64,000 nucleotides of DNA from Cenococcum geophilum (Eukaryota). The stretch is taken from positions 4,898,001-4,962,000 of the forward strand of contig CP158635.1 of the NCBI GenBank assembly GCA_050273025.1. Direction: 5' to 3'. The notes below the pieces were generated by a model. The model worked only from the letters and a program-made list of their open reading frames with translations, was not told where the DNA came from and ran no database searches. Below are positions 1 to 64,000 of this stretch, in pieces. Position 1 is the first letter of the stretch. Each line of letters begins with the position of its first letter. The translations under genes and the position numbers were made by a program.

Positions 1-1134
1 GCGTAAATAGCTTAATATCCTTTAACTACTGCGCTATAAACCTTCTATAGTAATTACAAAATCCTAAGAACAATCTTAACTATATAACGTTCTCTAGTTC
101 CTACTAATTTACTATAGCCTTAATCTTCTTTAGATCTATACTAAGTTAGCCTAGTTTAATAATAAATCTAATAAAATCGGTCTTCCTAGTAAAGAACTTA
201 TATTTCTTAATTGCTACTAGTATCTATTCTTCTTATAGTCTCTTTAAAACCTATTTAACGTATTCCCTATATTCTTCCTTAGTTATTAAGTAGATAATAA
301 TATCGTTAAAATATACTATAACAAATTTATCTAAGTATTCTCCTAATATATTATTAATACGCTTTTAGAATATTGCTAGTGCGTTTATAAGCCCGAATTA
401 TATAACTAATGGTTTATATAATCCTTCCTTTAACTTAAAGGCTGCCTTCTATTCGTTACCTTCCTTAATCCTAATCTAATAGTACGCCTATCTTAGATCT
501 ATCTTTATGAAGATTTACACATTACCTATCCTATCTTAGATTTCGCTAATTAAGGGTAAAGGATACCTATCCTTTTTAGTAATACTATTTAACTATCTAT
601 AGTTAATACACAGCCTTAGTTTACTATTCTTCTTTAGTACGAATAGTACTGGATAACCCGCTAATAACTGCGATAGTCTAATATATCCCTTTTATAGATT
701 TTCCTAAATAAACTCTTTTAACGCTCTACCCTCTTCTTTAGTAAGCTTATAGATTGGAAAGAACTTTAGACTTATTCCTAGTTCTAACTCTATTTTATAG
801 TCCTATACTATATATTCTAATAGCTTTTTACTTTCCGGTGACTATAGTTTCTTACTATACTTTTAGTATCTCTTTAGTATATAGCTTAGTCCTTTTTCTA
901 TTTCTTTATAGGTTGCTCCTACTTAGTACTATACCAACTTAGCTTATTATTATATCTTACGGCATTAAGTATCTCTAATATTAACCTAACCTATAATCCA
1001 ATTAATCCTTAAATTATATTCCTATAACCAAGGTATACCTAATACTGCCTCGTCCCGTCCTAATAGTAGGATATTAAAAGACATCTTAATTTATCTTTCT
1101 TTAATAGTTATCTAAATAGGTCCTGTTTTAAGAT

Positions 1135-4100
1135 TGTTGGACTTATAAGGGGATATTACGTAGCTACGGTTCGTAGATAGTATGATGATTATTGTTCTTA
1201 TATTCTTGAAGAAAGGGGTAAGGAACTTAAGGTTCCTCACCACGCTAGTGCCGCGGCGGCACGTGATGGCAACTTGCTATACGTGACGGCAATATGCCTT
1301 ATATGGTGACCATTTGCCTTTATTCCCAACACTAGCAACTCTTCTTTTATGGTTGCCATCTATATATATATACCGCTTAACTAGCGGAACAAAAATTAAT
1401 CCTCTTTACTTACTATTGCCATTATAATATAAGTCTCGCTGTCCTAAAATTTGCCTCTTAACACGTGGTGCTTTCTTGCTTATAAGTTATAGGTAGGTAT
1501 CTTATCAGTAGGGCCGCCAAGGCGCTAGCGGTAAGCGAGCCAATAGCGATTTTCTATCCTAGGGATGGAAAATCCTAATTAGCTAGTTTGAGTTAGGGTC
1601 TGCAGAATCTAACTAATTAGATAACTTCGACCGCCGGTCGAAGTTCCTGGACATCTTAAGACCTCACGTGACTAAGAAATTTCTAGGGACTCCCTTTTAA
1701 CCCAACCTTTAACTTATATATGTAGAGTATTTATGTTAACAAACGTCTCTAGTGCCTTATTTGGGTTCGCCTTCGTTATTACATCTACTAGGTTATCTTA
1801 GCCATTAATCCATTAAATCTTAAAGAGTTTTTAATGCTTGTAGGATTGCTGAAGTGCTATAATATCAATTATAAGGCGCTTCTCCTTCGTGGTACCGAGC
1901 TTAACTAAATACTTATAGAGGGAAAATAAATCGGTGTATACGATTGTAGGGATAACGGGAAGTTTAAGTCGATCTATAATTATCTTTAGGGTAGTTCCAA
2001 TTGTAATTACCATATTAACTCCGCTAACTATTCTATATATCTCTAACGCCAAAACACTTCGGGTAATACGCTTGCTCTTAGTTAAGCTCTAATAAATAAG
2101 ATTGCTATAGATTATAAAGTTATTCTCTCTAGTAAATTCGTTCGTAATAATAATCTTATATCCCAACTAGGAGCTAAAATCTTTATTATTTATAAACAAT
2201 CTATTAATAAATATAAAGAGCTTAGCGGTAGGAAGATTAATAGGCACGTAGAGTAGTCCCTAATTAAGATGGTTTATTTGCTAGAAAAGACGTTTATTTA
2301 GGGCAAGAACGTTATCCTTAGTTGGTTCCTGGTGTTAGGCGGCAATAGAGAGATTAAATAAAGCCTTAGGTTAATAGATAGAAGCAATATAAGCTCCGCG
2401 AGCGCGTTGCTCCACATATCCTTGCTTTAGGGAATTAACGTTAATAATGTTAATCTTCTTACCTTAACCCTTCTAGCGTAAAGCAATGGAATCCTCGTTT
2501 AGGGAGAGGATGCATCTATTAAAGAGTAATGGTGTTATTAAGTTAAGCTTTTCCTTTGGCTTTACTATAAGATTTACCTTTACTAGCTTATCCTCTTTAA
2601 GAGCTAAGAATTAGTCGTCTCCTAAAATAATTGTATTATTAGTTTATATACCAACAATTCCAAATAGGGTTCCCGTGGTTATAATAAGAAAGTAGGGATT
2701 AAATGTAGAAGTAGTTATTAAAAGCTTCTCTTTATAGTGCTTGCTATAGGTAGCCCACTAGTGAGTTCCTGCCTCTGCAATTCTATACAATAGCTTAAGC
2801 ACAACCATGATTGTGTCTTTAGGATACTGGTGGCGAATTTGCTCTGGAAGGTATGCCAATATCAAGCGCTAAAGGTGCGTCTTTAATTGGGTGTAGGCTT
2901 AAGTAATATCTTACAAATAAACTGCTATTTCATTCTTTATTAAGGAGGGAGCTAATGCAACAATAACTCGCTGACTAGCTCGTTAAATTGTAGGAGATTG
3001 TGTAAGAATTATCTCTTTACCATTATTATTGTAACCTTAGATAATAAGCCTTAATTTCTCAAATAGGGCGTTAGTAGCTTTGCCCTTAATCTCGTTGACT
3101 ATTCTTAACTTAAAGATGCGAACTTCATCGAACTTAGTAGGGTTATATTTCTTAAATTTAAAGACTCCTCTTACGATAAGACCGTCGATCTCCTACTTGT
3201 CGGATGCTTAGAAAGGAGCTCCTAGGGTTATAATACGACCTTCCTTTTAAAGCTGTTTTGCGAGCTTAAAGTCAGCCTTCTCTTTAGCTGTTATAAAGGC
3301 CATTAATAACTTAACTCTACTCTCTATAGCAGCAACAAATTGCTCTTTAAAATTAATAAGATGTTGGCAATTTTGTAATTCCTTCGGGCGACCTCTACCG
3401 CGTCGTAGTTACGGCACGTCTACTACAATTATATTAGGATCACAGTCGCCTTCTAGGGCACGTTAATCGTGGTTCTCCTCTAGGGTATCTTCTAGGGCAT
3501 CTTCTAGGGCATCCTGCAAAGGCTTAGAACTATTATCTTTATAGTAGGGCCTAATAATAGTTAAACGGAATTAAGTAGGTCTATAGGGCATCTAAAGAGT
3601 ATAAGTTTAACCATTAATTATAATGAGTTTATATAGGCCTAACCATTCTCCCTTTTCACGCCATACCCGTACTTTAGATTAGAGTGGCAGATTAAGCGTA
3701 GTCGAGGTATTTAGGCCATTTCTTATTCCTAATACGTTATTAACCTAGCGCGTAGCGTATAGACGTCGTACCTCCTTCGTTACTTTGCGAATAGCCTTAG
3801 CTTATTATATAATAGAGGGAGATAATAGAGAATTATTAGTCATTTAAGGGTAGGCGCTAAAGACTAGTAACGTAAGTATGAGTCCATCCGGGCCAGCGGA
3901 ATTATTAACAGCTTTAACAGCCATTTATAAGGTAAGTTTTTCGCTAGCGTCCTTTAGTTCTAAAGAGATAATCTTATATACGCGGCGTAATGGCGCGTAA
4001 TATTGCTCCACTTTTTTAATACTATTATATGCCTTAACAGGGACTTCCTTAACCTTAATTACCATTGCCTTTGTTTATTATCGGAATTTTACAGATAAGA

Positions 4101-7100
4101 AGTTCTTTCCTACGTCGTAGATAATTTAATTAGGGGGTCCTAAGTAGATATTAATCTAGTATAACTAAAGGGTATCCCATACGTTCCTAGCTAATATATC
4201 CTTTAAGAATCGTACGGCTTGGAAGGAAGTTAAGAAGTTAATAACTTGGAGTACTAGCTTGCCGCTAAGGTATATAACGTTAACGATGATATAGAAGTTG
4301 AAGTTGTAGTTATTTTTAAGGGTGAACTTAAATCGGCCAGGGGACCTCTGGTTCATTTGGCAGTAGTAACAGTATTTTATAAGATGCTTAATTGCCTTAA
4401 CCTCAACTTTATGGCCTACTCGCTAAAGAACCCTAAGTAATTAGTAAACTAATAGGTGACCAAAACGACGGTGTAGTTGGCGTAACTCTAACTTAGTTAA
4501 ATGGCTTTAAGCAATACTCTTTTCTAGTTGTTAAAAGAGTAGCTAAAGGTGACCCCACTTACGTACAATAGGCACCTAATTATCTCCCTGCACGAGTATA
4601 TTCTTAAGGTTATTAAGCTTAACGCCTAGTTTATCTATATCTCTGATGCAAAATAGAAACGGGGTGTTTATGGGAACAACGTGAAAAGTGATATACCCTA
4701 AGGGGGTTTAAACCCTAATTATGCTGAGAGAGATCGCAGTACCTTTACTAAAACGAATTGTGTGTTGGCCTGCCGTTAAATAGTTAATCTAAATAGAGCT
4801 ATTAAGCTACTAAAGGGCTTAAACTTAAGGTTCTCCTACTATAGATACTCCTATAGCTCTAGTATCCGGTATAATACTATAGAAGACGTTCGCCAAGTAT
4901 CTGTTGTTAAAGGAAAACGCGGAGCTCTCCTTTAGCTCGTTAAAGATATCTAACTTCGTGATAAAATGGAGCGTAGATTGGTTATTAAGAACAACAACGG
5001 TTTATATACTATTTACCTCACCATACTTAGTAAAGTATTAGTTAGGTAAGTAGTCCTCAATTTCTATATCTATAAGAAGCTGTTTGGTCTCATTAACCTT
5101 ACCCTTAAGGTCTTTTACGCCTTCGTATTAAACCAGGAAGCTTTAAAAGTAGGCCGCAGTGACCTTGCGATTTCCGACGTTTCTTATACTCTGACGGAAC
5201 TTGTTATATACCTCTTTTCGCTTATTAAGGGAGTGTCTAGTTAACTAGCAATTTAGCTTCTTACAAACGTAGCACTTCTTCTAGCGATTACTTTAAAATA
5301 AACCTCTATAAGGACCTCCATAATTACCTTATAGTCGACGTTAATTATACCCTTTACTATATTCCCTACCACGGCCGCCATATATTTAATTAGTTTAGTT
5401 ATAATCATATTAGTTAGGAACGCTTAGTTAGGTAGGGCTTTTGGTATAAAGCTGTTAAGATTCTTATATTTGTATTGTAGTACCTACGGCAGAGCGTAGC
5501 TCGGTATATACTCCTTTAAACGTGTCTATAGGTTTATATAGCGCCAAGTTATACTTAGGAACGCTATGGCATACTAAGATAACCTAGTCCCTTAGGCTGT
5601 TCTTATTTTAGTAAGTTTTAGTAAGTCCGCGTTAGATTTTCTAGAGTTTATTAAAGAGTAGTTAAAGACACTCTAGGCGAGTTATTATTGGGTTAGAAGC
5701 GATAACTCTCTAGAATATAGTCTCCCGCTATTTAGATATATAGAGTTGGCGGTTCTTATTGGTTTTAAAGTAAGCTCTAGTAAGCTAAAGTATTACATTA
5801 AAGCTATAGTTTTTACCTGCGATATAGTTGTAATAGAACGTTGCCGCCCGTCCCTTTAATATAATAGAGAAAGCATAATAGAACTAGTGGCGTTAAATTC
5901 TAACCTTATTACAGCAGTTATAAAAGACCTATAGTTTTGCTCCAAGTATATCGTACAATTCTCCTCTAAACTTCTTCTCTTTGTCCAAATATACCTTTAT
6001 TAGATTCGTGACTTCTTAAGATAAAGGCTTATTGGTTAGCTAAGATAGAGGAGTTAAAGGTAATAGAAGTAGAGGAAGAGCACCTCTAGGTAGTAGAGTA
6101 CCTCTAGGTGGGAGAGTAGCGTTCTAGGGGTTTTGTTCCGAATTAAAGTTGCCTTCTAAAGAATATAGGTTGGTTTTAGGTTTCCGTAGTTAACGTATAA
6201 TCTCAGCTTCCGTCTATATTAGTTCTTCTATACTAGTAAAAACGGCGTAAATATTACTGGTAATTAGGTTACTATCCTTAGTAATATATACCCTATTCCT
6301 TTAAAGGGAGTCTTGAAAATCCTAAATAATATTAATATTACTAAGTGCCTAGGTATCGGCGGTCCATCCTACAAAATCTTCCCTAAAGTATTCCTATAAC
6401 TATAAATTAGCGTAGTGGCTATCTTGGTAGAATAGAATATGGTATAGGAGAAAGCCGTTAACTTATTTTACAGTATAGGTTATTACATTAAAGGTAAATG
6501 CGTCCCAATCTTTATTAATAAGTTTCGCGTATATAGCTACCCCTAGTAGTAAGGAGTCTCTCTAGTTGTTTGGAGTGGCCATAGTTATATCTTTGGAGGA
6601 AGGGAATATTAGTAGTATAGGGATTGTCGTTTGGTACGCGTTTATGACGTATATTTGCGATTATAGGGCTTAAGACTAGTTCTAGCCTTAAATCGCGAAG
6701 ACTTATAAAGCGTGTTGTTCTGCGTAATAGACGCAAGAATTTATAATCTTAGAAAGGCTTAGGACCAGTTCTAGCCTTTAGATCCTTAGATTTGTGGAAG
6801 AGTTCTATTTAAGGTTTAGGACTAGTTCTAACCTTAAAAGACAGCTTCCTTTAGCACGAGTAGCACTAGTATAGTGGCTTGTCTCTTCTTGGTGAAAACC
6901 TAGCTGTTCTATAGTATAACTATAAAGTTAACCACTGATTAGTATTGGACTCATAAGGGGATATTACGTAGCTACGGTTCGTAGATAGTATAATAATTGT
7001 TATTCTTATATTCTTAAAGAAAGGGGTAAGGAACTTAAGGTTCCTCACCACGCTAGTGCCGCGGCGGCACGTGATGGCAACTTGCTATACGTGACGGCAA

Positions 7101-7139
7101 TATGCCTTATATAGTGACTATTTACCTTTATTCCCAACA
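1135..7139 (-). mobile_element. Ty1/Copia LTR retrotransposon (GalEa-like), family C1, full length 6005 bp, RIP-inactivated
   Basis: 197-bp LTRs 1135-1331 and 6943-7139 (TGTTGG...CCAACA); 5-bp TSD AAGAT at 1130-1134 and 7140-7144 (single copy at the equivalent site in G1b, ~20136); minus-strand order integrase (SPGRFKFTL, ~4165-4360) then RT then RNase H (LVKLGTTKEKRL, ~1830-2050), i.e. Copia order. Confidence 0.95.
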
Positions 7140-10100
7140 AAGATTAATAATCCCTCCTCTATAGGTTATTAAATCTCCTAAAATCGTAACTAATAGGTAA
7201 GGTTGCTTCTTTTATCTATAAGGTAGTCCTATTCTCTTAACTACTACTAGTAAGATATAGTTTCGCATTACTCCACTATCTATTAGCGCTTTAAACTACT
7301 AATCTTACTAATTAATTTATAAATTTAGGTATTGTCCTTAAATTCCTTTAAGGGTCTAAGGCCTTACTACTAGCTCCCTCTAGTCCTATAGGCCTCTACT
7401 TTTCCTAACTATTGGCTATTTAATCCTAGTGCACTTAGCTTACTCTTAGGCCAATGCCTAGTTCGCTTTTTATCTTTAATATACTATAGACATATATTTT
7501 TTAGGCATTCCCACCACTATTATCTATCTAAGCATTCTTCCGTAAGAAATCTTCCTAGTTAAAGTACTAAACTTCCTTCCTCTTAGACCTCTATTGGATG
7601 CCATTTATATATATATTTAGCATTTTTATACTATTACTCGTCTATTATCTAGTATATCCTTATAGGGTATTTCCGATTCTTCTCTTTTAGATTCTTATAT
7701 ATTTTATATATATTGTCCACGCACGCAATCCATAATATCGTATAATGTGCTAGGTGCTTTAGGTTAACTCTTAGCTCGTCTTTATCCCTAAGTTTAAACC
7801 TTTATTATGCTAATCTAAACATTATAACTTTATTTATAGGTACTAAGATACGTCTTTTACTTCTCTAGTCCTCTAAACGTTCCTCTAGATCCTTTAACAT
7901 TATAATTAAGGCTTCTTTAATATGCGTTATAGCCTTCTCTATAATTAGGTAGTCCTAAATAACTTTTTTATCTAACTATATGTAGAAATCTTCCTACTTA
8001 TCGTTATGTCGTTGTCTATACCACTTTTAGTACAGCTGCTAAAGTATATATAGTCTATCCGTAAGGAAATATCTCTTTATTACTATATTATAACAGCCTT
8101 TAGTATATCGTTCCTCAAACCTAGTAGGAATCCCTAAATCCTCTTCTTATTCCAGTTTAGTAAGCTACTTAGCTCTTAGTATACCTACTCTTAGCCTATT
8201 AGTAATTCTTTATACTAGTACTCTATCCTTTATACGTCCCAATATACTAGATCTTTTATCTAGTTTCTATTCTTACTACGCGATAATTCTTTACCTAAAT
8301 TCTTCTATAGTTTCTTTTGGTTTATACCTTACGCTTTAATCCTTAAAGTCGTCTTACTTCTTAATCTTAGTATTAACTTTTTAATCTTTAGGCTAAACAC
8401 TATATTTCCCTAGTAAGTCTTCTAGGTCTATATATCTATCTCCTAATCCAATTACTATTTATACTGCAGATTCTTTAATCTATAAAGAAGCCCCTTACCT
8501 CTTATTTGTAGGTGTTCTAATTTATACTCTAAATTCTTAGTCCCTTAGATTCTTTAATCCTAAGCTTACTTTTATCTTAAGCTTAGCTCTAGCCTTAATC
8601 CAACTAGGCTTTACTAGTGTCCTTATCTCGTCTTAAGAGTTCTAGATCTCACTCATCTCGTCTTAAGAATCTTGTGCCGTTAGGAATTCTTATCCTAAGC
8701 TTATTCGTATGTCTTTAAACTAAGCCGCTGCTCTGCTCCATTGGTTTCTGTCCATTGTAGGTCCTTAAGCTTACCTTATCTTATCTTAAGAATCTTAAGC
8801 CTTTGGCCTTTTGCCTTTATTAAGTGCCAAAGTAGTTTACTATCCTACTTCTCTTACGTCTTATAAAGTAATAGACATTATATTTAGTGGGGTTTTAATC
8901 CCTACTAATATTCCTTATTCTATAATAGAATCATCCTCTACCTCTAGTATAACATCTCCAAGGTCTACTTACTCCCAGTAAGCGGCCCTTATTGCCTTAT
9001 CATTATAGAATGTTTTACCTAGGTCAAATTTATTATCCTTAATGTCCGATCTGCAAACTGGTTTGTTAGTTCCTCTACATCCTATAGGTGCTAGCTCTTA
9101 TAGCTAGTAGCTTACGCCGTACTTAGCGTCCTTATAAATTTGGCATGCGTTATTATAACAAAACGCAAAACTTTTAATTAAACATTCTTTTATTCCTTAT
9201 AGCATATTATCATCCCTTTATACGTATATATTGTCTATTAGTCTTATACCTTTTACTATATAGTAACTCTACCCACTTCTATAGTCTCTAATATAATAAC
9301 CCTATTTTCCGCAATTTATATAAGCTCCTTCTTTAAACTATTTCTCTTATTATAGAATCCGCCTAAATATCTTCTGCTGTTAAGATCCCTAATTTAGCCT
9401 CTACTCCTTAGACCTTTAATTACTTAATCCTTATCCTCTAGGTTTCTATAGTTTACTCCCTCTCTTATAGGCTTCTTTAGTACCACTTAAGTCTATTAGC
9501 TCTGCGCCATACCATAGTTTCTGACTTAGCTTTTATTATTGCGTACTCTGCACCTTATACAACTATAGAACTCTATCCTAGCCTTTTTTAGCCTATTCCC
9601 TTTAGTAGATCTAATTATTAATCTTAATCACCTAATCTATTAGTTCCCTTAGGGTATTCGCATCTTCTATTAGGATAATCACGTCCTAGACTTTAGCCTT
9701 AAGTCCCTATTTATACTATGCCATAAGCGCCCTATTATTCCACTCTACTTATATTACTAGTGTCTAGAACTATATTGTATACTTAATTACTAAAGTTTAT
9801 TACATAAGGTTCTGGAGTTTTCTTTCCGCTATAGTTATTTCTTCTAGATCTCTAAACATTTATATAAGTTGCTCTACAAATCCTTTCTAACTTAAGAATA
9901 TAAATCGCACGTCTTAGTTAGTGGTCATTATTCCGTTTACCTGTATCTCCATAAGGTAAGGTTTAAACTACTTAAGTACTTTTCCTAATAAGAATAGTCC
10001 TACGTAGGCTATCCAATCCACAGGTATAGGTAACTTTACTTCTTCCTATAAGACCTTAAAGTGCATCTACATAAGGAATCCTTTAAGCTTTAACCTCTCT

Positions 10101-10368
10101 CCTATAAATCTCTTAATTAATAGTAGCTTAATCTTTACTGCTCCTATCCCATTAAGTCTTTCTTCTAACACTATATTATTAGCTATTAGCTAGTTAACTA
10201 CTTCCTATAGCTATCCGACCGTTACAGGTTGCTATAAGTTAGTATCCGCCATACTAGTATCACCTCCTGTTCTTAAAGTAATTGCTGCCATTAATGGCGT
10301 TATAGTAGCTGCTTTTAGTGGCATATTATTTAACTTCTTATATTAATACTATAACCGGGTAGTAATTA

Positions 10369-10793
10369 TATAACGGAACCTTGTAGTAAAAACTACGATG
10401 GGTTCGTTAATAGGCTAGGTGTATAGAAAATGCAAATATAAAAGTCAACAACGTAATAATAACTGGTGGAGTAGTTGCCTAATAGATTAACTCTAATTAT
10501 ATTCTAAGAATTACTACAAGGAAGAAACTATCTAGGTAGGGACTGAGGGTCCTTAAATACACAACCATACTCCTAAGAAAGTTGTTGCTCTATCTGCTCT
10601 GTCTACTTTGCTCGCTCTGTAACAGATCTTATAGATTACATAGATTACACAGATTATATCACGTGACTCTGCTTACCATTCTTCGTCATATGGTTCTACG
10701 GGTTCCATCCTGGACCGTGCCTGCATTAACTAACTAGCTTCTTCCGACTCTTCTCTAAGTAGTTGTAATATCGTACTTAAAGCGTCCGTAATA
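10369..10793 (-). repeat. 5' LTR of Gypsy G1a (425 bp)
   Basis: TATAACGGAACC...CGTCCGTAATA (RIPped TG...CA ends); homologous at both ends to LTRs 15877-16300 and 23396-23819. Confidence 0.9.
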
Positions 10794-10970
10794 CACAATC
10801 GTTAAATATAAAGGTAACGAATTTGTAACACCAAGTAAAACTTAATCATGACTTATTTTAATATAGCCAATTGATTAATTTTAACGTCGCGTATGCAGAT
10901 ACAAGATATTATTATATAATTTTAACCTTTGGTGTATTTGATATATAAATATTAAATATAACAATACCCT

Positions 10971-12971
10971 TATTATAACGATACGCTCGGCCGTATAAAC
11001 CATATCGTACTAAAGAGTTTTTACTGTAGCTCTATATTAGTAATTAACTCCTATAAAGCGCTATATAAGCCTTTAATACCTGGACTATTAGCGTTACCTT
11101 TTATACGCTTAGTAGCTAATATAAAAGGCTTTAGGATCTTAATAAGCTACTCTACTTACTACTAATCTTTATTAGTAAGCGCGTCCTATAATAGATTATA
11201 GCTATTATTAGTGGGCTTCCTTTAAGCTAGTAGATATTTATTAATTGCTTTATAAAGAAGGTAGGTATAGCGGAGTATAAAATAGGTTAAATTCTACTAA
11301 ACGCCTTTATCCTTAATAAGCAGAAGCTCTACTTAATTAAAGAGCTCGTCTTTAATATAGGCCTTAGCCTAGTTCTTAGTAAAGTCCTTACGGCGTCTTA
11401 TTAATTATATAATATATTTAATAATGTTATAAACCTTACTTATAGAGCATCTCTACTATATAAGATTAAATTTAATATACTTGCTTGCGCTAATTATTAA
11501 GCGTTTAAGCTTGCTTACGCCTTTGCCGTATATTAAAGCCGTAATAATATAGTTAATAATATGGTTAACGCACCGAAGCTATTCCTTTTTAGCTACTAAT
11601 AGGCTTAATAAAAGGTAATTATAGAGCTTATTATTATTACTAGTGTTATTAGCTATTAAGGTGCCAAGCTTATAATTAGATTAACACTTTTAAATTGCTA
11701 ACGCTAGGGCCGTTGTTATATTTTTTAGTAAAGTATAATTCTTATAGTTATAGAAGGCCTAAAGATACTAATTAAAGCTTTCTACCTTTGTTAGTGATGG
11801 GCCACTATACTAAGTAGTAATATTCCATTTATAAATGTCTAGATATTATAGGTAAGATTAATTTTACTAAGTACGATAAGGAGGAGATTTTTTAATATTA
11901 ATATATTGCTATTTAAATGCGGTTTTAATCTAATTGTAATATAGGCGCCTTTATAAGATAGTCCTAAATCTAAAAACAGTTATAGGTTAGTAGAGCACGT
12001 ATATAAGGACTTATAGCTTAATATAAGGCAATGTTTTATAGAATTATCTAATTAATATAGGCTTAAATATAGCCAGGTACCTAAAACGGCTAGCGTTTAT
12101 AACTGCTAGCGGAAGTAAAAGCTTCTATACTTAGTAGTTATATTTTACTATTATAACTTTTAGGGTTAATAATAAGGTCATACTTTAACTTTAAATGGCC
12201 GTTAATATAATTATTACTATTAATTATAAGTAAAGCACCTAGTCTTTAAGCTAGATAGTAAAGCTTATATAGTTAGAGTCTTTTTTTACCTAAAGGACCG
12301 CCCTAAAAAAGGTCTACTTTATACTTCTATATTAGTAATATAGGAGTCTTACTTAATGGTGACCGCTTATTAATAACCCAGTATCTATATTTACCAGTAA
12401 GCTTACTAGGTAGAGATTATCCTAATTAATAGGAAAAATATAACTATAGTTCTAATTTGCTAGAGAAGGCTCTTATAATATAGAATTATCTTAATCGCCC
12501 AATTTGGTATTATTATTAATTAAAAGGGGAGAGGAAGCAGTTAATTTATAAACCTTGCGCGGTGCTAAAGGAGTTAAATAACGCGTAGATTGTAAATTAA
12601 ATAAGGAGGGAGTAGATAAAGAAGCTCTACTGCCTAGCTAACACATGAAATATAATATACGTTACATTTTATATAGGTAATAAAATAGTAAGCTTTAGCA
12701 CGGGTTTCGGCGCGCAATAGAGATATTAGGGAAAATGCTTTATTTACTATGGCTAAGCAAGAGATTCCTATGGGTTTCCCATTGCTTGGCGTATAATTAA
12801 CTAACCAGATCATCCGAATATCCTTAACTTCTACCAAAAGCTTCAACTTACTACCAAATCTTACCGCTAAGGCAGTGAGCTGTTAGCTAGCTGCAGTCTT
12901 ATAGCTGACTGCTTACATTAGCAGCCTCCTGGCAGCGAAGCTGACAGCGTCGCTGACTCTTGGTCACACTG
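10971..12971 (-). mobile_element. hAT-superfamily DNA transposon remnant (5' end and most of transposase; 3' end missing)
   Basis: Minus-strand RIPped motifs LRCVNHIIN (~11555-11580) and V(R)(W)N(S)TY (~11284-11303) match hAT RCxxH and RWNST; terminus reads CAGTGTGACC on the minus strand at 12971, with GCTGAC/GTCAGC-type subterminal repeats at 12870-12960. Left boundary approximate. Confidence 0.78.
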
Positions 12972-12973
12972 CC

Positions 12974-13273
12974 ACCAACTCCTTCCTTAAATACACAATC
13001 AGTCGCAGTCTCTTTTCATATGCTGCCAGAAAAATTAATGCAGAAGGCTCGAGCTATAGCCAAAAGAGACTGAATCGGTTGCTTTACGTGGCGGCGCGCC
13101 AGGAGAGAGATGCGCCGATCTCCAAGGAGATCATGAAGACCCTTCTGAAGCTGGGTGTGGAGCCCAAATCGATTTATCATAGCCAGTATACGAAAATGCA
13201 CCCGGAAGCGCAAAAGATGCTGAAGCTGCAATTGAGGCTCAGAGTTTATTTTAAGGACTACTTGCTCAAATGA
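12974..13273 (+). pseudogene. 3' fragment of a host protein-coding gene cut off by the hAT insertion (resembles the helical/ankyrin-like C-terminus of fungal NACHT proteins; tentative)
   Basis: Non-RIP composition; frame is open from the hAT terminus to TGA at 13273 (TNSFLKYTISRSLFSYAARKIN...LLYVAARQE...EIMKTLLKLGVEP...YLLK*), with no start codon of its own at the 5' end. The family guess is pattern-level only. Confidence 0.55.
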
Positions 13274-13906
13274 CGGGGTTCACTATGAAATTTCACGGAG
13301 TCAGAGAATGAAGCTTTGAAAACAACCGAGTGAGAGATATCCTGCCGATCTCAAGCCATCAAATTCTGGATAGGACTAGATTCAATTCAGAGCTGCCAGA
13401 AGGGGGGTCACGTTTCGTACTGAAGCAGCAACAACCGGACCATCATCGGCTTACGTTATTGCCAATAGTCAGAACCACTTCGGATTCATGTCTACCTCGA
13501 GCCTTGCAAAAAAGGATTGCATTGGCTTTTAGGTTCTGGCTTGTAGAATTTATTATGGCTATGCTTGGCCGAGCAAGGGAAAGGAAGTTCAAAAGAAATG
13601 GAACTCCTACAGCTACCTTCTCGGAAGTTCAGCTACATACGCCTTGGCTTCCGTCAATGACTCCCCGCCGGGTGAGGGCGGGAGGGGCGTTAGTGGTTAC
13701 AGAAGGGCTAAAGGGCTCATACTATTGGGGGAGGAAGGAGCTGTCTAAGGCAGTCGGGCACAGTCTTTTAACTGTCTCACATGCAAGACAGAATCAGATA
13801 AACAATAATGTTTTTGGCTATTCTCCTCTAATACAATACTATCAATGAAATATGCGACCAGGTGGGCCGTAAGTTCTTCATATATTCAAGCTTGCTAATT
13901 TTTAAG

Positions 13907-14603
13907 CTAAAAAGATCTAATTCCCCAAGGTGGCAATCTGGCTGGTGACATATGCCGAATGATCGAATATGCTAGTTTGGGTAGTACAGCGTGGAACTCA
14001 GGGTGCGACTTAAGATCCTCAATAAGCCATGCCGCATAACGGCCTAGCCAGTCCAGAAGCTTGTCGTCCTGGTGCAAGCTCGAGAATGTGGTATCGAGCA
14101 TCCGAATGATGGCCGTCAGGTAGTCCAGAGTATTAGGCCCAAGCGCTATGATATTCGCCGTTAATCTATCATATGCAAGTGACTGCAAATTCTCAATCAC
14201 ATACACGTGGGCAAAAACGTAGATTTGGGCATGAGCCAGTAGTGAATAATTTCTCTCCTCCTCGTCCATATTTTCTGACAGGCTACTGGCACCACTGAAT
14301 CTGACTTCATCGGAGTAGTCGTTCTTGTATGCCCATTCAACGAATCGGGCTACAGTTTCGTCGGTTGTGTCTTGAATGGTGTATGCGCCATCTTTCTTCT
14401 CCTTAAAATCTCCCGTAAAAGCCGCATGGATAGCCCTACATTTTGATGCAAGTAGATCTTCGTGAATGCGGAATTTGCGGCTTGAGTTTGCTGTTTGCAG
14501 ACATACAATGTCTGAGCATAGGAAGCTATTCTATACGTTAAATATAATGTCGATTTTTTGCTTTAGGTACATACTCCGAATAATGAAGCTCCTCTTCCAC
14601 CAT
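13907..14603 (-). CDS. BTB/POZ-domain protein, 215 aa, 2 exons (14603-14575, 14525-13907)
   Basis: ATG at 14603; 49-nt intron GTATGT...TTAAC...AATAG (14574-14526); spliced frame open: MVEEELHYSDFLCSDIVCLQ...KFRIHEDLLASKCRAIHAAFTGDFKEKKDGAYTIQDTTDETVARFVEWAYKNDY...LLAHAQIYVFAHVYVIENLQSLA..., the typical fungal BTB fold plus BACK-like helix pattern. Confidence 0.9.
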
Positions 14604-14873
14604 CTTATCCACTGTCTGAGCAAATTTTTCAGAACAGCGTGGTGGGTAGGCGGATGAGGAAGAGGTTCGACAAGGCTGTGACTTGGAGATTCGAGTTTGT
14701 GGCGCTAAGCTTTTCCTAAATAGCAGTTATGGCTGCTCAGCAGGAACCTTGCGGTAGGGTTGGCATACTTCAGCTCCTCTATCACATACCAAAATTTGAT
14801 TTAATGTCTTGTCAAACAAATTTTCATGTACCCCATTATCCCTAAAACAATCATTGTAAAAGAGTATAGGGTC

Positions 14874-15020
14874 CAGGGTGGCGGAAAATCTAATCTTATC
14901 TCAATACGATTGATAATCCACTATCGATATAATATCTCGTATCGCACCAAATATCGTGATATTTTCTTGGTATTCCCTACAAAATTTTAAGAATTCACCA
15001 ACGAATTCTCCACCGAGAGA
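14874..15020 (+). mobile_element. Possible terminal fragment of a hAT-like DNA element
   Basis: CAGGGTGGCGG start followed by clustered TATCG/CGATA repeats; no partner end found. Confidence 0.3.
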
Positions 15021-15193
15021 GCCTATAGGCGTCTGTGTAGGGGTAACTCTCTTTTTATACACTATAACTTAAATATTTAAGTTACAACATACCCTTTTAA
15101 TAGAATAGATTCTTTAAGTAATTTTATATACTAATATATATATTATAGCTGTTTTAGCACCTTTGCGCGTAATTTGGACAGGGAGCTTAAAAG

Positions 15194-15330
15194 GGGGTAA
15201 CATTAATGCGTTAGACGCCCCCCCTGCTAGTAAAGGTCAAGAATAAGCGAGTTCAAAGTGACATAGTGGGACTAGGTTATTTTGTGTACTGTACTAGTTA
15301 GGGGGGCGTCTAACCCTTTTATGTTACCCC
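15194..15330. mobile_element. MITE-like element, 137 bp, ~39-bp imperfect TIRs
   Basis: Left GGGGTAACATTAATGCGTTAGACGCCCCCCCTGCTAGTA vs reverse complement of right GGGGTAACATAAAAGGGTTAGACGCCCCCCTAACTAGTA; no clean TSD. Confidence 0.7.
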
Positions 15331-15382
15331 ATTGTAGTTAGAGGTTCGGCTAAAGACTTGGCGCTATATATATAGACGTGTA

Positions 15383-15810
15383 CAGCGTAGAAATAAGCGG
15401 CCGATATTGGCACGCGCGCAACCATAAATCGACGATTGTTTACCTTCTTATTTACTTAATATCTTTACCATTCTACGACGAAATGCCTCCAATTAGAACT
15501 CGAAAATCGCGCGCGCGTCCTTTTACACCTCCTCCCGACCTTTTAGAATCAACAGGGCACCCAAAGACGCCACAGCGTTGCAGAGTTATCTAGGTGAAGC
15601 TCTTCTCTCAAATGCTCGGAATCCCTATTCCTTAATTAATCGTTCGAAGCCTTACGAATATGCTAAGCGCAGTTAGACTCGAATTCTCTCTTTAAACTCT
15701 ACTTAAACCTGACGTAATAGGTAAATAATAAAGTATTAGAGTAGTAATATATCTTTAAAAATAGTCGATTTTTAGTGGTTACGCACGTACCAATATTGAC
15801 CGCTTATTTC
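15383..15810 (+). mobile_element. Internally deleted Tc1/mariner element (~430 bp)
   Basis: TA then CAGCGTAGAAATAAGCGGCCGATATTGGCACGCGCGCAACC; inverted copy at ~15762-15810 whose last bases are missing; contains a transposase-like N-terminus MPPIRTRKSRARPFTPP from 15483. Confidence 0.72.
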
Positions 15811-18800
15811 TGTAACGAGGCCTTATGTAAGAGTACATATATTAAATCCCGCCGCGCTTGCAAATAAGTTCGCAAGTGTAACAGAACCTTGTAGCAAGAA
15901 CTACGGTAGACTCGTTATTGGGCTAGGTGTGTAGGAAATGCAAGTATAAAAGTCAATAATAAATAATAACTGGTGGAGTGGTTGCCTAATAGATTAACTC
16001 CAATTATATTCTAAGAATTACTATAAGAAAGGAACTATCTAGGTAGGGACTAAGGGTCCTTAAATACACAACCGTACTCCTATAAAATCCTTCTTATACG
16101 TAATATACGTCTTATATATAAGGTACATAAGTTCCTCTCGTTCCTCTTATTTAATATATAGCACATTATATAACCTTAGTTACCATTCCTTATTATATAG
16201 TTCTATTGGCTCTATCTTAGACCGTGCCTAAATTAACTAACTAGCTTCTTCTAACTCCTCTCCTAGTAGTTATAATATTGTACTTAAAGCGTCCGTAACA
16301 TTATCTCCCTCCTCTTTATCTTTGTTCTTAAAGATTTAAAATATCTCTAAGTTATTTACTAGAGGTATAATATCCATCTAATTAATTTGGTTAATATTAT
16401 TGCTTATTATACCTAAAGCAATTTCTTCTTTATACGCCCAACGTCGTGCTCGCACTATTACTATAATATTATCTCTTAGTGAGATTATACCGTCTCCGTG
16501 TTCTTATTGTTTAAAAGAGGGGTTAGTTTATATTACGTTAGCGAACCCATCTTTATAATAACCGTCCTCTTATTTAAAGTGCACTAAAGCGAATATTTGT
16601 TCGTCCTATAACGTTCGCTTTACTTCTAATACTAAATATACGCGACCTATTACCCTTAATAGTCATCTAGTTCCCTAATTAATTTGTCTTAGGGTCTTAT
16701 GTTTAATCTACTACTACGCGGCTAGATAGTAAACTGTCTTAAGCCCTTATTAAGTTAGAATATTCTTAAGATACGGAATAGAAGGCCCTAGATGCTCGCA
16801 TCGCGGCGTCTACTTGTCTACTTTGTCTTAAAAAGGTTTATAAAAAGGTACGTTTTAAGGAGTAAAAACTTATAGAATAAGGTTTACAGGAACTTGGTAA
16901 TAAAAAAATAGATTTTTCTCTAATAGAGAAGGAAACAGATCTAAGTAGTTTAGTAACTACTCTTCTTAGGTTCCCCTTAGGTAACTTATCCTTTAGCAAT
17001 CCTTTTTTTTTAATATTTCCTAACCTAATCTCTTCCGATACTCCTATACCTTTCCTATAGTATTCTTTAAATTTTTTAATAGCTTCTAGGTAGTCTTAGT
17101 GTAGCTTATTTACTTAACCTTATACTATATTTTATTGTTAACGTCCTTATAACTAATAATCTTTAAAACTTACTATTTATCTTCTTTCTATTCTCTATAT
17201 GTGTCTGCCTTATAAACCGGTGGCTTAATATTCCCGTATGCTAGCTCTAGTATTATAATATGCTATATAGGGTAGATCTTTATTTTAGCTAGTAAGTTTA
17301 ACTTAAACGTAACTAGTAAAATCCTCTATATAATTTTAAAAGGTCCTAGTCTAATGTAGTCTAACTTCTTATTTAGTTGTTAACTCTTAAAATTTTTATA
17401 TAGTAGCTATACTTTATCTCCCTCCTTAAGATCTAGTCCCTTAGATCTCTTAGCATTATAATACTTTTTTTTTCTCTTTTATACTTTCTTTACTAATTCT
17501 ATAAGGTCTATATAAAGATTTATTAATATCTTTATTCTTTCTTTAGCTATGCTACTTATTTTCTTTGCTTATTATAGTAATAATAATATTCTTAGCTTAT
17601 ATCCGTAATTTGCCTTAAATAGTAATATGCCTATTCCTTTTTAAGGTGTTGTATTATATGTAAACTATATAATTAGTAATAGCAATACCTAATTATTTTA
17701 TACGTAATTAATATAATGCCTTAGATACTACTCTAGTGTCTAATTTAATCTTTCTGTTTAACTATCTGTTTGCGGATAATATATAGTAGAAGTTGCTACT
17801 TAAACTTCTTACTCCGCTAAGAATACCTCCTAAAATACTGTTATAAATCTTAGATCTTTATCTAATATAATCTTGCTTAGTGCTTTATATCTTATAAACA
17901 CTTCCTTAATATAGATTTTAGCGACATCTTTTGCTAAGATTTCTTCCGTATATGCTATAAAGTATCCCCACTTTATAAGCTTATCTACTATTACTAAAAT
18001 CGCGTTATAATCTTATCTGGTAATAGGGTCTCTTAACTTTAGTAACTTAATAATAAAGTCCCATAATATAACCTCCTATAGTCTCTCTAGTATTTTAATA
18101 GGTTGTAGCCCTCCGTATAGCTTATACCTTATTAGTTTATTCCTTTAGTAATTTAAACACTCTTTAGTAACCCTTCTAGCTATTCTTTAGATTCTATTAA
18201 TAATATATTCCTTTTAGAGTCTTAACACTAAGCCTATAGCTCTATTGTGTCCTTAAGTTAGTCCCTTATAAAAGTCCTTTATAAACTACTCTACTATACT
18301 TCTTGGGATATACTTTACTTCTTGATTTTTGTATATATCCGTCTATAAATCTTTTAGTTATGCTTCTAGAATTCTTTATACCTAAAAGCTTTCTAGTGTT
18401 TTGTAAACCTTATTTAGTTCTTTTTAAGTTACTATAATCTTTGGATAATTGTACCTAATTAATCCGTCTATATCTTTTCGCAGTAAAGCCCCTAATGGCT
18501 TTTTATTATTTTGTAGTTTAGCTTTATAACTTAGAGCATCTGCCCTTATGTTGTCTATACCCTTAGTATACTAAATCTTAAAATGGTATTCTATAAGTAT
18601 CTCTGCCCATTTAACCTATTTTTAGTTAAGTTCCTTTATTATTAGGAATTCTATTAGGTTTTTATAATCCGTCTTAACTATAAATAGTTTCTTTATACCT
18701 TATAAGAATACTCTTTATTTCTTTAATGCTATAACTATACCTAATAACTCCTTATTATAGATGTTATAATTTAACTTTAGTAGTGTTATCTTCCGACTAT

Positions 18801-21800
18801 AATATGCTACTAGGTGCCATCTATTTTAATACCTTTATATAAAGTATACCCCTAGTATATAGTCTAATATATCTATTTCTATAACTATCTCTAGTCCTAG
18901 TTAATAGATCTTAAGAACTAGCTCCTAGGTAAACAACTCTTTAACTTTCTTAAAGAGTTCTCTTTATTCCTCTCCCTATGCCTATAGTTCTTCTTTCTTT
19001 ATTAACTGTGTAAATGGCTTAATATCCTTTAACTACTGCGCTATAAACCTTCTATAGTAATTATAAAACCCTAGAAATAATTTTAACTATATAATGTTCT
19101 CTAGTTCTTACTAATTTACTATAGCCTTAATCTTCTTTAGATCTATGCTAAGTTGGCCTAGTTTAATAATAAATCCTATAAAATTGGTCTTTTTAGTAAA
19201 GAACTTATATTTTTTAATTACTACTAGCATCTATTCTTCTTATAGTCTCTTTAAGACCTATTTAACGTGCTCCCTATATTCTTCCTTAGTTATTAAGTAA
19301 ATAATAATATTGTTAAGGTATACCATAACAAATTTATCCAAGTGCTCTTTTAATATATTATTAATACGCTTTTAGAATATTACTAGTGCGTTTATAAGCC
19401 TAAATTGCATAACTAATAGTTTATATAGTCCTTTCTTTAACCTAAAGGCTGCCTTCTATTTGTCGCCTTCCTTAATCCTAATCTAATAGTATGCCTATCT
19501 TAGATCTATTTTTATAAAGATTTACGCATTGCTTATCCTATCTTAGATTTCGCTAATTAAGGGTAAAGGATACCTATCCTTTCTAGTAATACTATTTAAC
19601 TATCTATAGTTAATACACAGCCTTAGTTTACTATTCTTCTTTAGTATAAATAGTACTAGATATCCCGCTAATAACTATAATGGTCTAATATATCCCTTTT
19701 ATAGGTTTTCTTAGATAAACTCTTTTAATGCTCTACCTTTCTCTTTAGTAAGCTTATAGATTGGAAAGAATTTTAGACTTATTCCTGGTTTTAACTCTAT
19801 CTTATAGTCCTATACTATATACTTTAATAGCTTCTTACTCTCTAGTAACTATAACTTTTTGCCGTACTTATAGTATCTCTTTAGTATATAACTTAAGCCT
19901 CGCTTAGTCTCTTTATATATCGCTCCGACTTAGTACTATACCATCTTAGCTTATTATTATATCTTGTGGCGTTAAGTATCTCTAATATTAACTTAACCTG
20001 TAATCTAATTAATCCTTAGATTGTATTCCTATAACTAAGGCATTCCTAGTACCGCCTTATCCCTTCCCAATAGTAGGATATTGAAAGATATCTTAATTTA
20101 TCTTCCTTTAATGGTTATCTAAATAGGTCCTATTTTAAGATTGATAATCCCTCCTCCGTAGGCTATTAGATCTCCTAAAATTGTAATTAATAGGTAAGGT
20201 TTCTCCTTTTACCTATAAGGTAATCCTATTCTCTTAACTGCTACTAGTAAGATATAGTTTCTTATTACTTTACTATCTATTAGCGCTTTAAACTGCTAAT
20301 CTTACTATTTAACTTATAAATTTAGGTGTTGTCCTTAAATTCCTTTAAGGGTCTAAGGCTCTACTATTGGCTCCCTCTAGTTCCGTGGGCCTCTACTTTT
20401 CCTAACTATTAGCTGCTTAATCCTTGTGTACTTAGCTTATTCTTTAGCTAATGCCTAGTTTGCTTTTTATCTTTGATATACTATAGACACGTATTCTCTA
20501 GGCATTCCTACTACTATTATCTATCTAAGCATTCTTCTATAAGGAATCTTCCTAGTTAAAGTACTAAGCTTCCTTCCTCCTAAACTTCTACTAGATGCCA
20601 TTTATATATATATTTAGCATTTCTATATTATCGCTTGTCTGTTATCTAGTATATCCTAGTAAAGTATTTCCAATTTTTTTCCTTTAGATTCTTGTGTATC
20701 TTACATATATCGTCTATATACGCGATCTATAATAACGTATAGTATACTAGGTGCTTTAGGTTAACTCTTAACTTGTCTTTATCTTTAAGTTTAAACCTTT
20801 CTCGTGCTAATCTAAACGTTATAACTTTATTCGTAGGTACTAAGATACGTCTCTCGCTTCTCTAGTCCTCTAAGCATTCCTCTAAATCCTTTAACGTTAT
20901 AATTAAGGCCCCTTTAATATAAGTTATTGCCTTTTCTATAATTAGGTAGTCTTAGATAACTTTTTTATCTAACCATATATAGAAATCTTCCTACTTATCG
21001 TTATGTCTTTACCTATACCACTTTTAGTATAGCTGCTAAAGTATATACAGCTTATCCGTAAGGAAGTATCTTCTTATTACTATGTTATAACAGCCCTTTA
21101 TATATTGTCCTTTAAACCTAGTTAGGATTCCTAGATCCTCTTTATCTTCCAGTTTAGTAAGCCATTTAGCTCTTAATGTGCCTGCCCTAGGCCTATTAGT
21201 AATTCTTTATACTAGTACTCTATCCTTTATACGTCCCAATATATTAGATCTCTTATCTAGTTTCTATTCTTGCTATATAATAATTCTTTGCCTAAACTCC
21301 TTTATAGTTTCTTTTGGTTTGCGCCTTACGCTTAAATCCTTAAAGTTCTCTTACTTCTTAATCTTAGTATTAACTTTTTAATCTTTAGTCCGAATAATAT
21401 ATTCTACTAGTAAGTCTTCTAGGTCTATATATTTGTCTCCTAGTCTAATTACTATTTACGCTATAGATTCTCTAATCTATAAAGAAACTCCTTACCTCTT
21501 ACTTATAGGTGCCTTAATTTACGCTCCGAATTCTTAGCTCCTTAGATTCTTTAATCCTAAGCTTACTTCTAACTTAAGCTTTACTCCAGCCTTAGTCTAA
21601 CTAGGCTTACTTAGTATTTTTATCTCGTCTTAAAAGTCTTAAATCTCACTCATCTTATCTTAAGAGTCTTATGCTTTTAGGAAACTTCGTCCTAAGCTTA
21701 TTTATATATTACTAAACTAAGCCATTACTCTACTCTATTGGTTATCGTCTATTATAGGTCCTTAAGCTTACCTTATCTTGTCTTAAGAATCTTAGTCGTC

Positions 21801-23875
21801 TTATATCTCGCTATAAGAATCTTAAGCCTGTGGCCTTTTGCCTTTATTAAGTGCCGAAGTAGTTCGCTATCCTACTTCTCTTACGTCTTATAAAGCAATA
21901 GACATTATATCTAGTAGGGTCTTAATCCCAACTAATATTCCCTATTCTATAGTGGAATTATCCTCTACCTCTAGTATAATATCTCTAATAGCTACGTATT
22001 CCTAGTAAACCGCTCTTATTACCTTATCGTTATAAAATACTTCGCCTATATTAAAATTATTATCCTTAATATCCGATCTGCGAGCTAGTTTATTAGTTCC
22101 TCTGCATCCTATAGGTGCTAGCTCCTATAACTAATAGCTTACGCCATACTTAGCGTCTTTATAAATTTGGTATACGTTGTTATAACAAAACGCAAAACTT
22201 CTAATTAAACATTCTTTTGTTCCTTATAGTATATTATCGTCCCTCTATATATATATATCGTCTGCTAGTCTTATACCTTTTACTACGTAATAACTTTGCC
22301 CACTTCTACAGTCTCTAATATAATAACCCTATTTTCCGTAATTTATATAAGCTCCTTCTTTAAACCATTTTTCTTACTATAGAGTCCGCCTAAATATCTT
22401 CTGCTACTAAGATCCCTAATTTAGCCTCTGCTCCTTAGACCTTTAATTACTTAATTCTTGTCCTCTAGGTTTTCACAGTTTACTCTATCTCTTATAGGCT
22501 TCTTTAGTACCACTTAGGTCTATTAGCTCTACGCTATACCATAGTTTTTAACTTAGCTTTTGTTATTACGTACTCTATACCTTATATAACTATAGAACTC
22601 TATCCTAGCCTCTCTTAGCCTGTTCCCTTTAGTAGATCTAATTATTAATCTTAATTACCTAATCTATTAGTTCCCTTAGGGTATCCGCATCTTCCATTAG
22701 AATAATTACGTCCTAGACTTTAGCCTTAAGTCCTTATTTATACTATGCTATAAGCGCCCTATTATTCTACTCTACTTATATTACTAATATCTAAAACTAC
22801 GTTATATATTTAATTGCTAAGGTTTATTACGTAATATCTTAGAGTTTTTTTTCCGCTGTGGTCACTGCCTCTAAGTCTCCGAATATTTGCGTAAGTCATT
22901 CTATAAATCCATTCCAGCTTAAGAACATAAACCGTACCTCTTAGTTAGTGGTTGTCATGCCGTTTACTTATATCTCTATTAGGTAAGGCTCGAACCATTT
23001 AAGTGCTCTTCTTATTAAGAATAGTCCTATATAGGCTATTTAATCTATAGGTATTGCCAGCTTTGCTCCTTCCTATGCTACCTTAAAGTATATTTATATT
23101 AGGAATCCTTTAAGCTTTAATCTCTCTCCTAAGTACCTTTTAATTAATAGTAACTTAACCTTTACTGCGCCTATCCCGTTAATCCTATTTTCCAACGTTA
23201 CATTATTTTCTGTTAGCTAGTTAACTATCTCTTATAGTTATCTAACTGTTATAGGTTGCTATAAGTCAGTGTCTGCTATACTGGTGTTATTACTTAACCT
23301 TAAAGTAGTTACTACCGTCGATAGCGTCGTGGTGGCTGCTTTTAGTGGCATGTTATTTAACTTCTTATATTAATACTATAACTAGGTAGTAATTATATAA
23401 CGGAACCTTGTAGCAAGAACTACGGTGGGCTTATTATTAGGCTAGGTGTATAGGAAATATAAGTATAAAAGTTAACAACGAATAATAACTGGTAGAGTAA
23501 TTGCCTAATAGATTAACTCCAATTGTATTCTGAGAATTACTATAAGGAAGGAACTATCTAGGTAGGGACTAAGGGTCCTTAAATACACAACCGTACTCCT
23601 ATAAAATCCTTCTTATATATAATATACGTCTTGTATATAAGGTACGTAAGTTCCTCTCGTTCCTCTTGTTTAATACGTAGCACATTATATAACCTCGGTT
23701 ACCATTCCTCGTCACATAGTTCTATCGGCTCCATCCTAAACCGTGCCTAAATTAACCAACTAGCTTCTTCCGACTCCTCTCCTAGTAGTCGTAACATTGT
23801 ACTTAAAGCGTCCGTAACAGCAAGCACTCCGTGTCTTTTTGGCCGAATGGCGACGTTAGGGCGGGAAACGTTACA
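15811..23875. repeat. Small (~117 bp) solo LTR split by the Gypsy G1b insertion (pieces 15811-15876 and 23825-23875)
   Basis: TGTAACG at 15811 and CGTTACA ending at 23875 are inverted termini; the pieces rejoin across TSD GCAAG. Confidence 0.65.
15877..23819 (-). mobile_element. Ty3/Gypsy (chromovirus-like) LTR retrotransposon, family G1 copy b, full length 7943 bp, RIP-inactivated
   Basis: 424-bp LTRs 15877-16300 and 23396-23819; TSD GCAAG at 15872-15876 and 23820-23824; purine tract on the minus strand next to 16300; minus-strand gag, protease, RT, RNase H and integrase remnants in Gypsy order. Confidence 0.95.
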
Positions 23876-24296
23876 CCTTATAGGAAATACTACGGTAGAC
23901 TTGCTAATAGGCTAGGTATATAGATAAACAAGAAGTTAACAACGTAAACATAACTGGTAGAGTAGGTTGCCTAATAGATTAACTCTAATTATACTCTAAG
24001 ATTTACTATAAAGAAGAGAACTATTTAGGTAGGGACTGTAGTCCTTTAAATATATAATACTGCGCCTAGGAAATATACTAAGTACATTAGTATATTAGTA
24101 TATCCCTTATATTCCTACGTTCCTATATTTTTATATTCTATACTTATAATATAACTAGCTACGTAACTTACTTACTCTTTATCCTATAGTTTAACTAATT
24201 CTAACGCCTCCCGTACTATTTTAACTAACCTATTTATATCTCTTTTAGTAGTCGCACTACTGCTAATATAAGGTCCGTAATACTATCCTCTTTCTC
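23876..24296 (-). repeat. LTR (23876-24282, first ~10 bp missing) plus PPT of a third, diverged G1-related Gypsy
   Basis: CCTTATAGGAAATACTACGGTAGAC...GGTCCGTAATA is homologous to G1 LTR ends; followed by CTATCCTCTTTCTC (purine tract on minus), then cut by the next LTR. Confidence 0.8.
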
Positions 24297-26450
24297 TATT
24301 ATAGAATATCCCTAAAATACCTTATATATATTTATATATTTCCACTAACTTAGTAATTAAAGACTAACTATAAGACTATAATTTGCTGTAATCTATAGCA
24401 GTTTAATGGCAATCTATTATAATCTGCTATATTCTACAAAGTTCTACTAAATCTTACTAAGTTCTACTAGGACTACTACCTAAATCCTATTCTACTCTAT
24501 ATATATATTAACTAAGCAACTAAGTTAATAATATATACCTTTCCTTCTCGTTTTTTTACTTTCTTTCTTTATATAACATCTTAACTTTATTATACAGTTT
24601 ATATATATAGCTTAATAGTATCTACCTCGTTATATATTATTGTCACTTATATTTACTCCGTAATACTATATTACATTAACTACCTATACTATTATTAAAA
24701 TATAGAACGTACCTAAAGCTCCTATAACGGCAGCTAATATACTTACTATACTTAAAGAGTAGATAGTAGGTTTATAGACATCCATTATAGACGCCCTTAT
24801 AGAATAAAAGGCCTAATACTAATAATTAATTAAAGCCCTCTAAGAAGAAACCCGTATCTTTTTGATATTTACGCTACGGCCTTAAGACTAGACGCTACCC
24901 CTAAAGGTCTATATATGGAACGCAAGCCCTAAACTAGTAGTAGTTATTTACCCTAAACTAACTACTATACTATAATAATCTAAAAAACTACTAGACCCCT
25001 TAATATTTACTTATAAATAATAAAAGCTTTAGTTATTCTTAAGCTGGTTTAGAAATAAGCTAATTAGTAATATTAACTGCTACCTAACTAAAGCTAACTA
25101 ACTTTACTACGCCCTAAGTTAATTAAGAGGAGAGGTAGCTAACCTTATTAAATCTTTTTAGCTAAACCTAGTATAAAGCCTAGTTAGACTTCTTAAAGCT
25201 ATATATAGTAGCTTAAACCGCTAAGCTACCGCTTAAAGGAAGATAAACTATATAGCTTAGGAAACAAAAGTTTTCTAATATACTTCTCTAAATTTAACCG
25301 CTACGTAAGGGAAATAGGCTAGAATAACTTCGCACTAATTAATAGCCTTATTAAATCCTTAAGCCCTAAACTAAAAACTTCCCTAATAGGCGTAGACCTA
25401 CTAGGAGCCCTTAGCGCCTATATAAACGTTATTAACAAACGGTATAATAATATACTACGCCGAACACCAAAGCCCGCTCCTTAATATAGTATAGCAGCCT
25501 TATAAGTCCCTATTAAGTTATTTTCTTAGCCTAGGTACCCTAATACTATAGACATTAACTCTAGAACCCTAAAGTATACCTTACTAGGGTCCTTTAAATA
25601 AGAAGAATATAGAAGTAAGGCTTATATTTTAAAATACTGCCCCGTTTTTATACCCTAATATAATTTATAAATAGCTAATACTAGCGGCTATTTACCGCAT
25701 TAATCTTCTAGTTACTATCCTTAAATTTTATTAGTTCTAGCCCTATATCTAATAAGTACTACTTATAAGAATAAAGCTATAACTCCTTCCCGCTTACTAC
25801 TAAAAAGGTATATCCTAGAGCTAAGTTGCTTTTTAGGATAGCTATATTATAGGATCTTGTTTAATATATTGGATATTACAGACCCTAAATTTTAGGATTA
25901 TAGTATAATTGTTAACTACCGTCTTTAGAAAAAAGGTTAATAGGCTAATACTTAAGTCCTAATTAATATAGAAGCTAGCGGTATAGGATTTATTAATAAG
26001 ATCTTTATATAGGATAATAGTTTTACTCTAATACTCCTTAACCGGCATATTAACGTATTTAGATTGAATAGTAAACGTACTATTTTAGGCCGTATTACTT
26101 ATATAGAGCGGCCCTAAGACTCTAATACCTAAACTATAAAAAAAATTAACCAAGTCCCCTATAACCACCCTAGGTTACCTAGTAATCCTTAAATAACCCT
26201 AAATAAAGCTATATAAGGTAACTATTAATTAGAATAACTATAAGCTTCTATTTACCGCCTCTCATTATAAATAAAAGTGCTTTATAACTTGCTATTTAGA
26301 CTCTAAACTAAACCTTACAATTTCTACTAATATCTACCCTATATCTAAGAAGTTTACATAATTTTACTAAACCGGAAATTTTACCAAATTCCACTAATAT
26401 AAAATTTCCGCGAACGTCCACTAAAGGCCTAAAAATCCCACTAAACTATA

Positions 26451-29400
26451 TGTTCGTACTAATTTAATAGCACAAGTAAGCCATATCCCAGGGCACGAAA
26501 TACGTATAGTATCGTATGCTCTTTAGGATAGTAGTAACTATCAATTCTATTAAGGTAGACTACGTAGTCTATATACTAACGCACCTCCCCCCTAATTAGT
26601 TAGTACTTTATAAGTGCACCAGATATATAAGCGGGTAGTTAGTACACCAAATGCGTAAACGCGTGCTCAGCGTACCAAACGCGTAAGCACGCGGTTAGTA
26701 CAACAGGTGCTATAATTATATACTAGCGGTACTTAGAAAATAAAACCACTTATATACCACCTCTGTAATTGCCTTAATAGAACTATAAAACACGTAAGAA
26801 AATATATAGGAAATCCCTCCCAAGGTGCCTTCCGGGCTGCCTTCTAGACAGTGCTCCAAGCTAGCTATAAGTCCTACTTACGGCCCGTAAATAAACCGTA
26901 CAGCCTTCCAACAGGCCGTAAATAAACCATAAGTGCTCCGTTAGTCTCGCTCTACCCATTCTATAACCTTTAGGTTAAGCTTATTTATATTAATTAGGGT
27001 TTTAAGGGCTTAATACAGCTTTGCCTTAGTTATAGCGTCTACTAGGTTATCTCCGCTGCTGATCTATTTAACCTCTATAATCTTATGTTGTTTATAGGCC
27101 TAACGTAGGCACATTAGGTCGACTATAAGCCTCTTCTTTTATATTATACCTAGTTTAACTAGGCAGTTATAGAGGGACTTTAAATCAGTATATAAAACCA
27201 GGGGTAGCTACTCCAATTATAGGATCTTCTAGATCGTTAATTTAATTGCGGCTGCTATATTAAAGCTATAGGCTAGTATATATAGTTTAGAAGCTAGTAC
27301 ACTACGGGTTACTTATTTACACTTAATTAAAGACCAGTATAGAATATTTGCGTCCTAATTATAGTCCGTAAGTACAATTATAAAGCCGATTTGCGATAAT
27401 AGGTCTCTATTATTAGCAAAGGAGGCGTCTATAAATACCATTACGCTAATAGAATTTAGGTCTAGCGGTATAAAAGTAAGTCCTCTTATCGCATTATTAA
27501 TCTGCCATTAAATACGCTTATTAAGCTGCTTAATATTTTCTTCTTACAGATCTACTGCCTAGGCCGTAAAGGACAAGTTATAGGCAAATTTGGGTTAGCA
27601 GACTATAGCAATATAGGCGCCTCTTACACACTATACAGCGTATTAGTCCTTTATATTTACAGTCTTATAGGTCTCTTTACGGGAACTAGTAAGGTCTGTA
27701 GGCTTTGCTATAATAAGCTTTAGGTTTTAAGCTTAGCGTTCCTAGGTTAGCTAGATTAAGTTACCCCTTTATATAATTAGGCCTCCATTAAACTTAATTA
27801 GGGTCTACTTAGTTAACTACTCTTACAGCTTTACCAGGAACTTAGCTTCTTACAGTTTAGTCTCTTTAGCGTCTGTAAATATCCGGTCCGCTAAAAAGAG
27901 GGTATTATCTATTTAAAGTCCAATAATACTAAAGCCGTTTAATAGGGTGTAAAGGAGGCAGGGGTTATAAGTTAACTATTCCATCTTAAGTTTATGGACG
28001 TAATACTAGTAATACATCTTAAACCAGTAGTTTTTAGCTTCTGGCACTCCGTAAAGTAGTTTTATAACCTATAAAATTATTCCTAGTTATAAATTAAGCT
28101 TAAGCAATAGTCGTATAAAGATATCCCTACTTAGGTAGATATTAGACTATATATAGGCTTATAAAATATCCCATAAGTAAAGGGTTATAGGTTTTATTTA
28201 CTATAGTCCAGGTATAAGCGCAAGTATAATCCGTTAACTAACCCGTTAAATTATAAACAATTATATAAGAACTAAGTCTTTCCTTTAGTCGTTATAAGCT
28301 TATATAACAAGCCTTAACTTTTTAAAGGCTTTATTAGTACTAGGGTGCTTAATTTTATTAATAAAGCGCAAGTTAAATATACAGACGCCTTGTAGAACGT
28401 CTCTCTCCGTTATAACCGTAAAGACGCCCTTTTCAAGTAGTCCGTTAATCTCTTTACGTCATAAGTCCGTAAAAGGGGTTTCCTATACTAGAACTAATAT
28501 ATCCATAAGCAGAGGTTATCTTACGGATATATCTATAGAGGTTAGGTAATTCTCTATTACGGGGTTCTTAGTTATGGGGTACTTTTAGGGGCGTCCTTAA
28601 CCACGCTTTACGGTAGGTTTAGCGGGTTTAATAAGTTTACGGGGGACTTCTAAAGTTGGTAAGGGTACTTCCGGTTTATCTAGTTTAGTAGGTACTTCTA
28701 ATTCATCTAGTCCAGCGTTATGGGTATTTTCAGGCCAAAAGTAGGGTTTTACAGACGTGCTCCTAAAGCTAGTTAGTCCGCTAGAGAGTTATATACAGCA
28801 CGTTTCGTTTTCTACAGCTAGTAAACAGTAAGGTCCCATCTAATTACCGCTTTCACGCCATATAAGGACTTTAGAATTAAGCAAGAGGTTATAAACTAAG
28901 GTTATATCTAGTCCGTTACGGTAATATAGGGCGCTATTAACTGCTTATTTGGCCCGTAATTTAACTATTTCAGCTATTACCTTCCATATTATAGCTGCTC
29001 GTTCCATAATAGACGGGGTAGGAGGGCCTAGGTTGCTTATTCTTAGGTAGGCTCCGTAGACCAAAAGGGTAGGTACTAGTCCGTCTAGGCCAGCGGTATT
29101 ATTAATAGCTTTTACGGCAATCTATAAAGCCAGTTCCTTTTAAATGTCCTTACATTTATCTATAATAATCTAGTAGGCTCTCTATAAGGCTAGGTAAGCT
29201 CACTTAATAAGCCTAATAGACTAATACACCTTAACTGGAACAGCTTTTATTAATATAGCCATGGCCATAGTATACTGCTAGAATTCCTTACTAATAAAGT
29301 TCCTATTAGTATCGTGGGTAATATACTACGGAGGTCTAATATATATGTCGATCCAGCAGGTCCGTAAAATATCCTACGTATACTTTATAGATATATTTTA

Positions 29401-32400
29401 TAACTAGCGGGCGGCTTAATAACGGGTTACCTTATTAATTATATATAGTACTAGGCTGCCGTTAATATATATAATATCTACGTACACTAAGTAGTTAAAG
29501 TCAAGATCCTTATAAAGGGTAAACTTAAATCGGCCTAAGGAATATCCGTATTTCTAGTAGTAAAAGCAGTATTTAGTTAGGTGGTTAATTGCCTTCCTAT
29601 TAACGTCGTCATATCCAGAGCATTTAAGGACTCTATATAGCTTTTCAGCTAATAGGTAGCCAAAACGGCGGTACAGGCGGTAGATTTCTATACTGGTAAG
29701 GTAGTATAGGTTATAGTCAAAAGATTCCTAAATATACGTCCGTAGAGTCTCTCCCCATATAAGGAACGGGTGTCTAAATTATTGTGTAATTAGTAAGGTA
29801 ATATGCTTACTTCCTAGGGTAGTTACGGGGCCTATTAGGGTGTCCGTAATATTATTATTGTACACCTATAACCTATCTATGTCTATAAGACAGAGTAGGA
29901 AGGAGGTATCCGCTTTTACTATGTAGAAGTTAACTAGGCTAATAGAAGTCTTAACTTTAACTAATCTAATTAATGCGGTTAAGCCAATGCCGAATTAGAC
30001 GTTTACGGCCCCAGTTTACGTAATATTAATGTCCGTATTATTATTTATAGTGGTCCTATATACAAGGTATTATCTGTAGCCTACGGTAGACTTTTTAGAG
30101 GCACCTATATTAATTATAACGCCGTAGAATTCCTTAGGGGTATAGCGTTCTATAGTAATATATATAAATAGGTCCTACTTATAATTTATAACGTCTATAA
30201 TAGGGGTTCTTGCGGAATAGTTTTTAGGCGCAACTAAGTATATAAAGGAACGGTCGGCTAATACGGTCGTAATATTAAAGGCTTAGCCATCCGTAAAAGG
30301 TCTAAAAGTGGTTAAAAACGTCTCTAAGGTCTCCTATTCCTAGGCGTCTAAGTTAAAGTTAATTATAAGGGCTTCTATTAACTCATTAAAAGGCTCTTCC
30401 GCTTCCTCTCCTTTATATTCTAAAATAAATTAGTTAATACGGCTATTAAGTCTCTTCCTAGACTTATTACGTTCTTCCTAGGTATGCCTTATAGACTAAC
30501 ATTCTTCCTTACCACATATAAAGCACTTCTAGCTAGTTTGTCTACGGGGGTATATTTTCGTATAGAAGTTATTATAGGGGTTGCGGGTAGGACCTAGTCG
30601 ATGCGGGTACTGCTAGCAGTAGCGGCGGTCCGTAAAGTAGACGTCTAAGTCTATTTACGGATATTAAATATCCGCAATAAAGGCTTAAGTGCTACCTAGT
30701 AGATTTAAAACTTTATACGTTATAATAGAGGAGCGTAAATCATTAATAAGGCCAGTTAAGGTATCTACAGGCTTATAATAGGCGTACTTATAGGGTTCTA
30801 CTTCCTAGCAGGCCGTAATAAGTTTATTATATAGGAAGTCGTCTATTTAAAGCTTAGTATTAAGGCCGTACTATAGGTGCCAAAGGTCTTTAATAAGAAT
30901 TTAAAGGCACTCTATAGTCGATTTTTCAGTATTCTTATTAATTACGGTCCGTAGCTTAGTCGCATTCTATTAGGTAAGAATATCACGCTTATATTCCGGT
31001 CCTTTAAAGTAGTTATATATAGCTTCGCATAGCTTATTAAAGGGAACACCAAGGGGGTTACTCTTAAGGTTAGTATAGTAGTGGTCAAATACTAGGCCGC
31101 GCAGTATAGTAGAGTAGGCTTAGCTAAATTCCTATTTAGGAATATCAGCCTTCTAGCAGAGGTCCATAAAAATAGTTAGTTTAAAGTTAAAGTTGTTGTT
31201 TTTACCGCTATACTTAAATTTATCGGTATAGAGCTTAGCCAGGTTAGCTAGCTCCTTACTATAGGTCTTTACTTAGGTAGTTTACGGATCTATAACTTAA
31301 GCAATAGGAGGGTTTTAGTCCATATTTTAGTTTACGGGGGTATTATAGTCCATAATTTGGGTTACGGTAGTATTATAGTCCGTAACTTAAGTATTAGGTA
31401 TACTTTAGCCAGTAAGATTAATTCTAATACCACTTAGGTTTATAGAACAAATTTGGTTAAATAGGTCAGCTATAAGGCTAAAGATTCTATTAAGTTTAAA
31501 GGAGGTAAAGGGGTCGCTAGTTTTAATATAATCTAAGATCTACTCTTTAGTCCATTCCGTTTGGTCCTCCTTATATAGTATATTATATAGAGACCGTACA
31601 ACAGTAACTTATTTGTCCCTTTTAACCCATACGCCTTAGTAACGTAAAAGGGTTTATAGGTTACGGGTAGTAGTAGGGTTATAAGCCTTAAAAATAGCTT
31701 CCATAAAGTCCGCAAAGTCTTCCTTATATTACTCCCACAGGTCGTTATTTATAAGCTTAAAATATCCGTATTTAAGGATTTTATATTTAATATAGTTATT
31801 AACGTCAGTTATAGACGTAAGGTCAACTCCTTAGCTCTATTTCTCTTAACCTTTATTAATTTGCTTACTTATGTCTGCTATACTATATAATATAGTACAT
31901 AGCGGGTAAAAAAGGTCTTATAGTAGTCCGTAAAGGCGGTTAATAGGTCCGTAACAGTTTGTAGGAGGGTAGGTAGTTTCCGTAAGGTCTTATAACGGTC
32001 TATAAAGGTAATTAGCAGGTCCGTAGTGGTTTATAAGAGGGTAAAAGGTTCCGTAAAGGTCTATATTCGCGTCTATAAACTTCTAATAAACTATATTAAG
32101 ACTTAAATAAGTATATAGAGTTAGTAATAGGTCTGTAATCCCCAACTTCTAACCTTCTAGCAGGTCGTACTAGGAGTCTAAACGGGTGGTCACTATTAAG
32201 TATCGCTCGGGGGAAGGTGTTAAGTAATTGCTAATCTATACGCGCTTACTAATTAGTGTTCATACTAATTTAATAGCACGAGTAAGCCATATCCCAGGGC
32301 ACGAAATACGTATAGTATCGTATGCTCTTTAGGATGGTGGTGACTATCGATTCTATTAAGGTAGACTACGTAGTCTATATACTAACGCACCTCCCCCCTA

Positions 32401-32500
32401 ATTAGTTAGTGCTTTATAAGTGCACCAGACGCGTAAGCGGGTGGTTAGTACACCAAACGCGTAAGCACGCGGTTAGTACGATAGGTGCTGTAATTATACA
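26451..32500 (-). mobile_element. Ty1/Copia (GalEa-like) family C2 copy a, 6050 bp, RIP-inactivated
   Basis: LTRs 26451-26722 and 32257-32500; TSD CTATA at 26446-26450 and 32501-32505; inverted homolog of 49840-56202. Confidence 0.95.
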
Positions 32501-34523
32501 CTATATAAAATAACCTTAACTACTACGCCGCCCTAAGCTAAGTAGAAGCTTAAGCTTAGTATATAAAAGTACTAGAAGAACTAGTACTCTACTATAAAAA
32601 GGACACTTAAAGAACCTAAAGCTAAATAAGAAACTATAGATAATCTAGGTAAGCTTAGCACCCTAAATATCCATATAATTAGAGCTACTCCGCTAGCTTA
32701 ACTTGCTAAAAAAAACCTAAATATATAATTTTTGCTATTACAATAGCTAATATTAAAAAGGCCTTAGTACTAAAGAAGCATGCTAACCCTACTATAAAGG
32801 TACTAGTAGAGTATTATAAACGCCTAGATGTATTCTTATAAAAGTAAGCTAATAAGCTACTAAGATATAGCGTAAAGTACGTGAAGGAGCTCTTGCTGCA
32901 CCTGGCCTAAAAAGACTAAAACCAACCAAAAGAACCCTGAAAAACACCTAGAGAATCCCCCTGAGATATATATATCGCAGGGGAGGCATACGTCGAATGA
33001 CGGTAGTTCGTACTCGCGTGCGTCCACTAGAACCACGCCTAGCAATAGCCCTCTATAATAAGAACGGGCGAATACTATACTATAAAGCGGAAAGACCTCT
33101 ATTAAGAAGGCGTCTAATAAAATATAAAGCCTATTAGACGCGTCTAGTATCCGTAGTTATAGGGGAGCAACCGTTAGCTATAACGAACTAATACAGCTAG
33201 TAGAATGGCTCCGCCAGTCTAGCGAACCTTAGGCGCCCCTCTAGTAAACCCTTAATTAAATCCTCTAATGGCTAAGTAAAATTAAAAATAAATAAAACCC
33301 TTCTTTACTGGCGAACCGTATCTAGGCCGCTGTAGCTGCGCGTCTATAGCATAGGGAACCTACCCCCCTAAAGATAATATCTGGGCATATAATTATAATA
33401 TAACTAAGTATAGAAAAGTAGAGGGGCTTAGGGGATAATTAGAAATAGAAGTCCTTATAAAGATTTGCAAAGAGGTTTATAATGCTATTATAGTCTAACA
33501 CCTTAGGAGCGGAGATATTAGAGTTACCCTAAGGGACTAATAGGTAAAGAAATAAGCCGTTAGGGTAGGGGATAGGCTAGGAGAACGTATTAGCATAAAA
33601 GTGCTCCGCGAAGATTACCTAGTCGAAGTCTTAGCGGTTCCCCTAAGCCTTAGAGTAGAAAAGGGACGCTAGGTAGACAATATAGTAACTATATATAAGA
33701 TAGTAAAACAAACAGAACGCCTTATACTAGGACTTAAGATTACCTAAATCTAATGGCTTTAATAGGAAAATATAAACTAAGTATATAATAAGAATAATAA
33801 AAGAATATAAGGGTTACTAGAGACTCGCTAGGGAAACGCTAGTTAAACGTATAGCTCCCTTATTGTTAGTATACATACACTAAGAATGCAAAAACTCCTT
33901 ATTTAAAAAGGTATTATTATAAATAGCCTTATATACAATGTAAGGCTCTATAACTATAGACTCTGCCTAAAATAATATTATCGCTATATATAATGGGGGC
34001 ATACCTAATCTATATGCGTAGTATAGGTATACTGCGGCCATTATGTAGGCCCCTATAATATAAGATACTGCTTAAATTAAGACTAAATAAAATATATAAA
34101 CTGCCACCAAAGCATATATAAGGCGTAGGAGAGAGAAGACTGTATTAAATATAGGAGATAGAAGGTAAGGGCTTAATAGCTGCGGGAATAACTATATGTT
34201 AGGTTATACGAATGGAAACAATAGGCGATAAGCTAGGGGGGCGTAGGTGCCTTTTTAGCGTTTCCTACCTTTAATACTGGGGGGCTAGGCCAGCTATCCC
34301 AAGCCTTAACGGGCCAGAAGTAATGCCGCGCGATATCGCCAGACTATATAGGGATATAAGGGTTATAGGGGATATAAGGGAGAGGATGCCCTATAGCATC
34401 AGCAAAATGTTTGTGCCTCCTGACAGTACTAACAGCTCCTGACAGCTCCTGTCAGGGCTGTCAGGAGCTCTAGGAGACACTCACACTCGGCATCCTGTCA
34501 GGAACCTGTCAGGAGGTCGCCCG

Positions 34524-34616
34524 GACCACCAGGACCACCAGGACCTCCAGGACCTCCAGGACCTCCAGGACCTCCAGGACCATCAGGACCATCAGGACCA
34601 TCAGGACCATCAGGAC
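34524..34616 (+). repeat. 9-bp tandem repeat CAGGACC(AC/TC/AT), ~10 copies
   Basis: Directly visible. Confidence 0.9.
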
Positions 34617-35570
34617 AACAATAAAAATTCTAGATTTAAAAATAAGGCATATCAACACTCCAGTATTTACAGCTAGTCAAAAAATACAAAATTAATTTAA
34701 TTATATATAATCTAAATAATCCAAATCAATCTCTCCTGTCTACCGCCTGTGTCTGTCATGGAGCTCTACGATCGCTCGGGCGTCGGGCGATCGACTGAGG
34801 AGCCTCTCGCGGAGGCTCCAAATCGTCGATCGGCGGTGTTCCCGATGATCCGCCGGCCGTGTGCTGATTTCCTAACTAGGCCTAGTGCCTGCCTGCTTGC
34901 CTGTCTGCCTGTCCTACCTGTCTGCCTGCCTGTCTGCCTGTCCTACCTGTCTGTGCCTGCCTGTGCCTGTCGTGCCTACCTGTCTATGCCTACCTGTCTG
35001 TATCTGTAATTCGGGGGAGAGGTCGGCCCGATCGAAGGCTCTGCTTGATTCGATTGCGATTAATTGTATTAATTCGAATCGTTCTCCATGGGCGTTCGTT
35101 GGCTGTACGTTTGAACGGTGGTCGTCTGGGGTGCCTCCCTAGGAGGCCTTGATTCGATTTGATTCGGTAATAGGCTGATATCGAGGCTCTGGTTCGATTC
35201 GATCGATCGATCGAATCGATCGTGGTGTTCGCTGGCTGGTCGTTCGAACGGTTATCGTCTGGTTCTGACGACGGTCCTCTCCTACTTGCCTGCCTACATG
35301 CCTGCCTGCCTACCTACTTACCTACCTACCTACCTACCTGCCTGCCTGTGTCAGTATCTGATTTAATTTGGGGGAGAGGTCGGCCCGATCGAAGGCTCTA
35401 ATTGATCCAGGTCGTTCTCTATGGCCGTTCGCTAGCTGTACATTCGAACGGTAGTCGTCTAGGGTGCCTCCCTAGGAGGCCTTGATACGATTCGGTAATG
35501 GGCCAATATCAAATTCGATTAATCGATCAATTGAATCGTTCGTGGTCTTCGCTAGCTGGTTGTTCGAAAG

Positions 35571-35677
35571 GTTGTCGTCTAGTTCTTGTAACGGTCGTCT
35601 GGTTCTGGCGACGGTCGTCTGGTTCTGGCGACGGTCATCTGGTTCTGGCGACGGTCGTCTGGTTTTGGCGACGGTCC
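35571..35677 (+). repeat. 20-bp tandem repeat ACGGTCGTCTGGTTCTGGCG, ~5 copies
   Basis: Directly visible; explains the repetitive spurious ORFs 35482-35707. Confidence 0.9.
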
Positions 35678-35994
35678 TCTGCTGGCTGCCGTTCTAGTGC
35701 CTCCTAAGGGAGGATGTAAGGAAGGATAAAGAATGGGGTGACTACAAAGGGGGTAACTTGGCAGAGGCACGTGTAGGCTATCGGGAATATAGCGGGGACC
35801 CGATAGCACTGTGTGTCGCGCGCACGCGCACATAGGGTCGTGTCGCATTAGGGGGGAGGTATCCCATTGGGGGGGTATCACAGTGGGGAGGCAGTCGCAT
35901 TGGGGGGGTGTCTTGAGGGGTGTGCATAGGAGGTGTCGCTTTGGGGGGGGGTTGGGAGGGGTGTCGCTTAGGGGTATCCTGTCAGGAACCTGAC

Positions 35995-36225
35995 AGGACG
36001 ATCAGGAAAATCAAGATCCTGCCAGGAGCCTGTCAGGAACGATCAGGAAATACTAGTTTCCTGTCAGGACCCTGACAGGACCGTAAGAGGACGATCAGGA
36101 AATCAAAGATCCTGCCAGGAGCCTGTCAGGAACGATCAGGAAATACTAGTTTCCTGTCAGGACCCTGACAGGACCGTAAGAGGACGATCAGGAAATCAAA
36201 GATCCTGCCAGGAGCCTGTCAGGAC
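35995..36225 (+). repeat. 93-bp tandem repeat (~2.5 copies) in the right subterminal region of the TIR element
   Basis: AGGACGATCAGGAAA... recurs at 35995, 36088 and 36181 almost identically. Confidence 0.9.
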
Positions 36226-37720
36226 GACCAGGACGATTAGGAAAATCAAAATCCTGCCAGGAGCCTGCCAGGAGCCTACCAGGACGATCAGGACCTCCAG
36301 GATCTTGGCACCCCAACAAAATGCTGATGAGGGAGACCCTTATGGACAGCTACAGCAAGCTTAAGACCGGGATAGTTAAGAATTAGACTTAACGCGGCAA
36401 ATATAACATTTATAGCCAACTCTTAAAGGGTATATAGCTAACTAGTAAAAATAGGGGAAGAACTAAAGATAATAATAGATTTAGATATAGAAGCGCTAGT
36501 AGAAACACAAGATATAGGAATAGAAAGCTCTATATAAAATAAGTAGTAACTAGGGTATAGATATAAGAGACAGAAGTTTTAAATATCCTAGAGAAAGTAG
36601 AAATAGAAGAAGCGAGGAATAACGGAGAGGCAAAGGACCCTTACTAGGGGTCCGCCACCTATCTATTATATAGTATAACTATAGTAATACAAACCACTGT
36701 CTTATAAGGCCCTTACTAAACAGTTTAGACCTAGAGAAATACTATATCCTTGCTATATAAGAGCCATACTATAATACCTATATATAATTAATATACTGCC
36801 CCTAAGGATTCTAGCTCCTATATAAACCAAAAGCAGCTATATACGTATGCTTTATAATTAGTAAGACTATTAGCCTGTCCTTATAGTTATAGTAGGCAGT
36901 TAATCTAGATATTGTAGTTATAATAATCTAGACATATAGAGGACCGGTATAAATTATTAATGTATATAACCCTAGGGTTAAAGGGGTCTCATAAATAGAG
37001 AATATTATATTAGTAATAAGCTTACTTAAAACTAAAGGCATAGAGTCTATCCTATTAGGAGATATAAACCTCTACTACCTGTAGTGGGGGGGTATCTACG
37101 TCGCTGCTAAATAATAGGTAGAATGTTTACTAAAAGCTATAGACACCTAGGGCCTTAAGCTAGCTACCCCCCCCTAAAGTAATTATATGGCAATAAGGAC
37201 CCGCTAGAAGTATAATTGACCTTATATTTATAGACGAAGGCCTATACTAGAGACTTAAAAGGTACAACCTTAAAGAAGAATAGGCACTTACCTTAGACTA
37301 TATCCCCATCTAGATATAGCTAGATTTAGATATTAAGGTGTAACTAAATAGTAAAAGATATGTAATAAGGATGCTTAAGGCAGACAGTTTCCTTAATATA
37401 GTTAAATAATAACTCTAAGACCTAGAAGAAATCCACCCAATACTAAATAAGCGAGGCTTATTAGCTACCCCTAAGGAAATCGACCGAAGACTAAAAAGGA
37501 TTTAGGTAGCGATTAAAAATAGGCTAGAAGAGTACTGCCCGGTCTTAAGACCGGGCCCCTATACGTAATATATATAGTTTGTATAATGCGCGGTTCTTAT
37601 AGCTAGCTAACGATAAGTAAGAAGGAAATACTTAAGTAGCTATAACCCTAAAGATAAGAGACGATATAAAGACATAAGAAACTAGTTAAAGAATACCCTA
37701 AAAAAAGAAGTAAGGAATAA

Positions 37721-40700
37721 TGTCACGGCTAGCTTCCCGTGGGAGCGATCCGATAGATTAAGTAATAATAAGGGGCTATATTATGAATAGACTAAGGTAA
37801 GGGCTTAAAGAAAGGGGCGCGGTAGACGATTATGTACGTGTTCGGTTGTCGGGGCAACGCTAGGGCAATATTAATCCGTGACTGATGACGCCTTAATGGT
37901 AGCTATATAGACGAACTGTTACATTACCCCCCTTTAAGCTAGGAGGATTGCCCTCGATCCTTATAGTTAGGCTCTCCTTATCTATCTTACCCTTCCGTCC
38001 TTCTCTGCTTTATTGTCTTCCTCTAAGGGCTCTAGATCTACGTCCTTATAATACGCCTCTAGCTATTGCAATAGCCATATAGGTGGTCTAGCGTTATAAG
38101 GTCTCTTGTTATGGAACGCCTTAATCTTATAGGGGGCGCCGATAAAGCCGTCTACGTTATACTAGGTGTTATCCGGGTTGTGGCCTACCTAGTTAACCTT
38201 ATACTATAGCCTTCCGTAGTAGGTTCTACTAGTAAAGATCTTATTAATCTTGTACTCTGGCTCGCCGTTAATTAGGATTGGCTTTTTTGGCTTCCTGTTC
38301 TGGCCCGGTAGGGGGTTATCTGGGTCCTTTTGTAGTTGATCGGTATGGAAGACGTTTGACATCTTTATGTTTGGGGGTAGGTTAATAATATACGAGTGTC
38401 CTTTTATGCCTAGAATCTTATAGGGCCCTGTAAGCTATCTGTCTAGCTTAATACTCGGTTGGTCGGTAGCCTAGCCCTTCCTAGTAACGTATACTTAATT
38501 ACCTACTCCAAAGTCTAGTTCGCGACGGTGCCTATTAGCTTGCCTTATCTGCCGCTCTTAAGCTTTCACTAGGTTGTCTTTTGCCTATTTAACTGCGTCC
38601 TAAGTTTTATATGCGAAAGCCTAAGCTTCTTATTATGTTAGCTTCTTACGAGGTGTTAAGGTTGCTTATATACGTTCCTCCTAGTTAAAGTAAAGCCTCG
38701 GCTTAAATTCTAGCTCTAGCTTATATGGTGTAAAGCTAGTAGATTTATACGGTAGGATTACCTGTACAAAGTCTATATAGGGGAGGAGCTCTAACTAATT
38801 ATCCTGGTAGTGGTTGATAAAGGGTCTTAAGCGTTGGTTAATGTACTAGTTTAGTACCTCTGTATTACTATTAGTTTGTAGGTAACTGGATGTAGAGAGC
38901 TTTTACTTGACACCGGTTAGCCTATATAGCTTATCTGTAAAGGCTAAGATAAATTAAGGTCTTTAATTTAATGTGACCGTCTTTAGGAGGCCGTACACGC
39001 GCTAGACGTGCTAGTAGTATAGGTTTGCTGCGTTAGCCGCGGTAGTAGTTTTATAGTAGGGTAGTAAGAAGGCTCTCTTACCTAGTCGATTAATAACTAT
39101 AAAGACGCTATTAAAGCCCTTTTTGTCTATTAGGAAGAACTTAAAATTAAAAGAGATATACTGCTAGCAGCGTTTACTAATTAGTAGGGGGTGCAGTAGG
39201 CCTAGGGTTTTGTTATAGGGTATATAGGTCCTCCTATAGGTCCTGCAGTTTCTTATATAGGTATCGTAGTCTAAGGGTAGTCCTGGCCAATAGTATTAGT
39301 CTACTATAAGTTTCCTAGTCTTTGTTTTGCCTAGGTAAGTGGTTACCTAGTAGGAGTGTACCTCCGCAATAAGGTAGGTACGGAGGTAGTTAGTATTAGA
39401 GACTATTAGCTTGCCAAAGCGGGTTAATAGTCCTCTTTGGAGCTTTTAGCCCTTCCTATCTTGCTTAGCTAGCTGGCGTAGCTCTACTAGCGACTAACTA
39501 GTTTAGTTGGCCTAGAGGATCTGATTAACTAGCTCATACGGTTCCTATTCGCGATTTGTTATAACTAGGAGGGGGTCTTTAGAGGTTGCCTCTAGTGTAG
39601 CGATTATAAGGGCGGGGTTAATTAAGTACATAGTGCGTATAGCTACGTCCTTCTCCTTTTATGTCTTTAGGTCCTCCTGCTTTTATAATAGGGTATTAGC
39701 TACTATATTTGCTGTGCCTGGCCTATATGTGATCCGTATATGGAAATCAGCTAGTAGGTTTGCCTAGCGGGCTTGCTATAGACTTAGGAGTCTCTTAGTT
39801 GTAAAGTACTTAAGGGCTTAATAGTCTATGACCGCTATAAAGGGAGTACGCTGAAGGCTAATGAGGTGACCTTGCTATTCCTATAGGCCTCTTATTACTG
39901 CTAGTATCTTTTTATTATGGACCTTGTACCGCATCTCTGCGGGGGATATTGTTTTTAAAAAGAAGGCTACTGGCTTCTAGGTCCTGTTATCTTATAGCTG
40001 GTTTAGCACCCTAGCTACTACTCTGTTGCTTATGTCCGTCTCTATACAGGTGTCTTGGAATAGTAAGTAGTGCTTGATTACGCTACTAGATAGTATAAGG
40101 GCCTTAACCCGTTTAAAGGCTTTAAGCTCTTCCTCCCCTAGTAGGTGCTATACTTCCTTCTTTATAAGCTTACTAAGCGGTCGTATAACTCGGCTGTAGT
40201 CCTTTAAGAAGGCCCGGTAGAAGTTATAAAACCCTAAAAAGGATTGCACCCCTTTTACGGAGGTAGGGGGTTCCCAATCCTTAATCGTAGATAGCTTATT
40301 AGTGTCTATAGCGATCCCGTTAGTACTAATAATAAAACCTAGGAACTTTATCTCCGTAATGTTAAACTTACTCTTCTTAATATCCGCTTATAAGCCTGCC
40401 TTCTAAAGCCTTTATAGGACCTTTTTAATATGGACTTTGTGCTCTAGCGGGTCGTCTAAGTAGATTAGGATGTCGTCTATATAGGCTGTGCAGAAATCGT
40501 CTAGGTAGTTAAAAAGGACATTATTAATAAATCTCTAGAAGGACGTAGGGCCGTTATATAGTCTAAAGGGTACGATATAGTACTTGTATGATCCGTACCT
40601 TATACAAAAGGTAGTTAACTCCTCTACCTCTTCCTTTAGCCGTATACGGTAGAAGGCCTACCAAATATCTAGCTTGGTGAAGATCTTAGCCCTTAATAGC

Positions 40701-43700
40701 CTAGTTAACGTCTCCTCAATTAATGGTAGCGGGTAGCGGTCCTTCTTGGTAATTATATTAAGCTTCCAAAAGTTAACGTAAAATCGCCACCCCCCTTTTA
40801 GTTTCTTAGCAAATAGGACCAGAGCTATAAAGGGTGCATCGCTTAGTATAATAAACCCCTTTTATAGGTGCTCTTGTAGGTAGGCCTTAACTAGCTCTAG
40901 TTGTTCTAACAATATATTATATAGCGGGCTAGGGGCTAGTTCTCTGCTGCTGCCTTTAAGAATAATATTATGGTCCACCCCCTTATAATGCGGTGGTAGC
41001 ATATCAAAGGTAGCTTTTAAGAAACCGTCAGCGTACTCTTAATAGGGCTATAGTAGCTTTTTATAGATAAGCCGGCGGAGTTTTTCCTTATTGTTAGGTA
41101 GGGCGTCTAGTCCCTTCCTATTCTCTATTAGCTGGTCTATTTTATAGAGGCTAGTATATCTAATTACTACGTTTTTGCGCTTTACCCCTTATAGGAAGTT
41201 CCTTACCTTAAGTAACGCGATATCTACTGCCCTAAACTGCCTAGTAGATAAAGGCCTCCTTGCTCTTAGCTTTGTTGGTAGAGTAGGCCTAGGGTAGAGC
41301 TGGTTTTCTATTTTTCTAATCGCGTCTTAGGTATTAATCTTCTAAGTATGCTTATAGTTATATAAGGTCCGTTTAGCTTGCTTCAGCCTAGCCTATCCCT
41401 CTAGCTTAATTTTAGTAGATGACTTCCTCTCTTAAAGTTCACTGATCGCGACTATACGTTTAAGGATGTATTAGGGGGTAGACTTAGACTCTTAATCTAG
41501 TAGTGCGTCTCTTTAATTTATATCTCTCTAGTGATTCTTATTAATTAGCGGGGGTAGGAGCTCCTTTCTTAGTATAATTACGTCCTGCCTACTATAGTAG
41601 TTTTTTTTAGTTCGCTATACTAAGACCCGGTATTTATAATTAATAAGGGCCCTAGTCTTTTTAAACCACCTACAGCCAATAAGAAGATTGTGGCGGCCCG
41701 TATCGCAGAATAGGAACTATATAGGGATTTATTAACCGTCCATAACTAGGTTCGCCTTAAAGAGCTATTTAATAGTGTTTGTCTGCTAATTGTTATAGCT
41801 AGATACGGCGACTCCTTGTCCTTTGATCTTGTAGAGCTTTAATTATAGTTGTTGCTTAATAATTAGCAGTAGCTTATAGTATATAAAGGCCTCTCTGCCC
41901 GCACTAGAGTTAAGTAGGCTTACCATATTAAGAGCTATGCCGCTTAGCGCGATCCTATATAGCGTTATAAGGGCTGCGCCTCCTAGGATCTCTTTTAGCC
42001 ATATAGGCGCTGTATTAACTACTCCAATCTACTCTAGGCAGGAGACTTCTTTTAGAGCTGCTCGTTTTCCAACTCTACTAAGTTAGTAACTATCTTATAC
42101 TCTTCGCTTTAGTTAATTGCTTTAGCTTCCGTCTTCTTTAGCGCTATATAGTTATTAGAATAGTGCCCTTGCTTGCCATAGTTAAAGCAGGTAATAGGTG
42201 TTTTTATAGCTAGTGCTGGAGTTAGAGACTGCCTAGGGGGAAGACCTTTGATCTTTTTGGCGCCCCTAGTAGAAGCTCTCTTACTAGCCTAGGCTGCTTT
42301 ACGGTCACTTTGTTCCTTACCTGTCTGCTTTAGACCTTAGGCGTACTATTAGGTAGTCTTGCAATAGGCCTAAAAGCTATAGTCTTTATTTACTACCTTG
42401 ACTTCTATTTAGACGCGTAGGCTGTTATAAAGCTTATTATAAAGCTCCTCTTTTTACTAATCTTGCGGCATCCTTGAGATATTTGCTAGCCGTATAAAGT
42501 TAGATTAGAAATCGTTGAAGTCTCCTAGGTACGGTATCTTAAGGCCTTTAAGTTCTTGCCGGGCCTTAATATGGCGATCTGGGTCCTTAAAGACGTTCTT
42601 TAGGAACTCTAGTACCTCTTTACTGGTAGGGTTGCGTTCCGCGTTGCGCTCTGCCTCTAGGTATAGTAAGAGGTGGTTATAAGCTTTGCCTCCTACACGC
42701 GTCTTAATGTACGCTACTTTTGCATCTTCTTCTTGGCCTAGGTCGTCCTAGTAAAACCAGTCTGCATTAGATTAAAGCTTATTTCATATATAGCCGCTCT
42801 AGGCTCAGTAGGTAGGTTCTTTTCTATCTATAAGCGTAGGTAGATCTAGGAACTTCGCTATATAGATTAAGCCTATAGCGCTACTTGTCTAAGAGAATGG
42901 TGTCCCTTCTTACGTCATCTATGCTGGCGTGCCTTCTTCCTCCTTATTATCCTGCCGATCTAGGGCTTGTACAGTAACCTTATGGCCTATCTTAGATATC
43001 TTCCGGTTGGCTTTATAGAGCTCGTTAGTCCTATTATCTAGGTGCTCCTTAAGCTCCGCTATCTTTGCTTTAGCCTCCTCTTTTACGTTAATAGCTTTAT
43101 ACGCGTGGTTATTTGTAAGACGCTATAGTATAGCGATTTGCTGTTCTAACGCCTTCCTTCGTATTCCCTAGAGCCTTAGCTCCTTTATAAGTTCGGTTAT
43201 AGGTATCTTGGCTAGGCTTTAGGTGGTTGCGGCTATATACTCCCTCTTTATCTCTATCTTAAAGTATATAGGGTTCTTGGCGTCTTCCGATTGCGCTATA
43301 AGACGGTCCTATTTGCTCTTTATATTGTCTGAAAGTTCTATCTCGCTATAGTATAGTTAGAGCTCTGGCGGCTTAAGTGTTGCGTCTATAGGTTCCTCGC
43401 GGCCTACTAGTACTGGGTCGGTGGCTATCTCTAGTGCACTAGGCCTTAATGCGCTCTTTCTTACTATAGTGTCTCTTTTTGCTTCCTTAGGCAAGTCCTC
43501 TTGCTACTAAGATTGTAGTTAGGGTGATCCTTTTAATCTAATTGCCGTAGTCTCTTCTTTTAGCTGCTTAATCTGCTGTTATAATTGCCTGCCTTGAGTA
43601 GGGCTTAGTAGGTTAGTTAGTTTGTAGTCGTGGTAGTAGAACTGGCTACGCGTTTAACTGTTGGACCTAGTATTGTGTCGCCTCTATAGGCTAATTGAGG

Positions 43701-43918
43701 GTAACCTTAGTCTAATGTTACGGCTAGCTTCCTGTGGGAGCGATCCGATAGATTAAGCAATAATAAGGGGCTATATTATGAATAGACTAAGGTAAGGGCT
43801 TAAAGAAAGGGGCGCGGTAGACGACTATGTACGTATTCGGTCGTCGGGGCAACGCTAGGGCAACATTAATCCGTGACCGACGACGCCTCGATGGTAGCTA
43901 TGTAGACAAACCGTCACA
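37721..43918 (-). mobile_element. Ty3/Gypsy chromovirus G3, full length 6198 bp, nested in LINE ORF2, RIP-inactivated
   Basis: 203-bp LTRs 37721-37923 and 43716-43918; TSD AATAA at 37716-37720 and 43919-43923; minus-strand PPT next to 37923; gag zinc knuckle (~42160-42195), RT, RNase H, integrase and chromodomain remnant (GEPEY.I.KI...GRL.YKVN.VGH ~38150-38270). Confidence 0.95.
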
Positions 43919-46900
43919 AATAACTGGAGACGATTTATAAACGAGCATACTTCTAACCTAAGCCTCTCCTATAATAAGGGCTTGTGGGCTATAGCGAAAT
44001 AGGTAAAGAAAAAGGTAGGGCGACTAGCAGAAGATCTATACCTACTACCCCTATAAAGAGTAGGGGAATTATAGGCTACTAATAATAACAATAAGAAGGT
44101 AAAGATCTTTATAGAAAGGTTCTTCCCCTAACCAGCTGCAGTAGACCTTAGTAATATTATAGGTAAAGCACTAGTAACTTGCCTGCGGGTTAACAGTAAT
44201 ATAATAACAGAGGAAATGGCTAAAACTATTAGCCGCCTTTTAAATAATATAGTACTAGGTTTAGATGGGATCCTAAATAAGGCCTTAAAGACCTATAGAC
44301 CACTTATAGCACCCTGGCTTGCAGATATAGCTAGAGTATACTTTACTATAGGCTACTACCTACAACTTAGAAGATCTATAACGATAGTTGTCCTATAAAA
44401 AGAAGGTAAAGTAGATTACTTAATTCTAGGAAGCTACTGCCTTATTGCCTTAGAAAACACCCTTAGCAAAATCTTAGAAAAGGTAATAGCGGACTATATA
44501 GCGGATATAGCTAAGGAACACGCCCTACTACTATAGAGCTAAATAGGGGCAAGAAAGAACCGCTTAATACTATTAGCACTTACGCTACTTGCTACTACTA
44601 TTAAATCTACATAGGCGATATAAAGGGACTTTATAGTATTAATGCTTAGCCTAAATATTAGTGGAGCCTAGATATTAGTGGCGCCTATAATAACGTACCT
44701 CACGAGCGTCTTCTATATATCCTTAGGGCAAAAGGCTTCCTAGAGTGAATTGTATAATTTATTTAAGGGTTTATAGGTTAGAAAGAAATATTACTAGTTT
44801 TTAGCGGATACTAGAGCCCCCCTATTATAGTTGCAACAGGAATACTATAAGGATTACCCCTCTCGCCTATACTCTTCCTTTTCTTTATAAGCAACTTGCT
44901 TAACTCCTTTAAAGAAGGGGCGACCTAGGGGATAGGCTTTATTAATAATATAAACCTAATTATATACGGGCTATTAGCCGTAAAAAATTGCAGAATGCTA
45001 GAGAAAGCTTATAATACCTATATAGAATGGGTAAGATAATATAGAGTCTAATTCTTACTAGAGAAATACTAGCTAATCCATTTTATAAGAAAACGCAACT
45101 AATCTGTAGATCTTTAGTATATAATCTATATTTAAGGCTTTAGGGGTTAACTAGTTTAGGGCCTATGGGTATTAGGAGTATGGGTAGATAGTAAGCTCTG
45201 GTGGAGCGTATATGCGGCGTAAGTGGCCTATAAGGGCTAAGTATAGTATATTATATTATCCAGGATCGTTAATTCTATATAGGGCCTATGCTTTTAGAGG
45301 TTACACCTACTATATATAGCAGTTATCCGGCTAACCATAACATATAGGTCTAGTATTTAGGCCATTAGAGAATCTGAGAAAGGCCCCCCTAAGTCACTCT
45401 TTAAACTACTCTAAAAGGTCTAAATAGCCTACCTTTAGAGTATAATAGGCGGATATAAGCGAACGGCCATAGCACTGCTTAAGAAGGAAGCCAATATTCC
45501 CCCCCTATAACTATATATTAAAGCCGCTGCAATATAAAGGGCCTAAAATAAATGCAACTCTAACGTTATAAAGTATATTAAGACATGCCTAAATAAACTA
45601 TAGAGGGACCCTAGGGCGCCCTATAGGAGAATAAACCAATAACCCTAAAGTAGGGAAGATATATTAGAGAAACAAGTAAAGAAAGCAGAAGAAGAATAGT
45701 GCTGCTTTAGGGCCCAGGCCTATATAGAGGAGAAAGGGAGACGTATAAGAGGCTAGTAAAGATAATAGTAAGAGAGAGAAAGGAGTTAAAGTAGAGTATA
45801 AAAGAACGCTAGGAAACTATCTACCGTAATAAAACACTGGTTAGACTAACGCTAGAGAGGTATATAGGAGTTAAAGGTATAAAGGCTAACTAAGGCAAGA
45901 GGAACCTAAGCTGTAGTATAGTTAATACTATAGGGGGTAAACACTCTAGGGCTCCGAGAAGGCCTAATAAAGGCAGAAAATATAATAGCGACACTTTTAA
46001 GAACAGGAATAATAGGACTAAAAGACTGGCTCTACTAGGTAGGTGTCCTAGTAGGTAGCCTAAGATATAAATATAGCTGGCTAAGACAGACACCAAAACA
46101 CGTAATACTGTTATGCCCCCTACACACTAACTAAGAAGTAATGCTTTTAGTAGCTAGCATAGAGAACTATAATATACTACTCTTAATATAAAAAGGCCTT
46201 AAGGCGGTTACCTAGTGGCTTATTAGCTAAAATATACTAAACTAGTTCCGGGTTATAAGGGAAATGGTAATAAAGGGTAGGGGGGTAAGCAATGGGCGCC
46301 CCCTGATAACTCTATAGTAGTAGAGTAAAGTTTACAATACTAGCGCGTCCGTAGGCTTATTACGGCAGTAGTAGTTCCTAAGGAGGTTAAAAAGTAAGGT
46401 AGTAGGAGCACTATAGGTGACTCGCAGGCGCCTTATAAGCGAGTCCTAAAAGGTAGGGAGATGGATTATAGGGTTTTCTTAAGTAGAGTTTTCTCCCTAT
46501 ATATATATAAGGAGTAGTCCGCGTGGGCCTAATAGGGATCCGAATCGGACGTTAAGTAATGAATTATTATTATTAATAAACTACTAAAATACTAACTATA
46601 TAACTATAAGATTATACTTAAAGAAGAAATACAGCCTGGATTTAGACCCTTATAAAAAACATCTTAAAATAAACCCTAAGTAATATAGAGGTATCTAAAT
46701 AAGAACCTAAGTAAAGGATTTATTAGAGCAAGCTCTTCGCCTACAGCTATATTTATAATCTTTATTAAAAAACCTAGCGGTAGTCTATACTTTTATATAG
46801 ACTACTAAGCTCTTAACGCCATTACTATTAAGAAATAGTATTCGATCCCGTTAATATAAAAGACACTAAACTAACTAAGTATAGCCCGCTACTATATAAA

Positions 46901-47242
46901 GCTTAATATTATTTCCATGTTTAACCGCCTCTATATTATAAAAGGAGATAAATAGCTTACTATATTTTGTACCCGATATAGATTATTTAAATACTTAGTA
47001 ATACTATTTAGCCTTATAAACGCCCTAAGTTTGTTTTAATATTATATAAATAATACCCTATATCCCTACCTAGACATCTTCTATACTGCTTATATTAATA
47101 ACATTTTAATATATAGCAATAACCTAACTAAATACCGGAAATACGTTAGCCTTATTTTATAAGCCCTATATAGAGCTAGTCTATAATTAGATATAGATAA
47201 ATATAAATTTTATAAAATAGAAGTCCTATACTTTAGACTTCT

Positions 47243-47371
47243 TATAAGGTGACAAGCTTCGTACTACTTAGCCACAGCACAAACCCCAAAAGGTAAGTAA
47301 GTGACTAGCTTAATGCCAGGCACGGCTATGCGGAACAATATATATAGGCGAGGTGACTTCGTCACCTAACA
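47243..47371 (+). repeat. Solo LTR, 129 bp
   Basis: TATAAGG(RIPped TGTAAGG)...CCTAACA; TSD CTTCT at 47238-47242 and 47372-47376; interrupts G2 RT. Confidence 0.9.
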
Positions 47372-49839
47372 CTTCTTATTTTTATAAACAGTATATAAAT
47401 GGACCTAAAGAAGGTTAAAGTAATTATAAACTAGTAAAAACCCGAGAATATTAAGAACGTAAAAGCCCCTATAGGATTTACTAATTTCTATTAACGGTTT
47501 ATTAATAACTTCTCTACCCTAGTTTTACCCCTTATAGCTCCAACCTAAAAGGATAAAGCCTTTATCTTTAATAAGTAATATAAGGAGATCTTTACTTATA
47601 CTCTAATATTTTAACCTAAACTAAATAAGTATTATAGAAGCTAATTTATCTAACTATATTACTAGAGGTATTTTATATTAATATAACTAGAATAAAGTAT
47701 TGCACCCTATAGTATACTTCTTTAAATAATTAAACCTAGCTAAATATAACTATAAAATCCATAATAAGGAATTATTAGCTATTATTAAATATTTTAAATA
47801 ATGGTAACCTAAAATAAAAGGCGCTAAATTTCTAATTAAGGTCCCTAGGGACTATAAGAACCTATAGTACTTTATAACTATAAAATAGCTAAGTTATTAT
47901 TAAGCCTACTAGTTAAAATATCTATTTTATTTCTAATTCTTAATTATATACCGCTTAGACGTTTAAGGTTAAAAGCCTAATGCCCTAACCTAACGCTTAT
48001 AAGACGTGCTAGTACCAAAAGAAGCGCGCTTTTACTAAAATTAGACCCTACTTTACCTTAAACCATTTAACCCTCTTATTAAAGATCTTATAGTATACGT
48101 TCTTAAAATAACTAATTAATTAACCAATTAGACTATTACCAATAAATATCTAAACAACGAGTTTATCTAAGAGACGCCTAATCTAATTTAAGATAGTATT
48201 AAACGCTTTAAAAAATCTCTTTAAGTAAATATAAAGCTTATAGACACCGCCTATACTACTAAAACTATCTAGTTATACCTAACTACGATAAACTTAAGCT
48301 TAAGCTTATTAAATATATATATAATTTACTAGTAGCTAGCCACTTAGGCTAAGGAAAAACCCTAAAGCTACTTTAATAGAAGTACTACTGGCTAAATAAA
48401 TATAATATAATATAAAGATATATCTCTAGCTACTATATTTACTAATAAGCTAAAGCTTTATATAACACGTATACCGGCCTTTTAAAGCCACTACCTACTC
48501 TAGACTAAAGATAGAAGAATATATTAATTAACTTTATTATTAATCTCCTTATAAGTAAAGGCTATATAAATATTATAGTAGTTATAGACTAACTATCCAA
48601 AATAAGACACTTAATTGCCTGCCCTAATATATTAATACCTACTATTGCCTAACTGTTTCTAGATTATATATAAAGACTCTATAGGCTTTCTAAAAAGATT
48701 GTCTTTAATAGAGGCAGCTAGTTAATTTTTATATTTTTAGAAAAAACTAACTACTTAACTCTATATTAAAGTACTATTATCTATTATATATTACCTAGAT
48801 ATGGATAGTTAAACGGAATATATAAATACTATAATAGAATAATATGTTTATCGAATAACCAGATCAACCAGCCCATATTTACTAAGTTTACTATAAATAA
48901 TTCCGTCTTAGAAACTATAAAGGTCTCCCTATTCCTAGCTAACTACCGCTAACATCTATAAATAGGTTTTAAACCCTTTAGTAATCTTCCTTGCCCCACT
49001 TATTACGCCTTATAAGTTATAAAAGTAAATAAGTTTATAAAGAGGATAGAGGAGCTATAATAGTTTCTTATTAATAAGATAATATAGGCCTAATCTGTCT
49101 ATAAAGCCGCAGTAAATAAAAACCAAATCCTAGTACTGGCCTACTAAATTAGTAAATTTATTTGGTTAGATATAAGAAATCTAAATATAAAACGACTTAT
49201 TAAAAAACTTAATTAGAAGAATGCTGGCCCTTATAAGGCTAAGAAAGTTATCTTCTTTTATACTTACTAACCTAACTAAAGCTCTCTAATACGTTAGAAT
49301 CTACTCTATATTCTATACGTTAAACCTCTACCTTATTACCCCTATATTAAACGCCTTACCTAGATAGATATAGGACCCTCCCCTATTAGTTAAAGTGGAT
49401 AGTAAGAATAAGTACTTTATTAAAAAAAATTAATAATATTAAGTATAATAAGCGGAAACGCTAATATATATACCTTATAAAATGGATAGGCTTTATTAAG
49501 CCTTTATAGGAACTAGCTAACTCTATAGAACTTATATAAGCTATAGAAGACTTTTATAAGCTCTATCTAGAACTACTATAACCCTATCTCGCAGAAGATT
49601 AAGTTTAAAGGGGGGGTACTATTATAAGATACCCCTATAACACCTTATATATATCTACCTATTTTTATTAACTTAGTAATTAGAGACCGACTATAAGACT
49701 ATAATATATCGTAATCTATAGCAATCTAACGTTAATTTACTGTATTCTGCTATATTCCACTAAGTTTTACTAAATCCTACTAAATTCTGCTAGGACTACT
49801 ACCTAAATCCTATTTTACTTTATATACGTATTAACTAAG

Positions 49840-52800
49840 TGTATAATTACAGCACCTATTATACCAAACGCGTGCTTACGCGTTCGGTACACCAGGTACG
49901 CGTTTACGCGTTCAGTGCACCAACCACTCGCTTACGCGTCTAGTGCACTTATAAAGCACTAACTAATTAGGGGGGAGGTGCATCAGTATATAGACTACGT
50001 AGTCTGCTTTATACAATTAACAGTTACCATCCAAACAAGTATACAATACTACATGTATTTCGTGCCCGTAGATACAACTCACTCATACTATTAAGTTAGT
50101 ACGAATACTAATTAGTAAGCGCGCATAGATTAGTAATTACTTAATACCTCCCCCCAAGTGATACATACGACAGCGACTACCCGTTTAGACTCCTAGTACG
50201 ACCTACTAGAAGGTTGGAAGTTAGGGATTACGGACTTATCTCTAACTCTGTATACTTATTTAAGTCTTAGTACAGTTTACCAAAAGTTATAAATGCGAAT
50301 ACAAACCTATACGGAACCCCTATCCTTAACCCCCTTAAACCTTAAACCTCTTTGGACCTTTTATAGAAACCCCCTACCCTCCTGCGAACCATTACGAACT
50401 TATTAATTAATTTTACGGACCGTTATAAGACCTCCCCCACCCGTTATAAGCTGCTACCACCCGCTACGCACCACACTACACTATAGTATGGCAGACATCA
50501 GTAAGCAAGTCAGCGAAGGTCAAAAGAAGTGGAGATAAGGTATCGACGTTACGTCTATAAACGATGTTAACGACTACATTAGCTTTAAAATCCTTAAATA
50601 CAGATACTTTAAGCTTATAAATGATAACCTATAGGAGTAATATAAGGAAGACTTTGCGGACTTTACAGAAGCTATTTTTAAGGCTTATAACCCTACTACC
50701 ATCCGTAACCTATAAACCCTTTTATATTACTAAGGCGTATAGGTTAAAAGGGACAAACGAGTCACTATTGCACGGTCTCTATACGACATACTACGTGAAG
50801 AGGACCAAACGGAATGGACTAAAGAGTAGATCTTAGATTACATTAAAACCAATGACCTCTTTACCTCCTTTAAACTTAACAGAATTTCTAGCCTTATAGC
50901 TAACCCATTTAACTAAATTTGTTCCACAAACCTAAGTGGCATTAGAATTAATCTTACTAGCTAAAGTATACCTAATACTTAAGTTACGGACTATAATACC
51001 CCCGTAACCTAAATTACGGACCATAATACCCCTATAAACCAAAATACAGACTAAATTACCCCCGTTATTTAAGTCACAGATCCATAAGCTATATATCCGC
51101 AAGCCACAGATCTATAAATTATAGATCCGCAACCCACCTAAGTAAAGACCTATGGTAAGGAGCTAGCTAACCTAGCCAAGCTCTATACTGACGAATCCAA
51201 GTATAGCGGTAAAAACGATAACTTTAACTTTAAACTTACTATCTTTACGGACCTCTGTCGGAAGGCTAATATTCCTAAATAGGAATTCAGCCAAGCCTAC
51301 TCTACTATGCTGCGCGGCCTAGCACTTAACCACTACTACACTAACCTTAAGAGTAACCCCCTTAGTGTTCCCTTTAATAAGCTATATAAAGCTACGCGTA
51401 ACTACTTTAAAGGACCGGAATATAAACGTGATATTCTTACCTAATAGAATGCGACTAAGCTACGGACCGTAATTAACAAGAATACTAAAAAATCGACTAT
51501 AGAGTGCCTGCAAATTCTCATTAAAGACCTTTGGCACCTATAGCACGGCCTTAATACCAAGCTTTAAACAGACGACTTCCTATATAATAAACTTATTACA
51601 GCCTACTAGGAAGTAGAGCCCTACAAGTACGCCTACTACAAGCCTACAGATACCTTAGCTGGCCTCATTAATGACCTACGCTCCTCTATTGTAACGTATG
51701 AAGTCTTAAACCCACTAGGCAGCACTTAAGCCTTTATTGCGGATATTTAATATCCATAAACAGACTTAGACGTCTACTTTACGGACCGCCGCTACCGCTA
51801 GCAGCACCTGTACCGACTAAGTCCCACCCGTAACCCCCATAGCAACCCCTATACAAAAACATACCCCCACAGACAAACCAGCCAGAAGTGCTTCATATGC
51901 GGTAAGGAAGGATATTAGTCTATAAGGCATACCTGGGAAGAACGTAACAAGTCTAGAAAGAGACTTAATAGCTATATTAACTAGTTCATTTTAGAATACG
52001 AAGGAGAGGAAGCAGAAGAGCCCCCTAATAAGTTAATAGAAGCCCTTATAATTAACTTTAACTCAGACGCTTAGGAATAAGAGACCTTAGAGACATTCCT
52101 AACTACTTTTAGACCTTTTATAGACAGCTAAGCCTTTAATATTACGACCGTATTAGCTAACCGTTCCTTTATACACTCAGTTACGCCCAAAAACTATTCC
52201 ATAAGTACCCCCGTTATGGATGTTATAGATTATAAGCAGGACCTATTTACATATATCACCATAGAACGCTATACCCCCAAGGAATTCTACGGTGTTATAA
52301 TCGACATAGGTACCTCTAAGAAGTCTACCATAGGCTATAGACAATACCTTATATATAAGACCACCACAAATAATAATACGGACATTGATATTACGCAAAC
52401 TGGGGCCATAAACATCCAATTCGGCATCGGCTTAACCGCATTAATTAGATTAGTTAAAGTTAAGACTCTAATTAGCCTAGTTAACTTCCACGTAGTAAAA
52501 GCGGATACCCCCTTCCTACTCTATCTTATAGACATGGATAGGTTATAGGTATACTACAATAATGTTACGGACACCCTAATTAGCCCCGCAACTACCCTAG
52601 GAAGTAAGTATATTACCCTGCCAATTATATAATGATTTAGACACCCGTTCCTTATATAGGGAGAGACTTTACGGACCTATATTTAGGAATCTTTCGACTA
52701 TAGCCTATGCTACCTTACTAATACGGAGATCCACCGCCTATACCGCCGTTTCGGCCACCCATTAGCTAAAAAGCTGTATAGAGTCCTTAAACGCTCTAAA

Positions 52801-55800
52801 TATAACAACGTTAACAGGAAGGCAATTGACCACCTAACTAAATACTACTCCTTCTACTAGAAATACGGACGTTCCCCAGGCTAATTTAAGTTCACCCTTT
52901 ATAAGGACCTTAACTTTAACCACTTAGTATACGTGGACATTATATACATTAATGGCAGTCTAGTATTATATATAATTAATAAGGCAACCTACTATTAAGC
53001 CGCCCGTTAGTTGTAAAATATATCCATAAAACACACTTAGGATATTTTACGGACCTGCTAGATTGACATATACGTCGGACCTCCACAGTATATTACCTAC
53101 GACGCCAATAGGAACTTTATTAGTAAGGAATTCCAGTAGTATACTACGGCCATGGCTATATTAATAAAAGCTGTTCTAGTTAAGGCGCACTAGTTTATTA
53201 GGCTTATTAAGCGAGCTTACCTAGCCTTATAGAGAGCTTACCAGATCATTACGGACGAGTGTAAGAACATCTAAAAGGAACTGGCTTTACAGATAGCTAT
53301 AAAAGCTATTAATAACACCGCTGGCCCCAACGGATTAGTACCTACCCTCTTGGTTTACGGAGCCTACCTAAGGATAAGCAACTTAGGCCCTCCTACCCCA
53401 TCTATTACGGAACGAGCAGCTGCAATACGGAAGGCAATAACTAAAATAGTTAAGTTATAGGCCAAGCAAGCTATTAATAACGCCTTATACCACCGCAACG
53501 GACCTAACACAACCCCAGTATACAACCTCCCGCTTAACTCTGAAGTCCTTGTATGGCATAAAAGCGGCAGTTAGAATGGACCTTATTGTCTACTAGCCGT
53601 AGAAAACAAGACGTGCTGCGTACAGCTTCCTAATAGGCCAACCAGCTTCAGAAGCACGTCCATAAAACCCTACTTTTGGCCCGAAAACACCCATGACGTT
53701 AAACCAGACGAACTAGAAGCACTTGTTAAACTAAACGAACCAGAAGCACCCGCCGAATTAAACGAACTAGAAGCACCCTTACCTACCCTAAAAGTCCCCT
53801 AGAAACCCACTAAACCTACTAAACCTACTATAAAGCGTGGTTAAGGACGCCCCTAAAAGCACCCTATAACCAAGAACACTATAACAAAAAATTACTTAAC
53901 CTCCGCAGGAATATCCGCAAGGCAATCTCCGCCTACGGATATATTAGTTCTAGTATAGGAAACCCCGTTTACGGACTTATAACGTAAAGAGATTAACGGA
54001 CTACTTAAAAAGGGTATCTTTGCGGTTATAATAGAGAAAGACGTCCCGCAAGGCGTCTGTATATTTAACTTACGCTTCATTAATAAGATTAAGCACCCTA
54101 GTACTAATAAAGCCTTTAAGAAATTAAGGCTTATTATATAAGCTTATAACAACAAGGGAAAGGACTTAGTCCTTATGCAATCGCCTATAATTTAACGAGT
54201 TAGCCAACAAATTATACTTATACTTGCGCCGGGACTATAGCAAACCAAACCTATAGCCCTATACTTACAGGATATCTTATAAGCCTACGTATAGTCTAAT
54301 ACCTACCTAAGTAGGGATATCTTTATACGACCACCCTATGAGCTTAACCTATAACCAGGAACAATTTTATGGGTCGTAAAACCTCTTTACGGAGTACCAG
54401 AAGCTAGGAACCACTGGTTTAAGACGTACTACCAGCATCACGTTAGTAAGCTTAAAATGGAATAGTCGACCTATAACCCCTGCCTCCTATACAGCCTATC
54501 GAACGGCCTTAGTATTATTAGACTTTAAATAGATAATACCCTATTCCTAGCAGACCAGACCTTTACGGACGCTAAAGAAACTAAACTATAAAAGGCTAAG
54601 TTCTTAGTAAAGCCGTAAGAGTAGTTAACTAAGTAAAATCCGATTAAGTTTAATAGAGGCCTAATTACATAAAAGGGCAACCTAATTAAGCTAACTTAGG
54701 AACGCCAAGCTTAAAACCTAAAGCTCGTTATAGTAAAGCCTACGGACCTCACTAGTTCCCGCGGAGAGACCCGTAAGACCGTAAATATAAAGGACTAATA
54801 CGCTATATAGCGTGCAAGAGGCGCCTATATTGCTATAGTCTGCCAACCCAAATCTGCCTATGACTTATCCTTTACGGCCCAGGCAGTAGATCTGTAAGAA
54901 GAAAATATTAAGCAGCTTAATAAGCGCATTTAGTGGCAAATTAATAATGCAGTAAGGGGACTTACTTTTATACCACTAGACCTAAATTCCCTTAGCCTAC
55001 TGGCATTTATGGACGCCTCCTTTGCTAATAACAAAGACCTATTATCACAAATTGGCTTTGTAATTGTACTTACGGACCGCAATTAGGACGCAAATATACT
55101 ACACTAGTCTTTAATTAAGTGCAAATGAGTAACCTGTAGTGTACTAGCTTCTAAACTATATACACTAGCTTATGGATTTAATATAGCAGCTGCAATTAAA
55201 TCAACGGTCTAGAAGATTCTATAACTAGAGTAGTTACCCCTGGTTTTATGCACCGATTTAAAGTCCCTTTACGACTGCCTAGTTAAACTAGGTACGACAC
55301 AAGAGAAGAGGCTTATAGTTAACCTAATATGCTTACATTAGGCCTATAAACAACGTAAGATTACGGAGGTTAAATAGATCAGCAGCGGAGATAACCTAGC
55401 GGACGCTATAACTAAGGCAAAGCCGTATTAAGCCCTTAAAACCCTAATTAATATAAATAAGCTTAACCTAAAAGTTATAGAATGGGTAGAACGGGACTAA
55501 CGGAGCACCTATAGTATGTCTACGGCCTGTTAGAAGGCCGTACGGCTCGTTGTACGGTATAGGTAGAAAACAGTAGAAAGCTACGGTGGAACTTGGTAGA
55601 CTCACATGACCTGCCGAATTTTATAGGGTGGTTAAATTAACCAATTACGATTTTCCATCCCCGGGATAGAAAATTGCCATTGGTTCGCTTAGCACTAGCG
55701 CCTTAGCGGCCCTTAAAATCTAACTTATGGCTTGTCTACTGCCTGTTAAAAGGCCGTACGGTTTATTTTACGGACCGTAAGCAGAACTTACGGCTAGCTT

Positions 55801-56202
55801 AGGGCACCGTTTAGAAGGCAGCCTAGACGGCACCTTAGGGAGATTTCCTATGTATTTTCCTTTATATTCTATGGTTTTATTAAAGCAATTATAGAGGCTA
55901 TATACAGGTGGTTTCATTTTTTAAGTACTGCCAGTGTATAATTACAGCACCTGTTGTACCAAACGCGTGCTTACGCGTTCGGTATACCAGGTACGCGTTT
56001 ACGCGTTCAGTGCACCAACCACTCGCTTACGCGTCTGGTGCACTTATAAAGCACTAACTAATTAGGGGGGAGGTGCATCAGTATATAGACTACGTAGTCT
56101 GCTTCATACAATCGACAGTCACCATCCAAACAAGCATACGATACTACATGTATTTCGTGCCCGTGGATACGACTCACTCATACTATTAAGTTAGTACGAA
56201 CA
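49840..56202 (+). mobile_element. Ty1/Copia (GalEa-like) family C2 copy b, full length 6363 bp, inserted in the G2 3' LTR
   Basis: 268-bp LTRs 49840-50107 and 55935-56202; TSD CTAAG at 49835-49839 and 56203-56207; gag knuckle KCFICGK (~51890), protease IIDIGTS (~52300), integrase, RT (KPLYGVPEA.NHW ~54380), RNase H. Confidence 0.95.
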
Positions 56203-57971
56203 CTAAGTAACCTAGTTAACAATATATACCCTTTCTTTCCATTTTCTTACCTCCTTTCCTTATATAACGTCTTAGCTTTATTATATAGTTTATACATATA
56301 GCCTAATAATATCTACTTTGTTATATATTATCGTCGCTTATACTTACTCTATAATTATTACTACCTTCTTTTTACTTTTTTATTAATTGTATATATAGAC
56401 GTTTAGTATTTTAGAGGCTCTAAAGAACGATTTATAGTCGGCTTTAAGGACCTTTCTTTAACGTCTATATTAGTTAAGCTGCTAGTAAAGACTATACTAT
56501 TACCTATAGCCTCCCTAAAGGAAATAATAGGGTCCTTCTTCTTTATCTACTTCCTTATAGTTTGATTAACTATACGCGATATAATATCCGCTACTTATTA
56601 TTGGTCCTCTTACCTATTTAGAGCCTATTGCTTCTACCACTACTACTTCTACTACTATTACTCCTGCTACTGCCTAATTTAAAGCTTTATAATGCTGACT
56701 TTAAATATTACCTTCTTTATATTTTTGCCCTTTATATTTAGTTAGTTCTAAAGCTTAAACGGCTAAAAAGGAGAAGGCTTAATGGGTAGTAGAGGCTTAA
56801 GGGGAGGCTTATTAGAAGGAGGTTTTAATTAAGCAGGCGGATAGAGGAGGGCCTATTTAGGTTAACGTTAGCGACGCTACTTTAGATTATAATCGCTATG
56901 CAAAGGCTCTAGATCTGTAAAGTCGTGCAGTAGTTAAGGTTCTATTTTTATACGCTCTAAAAGCTTTAGTAGCTTAGGCTTACTTAGTAAAGGCTTTATT
57001 AGATTAACTTAATTAAGGCCTTAAAGCACCTACTATTATATAAGTAATAACCTAGCACTAATATTAATCTATATATTTAAGCGCCTTTTAATTACATTAA
57101 TAGTTAGTAGCGCCTTTATAATAGTTATTACCTCCTTTATAGTAAATAACCTCTTTAATATAACGTGGATTTTGTTTAATCCAAGCTTAAATCCACTATT
57201 CCTTAAGCTCCCGCTAAGCCTTCCTTTATACTCGCTTAGCTTATACTTTAGTTTTTAGCGCTTCTTTTTATATAGTAACTTATTTAAAATAGGCCTTAAC
57301 TAGTTTAATTATATTTAAATTAAGTAAATTACTAGGTTAAAGAAGGCGCTAAAGGCCTACTATATTAAATTTAATTAATTAATAATATAATTTATAAAAT
57401 AGATCTTTATTCTCTTAAACAATAGTATTTAGGTAGTTAATTTAGTACTTAATATTAAAAGGAATAAGAATAGAAAGGAGGATAGTGGTAAGATAGCGAT
57501 ACTAATTAATGCCCCTATTCTTCCCATTTCTTTAAAAGGCGCTATTTTCCTTGGTTATATGGAAATTAAGGCTTTCTATCTAGCTTATTGTAAAGCCTAA
57601 GTTGTTATATACTAGTAGTAAGCTACTAAGCTATATAAAGCTCTAGCTTAATTACTTTATTAATTTTTTAAAGCTTAATTTTTAAAGCCTTCTTCTTTAG
57701 TATAGTTTTAGGCCTCTATATCTAGTAGGGAGCCTTCTAATTATATAAGAACGCACCCTAAAATATAAACTTAGTAGCTTTAGAAAATTAAGGTTAAATT
57801 ACCTACTTACTTACCTTCTCTTTAGCTAAACGCTAGAGCTTATATCCGCCCCTTTTATAGCCTAAAATAATACTAGTTTTATTACTCTAGATAATAGTCT
57901 TCTAATTGTTAATTATTTAATACTTATATTATAAGGCGAACTAAAGGCGAGCTTCCTTTATCTCTTATAAG

Positions 57972-58100
57972 TGTTAGGTAACAAAGTCACCTCGCCTATA
58001 TATATTGTTCCGCATAGCCATGCCTAGCATTAAGCCAGTCACTCGCTTACCTTTTAGGGTTTGTGCCGTGGCTAAGTGGTACGGAGCTTATTATTTTATA
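57972..58100 (-). repeat. Solo LTR, 129 bp, same family as 47243-47371 (inverted)
   Basis: Reverse complement of 47243-47371; TSD ATAAG at 57967-57971 and 58101-58105. Confidence 0.9.
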
Positions 58101-58376
58101 ATAAGAGGTAAGGCTTCTTATAGGCTTTATCTTTTAATATCTATAGCGTTAAAAAAACTCACTAGATAGTTTAAGTAAAGTAGCCGCATTTAGCGGTAAT
58201 ATAGACGTAGGACTTCTCTTTACTAAATTAATTAGTAATAACTTTCTTAAGAATTTACCGTTTAAACTTATAGGTAATTTTAACCTTTAATCTAGTGTAA
58301 GGAGTATTAATAATATAGCTTTTAAGAATAAGAGAATAAGAGGAAAAGTCCTAGCTATAACTACGGGCCTTTTTAA

Positions 58377-59387
58377 TAATAATAATAGATTTAATTTACC
58401 GTCCGACCCGGTCCCCCTAATGGGTCCACGCAGACTAATTCCTATGGTAAAAACTTAATATATATACTAAGAAAAACCCATTTTTTGGGTAAACAAAAAA
58501 CCCCTAAGGGAAACGTAAGAGGTAATACTTCTAGATAGCATTTGTACTACATTAATGGGGGGAAAAATACCGTTAGGTTACTACTTAGAGACCCCTAAGG
58601 AAGGTGTCTTAAATGCCTGTCTTGCCCTGTCTGCCTTTTAAACCACTTTCCCTATTTATTATTGCCTATATGGAATTATATACCTGCCCTTCCCCTACTC
58701 CGCCCTATATATATACACATATACTACTTACAGCTTCCCTACTTATAGCATAATCTAATCTTATTATTATACCTTCTAGTATAATCTATTGCCCTCCTAT
58801 ATAATGTACTTATATCTAGTCCTATATAACCTTTTTTTTAAACTAAAATAACGGGACAGTAATTGGTGCTAGGTATTTTCTCCTAGGGCCTTAACCTAGG
58901 TCCTTTGTAATATAAAGGAGGATATATACCGCATGCGGTAGGTTTAAGCTATTAGGTAATAATAAAGGCGGGTAAATAAGAGGCCTTAAAAGGTAATAGA
59001 CGAGAGGCTTTTAAAAGGTAGGTAGATAAAGAGGCTTATTGCGGGCTTTAGCCTGCAAGGCGTACGTATATACTGTATAGGGTTATGCAGTATAGCGTGC
59101 CATACTGTATAGAAGGAGGACGCCGATTTAGATGCCGTGATTTAAGCAGGTTAACCGTATATAAAGACGAGTTGGTCGTGTTCCTAAAGCCTTGTTGGGG
59201 CTTACCCTCCCAACAGAAACTTCTTTCTTCGCGATCACCCGTCGCAGTGCTAGCGGTGCGCAGCCATATGGACGTCTCTGCGTTTGCTCTAGTAGTCTAT
59301 TGACACGATCCTAACGGAATATTAATAGTACTGCCAGGTTCCTAGGCTCCACCGCGTGGAGGTATAGAGGCCGATTTTATAAAGCCC
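58377..59387 (-). mobile_element. SINE-like non-autonomous retroposon, ~1011 bp, with 5' HDV-like ribozyme and Tad1-LINE-like 3' end
   Basis: TSD TACGGGCCTTTTTAA at 58362-58376 and 59388-59402 (single copy at the equivalent site ~62048-62061 of the related Tc1); (ATT)4 tail; 3' ~70 nt similar to LINE end 46510-46573; no recognisable RT/EN coding remnants. Confidence 0.85.
59274..59387 (-). ncRNA. HDV-like (nested double-pseudoknot) self-cleaving ribozyme, RIP-mutated copy
   Basis: Minus strand: P1 GGGCTTT / J ATAAAATCG / P2 GCCTCTAT / P3 ACC / L3 TCCACGC / P3' GGT / P1' GGAGCCT / AG GAAC / P4 CTGGCAGT-A-CTATTAATAT-TCC GTTA GGA-TC-GTGTCAATAG-ACTACTAG / AG CAAAC / P2' GCAGAGAC. All pairing defects are C>T or G>A changes, most in RIP CpA/TpG context. 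Confidence 0.82.
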
Positions 59388-59690
59388 TACGGGCCTTTTT
59401 AAAGAGATACTATAGTATTTGGCGCTTAATTTCGGTAATACGTTTAATATATTAAAGGGTTACTCCTATAGCCTTTATAGCGAGGGCAAGCTAATAAAAG
59501 CCTATAGTTAGTAAAGCAATATTTAAGCTAGAAGAGTCCTTACTAGTAATTTTAGAAAGCATTAAGGGTATAATAGAAGTAATAAGGCTGCAAAAGTTAT
59601 TCTACCGTTAGAATTTTTGGGCGGTTAGTAGGTAGTGCACTAAACTTCCTAATTAGGAAGGTGCAAGAGCTTTTATTAGGGATATCCGTA

Positions 59691-62366
59691 TAGAGGTCGC
59701 TAATATAGCAGAATATACCTTCCTAATTAAGAAGTTTGGCTTACCGCCCACTAAAATATTATAAATTCTATTACTAGTGGCCTAATATATATAGATAAAG
59801 CTTTAAATAAAAGGCAATATATAGGCGATTAATTGATTGGTTAGTAAGCTAGCTATTTAAAAGGTAATAATAACTATAGGGGCGCAGCTTCCTGCTCTGT
59901 AATGACTTGGCGGCGTCCTCTACTGCTTAGGCAGAAGCCTTTATAGGCTTAATCTACTGCCTTAATCCCGCCTTTTTGGCAATCTTTTATATAGAAGTTT
60001 GGTGTAATAAAGGTTCTAAAGGAGGCTCTACTAAAGGCTCTGCTAAAGGCTCTATAGGAAGCTCTATAGCGATTTGCCCACTAGTAGAGCCTTTAGTAGA
60101 ACTTTTTCCTTAATCTTTCCTTATCTACTTCCTTATAGGTTAATTAATTGTAAGCTACCTAATATCTACTACTTTATAATGTTGATCTTCCTGCCTATTT
60201 TAAGCCTGCTGTTCCGGCTACTGCTGCTTCTGCTACTACCCCTACTGCTGCCCCTACTGCTGCCCCTACTGCTGCCCCTGCTGCTGCCCCTACTGCTGCC
60301 CAACTTAAGGCTCTATAAAGCTGACTTTAAACGCCGGCTTCTTCGAGTTTCTGCCCTTTGTATTTGGTCGGTTTTAGATTAACTAAGGCTAGGGAGGAGG
60401 AGGAGGATTTGTAGGTAGTAGAGGCTTTGGAGGAGCCTTATAGGAGGAAGCTTTTAATTTAGTAGGCGGCTGAAGTAGTGCCTATTTAGCTTAACGTCGT
60501 CGGCGGACCTTTAGATCTTATTTGTTGTGTAGAGGCTCTAAGTTAACTAGTTCGTTCGGTAGATAAGGGCCTATTTATATATAGTGTGGGAGCTTTAGTA
60601 GCTAAGGCTTTCTAAGCAGAGGCTCGTCCGGATTAATACGGTTAAGGCTTAAAAGTACCTGCTATCGCATATAATTAATTACTTGGTAGCGATATTGATC
60701 TATCTATTTAAGCGCCTTCTAATCTCTTGCATTATTAGTAGCGCCTTTATAATATTTGTTGCCTCCTCTATAGCGAATAACCTCTTAAATATAATGTGGA
60801 ATTCGTTCTATCTAAGCTTAAATCCGCTATCATTTAAGCTTATCTTATACCGTCTACTAAGCTTACTTAGCTTCTGCTTAGTTCTTTAATGTGCCCTTTT
60901 TTATAGTAACTCGTTTAAGGTAGAACTAGCATAGCTCTATTATATTTAGATTAGGTAAATTGCCCGGCCAAAGTAGACGCTAAAGGCCTACTACGTTAAA
61001 GTAGATCTACTAGTGTTTTAATAAATAAGCGGGAGCTTTATCCTCTTAGATAATAGTATTTAGGCGATTAATCTAGCACTTAATTATTATAGCGACTCTG
61101 TTAATCAAGGTATAAGCGCCGTAATGAACGTATACAAGCCTATATAATTGGAATATCTATAGACCCGGATATTAAGATAAGGAGTAAAAGGTGGAAAAGG
61201 ACACGTTTATATATATATGCCAAGGCTTAAGCGAGCCCCCTAACTAGATCCGTTACGGTGCCGTAATATTAATTATAAATGGAATAGGGATTAGCAGAAG
61301 AATTTTGGTAAGATAGCAATACTAATTAATACTACCTTTTTTTAAGTTACGCTTAAAAGCGCTATTCTCCTTAGTAAGACGGAAGCTTAGTTTCCTTCCT
61401 AGTTTATTACGAAGGCCTAGTTGTCTTATACCGGTAGTAAGCTCCTATATATTATAAAGCTCTAGCTCTATTACCTTATTAATCTTCTTAAGCTCTAGCT
61501 TTAACGCTTTTTTCTTAGCTATAGTTTTGGGCCTCTATATATAGTAGGGAGCCTTCTAATTATATAAAAAGGCGCCCTAGAATATAAACTCTGTAGCGCC
61601 TTTAAATTGAGGTTAAATAGATAATTTATTAACCTTTTCTTTAGCTAATCGCTAGAGCTTATATCCGCCTCTTCTCTAGCCTAGAATAACGCCCGTTTTA
61701 TTACTCTAGATAGCATTCTTCTAATCCTTAATTATCTAATTCTAGTATTATAAGGCAAATTAAAGGCAAGCCTCTTTTATTACTAGTAAGAGGTAGGGCT
61801 TTTTTATAGGCTTTATCTTCCGATATCTATAACGTCAAAGGACTCGCCAAACTGTTTAGGCAAAGCAGCCGCACTCTGCAGCAATATAGGCGCAGGACTT
61901 CTCTCTGCTATATTAATTGGAGGTAACTTTTTTAAGGATTCGTTGTTTAAATAGGCGGGTAATTTTAACTTTTAGCCTAGTGCGTAGAGCGTTAATAATA
62001 TAGCCGTTGAGGATTAGAGGATTGGTAGTAGGATACCAGCCACAATTAAAGGCCTTTTTAAATAGATATTGCAGTGATCGATGCTTAATTTAGGTGATAT
62101 TTTGAATTTTCTTAAGGGTTGCTCCTATGGCCTTTATGGCTAGGGCCTGGGCCCTAGTCGCAAGCTAATAAAAGCCCATAGTTAGCACAGTAAAATTCAA
62201 GCTTTGGTGGTTCTTGCAAGCAGTTTTAGAGGAAATTGCAGCTATTTGGTGGTGTTAGTGTCGGTGTGATTGAAGTATTCTGCCGTCAGAATATTTAGGC
62301 GGTCAGTGGGCGGTCAGCCAAACTGCCTAATCGGGAAGGTGCAAGAATATATGTTAGCGACCTCCG
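59691..62366 (-). mobile_element. Tc1/mariner DD34E DNA transposon, copy b, full length 2676 bp, RIP-inactivated
   Basis: ~63-bp imperfect TIRs ((C)(G)GAGGTCGCTAA...TTAGCGACCTCCG) flanked by TA at 59689-59690 and 62367-62368; minus-strand RIPped motifs (W)S(D)(E)TG ~61700, F(W)GAF ~61575, EDKAPA ~61040 and WPGN(S)P(D)LN(M)IE ~60935-60970, with 34 residues counted between D and E. Confidence 0.9.
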
Positions 62367-62681
62367 TAGACAAAATTTAATTTAATACGATTAACTGCTT
62401 ATATCTAATATTTTATATAATATAGCTATAACGTTATTATTTAATGCAATAGATAGAGAAGCTAAAGAGGCTGGGCAAGGCATACAGGCTTTGCCTAGTT
62501 TGCTCCATTCCACCAATACACATACGAGTTTTTCGCCATAAAATAATTAAAGCACTCACTTGATTTAGAAATTGCTGCAAGCACTCCAGGCGTATAACGT
62601 AAAGAAGAGAGCATTACGGCGAGCCTCACCAGATCACGAAGGCTTTCACACACCTCTAGCACATCTTTTTCCATCATACTC

Positions 62682-63968
62682 CTATTCCGCTATGCTCGTA
62701 TCACCTTTCTTGACTTGATGCATACCGATCTTTACCATAGGACTTTTCATCAGCTTCCCCCAATCATGAATAGACTTCGTTTGCGCCAGCGAAATCTGCA
62801 TTTCCCTAGTCCCTCGTTCGAACACTTCTTCATCGTACGCTTTGATAGCTTCAGACAGACTCTTAGCACCGCTCGCCGCCTCCTTGATAGCCGCTGTAAA
62901 GGTTGATGAGTCCTGAATCGCAGAGTTAAATCCTTGTCCTCTGTCTAGCAAGCATGTTAACGATAGCTCTAATCGCTAGATGCACGCTTGGATAAAAGGA
63001 GAATACTCACGCGGCGTCATTGGATGTGCAGCGTCTCCACACAGCGTCATCTTGCCATTCCTGTTATCCCATGGTGCTGCTCGCTCCCAATAAGTGCCCG
63101 AATCAATAGGAATTTTAGTTCCCTCCTTGACCCATAATCCAGCAGATTTCCACGGTTCTGCCCATTGCTCTGCAATTCGTTTGACGAATGCCAGCCTACC
63201 CGCTTCGTTATTTTCAGTCTCCGGGATTGGATTATCCATCCAGCTCATGAAAATCTGGAAAGTCCATGTTTCGGGCTTATCAGGGTCCGGGACATCTTGG
63301 ACTGAGAGTACTCAGCAGTCGGCAACCAAGCTGAAATGGCGAATCCTAGATGGTTAGGAAAGAAAGGACAGCCTACTAGAGAGCCAGAACATCACCCCCA
63401 AGTCCGGATGAATACTCGTCACAAACAGCGGATTCAGGCTCCTCACATGCAGCGCCTGCTCCGCCGTATACACCTGCGTGAAATTGATTATCGACACCGG
63501 CACCGTCGTCACCTGTGCCGCCTCTTCCCCGCAAACCACCTCCCTGACCCTCGACCGCGCGCCATCACACCCCACCAGCACATCGCCCACCACCCTCGTC
63601 CCATCCGCGAACACAGCAACGACCTGCTCGCCCTCCTCCACCGCTTCCACAAACTCCTTCCCGTACTGGACGGTCAGCCCCTCGCTGAACAGCTTCCGCA
63701 GCTTCCGCCTGCTGACCCGACACGGCCGCTCCCCCGCCATCGTCATCAGCAGCTCGCCCGTCTTGCCGTTATGCACAGGCAAGCCGGTGACCGCGTCCGC
63801 GGACATGCTGGGGTCCGCGTACGTCTCCGAAATGCGCGCCGTGAGGGCCGGTGGCAGGCAGGATGCCAGGTGCGAGGAGCCCCAGTGCATCGTCATGCCC
63901 CATTCGCGCGGGCGGGTTTGGTAGGAAGTCGAGGTTTCGTACTCGAAGAGTGAGTAGGGGAGGCCGGC
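62682..63968 (-). CDS. FAD-dependent monooxygenase (group A flavoprotein, aromatic-ring hydroxylase type); 5'-partial, exons 63968-63377, 63301-63011, 62944-62682
   Basis: Introns GTAGGC...CTCAG (63376-63302) and GTGAGT...GCTAG (63010-62945) join three ORFs in frame (382 codons including stop); motifs RPREWGMTMHW, VLVGCDGARSRVR and CGDAAHPMTPHRGQGFNSAIQD; acceptor CTAG at 63969, so the GxGxxG exon is beyond the window. Confidence 0.93.
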
Positions 63969-64000
63969 CTAGGGCGGCTTGAGTTGAGGATGGCTTGGTG

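Follow-up and report, generated by a model that had tools for sequence, protein, structure and literature searches.

A RIP-mutated copy of a non-coding fungal retroposon family with a putative HDV-like ribozyme at its 5' end and a LINE-like 3' region

The insert and the LINE in the window

The window, by which we mean the whole 64-kb stretch of Cenococcum geophilum DNA analysed here, consists almost wholly of degenerate repeats and holds just five stop-to-stop frames of at least 150 aa. Among flanking open reading frames, the one at 63306-63953 gave no homologue, and the Pfam matches obtained were weak ones to BTB and FAD_binding_3. Among the repeats lie a LINE on the plus strand, whose ORF2 is split by a nested minus-strand Ty3/gypsy element, and an insert of about 1 kb that reads on the minus strand (Table 1).

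Table 1. Coordinates of the insert, its predicted ribozyme and the LINE, in positions of the window
Feature	Position	Strand	Detail or basis
Retroposon copy, 1,011 nt, RIP-mutated, full-length	58377..59387	- (sense)	end-to-end alignment with unmutated copies
Target-site duplication, 5' copy, 15 bp	59388..59402		identical to 58362-58376
Target-site duplication, 3' copy, 15 bp	58362..58376		starts TTAAA in element sense
Putative HDV-like ribozyme fold, 112 nt (consensus 113)	59276..59387	-	
P1	59387-59381 with 59350-59344		consensus nt 1-7 with 38-44
P2	59369-59364 with 59281-59276		consensus nt 19-24 (CUCUGC) with 108-113 (GCAGAG)
P3	59363-59361 with 59353-59351		consensus nt 25-27 with 35-37
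L3	59360-59354		consensus UCCACGC
P1.1 partners	59343-59342		in the consensus, two C of L3 pair with the two G directly after P1
P4	59337-59289		consensus: three-part stem, nt 51-100
Candidate catalytic C in J4/2 (AGCAAAC)	59286	-	alignment to model; in the consensus J4/2 lies between P4 and P2
25-nt tandem repeat, degenerate relic in body	58960..59035	-	placed by eye
LINE-like 3' region	58387..58490	-	shares a motif block with the 3' ends of the window LINE and the L005 LINE
(ATT)n microsatellite tail	58386-58377	-	ATTATTATTA in element sense
Candidate partner LINE, 5' part of ORF2 (aa 1-415)	36539..37781	+	tblastn with P0001
Same LINE, 3' part	43904..46575	+	ORF2 aa 388-1026 at 43904-45837, 3' UTR, (ATT)n tail end ~46575; RVT_1, tblastn

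By tblastn, the ORF2 of the window LINE is 65-70% identical to that of P0001, an intact homologue of 1,026 aa that carries APE (PF03372, PF14529) and RVT_1 domains, and the named distant relatives of the LINE protein are Fusarium proteins, a kinship that, like the RIP-type mutations described below, points to a fungal genome. The 5' end of this LINE was not located in the window. As a marker for it we considered a 10-nt repeat of the 3' flank at 32084, which was rejected since it lies within chance expectation.

The insert is flanked by an exact 15-bp direct repeat, TACGGGCCTTTTTAA on the plus strand, and ends in a short trinucleotide tail, so that both hallmarks of retroposition given in a preliminary description of this DNA, the target-site duplication and the (ATT)n tail, were recovered. 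A sixteenth base pair (58361/59387) is also identical and leaves the border of the duplication ambiguous. Since the family consensus, established from the copies described below, begins GGGCT, the ambiguous base is read as G1 of the element, at 59387, in agreement with the first nucleotide proposed previously. Read in element sense, the first bases of the duplication fit the T-A-W-W-W target motif found at -14 to -10 throughout the family. No empty-site allele, in the form of a contig joining 58376 to 59403, was found among contigs of public sequencing runs, and contigs of both organism labels cross both junctions with 0-1 differences, which indicates that the insertion is shared.

Compared with unmutated copies from other loci, the window copy is heavily altered. 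It aligns with reference positions 2-995 of the copy at L050 at 79%, and differs from the copy at L060 by 161 substitutions, 106 of which are C>T or G>A, with 64 of these in CpA/TpG context. Its GC content is 0.40, compared to 0.50 in L060, and its TpA/ApT ratio 1.59, compared to 1.05, a combination of substitution bias and dinucleotide shift that we take to be the pattern of RIP. The window copy is a dead, RIP-mutated relic.

Copies of the family, their 5' ends and their 3' kinship

Using the 20-nt core motif in its unmutated family form as the query, a scan of metagenomes matched at least 120 loci. The ribozyme is present in 115 of the 120 loci listed (76 among the first 80, 39 among the remaining 40), scoring 54-151 bits against a covariance model that was trained on 93 of the same copies, so that the scores reflect consistency, not independence. 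The remaining five (L003, L009, L058, L072 and L104) are chance matches to the motif. Most of the 80 records listed come from three related record series, which probably represent one organism or population, and members are also found in seven other series. With as many as 3 mismatches allowed, the window contains the 20-nt core a single time, and none of 100 shuffles contains it.

In addition, positions 58000-59800 were compared, at 80% likeness, with DNA contigs of two organism labels (X1 and X5), with the soil metagenome X13 and with the RNA run X21. In X1, summed contig depth was ~800-1,300 in the flanks, 10,000-30,000 at the element ends (58366-58609 and 59220-59402) and 1,600-5,000 in the middle, with steps that coincide with the bins holding both insert borders; summed depth is not copy number and serves here only as a sign of many copies with the same borders. 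The soil metagenome gave a depth of 98-735 across the whole element, compared to 0-11 in the flanks. At sites that are A or T in the window, most matching contigs carry G or C, and in X1 this amounts to 90 A>G and 83 T>C places.

A single arrangement without a family, produced by chance or as a one-off internally deleted LINE, would be in keeping with the window considered alone, in which no second copy was found by blastn, by the unfiltered covariance model or by the motif at up to 3 mismatches. This reading is refuted by the 115 related copies listed elsewhere, by the depth steps at the insert borders and by the independent duplications described below, and retains practically no probability.

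The family is structured. Many loci align end to end with the unmutated copy at L050, a second group resembles it only over ~183 nt at the start and ~305 nt at the end, and in a third group the last ~107 nt differ. Two types of 3' end occur, each sharing a block with the LINE 3' end, and the tails vary in length; one type ends in (ATT)n or (ACT)n, the other in (TAA/ATA)n. This structure accounts for the greater contig depth at the element ends than in the middle.

We then turned to the 5' ends of the copies. With L036, L039 and L099 set aside, 112 of the 115 member loci were examined. The start RRGCTYN is absent in nine of these (one cut by its contig, some mutated, and three special cases, L078, L083 and L100), two more have fewer than 20 nt upstream, and the start was found in 101 of 110 member loci. 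Across these 101 copies, the information content at positions -9 to -2 is just 0.05-0.4 bit, while positions +8 to +20, which are free of the selection pattern, are far more conserved; the T-A-W-W-W motif at -14 to -10 reaches 0.6-1.2 bits. When 113 upstream flanks were compared all against all, 12 pairs were similar; similarity in register up to the junction was confined to L078/L083/L100, L035/L038 and, roughly, L090/L096, and the other pairs reflect offset flank repeats.

Exact repeats of at least 10 nt between the upstream flank and the DNA past the tail were found in 21 of 34 testable loci. After discounting L027, where the 10-mer lies at 1,540 nt, at least 20 of the 34 copies have their own exact duplications, 11-19 bp long and all different, and the elements so delimited measure 829-1,162 nt; the 13 loci without a duplication are to be read in the light of a search for exact matches only. 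Thus, target-site duplications, a 3' repeat tail and independent insertion sites, the marks of target-primed reverse transcription (TPRT), are seen in the window copy and in 20 further copies. Apart from L078, L083 and L100, the near-random upstream sequence, the conserved positions +8 to +20 and the separate duplications uphold the expectation that copies start at G1 within distinct target-site duplications.

The three exceptional loci share a common upstream block of ~225-250 nt. In these copies the 5' strand of P1 reads CGACUCY, where the family has GGGCUYC, and the upstream block is found alone in L012, with no match to an Rfam family or a tRNA. Judged by sequence, copies that are extended upstream and altered in P1 fit the idea of cleavage at the P1 start, but a single copy sitting inside another repeat that was amplified afterwards would account for them equally well.

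Between the ends, the element is non-coding. In the unmutated copies stop-to-stop frames reach 185 aa, at 50-54% GC, and differ in frame and place from copy to copy. Pfam searches of L060 and L061 in all three sense frames gave no credible hit (YorP alone, E 0.025, below cut-off), and tblastn with the intact LINE ORF2 found no match inside any element at the loci listed. These results agree with the earlier view that the interior holds no coding remnant and is not a LINE ORF. A classical SINE head (tRNA, 5S or 7SL with a pol III promoter) was likewise not found: ARAGORN called no tRNA gene in six loci, and no Rfam family reached its gathering score in either the window or ten loci, as anticipated from the lack of a visible tRNA or 5S head in the insert. 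The short tandem repeats previously placed in the middle of the insert were only partly recovered, as TRF detected a 25-nt unit repeated 2.9 times in the body of unmutated L060 and called no tandem repeat in the window copy.

The last 69 nt of the element match the window LINE at 46507-46575 (plus strand) with 74.6% identity (E 5e-5). In a comparison of less-mutated copies, the LINE at L005 and the element at L050, the local score was 51, compared to a shuffle mean of 16.9 (sd 2.7, maximum 27), with 64% identity over 97 columns including gaps. The resemblance to the 3' end of the window LINE reported in the preliminary description, a LINE labelled Tad1-like there and characterised here by its APE and RT domains, therefore holds, and on these alignments the 3' kinship, over the last ~70-110 nt of the element, is real but not close.

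A 3' region related to a LINE 3' end could also mean that the family consists of internally deleted LINEs of the SIDE type, in which the 5' and 3' ends of an autonomous, ribozyme-headed LINE have been joined. Repeated internal rearrangement would give subfamilies that share their ends and differ between, as is seen here, and R2 SIDEs are described as arising by internal deletion (PMC3414825). However, the body has no ORF remnant by tblastn or Pfam, and there is no second ribozyme in the window, although the LINE there has ORF2 from aa 1. An Rfam e-value scan of 31500-36700 revealed no ribozyme near that LINE, and none was seen ahead of a full-length LINE among the loci listed. Among the listed loci with several kb of sequence beyond the ribozyme, moreover, no ORF2 start lies downstream of it; L068 has aa 771-1026 only, at a distance of 7.2 kb. 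We consider an origin of the family by internal deletion rather unlikely.

The predicted ribozyme fold

In an alignment of 93 copies, all five helices of an HDV-like ribozyme (P1, P1.1, P2, P3 and P4) can be drawn in canonical order as a nested double pseudoknot. With this extended fold 92.7% of 3,415 cells are paired, compared to 32-41% with slid partners. Eleven pairs are changed on both sides, compared to a shuffle mean of 5.9, and such cells number 80, compared to 36.4, counts that are to be read with the proviso that G>A and C>T changes caused by RIP can mimic compensatory pairs. On four of five measures none of 500 shuffles reached the observed value, and the fifth, 'further pair types', was reached by 236 of the 500.

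The covariation signal resides in P4, where pair 54-101 is GC in 47, AU in 23 and GU in 7 copies, pair 69-88 is AU in 62 and GC in 26, and pair 68-89 is GC in 52, GU in 26 and AU in 9. P2 is 97.8% paired and hardly varies, which represents conserved complementarity. The motif used for selection fixes columns 26-45, which cover P3, L3 and the second strand of P1, so that P1 and P3 carry no covariation evidence. Within P1.1, pair C30-G47 is present in 81 of 93 rows and C31-G46 in 59 of 93, the remainder having G>A. The cytosine of J4/2, at alignment column 106, is retained in 83 of 93 rows, the other 10 having T; its proposed catalytic role rests on comparison with C75 of HDV, and 59286 is the corresponding candidate residue in the window.

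Comparison with known ribozymes gave a weak full-length match of the window copy to Rfam drz-agam-1 at 59386..59306 (minus strand), with 16.8 bits against a gathering score of 37 and an E-value of 0.35 in 171 nt or 6.2 in 3 kb. Alone, this match would not count. The ribozyme did not reach the gathering score in ten loci with unmutated copies either. The compact fold that the Rfam model implies, with P2 formed with columns 77-85 and P4 with 47-51 against 71-75, was also tried and was rejected, since it displayed no covariation above shuffles and its P2 was 74% paired. By the pairing of the aligned copies, P2 and P4 are wrong in this compact fold, and a large P4 with a distal P2 strand takes their place. 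Nested-only folding energies were no better than those of shuffles (z -0.59 and -0.18), a result that is uninformative because the pseudoknots are left out of the model.

An HDV-like fold beginning at the first base of the insert, as initially proposed from the window copy, is thus backed by 115 related copies listed and by the pair counts. In the window copy itself two P2 pairs are gone (G>A and C>U at 59365-59364), and at the P1'/P1.1 junction TA replaces the CG of the family. This copy is probably no longer able to cleave.

Transcription, a proposed cycle and related systems

The element family is transcribed in the sense direction. In the RNA run X21, first mates on the plus strand number 12-770 across the element, compared to 0-11 on the minus strand, and are zero in the immediate flanks; first mates on the plus strand represent minus-strand RNA, the element sense, in most stranded libraries. 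As 3,594 of the 4,396 reads are less than 90% alike, they derive from copies elsewhere that are less mutated. The ends of ten molecules lie at 58381, within the tail, and no pile of read ends was flagged at 59387 in this run, in which most reads come from other copies.

A strong signal from one strand, together with a lack of reads in the immediate flanks, which are unique to the window locus, might also be expected if the uniform 5' ends were produced by an internal promoter starting at G1. The conserved 5' structure would then be a promoter or UTR, or a dual promoter-ribozyme like Pr77 of L1Tc, for which a precedent is described (PMC3383444). Against this, all elements of an HDV-like fold are present together, namely a 7-bp P1 from nt 1, a 3-bp P3, a UCCNCGC loop, GG for P1.1, P2, P4 and the J4/2 C. 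The pairing of P4 is kept through two-sided changes, which points to selection on RNA structure, and the copies with an altered 5' strand of P1 (L078, L083 and L100) are those that retain upstream sequence. A promoter origin of the uniform 5' ends is improbable.

We therefore favour, with a probability of roughly three in four, the reading that the insert is a dead copy of a high-copy, non-coding non-LTR retroposon family of 0.83-1.16 kb, composed of a 113-nt HDV-like ribozyme at nt 1, a variable body and a LINE-like 3' region with a trinucleotide tail, and propagated by a proposed cycle of cleavage and TPRT. In such a cycle, a copy is transcribed, which is the step observed in the RNA run. 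The ribozyme would cleave just 5' of G1, so that the upstream RNA is lost and the ribozyme retained, and the 3' region would be recognised by a LINE protein. This protein would nick the T-A-W-W-W target and the RNA would be reverse-transcribed in place, leading to the outcome seen in the genomic copies, full-length elements that start at G1 with a duplication of ~14 bp.

Several parts of this cycle are putative. The putative ribozyme fold is predicted to self-cleave, and cleavage, rather than the start of transcription, may set the 5' end: DNA copies begin at the first P1 nucleotide in 101 of 110 loci, behind unrelated upstream sequence, which is the footprint expected of cleavage there. The enzyme would be supplied by the P0001-type LINE or a close relative, and we infer that the element has no promoter of its own and is cut from read-through transcripts.

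A more far-reaching interpretation can be put forward tentatively and with some doubt. According to this, the elements would form the first fungal retroposon family in which an HDV-like ribozyme generates the 5' end, and the ribozyme would belong to a lineage with a 50-nt P4 that Rfam misses. The head would have been acquired independently of the LINE, and the family would be a chimeric, promoter-less and still active parasite, in view of its unmutated copies and its transcription, with L078, L083 and L100 as relics of precursor RNA that escaped cleavage.

Non-LTR elements with a terminal ribozyme are documented in trypanosomes and, among animals, in insects, flatworms and others. Among these, the R2 SIDEs and R2/R1 hybrid SIDEs of Drosophila are described as non-autonomous elements that combine an HDV-like ribozyme at the 5' side with the 3' end of a LINE (Eickbush and Eickbush 2012, PMC3414825). 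As that paper presents them, R2 SIDEs are non-coding units with a ribozyme head and a LINE tail that spread by TPRT with the LINE protein, as would also be the case in the fungus, and the R2/R1 hybrids indicate that one unit can take its head from one element and its tail from another (PMC3414825). R2 SIDEs are characterised there as rare, restricted to rDNA and riding on the 28S co-transcript (PMC3414825), whereas the fungal family is dispersed in AT-rich DNA at T-A-W-W-W sites, with at least 115 copies and a body of 0.6-0.9 kb.

The NARTc/L1Tc or Pr77 elements of trypanosomatids, in published accounts, include a dispersed and abundant non-autonomous partner of a LINE, and their first ~77 nt fold into an HDV-like ribozyme at the RNA's 5' end (PMC3185411, PMC4035085, PMC3383444). 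The same accounts describe the 77 nt as an internal promoter as well, and the non-autonomous element as a truncated LINE (PMC3185411, PMC4035085, PMC3383444). In contrast, the fungal ribozyme is 113 nt long with a large P4, and its body has no LINE coding remnant. With drz-agam-1 (RF01787) the fungal ribozyme shares the P3/L3 core, the P1 start, an A-rich J1/2 and the double-pseudoknot topology, but the 3' strand of P2 lies ~30 nt further downstream and P4 is a three-part stem of 50 nt. Like classical SINEs, the element is short and non-coding, presumably depends on a LINE, whose 3' end its own resembles, and is flanked by target-site duplications; unlike them, it has no pol III-type head, is longer than most at ~1 kb, and has a 5' end that would be set by a ribozyme fold.

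More broadly, a 2019 review mentions that intergenic HDV-like ribozymes have been seen by the hundreds, with sequence that is conserved downstream of them and varies upstream, and also notes that some metazoan LINEs and SINEs use hammerhead or HDV-like ribozymes (PMC6765202). In the open-access literature we found no paper in which a fungal retroposon is linked to HDV-like ribozymes. With a fungal family of hundreds of copies, this strategy would reach a third supergroup-level lineage of eukaryotes, and its more than 100 natural variants of one ribozyme are usable for structure-function work. In RIP-rich fungal genomes and soil metagenomes, where Rfam-based scans miss the family, ~1 kb of 'unknown repeat' per copy can be given a name. 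Finally, the family offers a way to study how ribozyme retroposons coexist with RIP.

Repeats and gene-like frames around the element

When contigs of sequencing run X1 were aligned to window positions 58000-59800, a long inverted repeat close to the 1,011-nt retroposon copy reached a very high summed depth (20,090) and was also represented among the RNA reads. Its matches to microRNA models were weak only. This hairpin may be a small high-copy repeat in its own right. The bin at 58000-58060 was likewise very deep (21,644), with some RNA, and marks an additional high-copy repeat at the border of the examined stretch. Only two gene-like frames were found in the window, at 63354-63968 and 13907-14530, both on the minus strand, with domain matches limited to a weak FAD_binding_3 and a sub-threshold BTB.

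The candidate partner LINE

The APE+RT LINE, candidate partner of the retroposon family, is split by a nested element, and a search for its 5' end in the window did not find one. The stretch at 34-36 kb in which a 93-nt tandem repeat lies is GC-rich (0.48-0.54), carries many short tandem repeats and looks little touched by RIP.

Features in the window and at ribozyme loci
Feature	Position	Strand	Remarks
Long inverted repeat (hairpin)	window 59637-59742		~250 nt from the element
APE+RT LINE, two parts	window 36539-37781 and 43904-46575	+	interrupted by nested Ty3/gypsy
Nested Ty3/gypsy element	window 37.8-43.9 kb	-	RVT_1, RNase H, integrase, SH3 domains
Tandem repeat, 93-nt unit x2.6	window 35995-36293		97% matches; directly upstream of LINE ORF2 start
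Common upstream block	L078:7700-8000	+	also in L083 and L100, 5' of ribozyme
Same block on its own	L012:3-130	inverted	

Sequences upstream of the ribozyme

Three copies from the metagenome scan (L078, L083 and L100) have in common ~225-250 nt 5' of the ribozyme, without a match to Rfam families or tRNA, and these same copies are altered in the 5' strand of P1, the first ribozyme helix. They may be copies of an uncleaved precursor; alternatively, they may descend from a single copy nested inside another, amplified repeat. Across the 101 loci aligned on G1, the target motif T-A-W-W-W lies upstream at -14 to -10, where the ~14-bp duplication starts, and presumably reflects where the endonuclease that mobilises the element prefers to nick.

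Follow-up and report, generated by a model that had tools for sequence, protein, structure and literature searches.

Architecture of the locus

The window, by which we mean the whole 64,000-nt stretch of Cenococcum geophilum contig CP158635.1 analysed here, carries two copies of an older repeat, one of them interrupted by an insertion whose minus strand begins with a predicted HDV-like ribozyme. The features discussed below are, in window coordinates:

56539..59690, unstranded: older RIP-mutated host repeat, copy 1, consisting of 56539-58376 and 59392-59690
60117..62368, unstranded: older repeat copy 2, uninterrupted and representing the empty site (self-BLAST, 67-76% identity)
58377..59387, minus strand: complete, heavily RIP-mutated, non-coding SINE-like or non-autonomous non-LTR element of ~1.01 kb
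59387..59402, plus-strand sequence CTACGGGCCTTTTTAA: target-site duplication, copy at the 5' end (junction alignment)
58361..58376, unstranded: target-site duplication, copy at the 3' tail, identical in 16/16 bases
59274..59387, minus strand: RIP-mutated HDV-like ribozyme fold of 114 nt, at the 5' end of the retroelement
58377..58450, minus strand: 3' terminal module of the element with an (ATT)n tail, the tail being the plus-strand TAA run at 58374-58385
44003..46575, plus strand: RIP-degraded LINE, reverse transcriptase (RT) region and 3' end, with (ATT)4 at 46563-46574

Self-BLAST and the junction alignment revealed that the element is a 1,011-bp insertion into one copy of the older repeat, the second copy being contiguous at that point, with the empty paralogous junction at ~62040-62065. 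The first base of the insertion is the predicted G1 of the ribozyme, and base 59387 is both part of the duplication and G1, an overlap of 1 nt. The last TAA of the 58361-58376 copy could equally belong to the tail repeat, which leaves 13-16 nt for the true duplication. No open reading frame of at least 60 aa was found on the minus (element) strand of 58377-59387. The element is present in high copy: the contig depth in sequencing run X1, ~250-500 in the flanks, climbs to ~1,000-12,000 inside it, with edges at 58378 and 59391, the ribozyme and the 3' end each being covered at ~8,000-12,000.

The predicted ribozyme and its detection

The predicted ribozyme reads from 59387 to 59274 on the minus strand and is divided as follows:

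59387-59381: P1, 5' strand
59380-59372: J1/2
59371-59364: P2, 5' strand
59363-59361: P3, 5' strand
59360-59354: L3
59353-59351: P3, 3' strand
59350-59344: P1, 3' strand
59343-59342: P1.1 partners
59341-59338: J1/4
59337-59289: P4
59288-59282: J4/2, with the candidate catalytic C at 59286
59281-59274: P2, 3' strand

An earlier sequence-only reading had placed these bases, and the sequence bears it out on the minus strand: P3 (ACC/GGT) and L3 (TCCACGC) are intact, and J4/2 is CAAAC with its C still present at 59286. In the native window copy, P1 (GGGCTTT/GGAGCCT) retains 7/7 pairs, three of them G.U, P2 retains 6/8 and P1.1 one of two (59343 is A), while the P4 helices are mostly intact.

The sequence-only reading had recovered the fold by reverting presumed RIP changes. 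Such reversal by eye is not evidence alone, because an HDV topology descriptor made tolerant of RIP, in which T may be C and A may be G, matched 186 window sites and 188 sites in block-shuffled DNA. The HDV-like fold at 59274-59387 is real, though the argument first made for it fails to show this; it owes its significance to the existence of a family, the boundary of the element and the pattern of conservation. Searched with a model of the family (R1), the window gave 135 bits and an E-value of 2e-35 at the ribozyme, its sole strong match. Elsewhere in the window, this model found only a 9.2-bit fragment at 47136-47172 when a second ribozyme copy was sought. A degenerate core pattern matched seven window sites with at most two mismatches (2.89 expected), and with no mismatch only the present site; the matches at 52484 (plus) and 29911 (minus) were considered as second copies and discarded, as both belong to another repeat.

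Other descriptors were less informative or stricter. The relaxed native descriptor was unspecific, with 57 and 66 matches on the two strands, and missed the true site because of a conserved C.A mismatch in P4. The strict HDV topology descriptor gave 12-29 matches per 697,546 nt of unrelated or control sequence, so that the chance of such a fold at one given base is ~2-4e-5. The one window match of the strict descriptor, at 31156 (plus), lies in plain AT-rich DNA.

Among the Rfam ribozyme families the best was drz-agam-1, which gave 16.8 bits for the window copy and 17.6 for an intact relative (L052), both below its gathering score of 37. No Rfam match at E<=1 was obtained in 20 loci, and none at gathering level across the whole window; the mir-471 and Bacilli-1 matches were weak, far under the gathering score, and were taken as chance. 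Standard searches do miss RIP-mutated copies, as had been proposed, but RIP is not the cause, given that the intact relative scores no better than the mutated copy. The family lies outside the current Rfam HDV-like models with or without RIP.

Natural relatives and conservation of the fold

Relatives were gathered by scanning metagenomes with a 19-nt core, a pattern that in itself fixes P3, L3 and most of the 3' strand of P1. The scan yielded 120 loci, 7 of them unrelated GC-rich DNA and 113 relatives of the element, many of which are little damaged by RIP. Ninety complete ribozymes were aligned with the window copy (alignment A2, 91 rows). Full-length relatives (query 1-1011) are L025, L035, L036 and L065, and nearly full-length ones (query 1-2 to 1008-1011) are L062, L067, L071, L073 and L076. 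The sequence-only reading had proposed an ancestral HDV-like fold, and here it stands: the little-RIPped natural copies have all the core features, and their fold begins at base 1 of the retroelement.

The nested double pseudoknot of A2 comprises 40 pairs in six helices. Of its 3,638 cells, 90.0% are paired, compared with 34.9-38.8% in controls in which the partner was slid by 1-3 columns. By helix, pairing is 91.5% in P1, 85.7% in P2, 100% in P3, 70.2% in P1.1, and 90.5% and 98.9% in P4. The elements follow one another in the order of the HDV class (P1 5'-P2 5'-P3 5'-L3-P3 3'-P1 3'-P1.1/J1/4-P4-J4/2-P2 3'), with P3, L3 and most of P1 3' fixed by the search. P1 has the 7 bp of the class, its 3' strand following directly on that of P3, and cleavage is predicted at G1 from the boundary of the element. 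The columns of the cleavage-site pair (9-53) hold G-C in 64 of the 91 rows, G.U by a C>T change in 15 and other combinations in 12; the window copy has G.U after RIP at 59344.

HDV-like ribozymes are characterised by a G.U pair in L3 (PMC3386971) and by the C and A of J4/2 and a G in L3 (PMC3774820). The J4/2 C with the following As is conserved in the relatives, as are the L3 U and G. The candidate catalytic C (column 114) is C in 81/90 and T, a change of RIP type, in 9/90, and column 115 is A in 88/90 and columns 116 and 117 in 89/90 each; J4/2 has five nucleotides. The L3 sequence, UCCACGC, has its U first and its G sixth, an invariance due to the design of the search. Downstream of P1 the family has GGG, and P1.1 can form, with C-G in columns 38-55 in 77/91 rows and in columns 39-54 in 50/91, the breaks being G>A changes of RIP type. 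A C.A mismatch in P2 is found in 91/91 rows and, like the five-nucleotide J4/2, speaks against the assignment. The C.A mismatch in P4 (columns 64-107) is unpaired in 68/91 rows and is followed by AG(N)UA opposite GAC.

Covariation among copies, which the sequence-only reading had proposed as a check, is present but mostly in P4. A2 contains 72 double-change cells, as against a shuffled mean of 37.3, and 0/500 shuffles reached as many. Eight of the ten double-change pairs lie in the main helix of P4 and one more in its distal hairpin; pair 77-96 is AU in 66 rows and GC in 21, and in the row of L077 five P4 pairs are altered on both sides and in both directions. In this core-anchored sample P3 shows no variation, the changes in P2 are one-sided, and a single double change occurs in P1. 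As the scan demanded an exact core, P1 3', P3 and L3 are invariant by construction, and P2 is almost invariant, so the covariation supports P4 and not the catalytic core. In genomes subject to RIP, double transitions from C-G to U-A are possible without selection.

Similarity among the relatives begins at G1, and upstream of it the sequence is random, no base exceeding 40% in columns 3-7. The 19 complete copies are 0.84-1.07 kb long and have duplications of 11-19 nt. In 11/19 the duplication adjoins G1 or runs into it, and in the other eight its placing is unclear: in 8/19 an exact duplication of at least 11 nt ends one base before G1, L048 is a ninth abutting copy if a J1/2 shorter by 2 nt is allowed for, and in two the duplication overlaps G1-G2.

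RIP damage and the state of the window copy

Compared with the majority of its subfamily, the window element carries 48 C>T/G>A changes, 37 of them in CpA/TpG context, and a single transversion. C>T accounts for 26, of which 22 precede A, and G>A for 22, of which 15 follow T. Base by base against the closest intact relatives, nine C>T/G>A changes fall inside the ribozyme, eight of which meet a 60% majority count.

The ancestral letters predicted by the sequence-only reading were compared with those of the 90 natural relatives, alignment columns being mapped to window coordinates. Six of the ten reversions agree with the family majority, namely C>T at 59381, 59364 and 59291 and G>A at 59365, 59343 and 59323. 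The other four disagree: the relatives have A at 59275 in 90/90 and at 59293 in 77/90, T at 59321 in 73/90, and at 59382 either T (46) or C (43). The invariant A at 59275 means that the C.A mismatch in P2 is ancestral. In addition, two RIP changes within the named helices had been overlooked, C>T at 59344 (C in 73/90) and G>A at 59320 (G in 83/90). The claim that the partner strand predicts every damaged base was thus wrong for 4/10 reversions and left out two genuine changes. The ancestral G1.U wobble proposed for P1 is likewise mistaken, since the change at 59344 makes the ancestral cleavage-site pair G1-C. The sequencing reads agree at four sites: in run X1 the intact letters number 13,578 at a depth of 14,410 at 59344, 8,135/11,534 at 59364, 8,883/11,534 at 59365 and 146/1,099 at 59381, and among RNA reads 121/122, 68/68, 68/68 and 9/9, respectively.

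Within the window ribozyme the changes remove one P1.1 pair and weaken P1, P2 and P4, the two affected P2 pairs adjoining P3. The computed energy of the nested P2+P3+P4 is -12.1 kcal/mol in the window copy and -28.1 in intact copies of the same subfamily, and P1+P3, at -11.5 against -7.4 for a competing local hairpin in intact copies, stands at -7.3 against -7.4 here. The view that this copy is dead is therefore plausible: with a P1.1 pair lost, a weaker P2 and a P1+P3 predicted no longer to beat the hairpin, the window ribozyme is weakened and probably inactive.

Transcription of intact relatives

Intact relatives of the window element are transcribed. In the RNA run X21, selected by its species label, stranded reads cover the element ~50-100x more on one strand than on the other (743 vs 12.9 in bin 59275-59313), and no stranded RNA reads were seen in its flanks. 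Among the loose read ends listed, there was no cluster of RNA starts at G1.

The 3' module and a candidate LINE partner

The 3' module of the element is homologous to the 3' end of a LINE at 46500-46575 in the same window: self-BLAST aligned 58370-58445 with 46579-46507 at 75% identity over 76 bp (E 2.8e-6), and alignment A3 adds three metagenome copies. The LINE has a match to Pfam RVT_1 (E 3.6e-8, ~44641-45079) within an RT-like read-through translation from 44003 to 45259, and is a candidate for the autonomous partner that would supply the reverse transcriptase. The 5' end of the LINE was not found in the window, and the LINE showed neither an R1 match nor a ribozyme. In the metagenome loci no RT was found downstream of the ribozyme; the open reading frames there in long loci match DUF7704 or ABC_trans_N, or nothing, and L029 and L064 alone have RT-like pieces, which are not linked to a ribozyme. 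The element resembles SINEs in being short and non-coding, with variable duplications, an (ATT)n tail and a ~75-nt LINE-like 3' end, and its mobilisation by a LINE is suggested by these features.

Discussion

Taken together, these observations make it likely that 59387-59274 is a RIP-mutated, probably inactive HDV-like self-cleaving ribozyme, 114 nt long, at the very start of a fungal retroelement of non-LTR type that is ~1 kb in length, non-coding and present in high copy number. The arrangement is already known, and the present case is a fungal example of it, not a new kind of element.

We propose the following life cycle. The element would be transcribed by read-through from its flanks or from its own 5' region, and the nested double pseudoknot of P1, P1.1, P2, P3 and P4 would cut the transcript immediately 5' of G1, giving all RNAs one 5' end without flanking sequence. 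The reverse transcriptase of the LINE may then recognise the shared 3' module and the (ATT)n tail and insert a copy elsewhere through target-primed reverse transcription of the RNA, and integration would leave a target-site duplication of 11-19 nt abutting G1. RIP would afterwards mutate the repeated copies.

An alternative is that the conserved 5' module, acting as structured RNA or as DNA, does something other than cleaving itself, for instance as an internal promoter, by binding the retrotransposition machinery or by providing stability, the HDV topology being a by-product of a strong local hairpin and a long P4-like stem. The RNAalifold consensus indeed favours a local 6-bp hairpin, pairing L3 and P3 5' with P3 3' and P1 3', which is incompatible with P1 and P3; the covariation is confined to P4, the Rfam models remain below significance, and in trypanosomes the 5' module of L1Tc has been described as both promoter and ribozyme (PMC3383444), which makes a non-catalytic role conceivable. 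However, in intact copies the hairpin (-7.4) is weaker than P1+P3 (-11.5 to -14.4). Furthermore, the HDV features all appear in canonical order and spacing, from a 7-bp P1 at base 1 of the element and a 3-bp P3 to a 7-nt L3 with two Cs able to pair with the GG after P1, a 6-8-bp P2 that spans ~85 nt and a J4/2 that keeps C-N-A-A. By the rate of the strict descriptor, such a fold at a given base is rare. In addition, related fungal variants that likewise have G-C at the cleavage site are proven ribozymes (PMC5640933). We therefore regard another function in place of cleavage as unlikely.

Another possibility would be a head derived from tRNA, 5S or 7SL, transcribed by RNA polymerase III, with the ribozyme fold incidental. 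The element is, like classical SINEs, short, non-coding and high in copy number, with only its 3' end in common with the LINE. ARAGORN, however, predicted no tRNA-like gene in 58300-59500, and Rfam in E-value mode matched neither the window copy nor any of 21 relatives to tRNA, 5S or 7SL, which makes such a head very improbable. As to pure chance, the licence to read T as C and A as G does let an HDV-like fold be drawn almost anywhere in AT-rich, RIP-mutated DNA, as the RIP-tolerant and relaxed descriptors illustrate, but this explanation is refuted for practical purposes by 113 natural relatives that have the fold without any reversion and are similar from G1 onwards, and by a family model with exactly one strong site in the window.

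Read as a self-cleaving ribozyme that heads a retroelement, the locus links an HDV-type ribozyme of a fungus with a specific mobile element, one that has duplications, a LINE-like tail, high copy number and transcribed intact copies. This reading would extend to a fungal SINE-like family the strategy of a ribozyme-defined 5' end used by R2, L1Tc/NARTc and other non-LTR elements of animals and protists, and offers a biological context for fungal HDV variants published without one. A wider generalisation, for and against which we place equal weight, is that the many-copy "HDV variants" of fungi are 5'-end processing modules of dispersed SINE-like elements that are transcribed to this day, elements that borrow the RT of (ATT)n LINEs and are inactivated by RIP copy by copy. 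If so, the integrity of the ribozyme would mark those copies able to make a correct 5' end. On the practical side, less-mutated relatives from metagenomes or sequencing reads test claims of RIP reversal directly.

In the available text of the literature we found no link between fungal retroelements and HDV-like ribozymes, and published ribozyme catalogues may already list the family or ribozymes of fungal retroelements; the nearest statement is a single line noting a Penicillium sequence whose fold would be compatible with HDV (PMC3185411). The closest ribozymes appear to be the fungal HDV variants of Li and Breaker 2017 (BMC Genomics; PMC5640933), which cleave in vitro and typically have C-G at the cleavage site, a likeness judged from the text of that report. 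Like them, the present family consists of many-copy nested pseudoknots missed by earlier descriptors and by Rfam, and it has the C-G cleavage-site pair, whereas a looser purine-pyrimidine pair is usual elsewhere. The conserved C of column 118 (90/90), at the inner end of P2, may be their "additional nucleotide, most commonly C, between P2 and P3"; alternatively, by the same textual comparison, the extra C is column 33, if 33-119 is drawn unpaired. In those variants an E-loop replaces part of P4, while here no clear one is seen and P4 is long and mostly Watson-Crick, with one C.A mismatch. Their genomic setting is given as "widely variable gene associations", and the accessible text has no word starting with "transpos"; here, a retroelement lying between target-site duplications starts with the ribozyme.

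The arrangement itself has a counterpart in L1TcRz of Trypanosoma cruzi, an HDV-like ribozyme lying within the first 77 nt both of L1Tc and of its non-autonomous partner NARTc. Its cleavage at +1 was proposed to free the RNA of the element from co-transcripts and to define where that RNA begins (PMC3185411). In both cases a ribozyme makes up the first bases of a non-LTR element or a short non-coding derivative. As described there, however, L1Tc and NARTc share the ribozyme, whereas here it is found only on the ~1-kb elements and the LINE shares the 3' end only; L1TcRz also belongs to another kingdom, differs in sequence and has demonstrated activity, that of the fungal family being predicted.

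R2, considered together with the short, internally deleted elements derived from it, likewise combines an HDV-like 5' fold with a 3' end required for target-primed reverse transcription (PMC3774820, PMC3414825). Its variable 5' junctions, explained by microhomology, match the 1-2-nt overlaps of the duplications with G1-G2 seen here, and the rigid positions are of the same kinds, the catalytic C, the A of J4/2 and the G of L3 (PMC3774820). By the same account, R2 is site-specific in 28S rDNA and co-transcribed by pol I, often lacks P4 and has a J1/4 of 0-2 nt (PMC3774820), whereas the present elements are dispersed in AT-rich DNA, with a P4 of ~50 nt and a J1/4 of ~4 nt. Finally, drz-agam-1 (RF01787) of Anopheles gambiae aligns with the fungal family through P1 5', J1/2 (AAAAUC), P3, L3 and P1 3', and its model mis-assigns P2 and P4 because the P4 of the fungal family is much longer.

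Structure of the candidate fold

The 114-nt segment running from 59387 to 59274, which had been read from sequence alone as a RIP-mutated HDV-like ribozyme, is a real feature that was rightly spotted, although its reconstruction was right in part only. Its letters had been read accurately against the minus-strand sequence of 59387–59274, and its parts follow one another in this order.

59387 to 59274, minus strand, 5' to 3':
P1, 5' strand: GGGCTTT
J1/2: ATAAAATCG
P2, 5' strand: GCCTCTAT
P3, 5' strand: ACC
L3: TCCACGC
P3, 3' strand: GGT
P1, 3' strand: GGAGCCT
P1.1 and J1/4: AGG AAC
P4: hairpin of ~50 nt
J4/2: AG CAAAC
P2, 3' strand: GCAGAGAC

In the unreverted window copy, P1 is paired at 7 of 7 positions, three of them as G.U, P3 is intact, P2 keeps six of eight pairs and P1.1 one of two, and the P4 helices are almost intact. 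The reversal of RIP, on which the sequence-only reading had relied for recovery of the fold, proved no better than chance when taken alone. Our descriptor of the HDV topology specified G1, a 7-bp P1, a 3-bp P3, a 7-nt L3, a 2-bp P1.1, a 6-bp P2, a P4 stem and a C in J4/2; its RIP-tolerant version allowed any T to stand for an ancestral C and any A for an ancestral G. This version recognized the candidate and 185 more sites in the 64-kb window (186 in all), as compared with 188 in block-shuffled sequence. The window is AT-rich, with a GC content of 0.26–0.46 in most 1-kb bins. The claim requires independent evidence, and such evidence was found.

The element begins at the predicted cleavage site

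Self-BLAST revealed an older repeat that occurs twice in the window, contiguously at 60117–62368 (copy 2) and split into 56539–58376 and 59392–59690 (copy 1). The interval 58377–59387 is an insertion between the halves of copy 1, with an identical target-site duplication of 16 nt, CTACGGGCCTTTTTAA (+ strand), on either side at 58361–58376 and 59387–59402. Read on the minus strand, the inserted element has the predicted G1 at 59387 as its first base and an (ATT)n tail as its 3' terminus, and no ORF of at least 60 aa was found on its own strand.

The duplication of the window copy overlaps the element by one G. Of 19 metagenome copies with both ends, among the matches listed, eight display an exact 11–16-nt duplication that stops one base before G1 (L056, L065, L061, L007, L013, L032, L042 and L045), and that of locus L048 likewise stops before G1, allowing for its shorter J1/2. 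The duplications of L025 and L062, of 17 and 19 nt, extend two bases into the GG, and in the other eight of the 19 copies the edge is ambiguous, blurred by RIP, by a variable tail or by the end of a contig. These overlaps of one or two bases are of the same kind as the microhomology junctions that the accessible part of the source reports for R2 (PMC3774820). Similarity among the copies begins at the first G: in A2, our alignment of the relatives, no base exceeds 40% in columns 3–7, and 78 of 90 copies have G in column 9. A 5' HDV-like ribozyme would yield just such an RNA, starting with the base that follows the predicted scissile bond.

In four loci (L045, L099, L105 and L113), the sequence preceding the ribozyme is conserved and the 5' strand of P1 is of a variant form (…GACGACTC…). 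The ribozyme of this lineage thus does not sit at a junction that varies between insertions, and the element may have been copied within a larger repeat. Two elements in the same orientation lie ~1,044 nt apart in L045, the second with its own duplication. In L044, everything 5' of P3, including the 5' strands of P1 and P2, is replaced by unrelated sequence, as if the insertion had been chimeric or truncated at its 5' end.

The duplications of 11 complete metagenome copies are AT-rich and often start with TAATA/TTATTA-like sequences, which are also compatible with the (ATT)n tail. This pattern suggests that priming uses microhomology between tail and target, favouring AT-rich (RIP-mutated) DNA. 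One contig of sequencing run X7 joins 58360 to 59387 without the element, with 16 letters shared, and represents either an allele of that sample with the site empty or another, uninterrupted copy of the repeat, a paralogue aligned at 80% likeness.

Natural relatives support the fold

A scan of metagenome sequence for the 19-nt core, left as it stands in the window, yielded at least 120 loci, which sorted into seven of unrelated GC-rich DNA and at least 113 relatives. Among the matches listed, 90 relatives with complete ribozymes passed the filter and 17 were cut by contig ends; six variant relatives were left out by the filter (L011, L044, L048, L053, L080 and L105). A2 comprises the 90 filtered ribozymes and the window copy. 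The family majority reads GGGCTTC ATGAAATCG GCCTCTGC ACC TCCACGC GGT GGAGCCC GGG AACC in its 5' half, followed by P4 and then AG CAAAC GCAGAGAC.

The full pseudoknotted structure placed on A2 gives standard pairs in 90.0% of 3,638 cells, as compared with 34.9–38.8% when the 3' partners were slid by 1–3 columns. Cells changed on both sides number 72, a value reached by none of 500 shuffles, whose mean is 37.3. They fall on ten pairs, eight in the P4 main helix, one in the P4 distal hairpin and one in P1; for example, columns 77–96 are AU in 66 and GC in 21 copies, and columns 62–109 are GC in 46 and AU in 21. In the L077 row, as we read it, five P4 pairs are altered on both sides and in both directions, which one-way RIP cannot explain. 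Variation in P3, L3 and most of the P1 3' strand was impossible because the scan core fixed them, and in P2 only one of the two strands varies. Of 90 copies, 81 have C at the position of the J4/2 C and nine have T; the next position accepts T in 2 of 90, and the two after it are each A in 89. All 90 carry an additional C ahead of P2. By our criteria, all core features are kept in 29 of the 90 copies and not in the window copy.

The strict native descriptor matches 34 of the 120 core sites among the matches listed. Elsewhere it matches 12 places in 697,546 nt, with 29 in the reversed and 12 in the block-shuffled sequence, so that the fold would arise by chance at one given base with a frequency of ~2–4e-5.

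Two C.A mismatches are conserved, one in P2 (columns 27–125, window 59370/59275; unpaired in 91 of 91 rows) and one in P4 (columns 64–107, window 59333/59293; unpaired in 68 of 91 rows, and C-G or U-A in a minority subfamily). They may have a function, perhaps through protonation of the C.A pair or as part of a motif, or they may indicate that the helix registers should be revised.

Copy number and transcription

To 58300–59460 we aligned, at 80% likeness, the contigs from three DNA runs together with the raw reads from a single RNA run. The summed contig depth of DNA run X1 rises from ~250–500 in the flanks to ~8,000–12,000 over 59275–59391 and 58378–58455, with sharp edges at 58378 and 59391, and lies at ~800–3,500 in most of the element middle. 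The element is a high-copy family. Among the positions listed, the un-mutated letter makes up 13,578 of 14,410 of the X1 depth at 59344, 8,135 of 11,534 at 59364 and 8,883 of 11,534 at 59365, and is the minority at 59381 (146 of 1,099).

Of 4,202 aligned RNA reads, 3,426 are under 90% alike and therefore derive from copies other than that in the window. The reads carry the intact letters at 59344 (121 of 122), 59364 (68 of 68), 59365 (68 of 68) and 59381 (9 of 9), and intact relatives are transcribed. The signal is strongly one-stranded (743 versus 12.9 in the bin 59275–59313), with no reads over the flanks, and the element RNA is the sense strand provided that the library was made by the common dUTP method.

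RIP damage and the ancestral sequence

Against the majority of ten same-subfamily copies, the window element shows 26 C>T and 22 G>A changes and one transversion, as well as 19 reverse transitions at sites where the majority itself is mutated. The context is that of RIP, with 22 of 26 C>T before A and 15 of 22 G>A after T. Eight such changes lie in the ribozyme by this count, and nine by direct comparison with L052 and L017, two intact copies of the same subfamily (59381, 59378, 59365, 59364, 59344, 59343, 59323, 59320 and 59291). The predicted energy of nested P2, P3 and P4 is -12.1 kcal/mol in the window copy as compared with -28.1 in L052 and L017, and that of P1 with P3 is -7.3 versus -11.5, within an intact range of -11.5 to -14.4. 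From these folding energies, the window copy is probably dead.

Six of the ten reversions proposed from sequence agree with the family majority. The other four (59275, 59293, 59321 and 59382) disagree: 59275 is A in 90 of 90 copies, and the C.A mismatch in P2 is thus ancestral, 59293 is chiefly A, 59321 is chiefly T, and 59382 is divided (T 46, C 43). Conversely, the T at 59344 had been mistaken for original; C occupies this position in 73 of 90 copies and ~94% of the X1 depth, making the ancestral cleavage-site pair G-C.

A local 6-bp hairpin, CTCCAC(GCG)GTGGAG (window 59358–59344, minus strand; A2 columns 36–50), excludes P1 and P3, and the RNAalifold consensus picks it over them. At -7.4, it ties with P1 and P3 in the window copy and is the weaker alternative where the ribozyme is intact; as modelled, it might act as a switch or trap the fold.

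Standard searches and other matches

No Rfam family matched the window at gathering thresholds. In E-value mode, the best ribozyme match was the HDV-like family drz-agam-1, with 16.8 bits for the window copy and 17.6 bits for the intact L052, against a gathering score of 37, and twenty relatives searched together gave no HDV-like match at E<=1. The expectation that standard searches overlook such copies was thus borne out, and its attribution to RIP was not, since an intact copy scores like the mutated one. R1, the family model built here, scores 135 bits on the window copy and finds no second copy in the window.

Minor matches were also recorded. The segment 47136–47172 (-) resembles just the first ~20 nt of the element (TAGGGCTTATAAAATAAGGC; R1 9.2 bits, E 1.6) and is either the remnant of a deleted copy or chance. 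Two opposite-orientation copies of another RIP-mutated repeat, at 52400–52700 (+) and 29700–30000 (-), are unrelated to the ribozyme and came up only through a partial match to the degenerate core pattern. Within the element, 59079–59116 (+) is an almost perfect palindrome that would fold into a hairpin (Rfam mir-471, 21.3 bits, gathering score 80, E 0.1) and is probably a mere inverted repeat of the variable middle.

Relation to a LINE

Complete copies measure 0.84–1.07 kb (19 with both ends, among the matches listed), and subfamilies have the first ~200 nt and last ~270 nt in common and differ in the middle. ARAGORN detected no tRNA-like head, and no RT gene lay downstream of the ribozyme in relatives among the matches listed. 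The element's last ~75 nt and (ATT)n tail are homologous to the 3' end, at 46500–46575 (+), of the following feature.

44003–46575, plus strand: RIP-degraded LINE, read-through translation with non-LTR RT motifs

Its reverse-transcriptase region lies at ~44003–45259 (Pfam RVT_1, E 3.6e-8) and its tail, (ATT)4, at 46563–46574. This 3' sharing is the classical relation of a non-autonomous element to its LINE, and we infer from the sequence likeness that this LINE lineage would mobilise the element. R1 does not match the window's LINE as far as located; its 5' end was not located in the window.

Comparison with known systems

On sequence evidence, the family's 5' module is quite likely to be a self-cleaving HDV-like ribozyme. 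In the accessible parts of the sources, comparison systems are R2 and its deletion derivatives, L1Tc and NARTc, as well as Baggins, RTE and other animal LINEs and SINEs (PMC6765202, PMC3185411, PMC3774820, PMC3414825). Within the literature covered, no paper was found that ties a fungal HDV-like ribozyme to a retroelement, and the text of Li & Breaker 2017 contains no word starting with 'transpos' (PMC5640933). As far as accessible, that paper describes 230 fungal 'HDV variant' representatives from 26 species, with cleavage demonstrated for those of Penicillium chrysogenum and Aspergillus niger; typical of them are a cleavage site with a C-G pair, a P4 that contains an E-loop and one additional nucleotide, mostly C, separating P2 from P3 (PMC5640933). 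Compared by description only, from the accessible part of the paper, their E-loop was not recognized in the present family (PMC5640933). The G-C cleavage-site pair is common to both, and the inner end of P2 in the present family carries a single additional C that is conserved.
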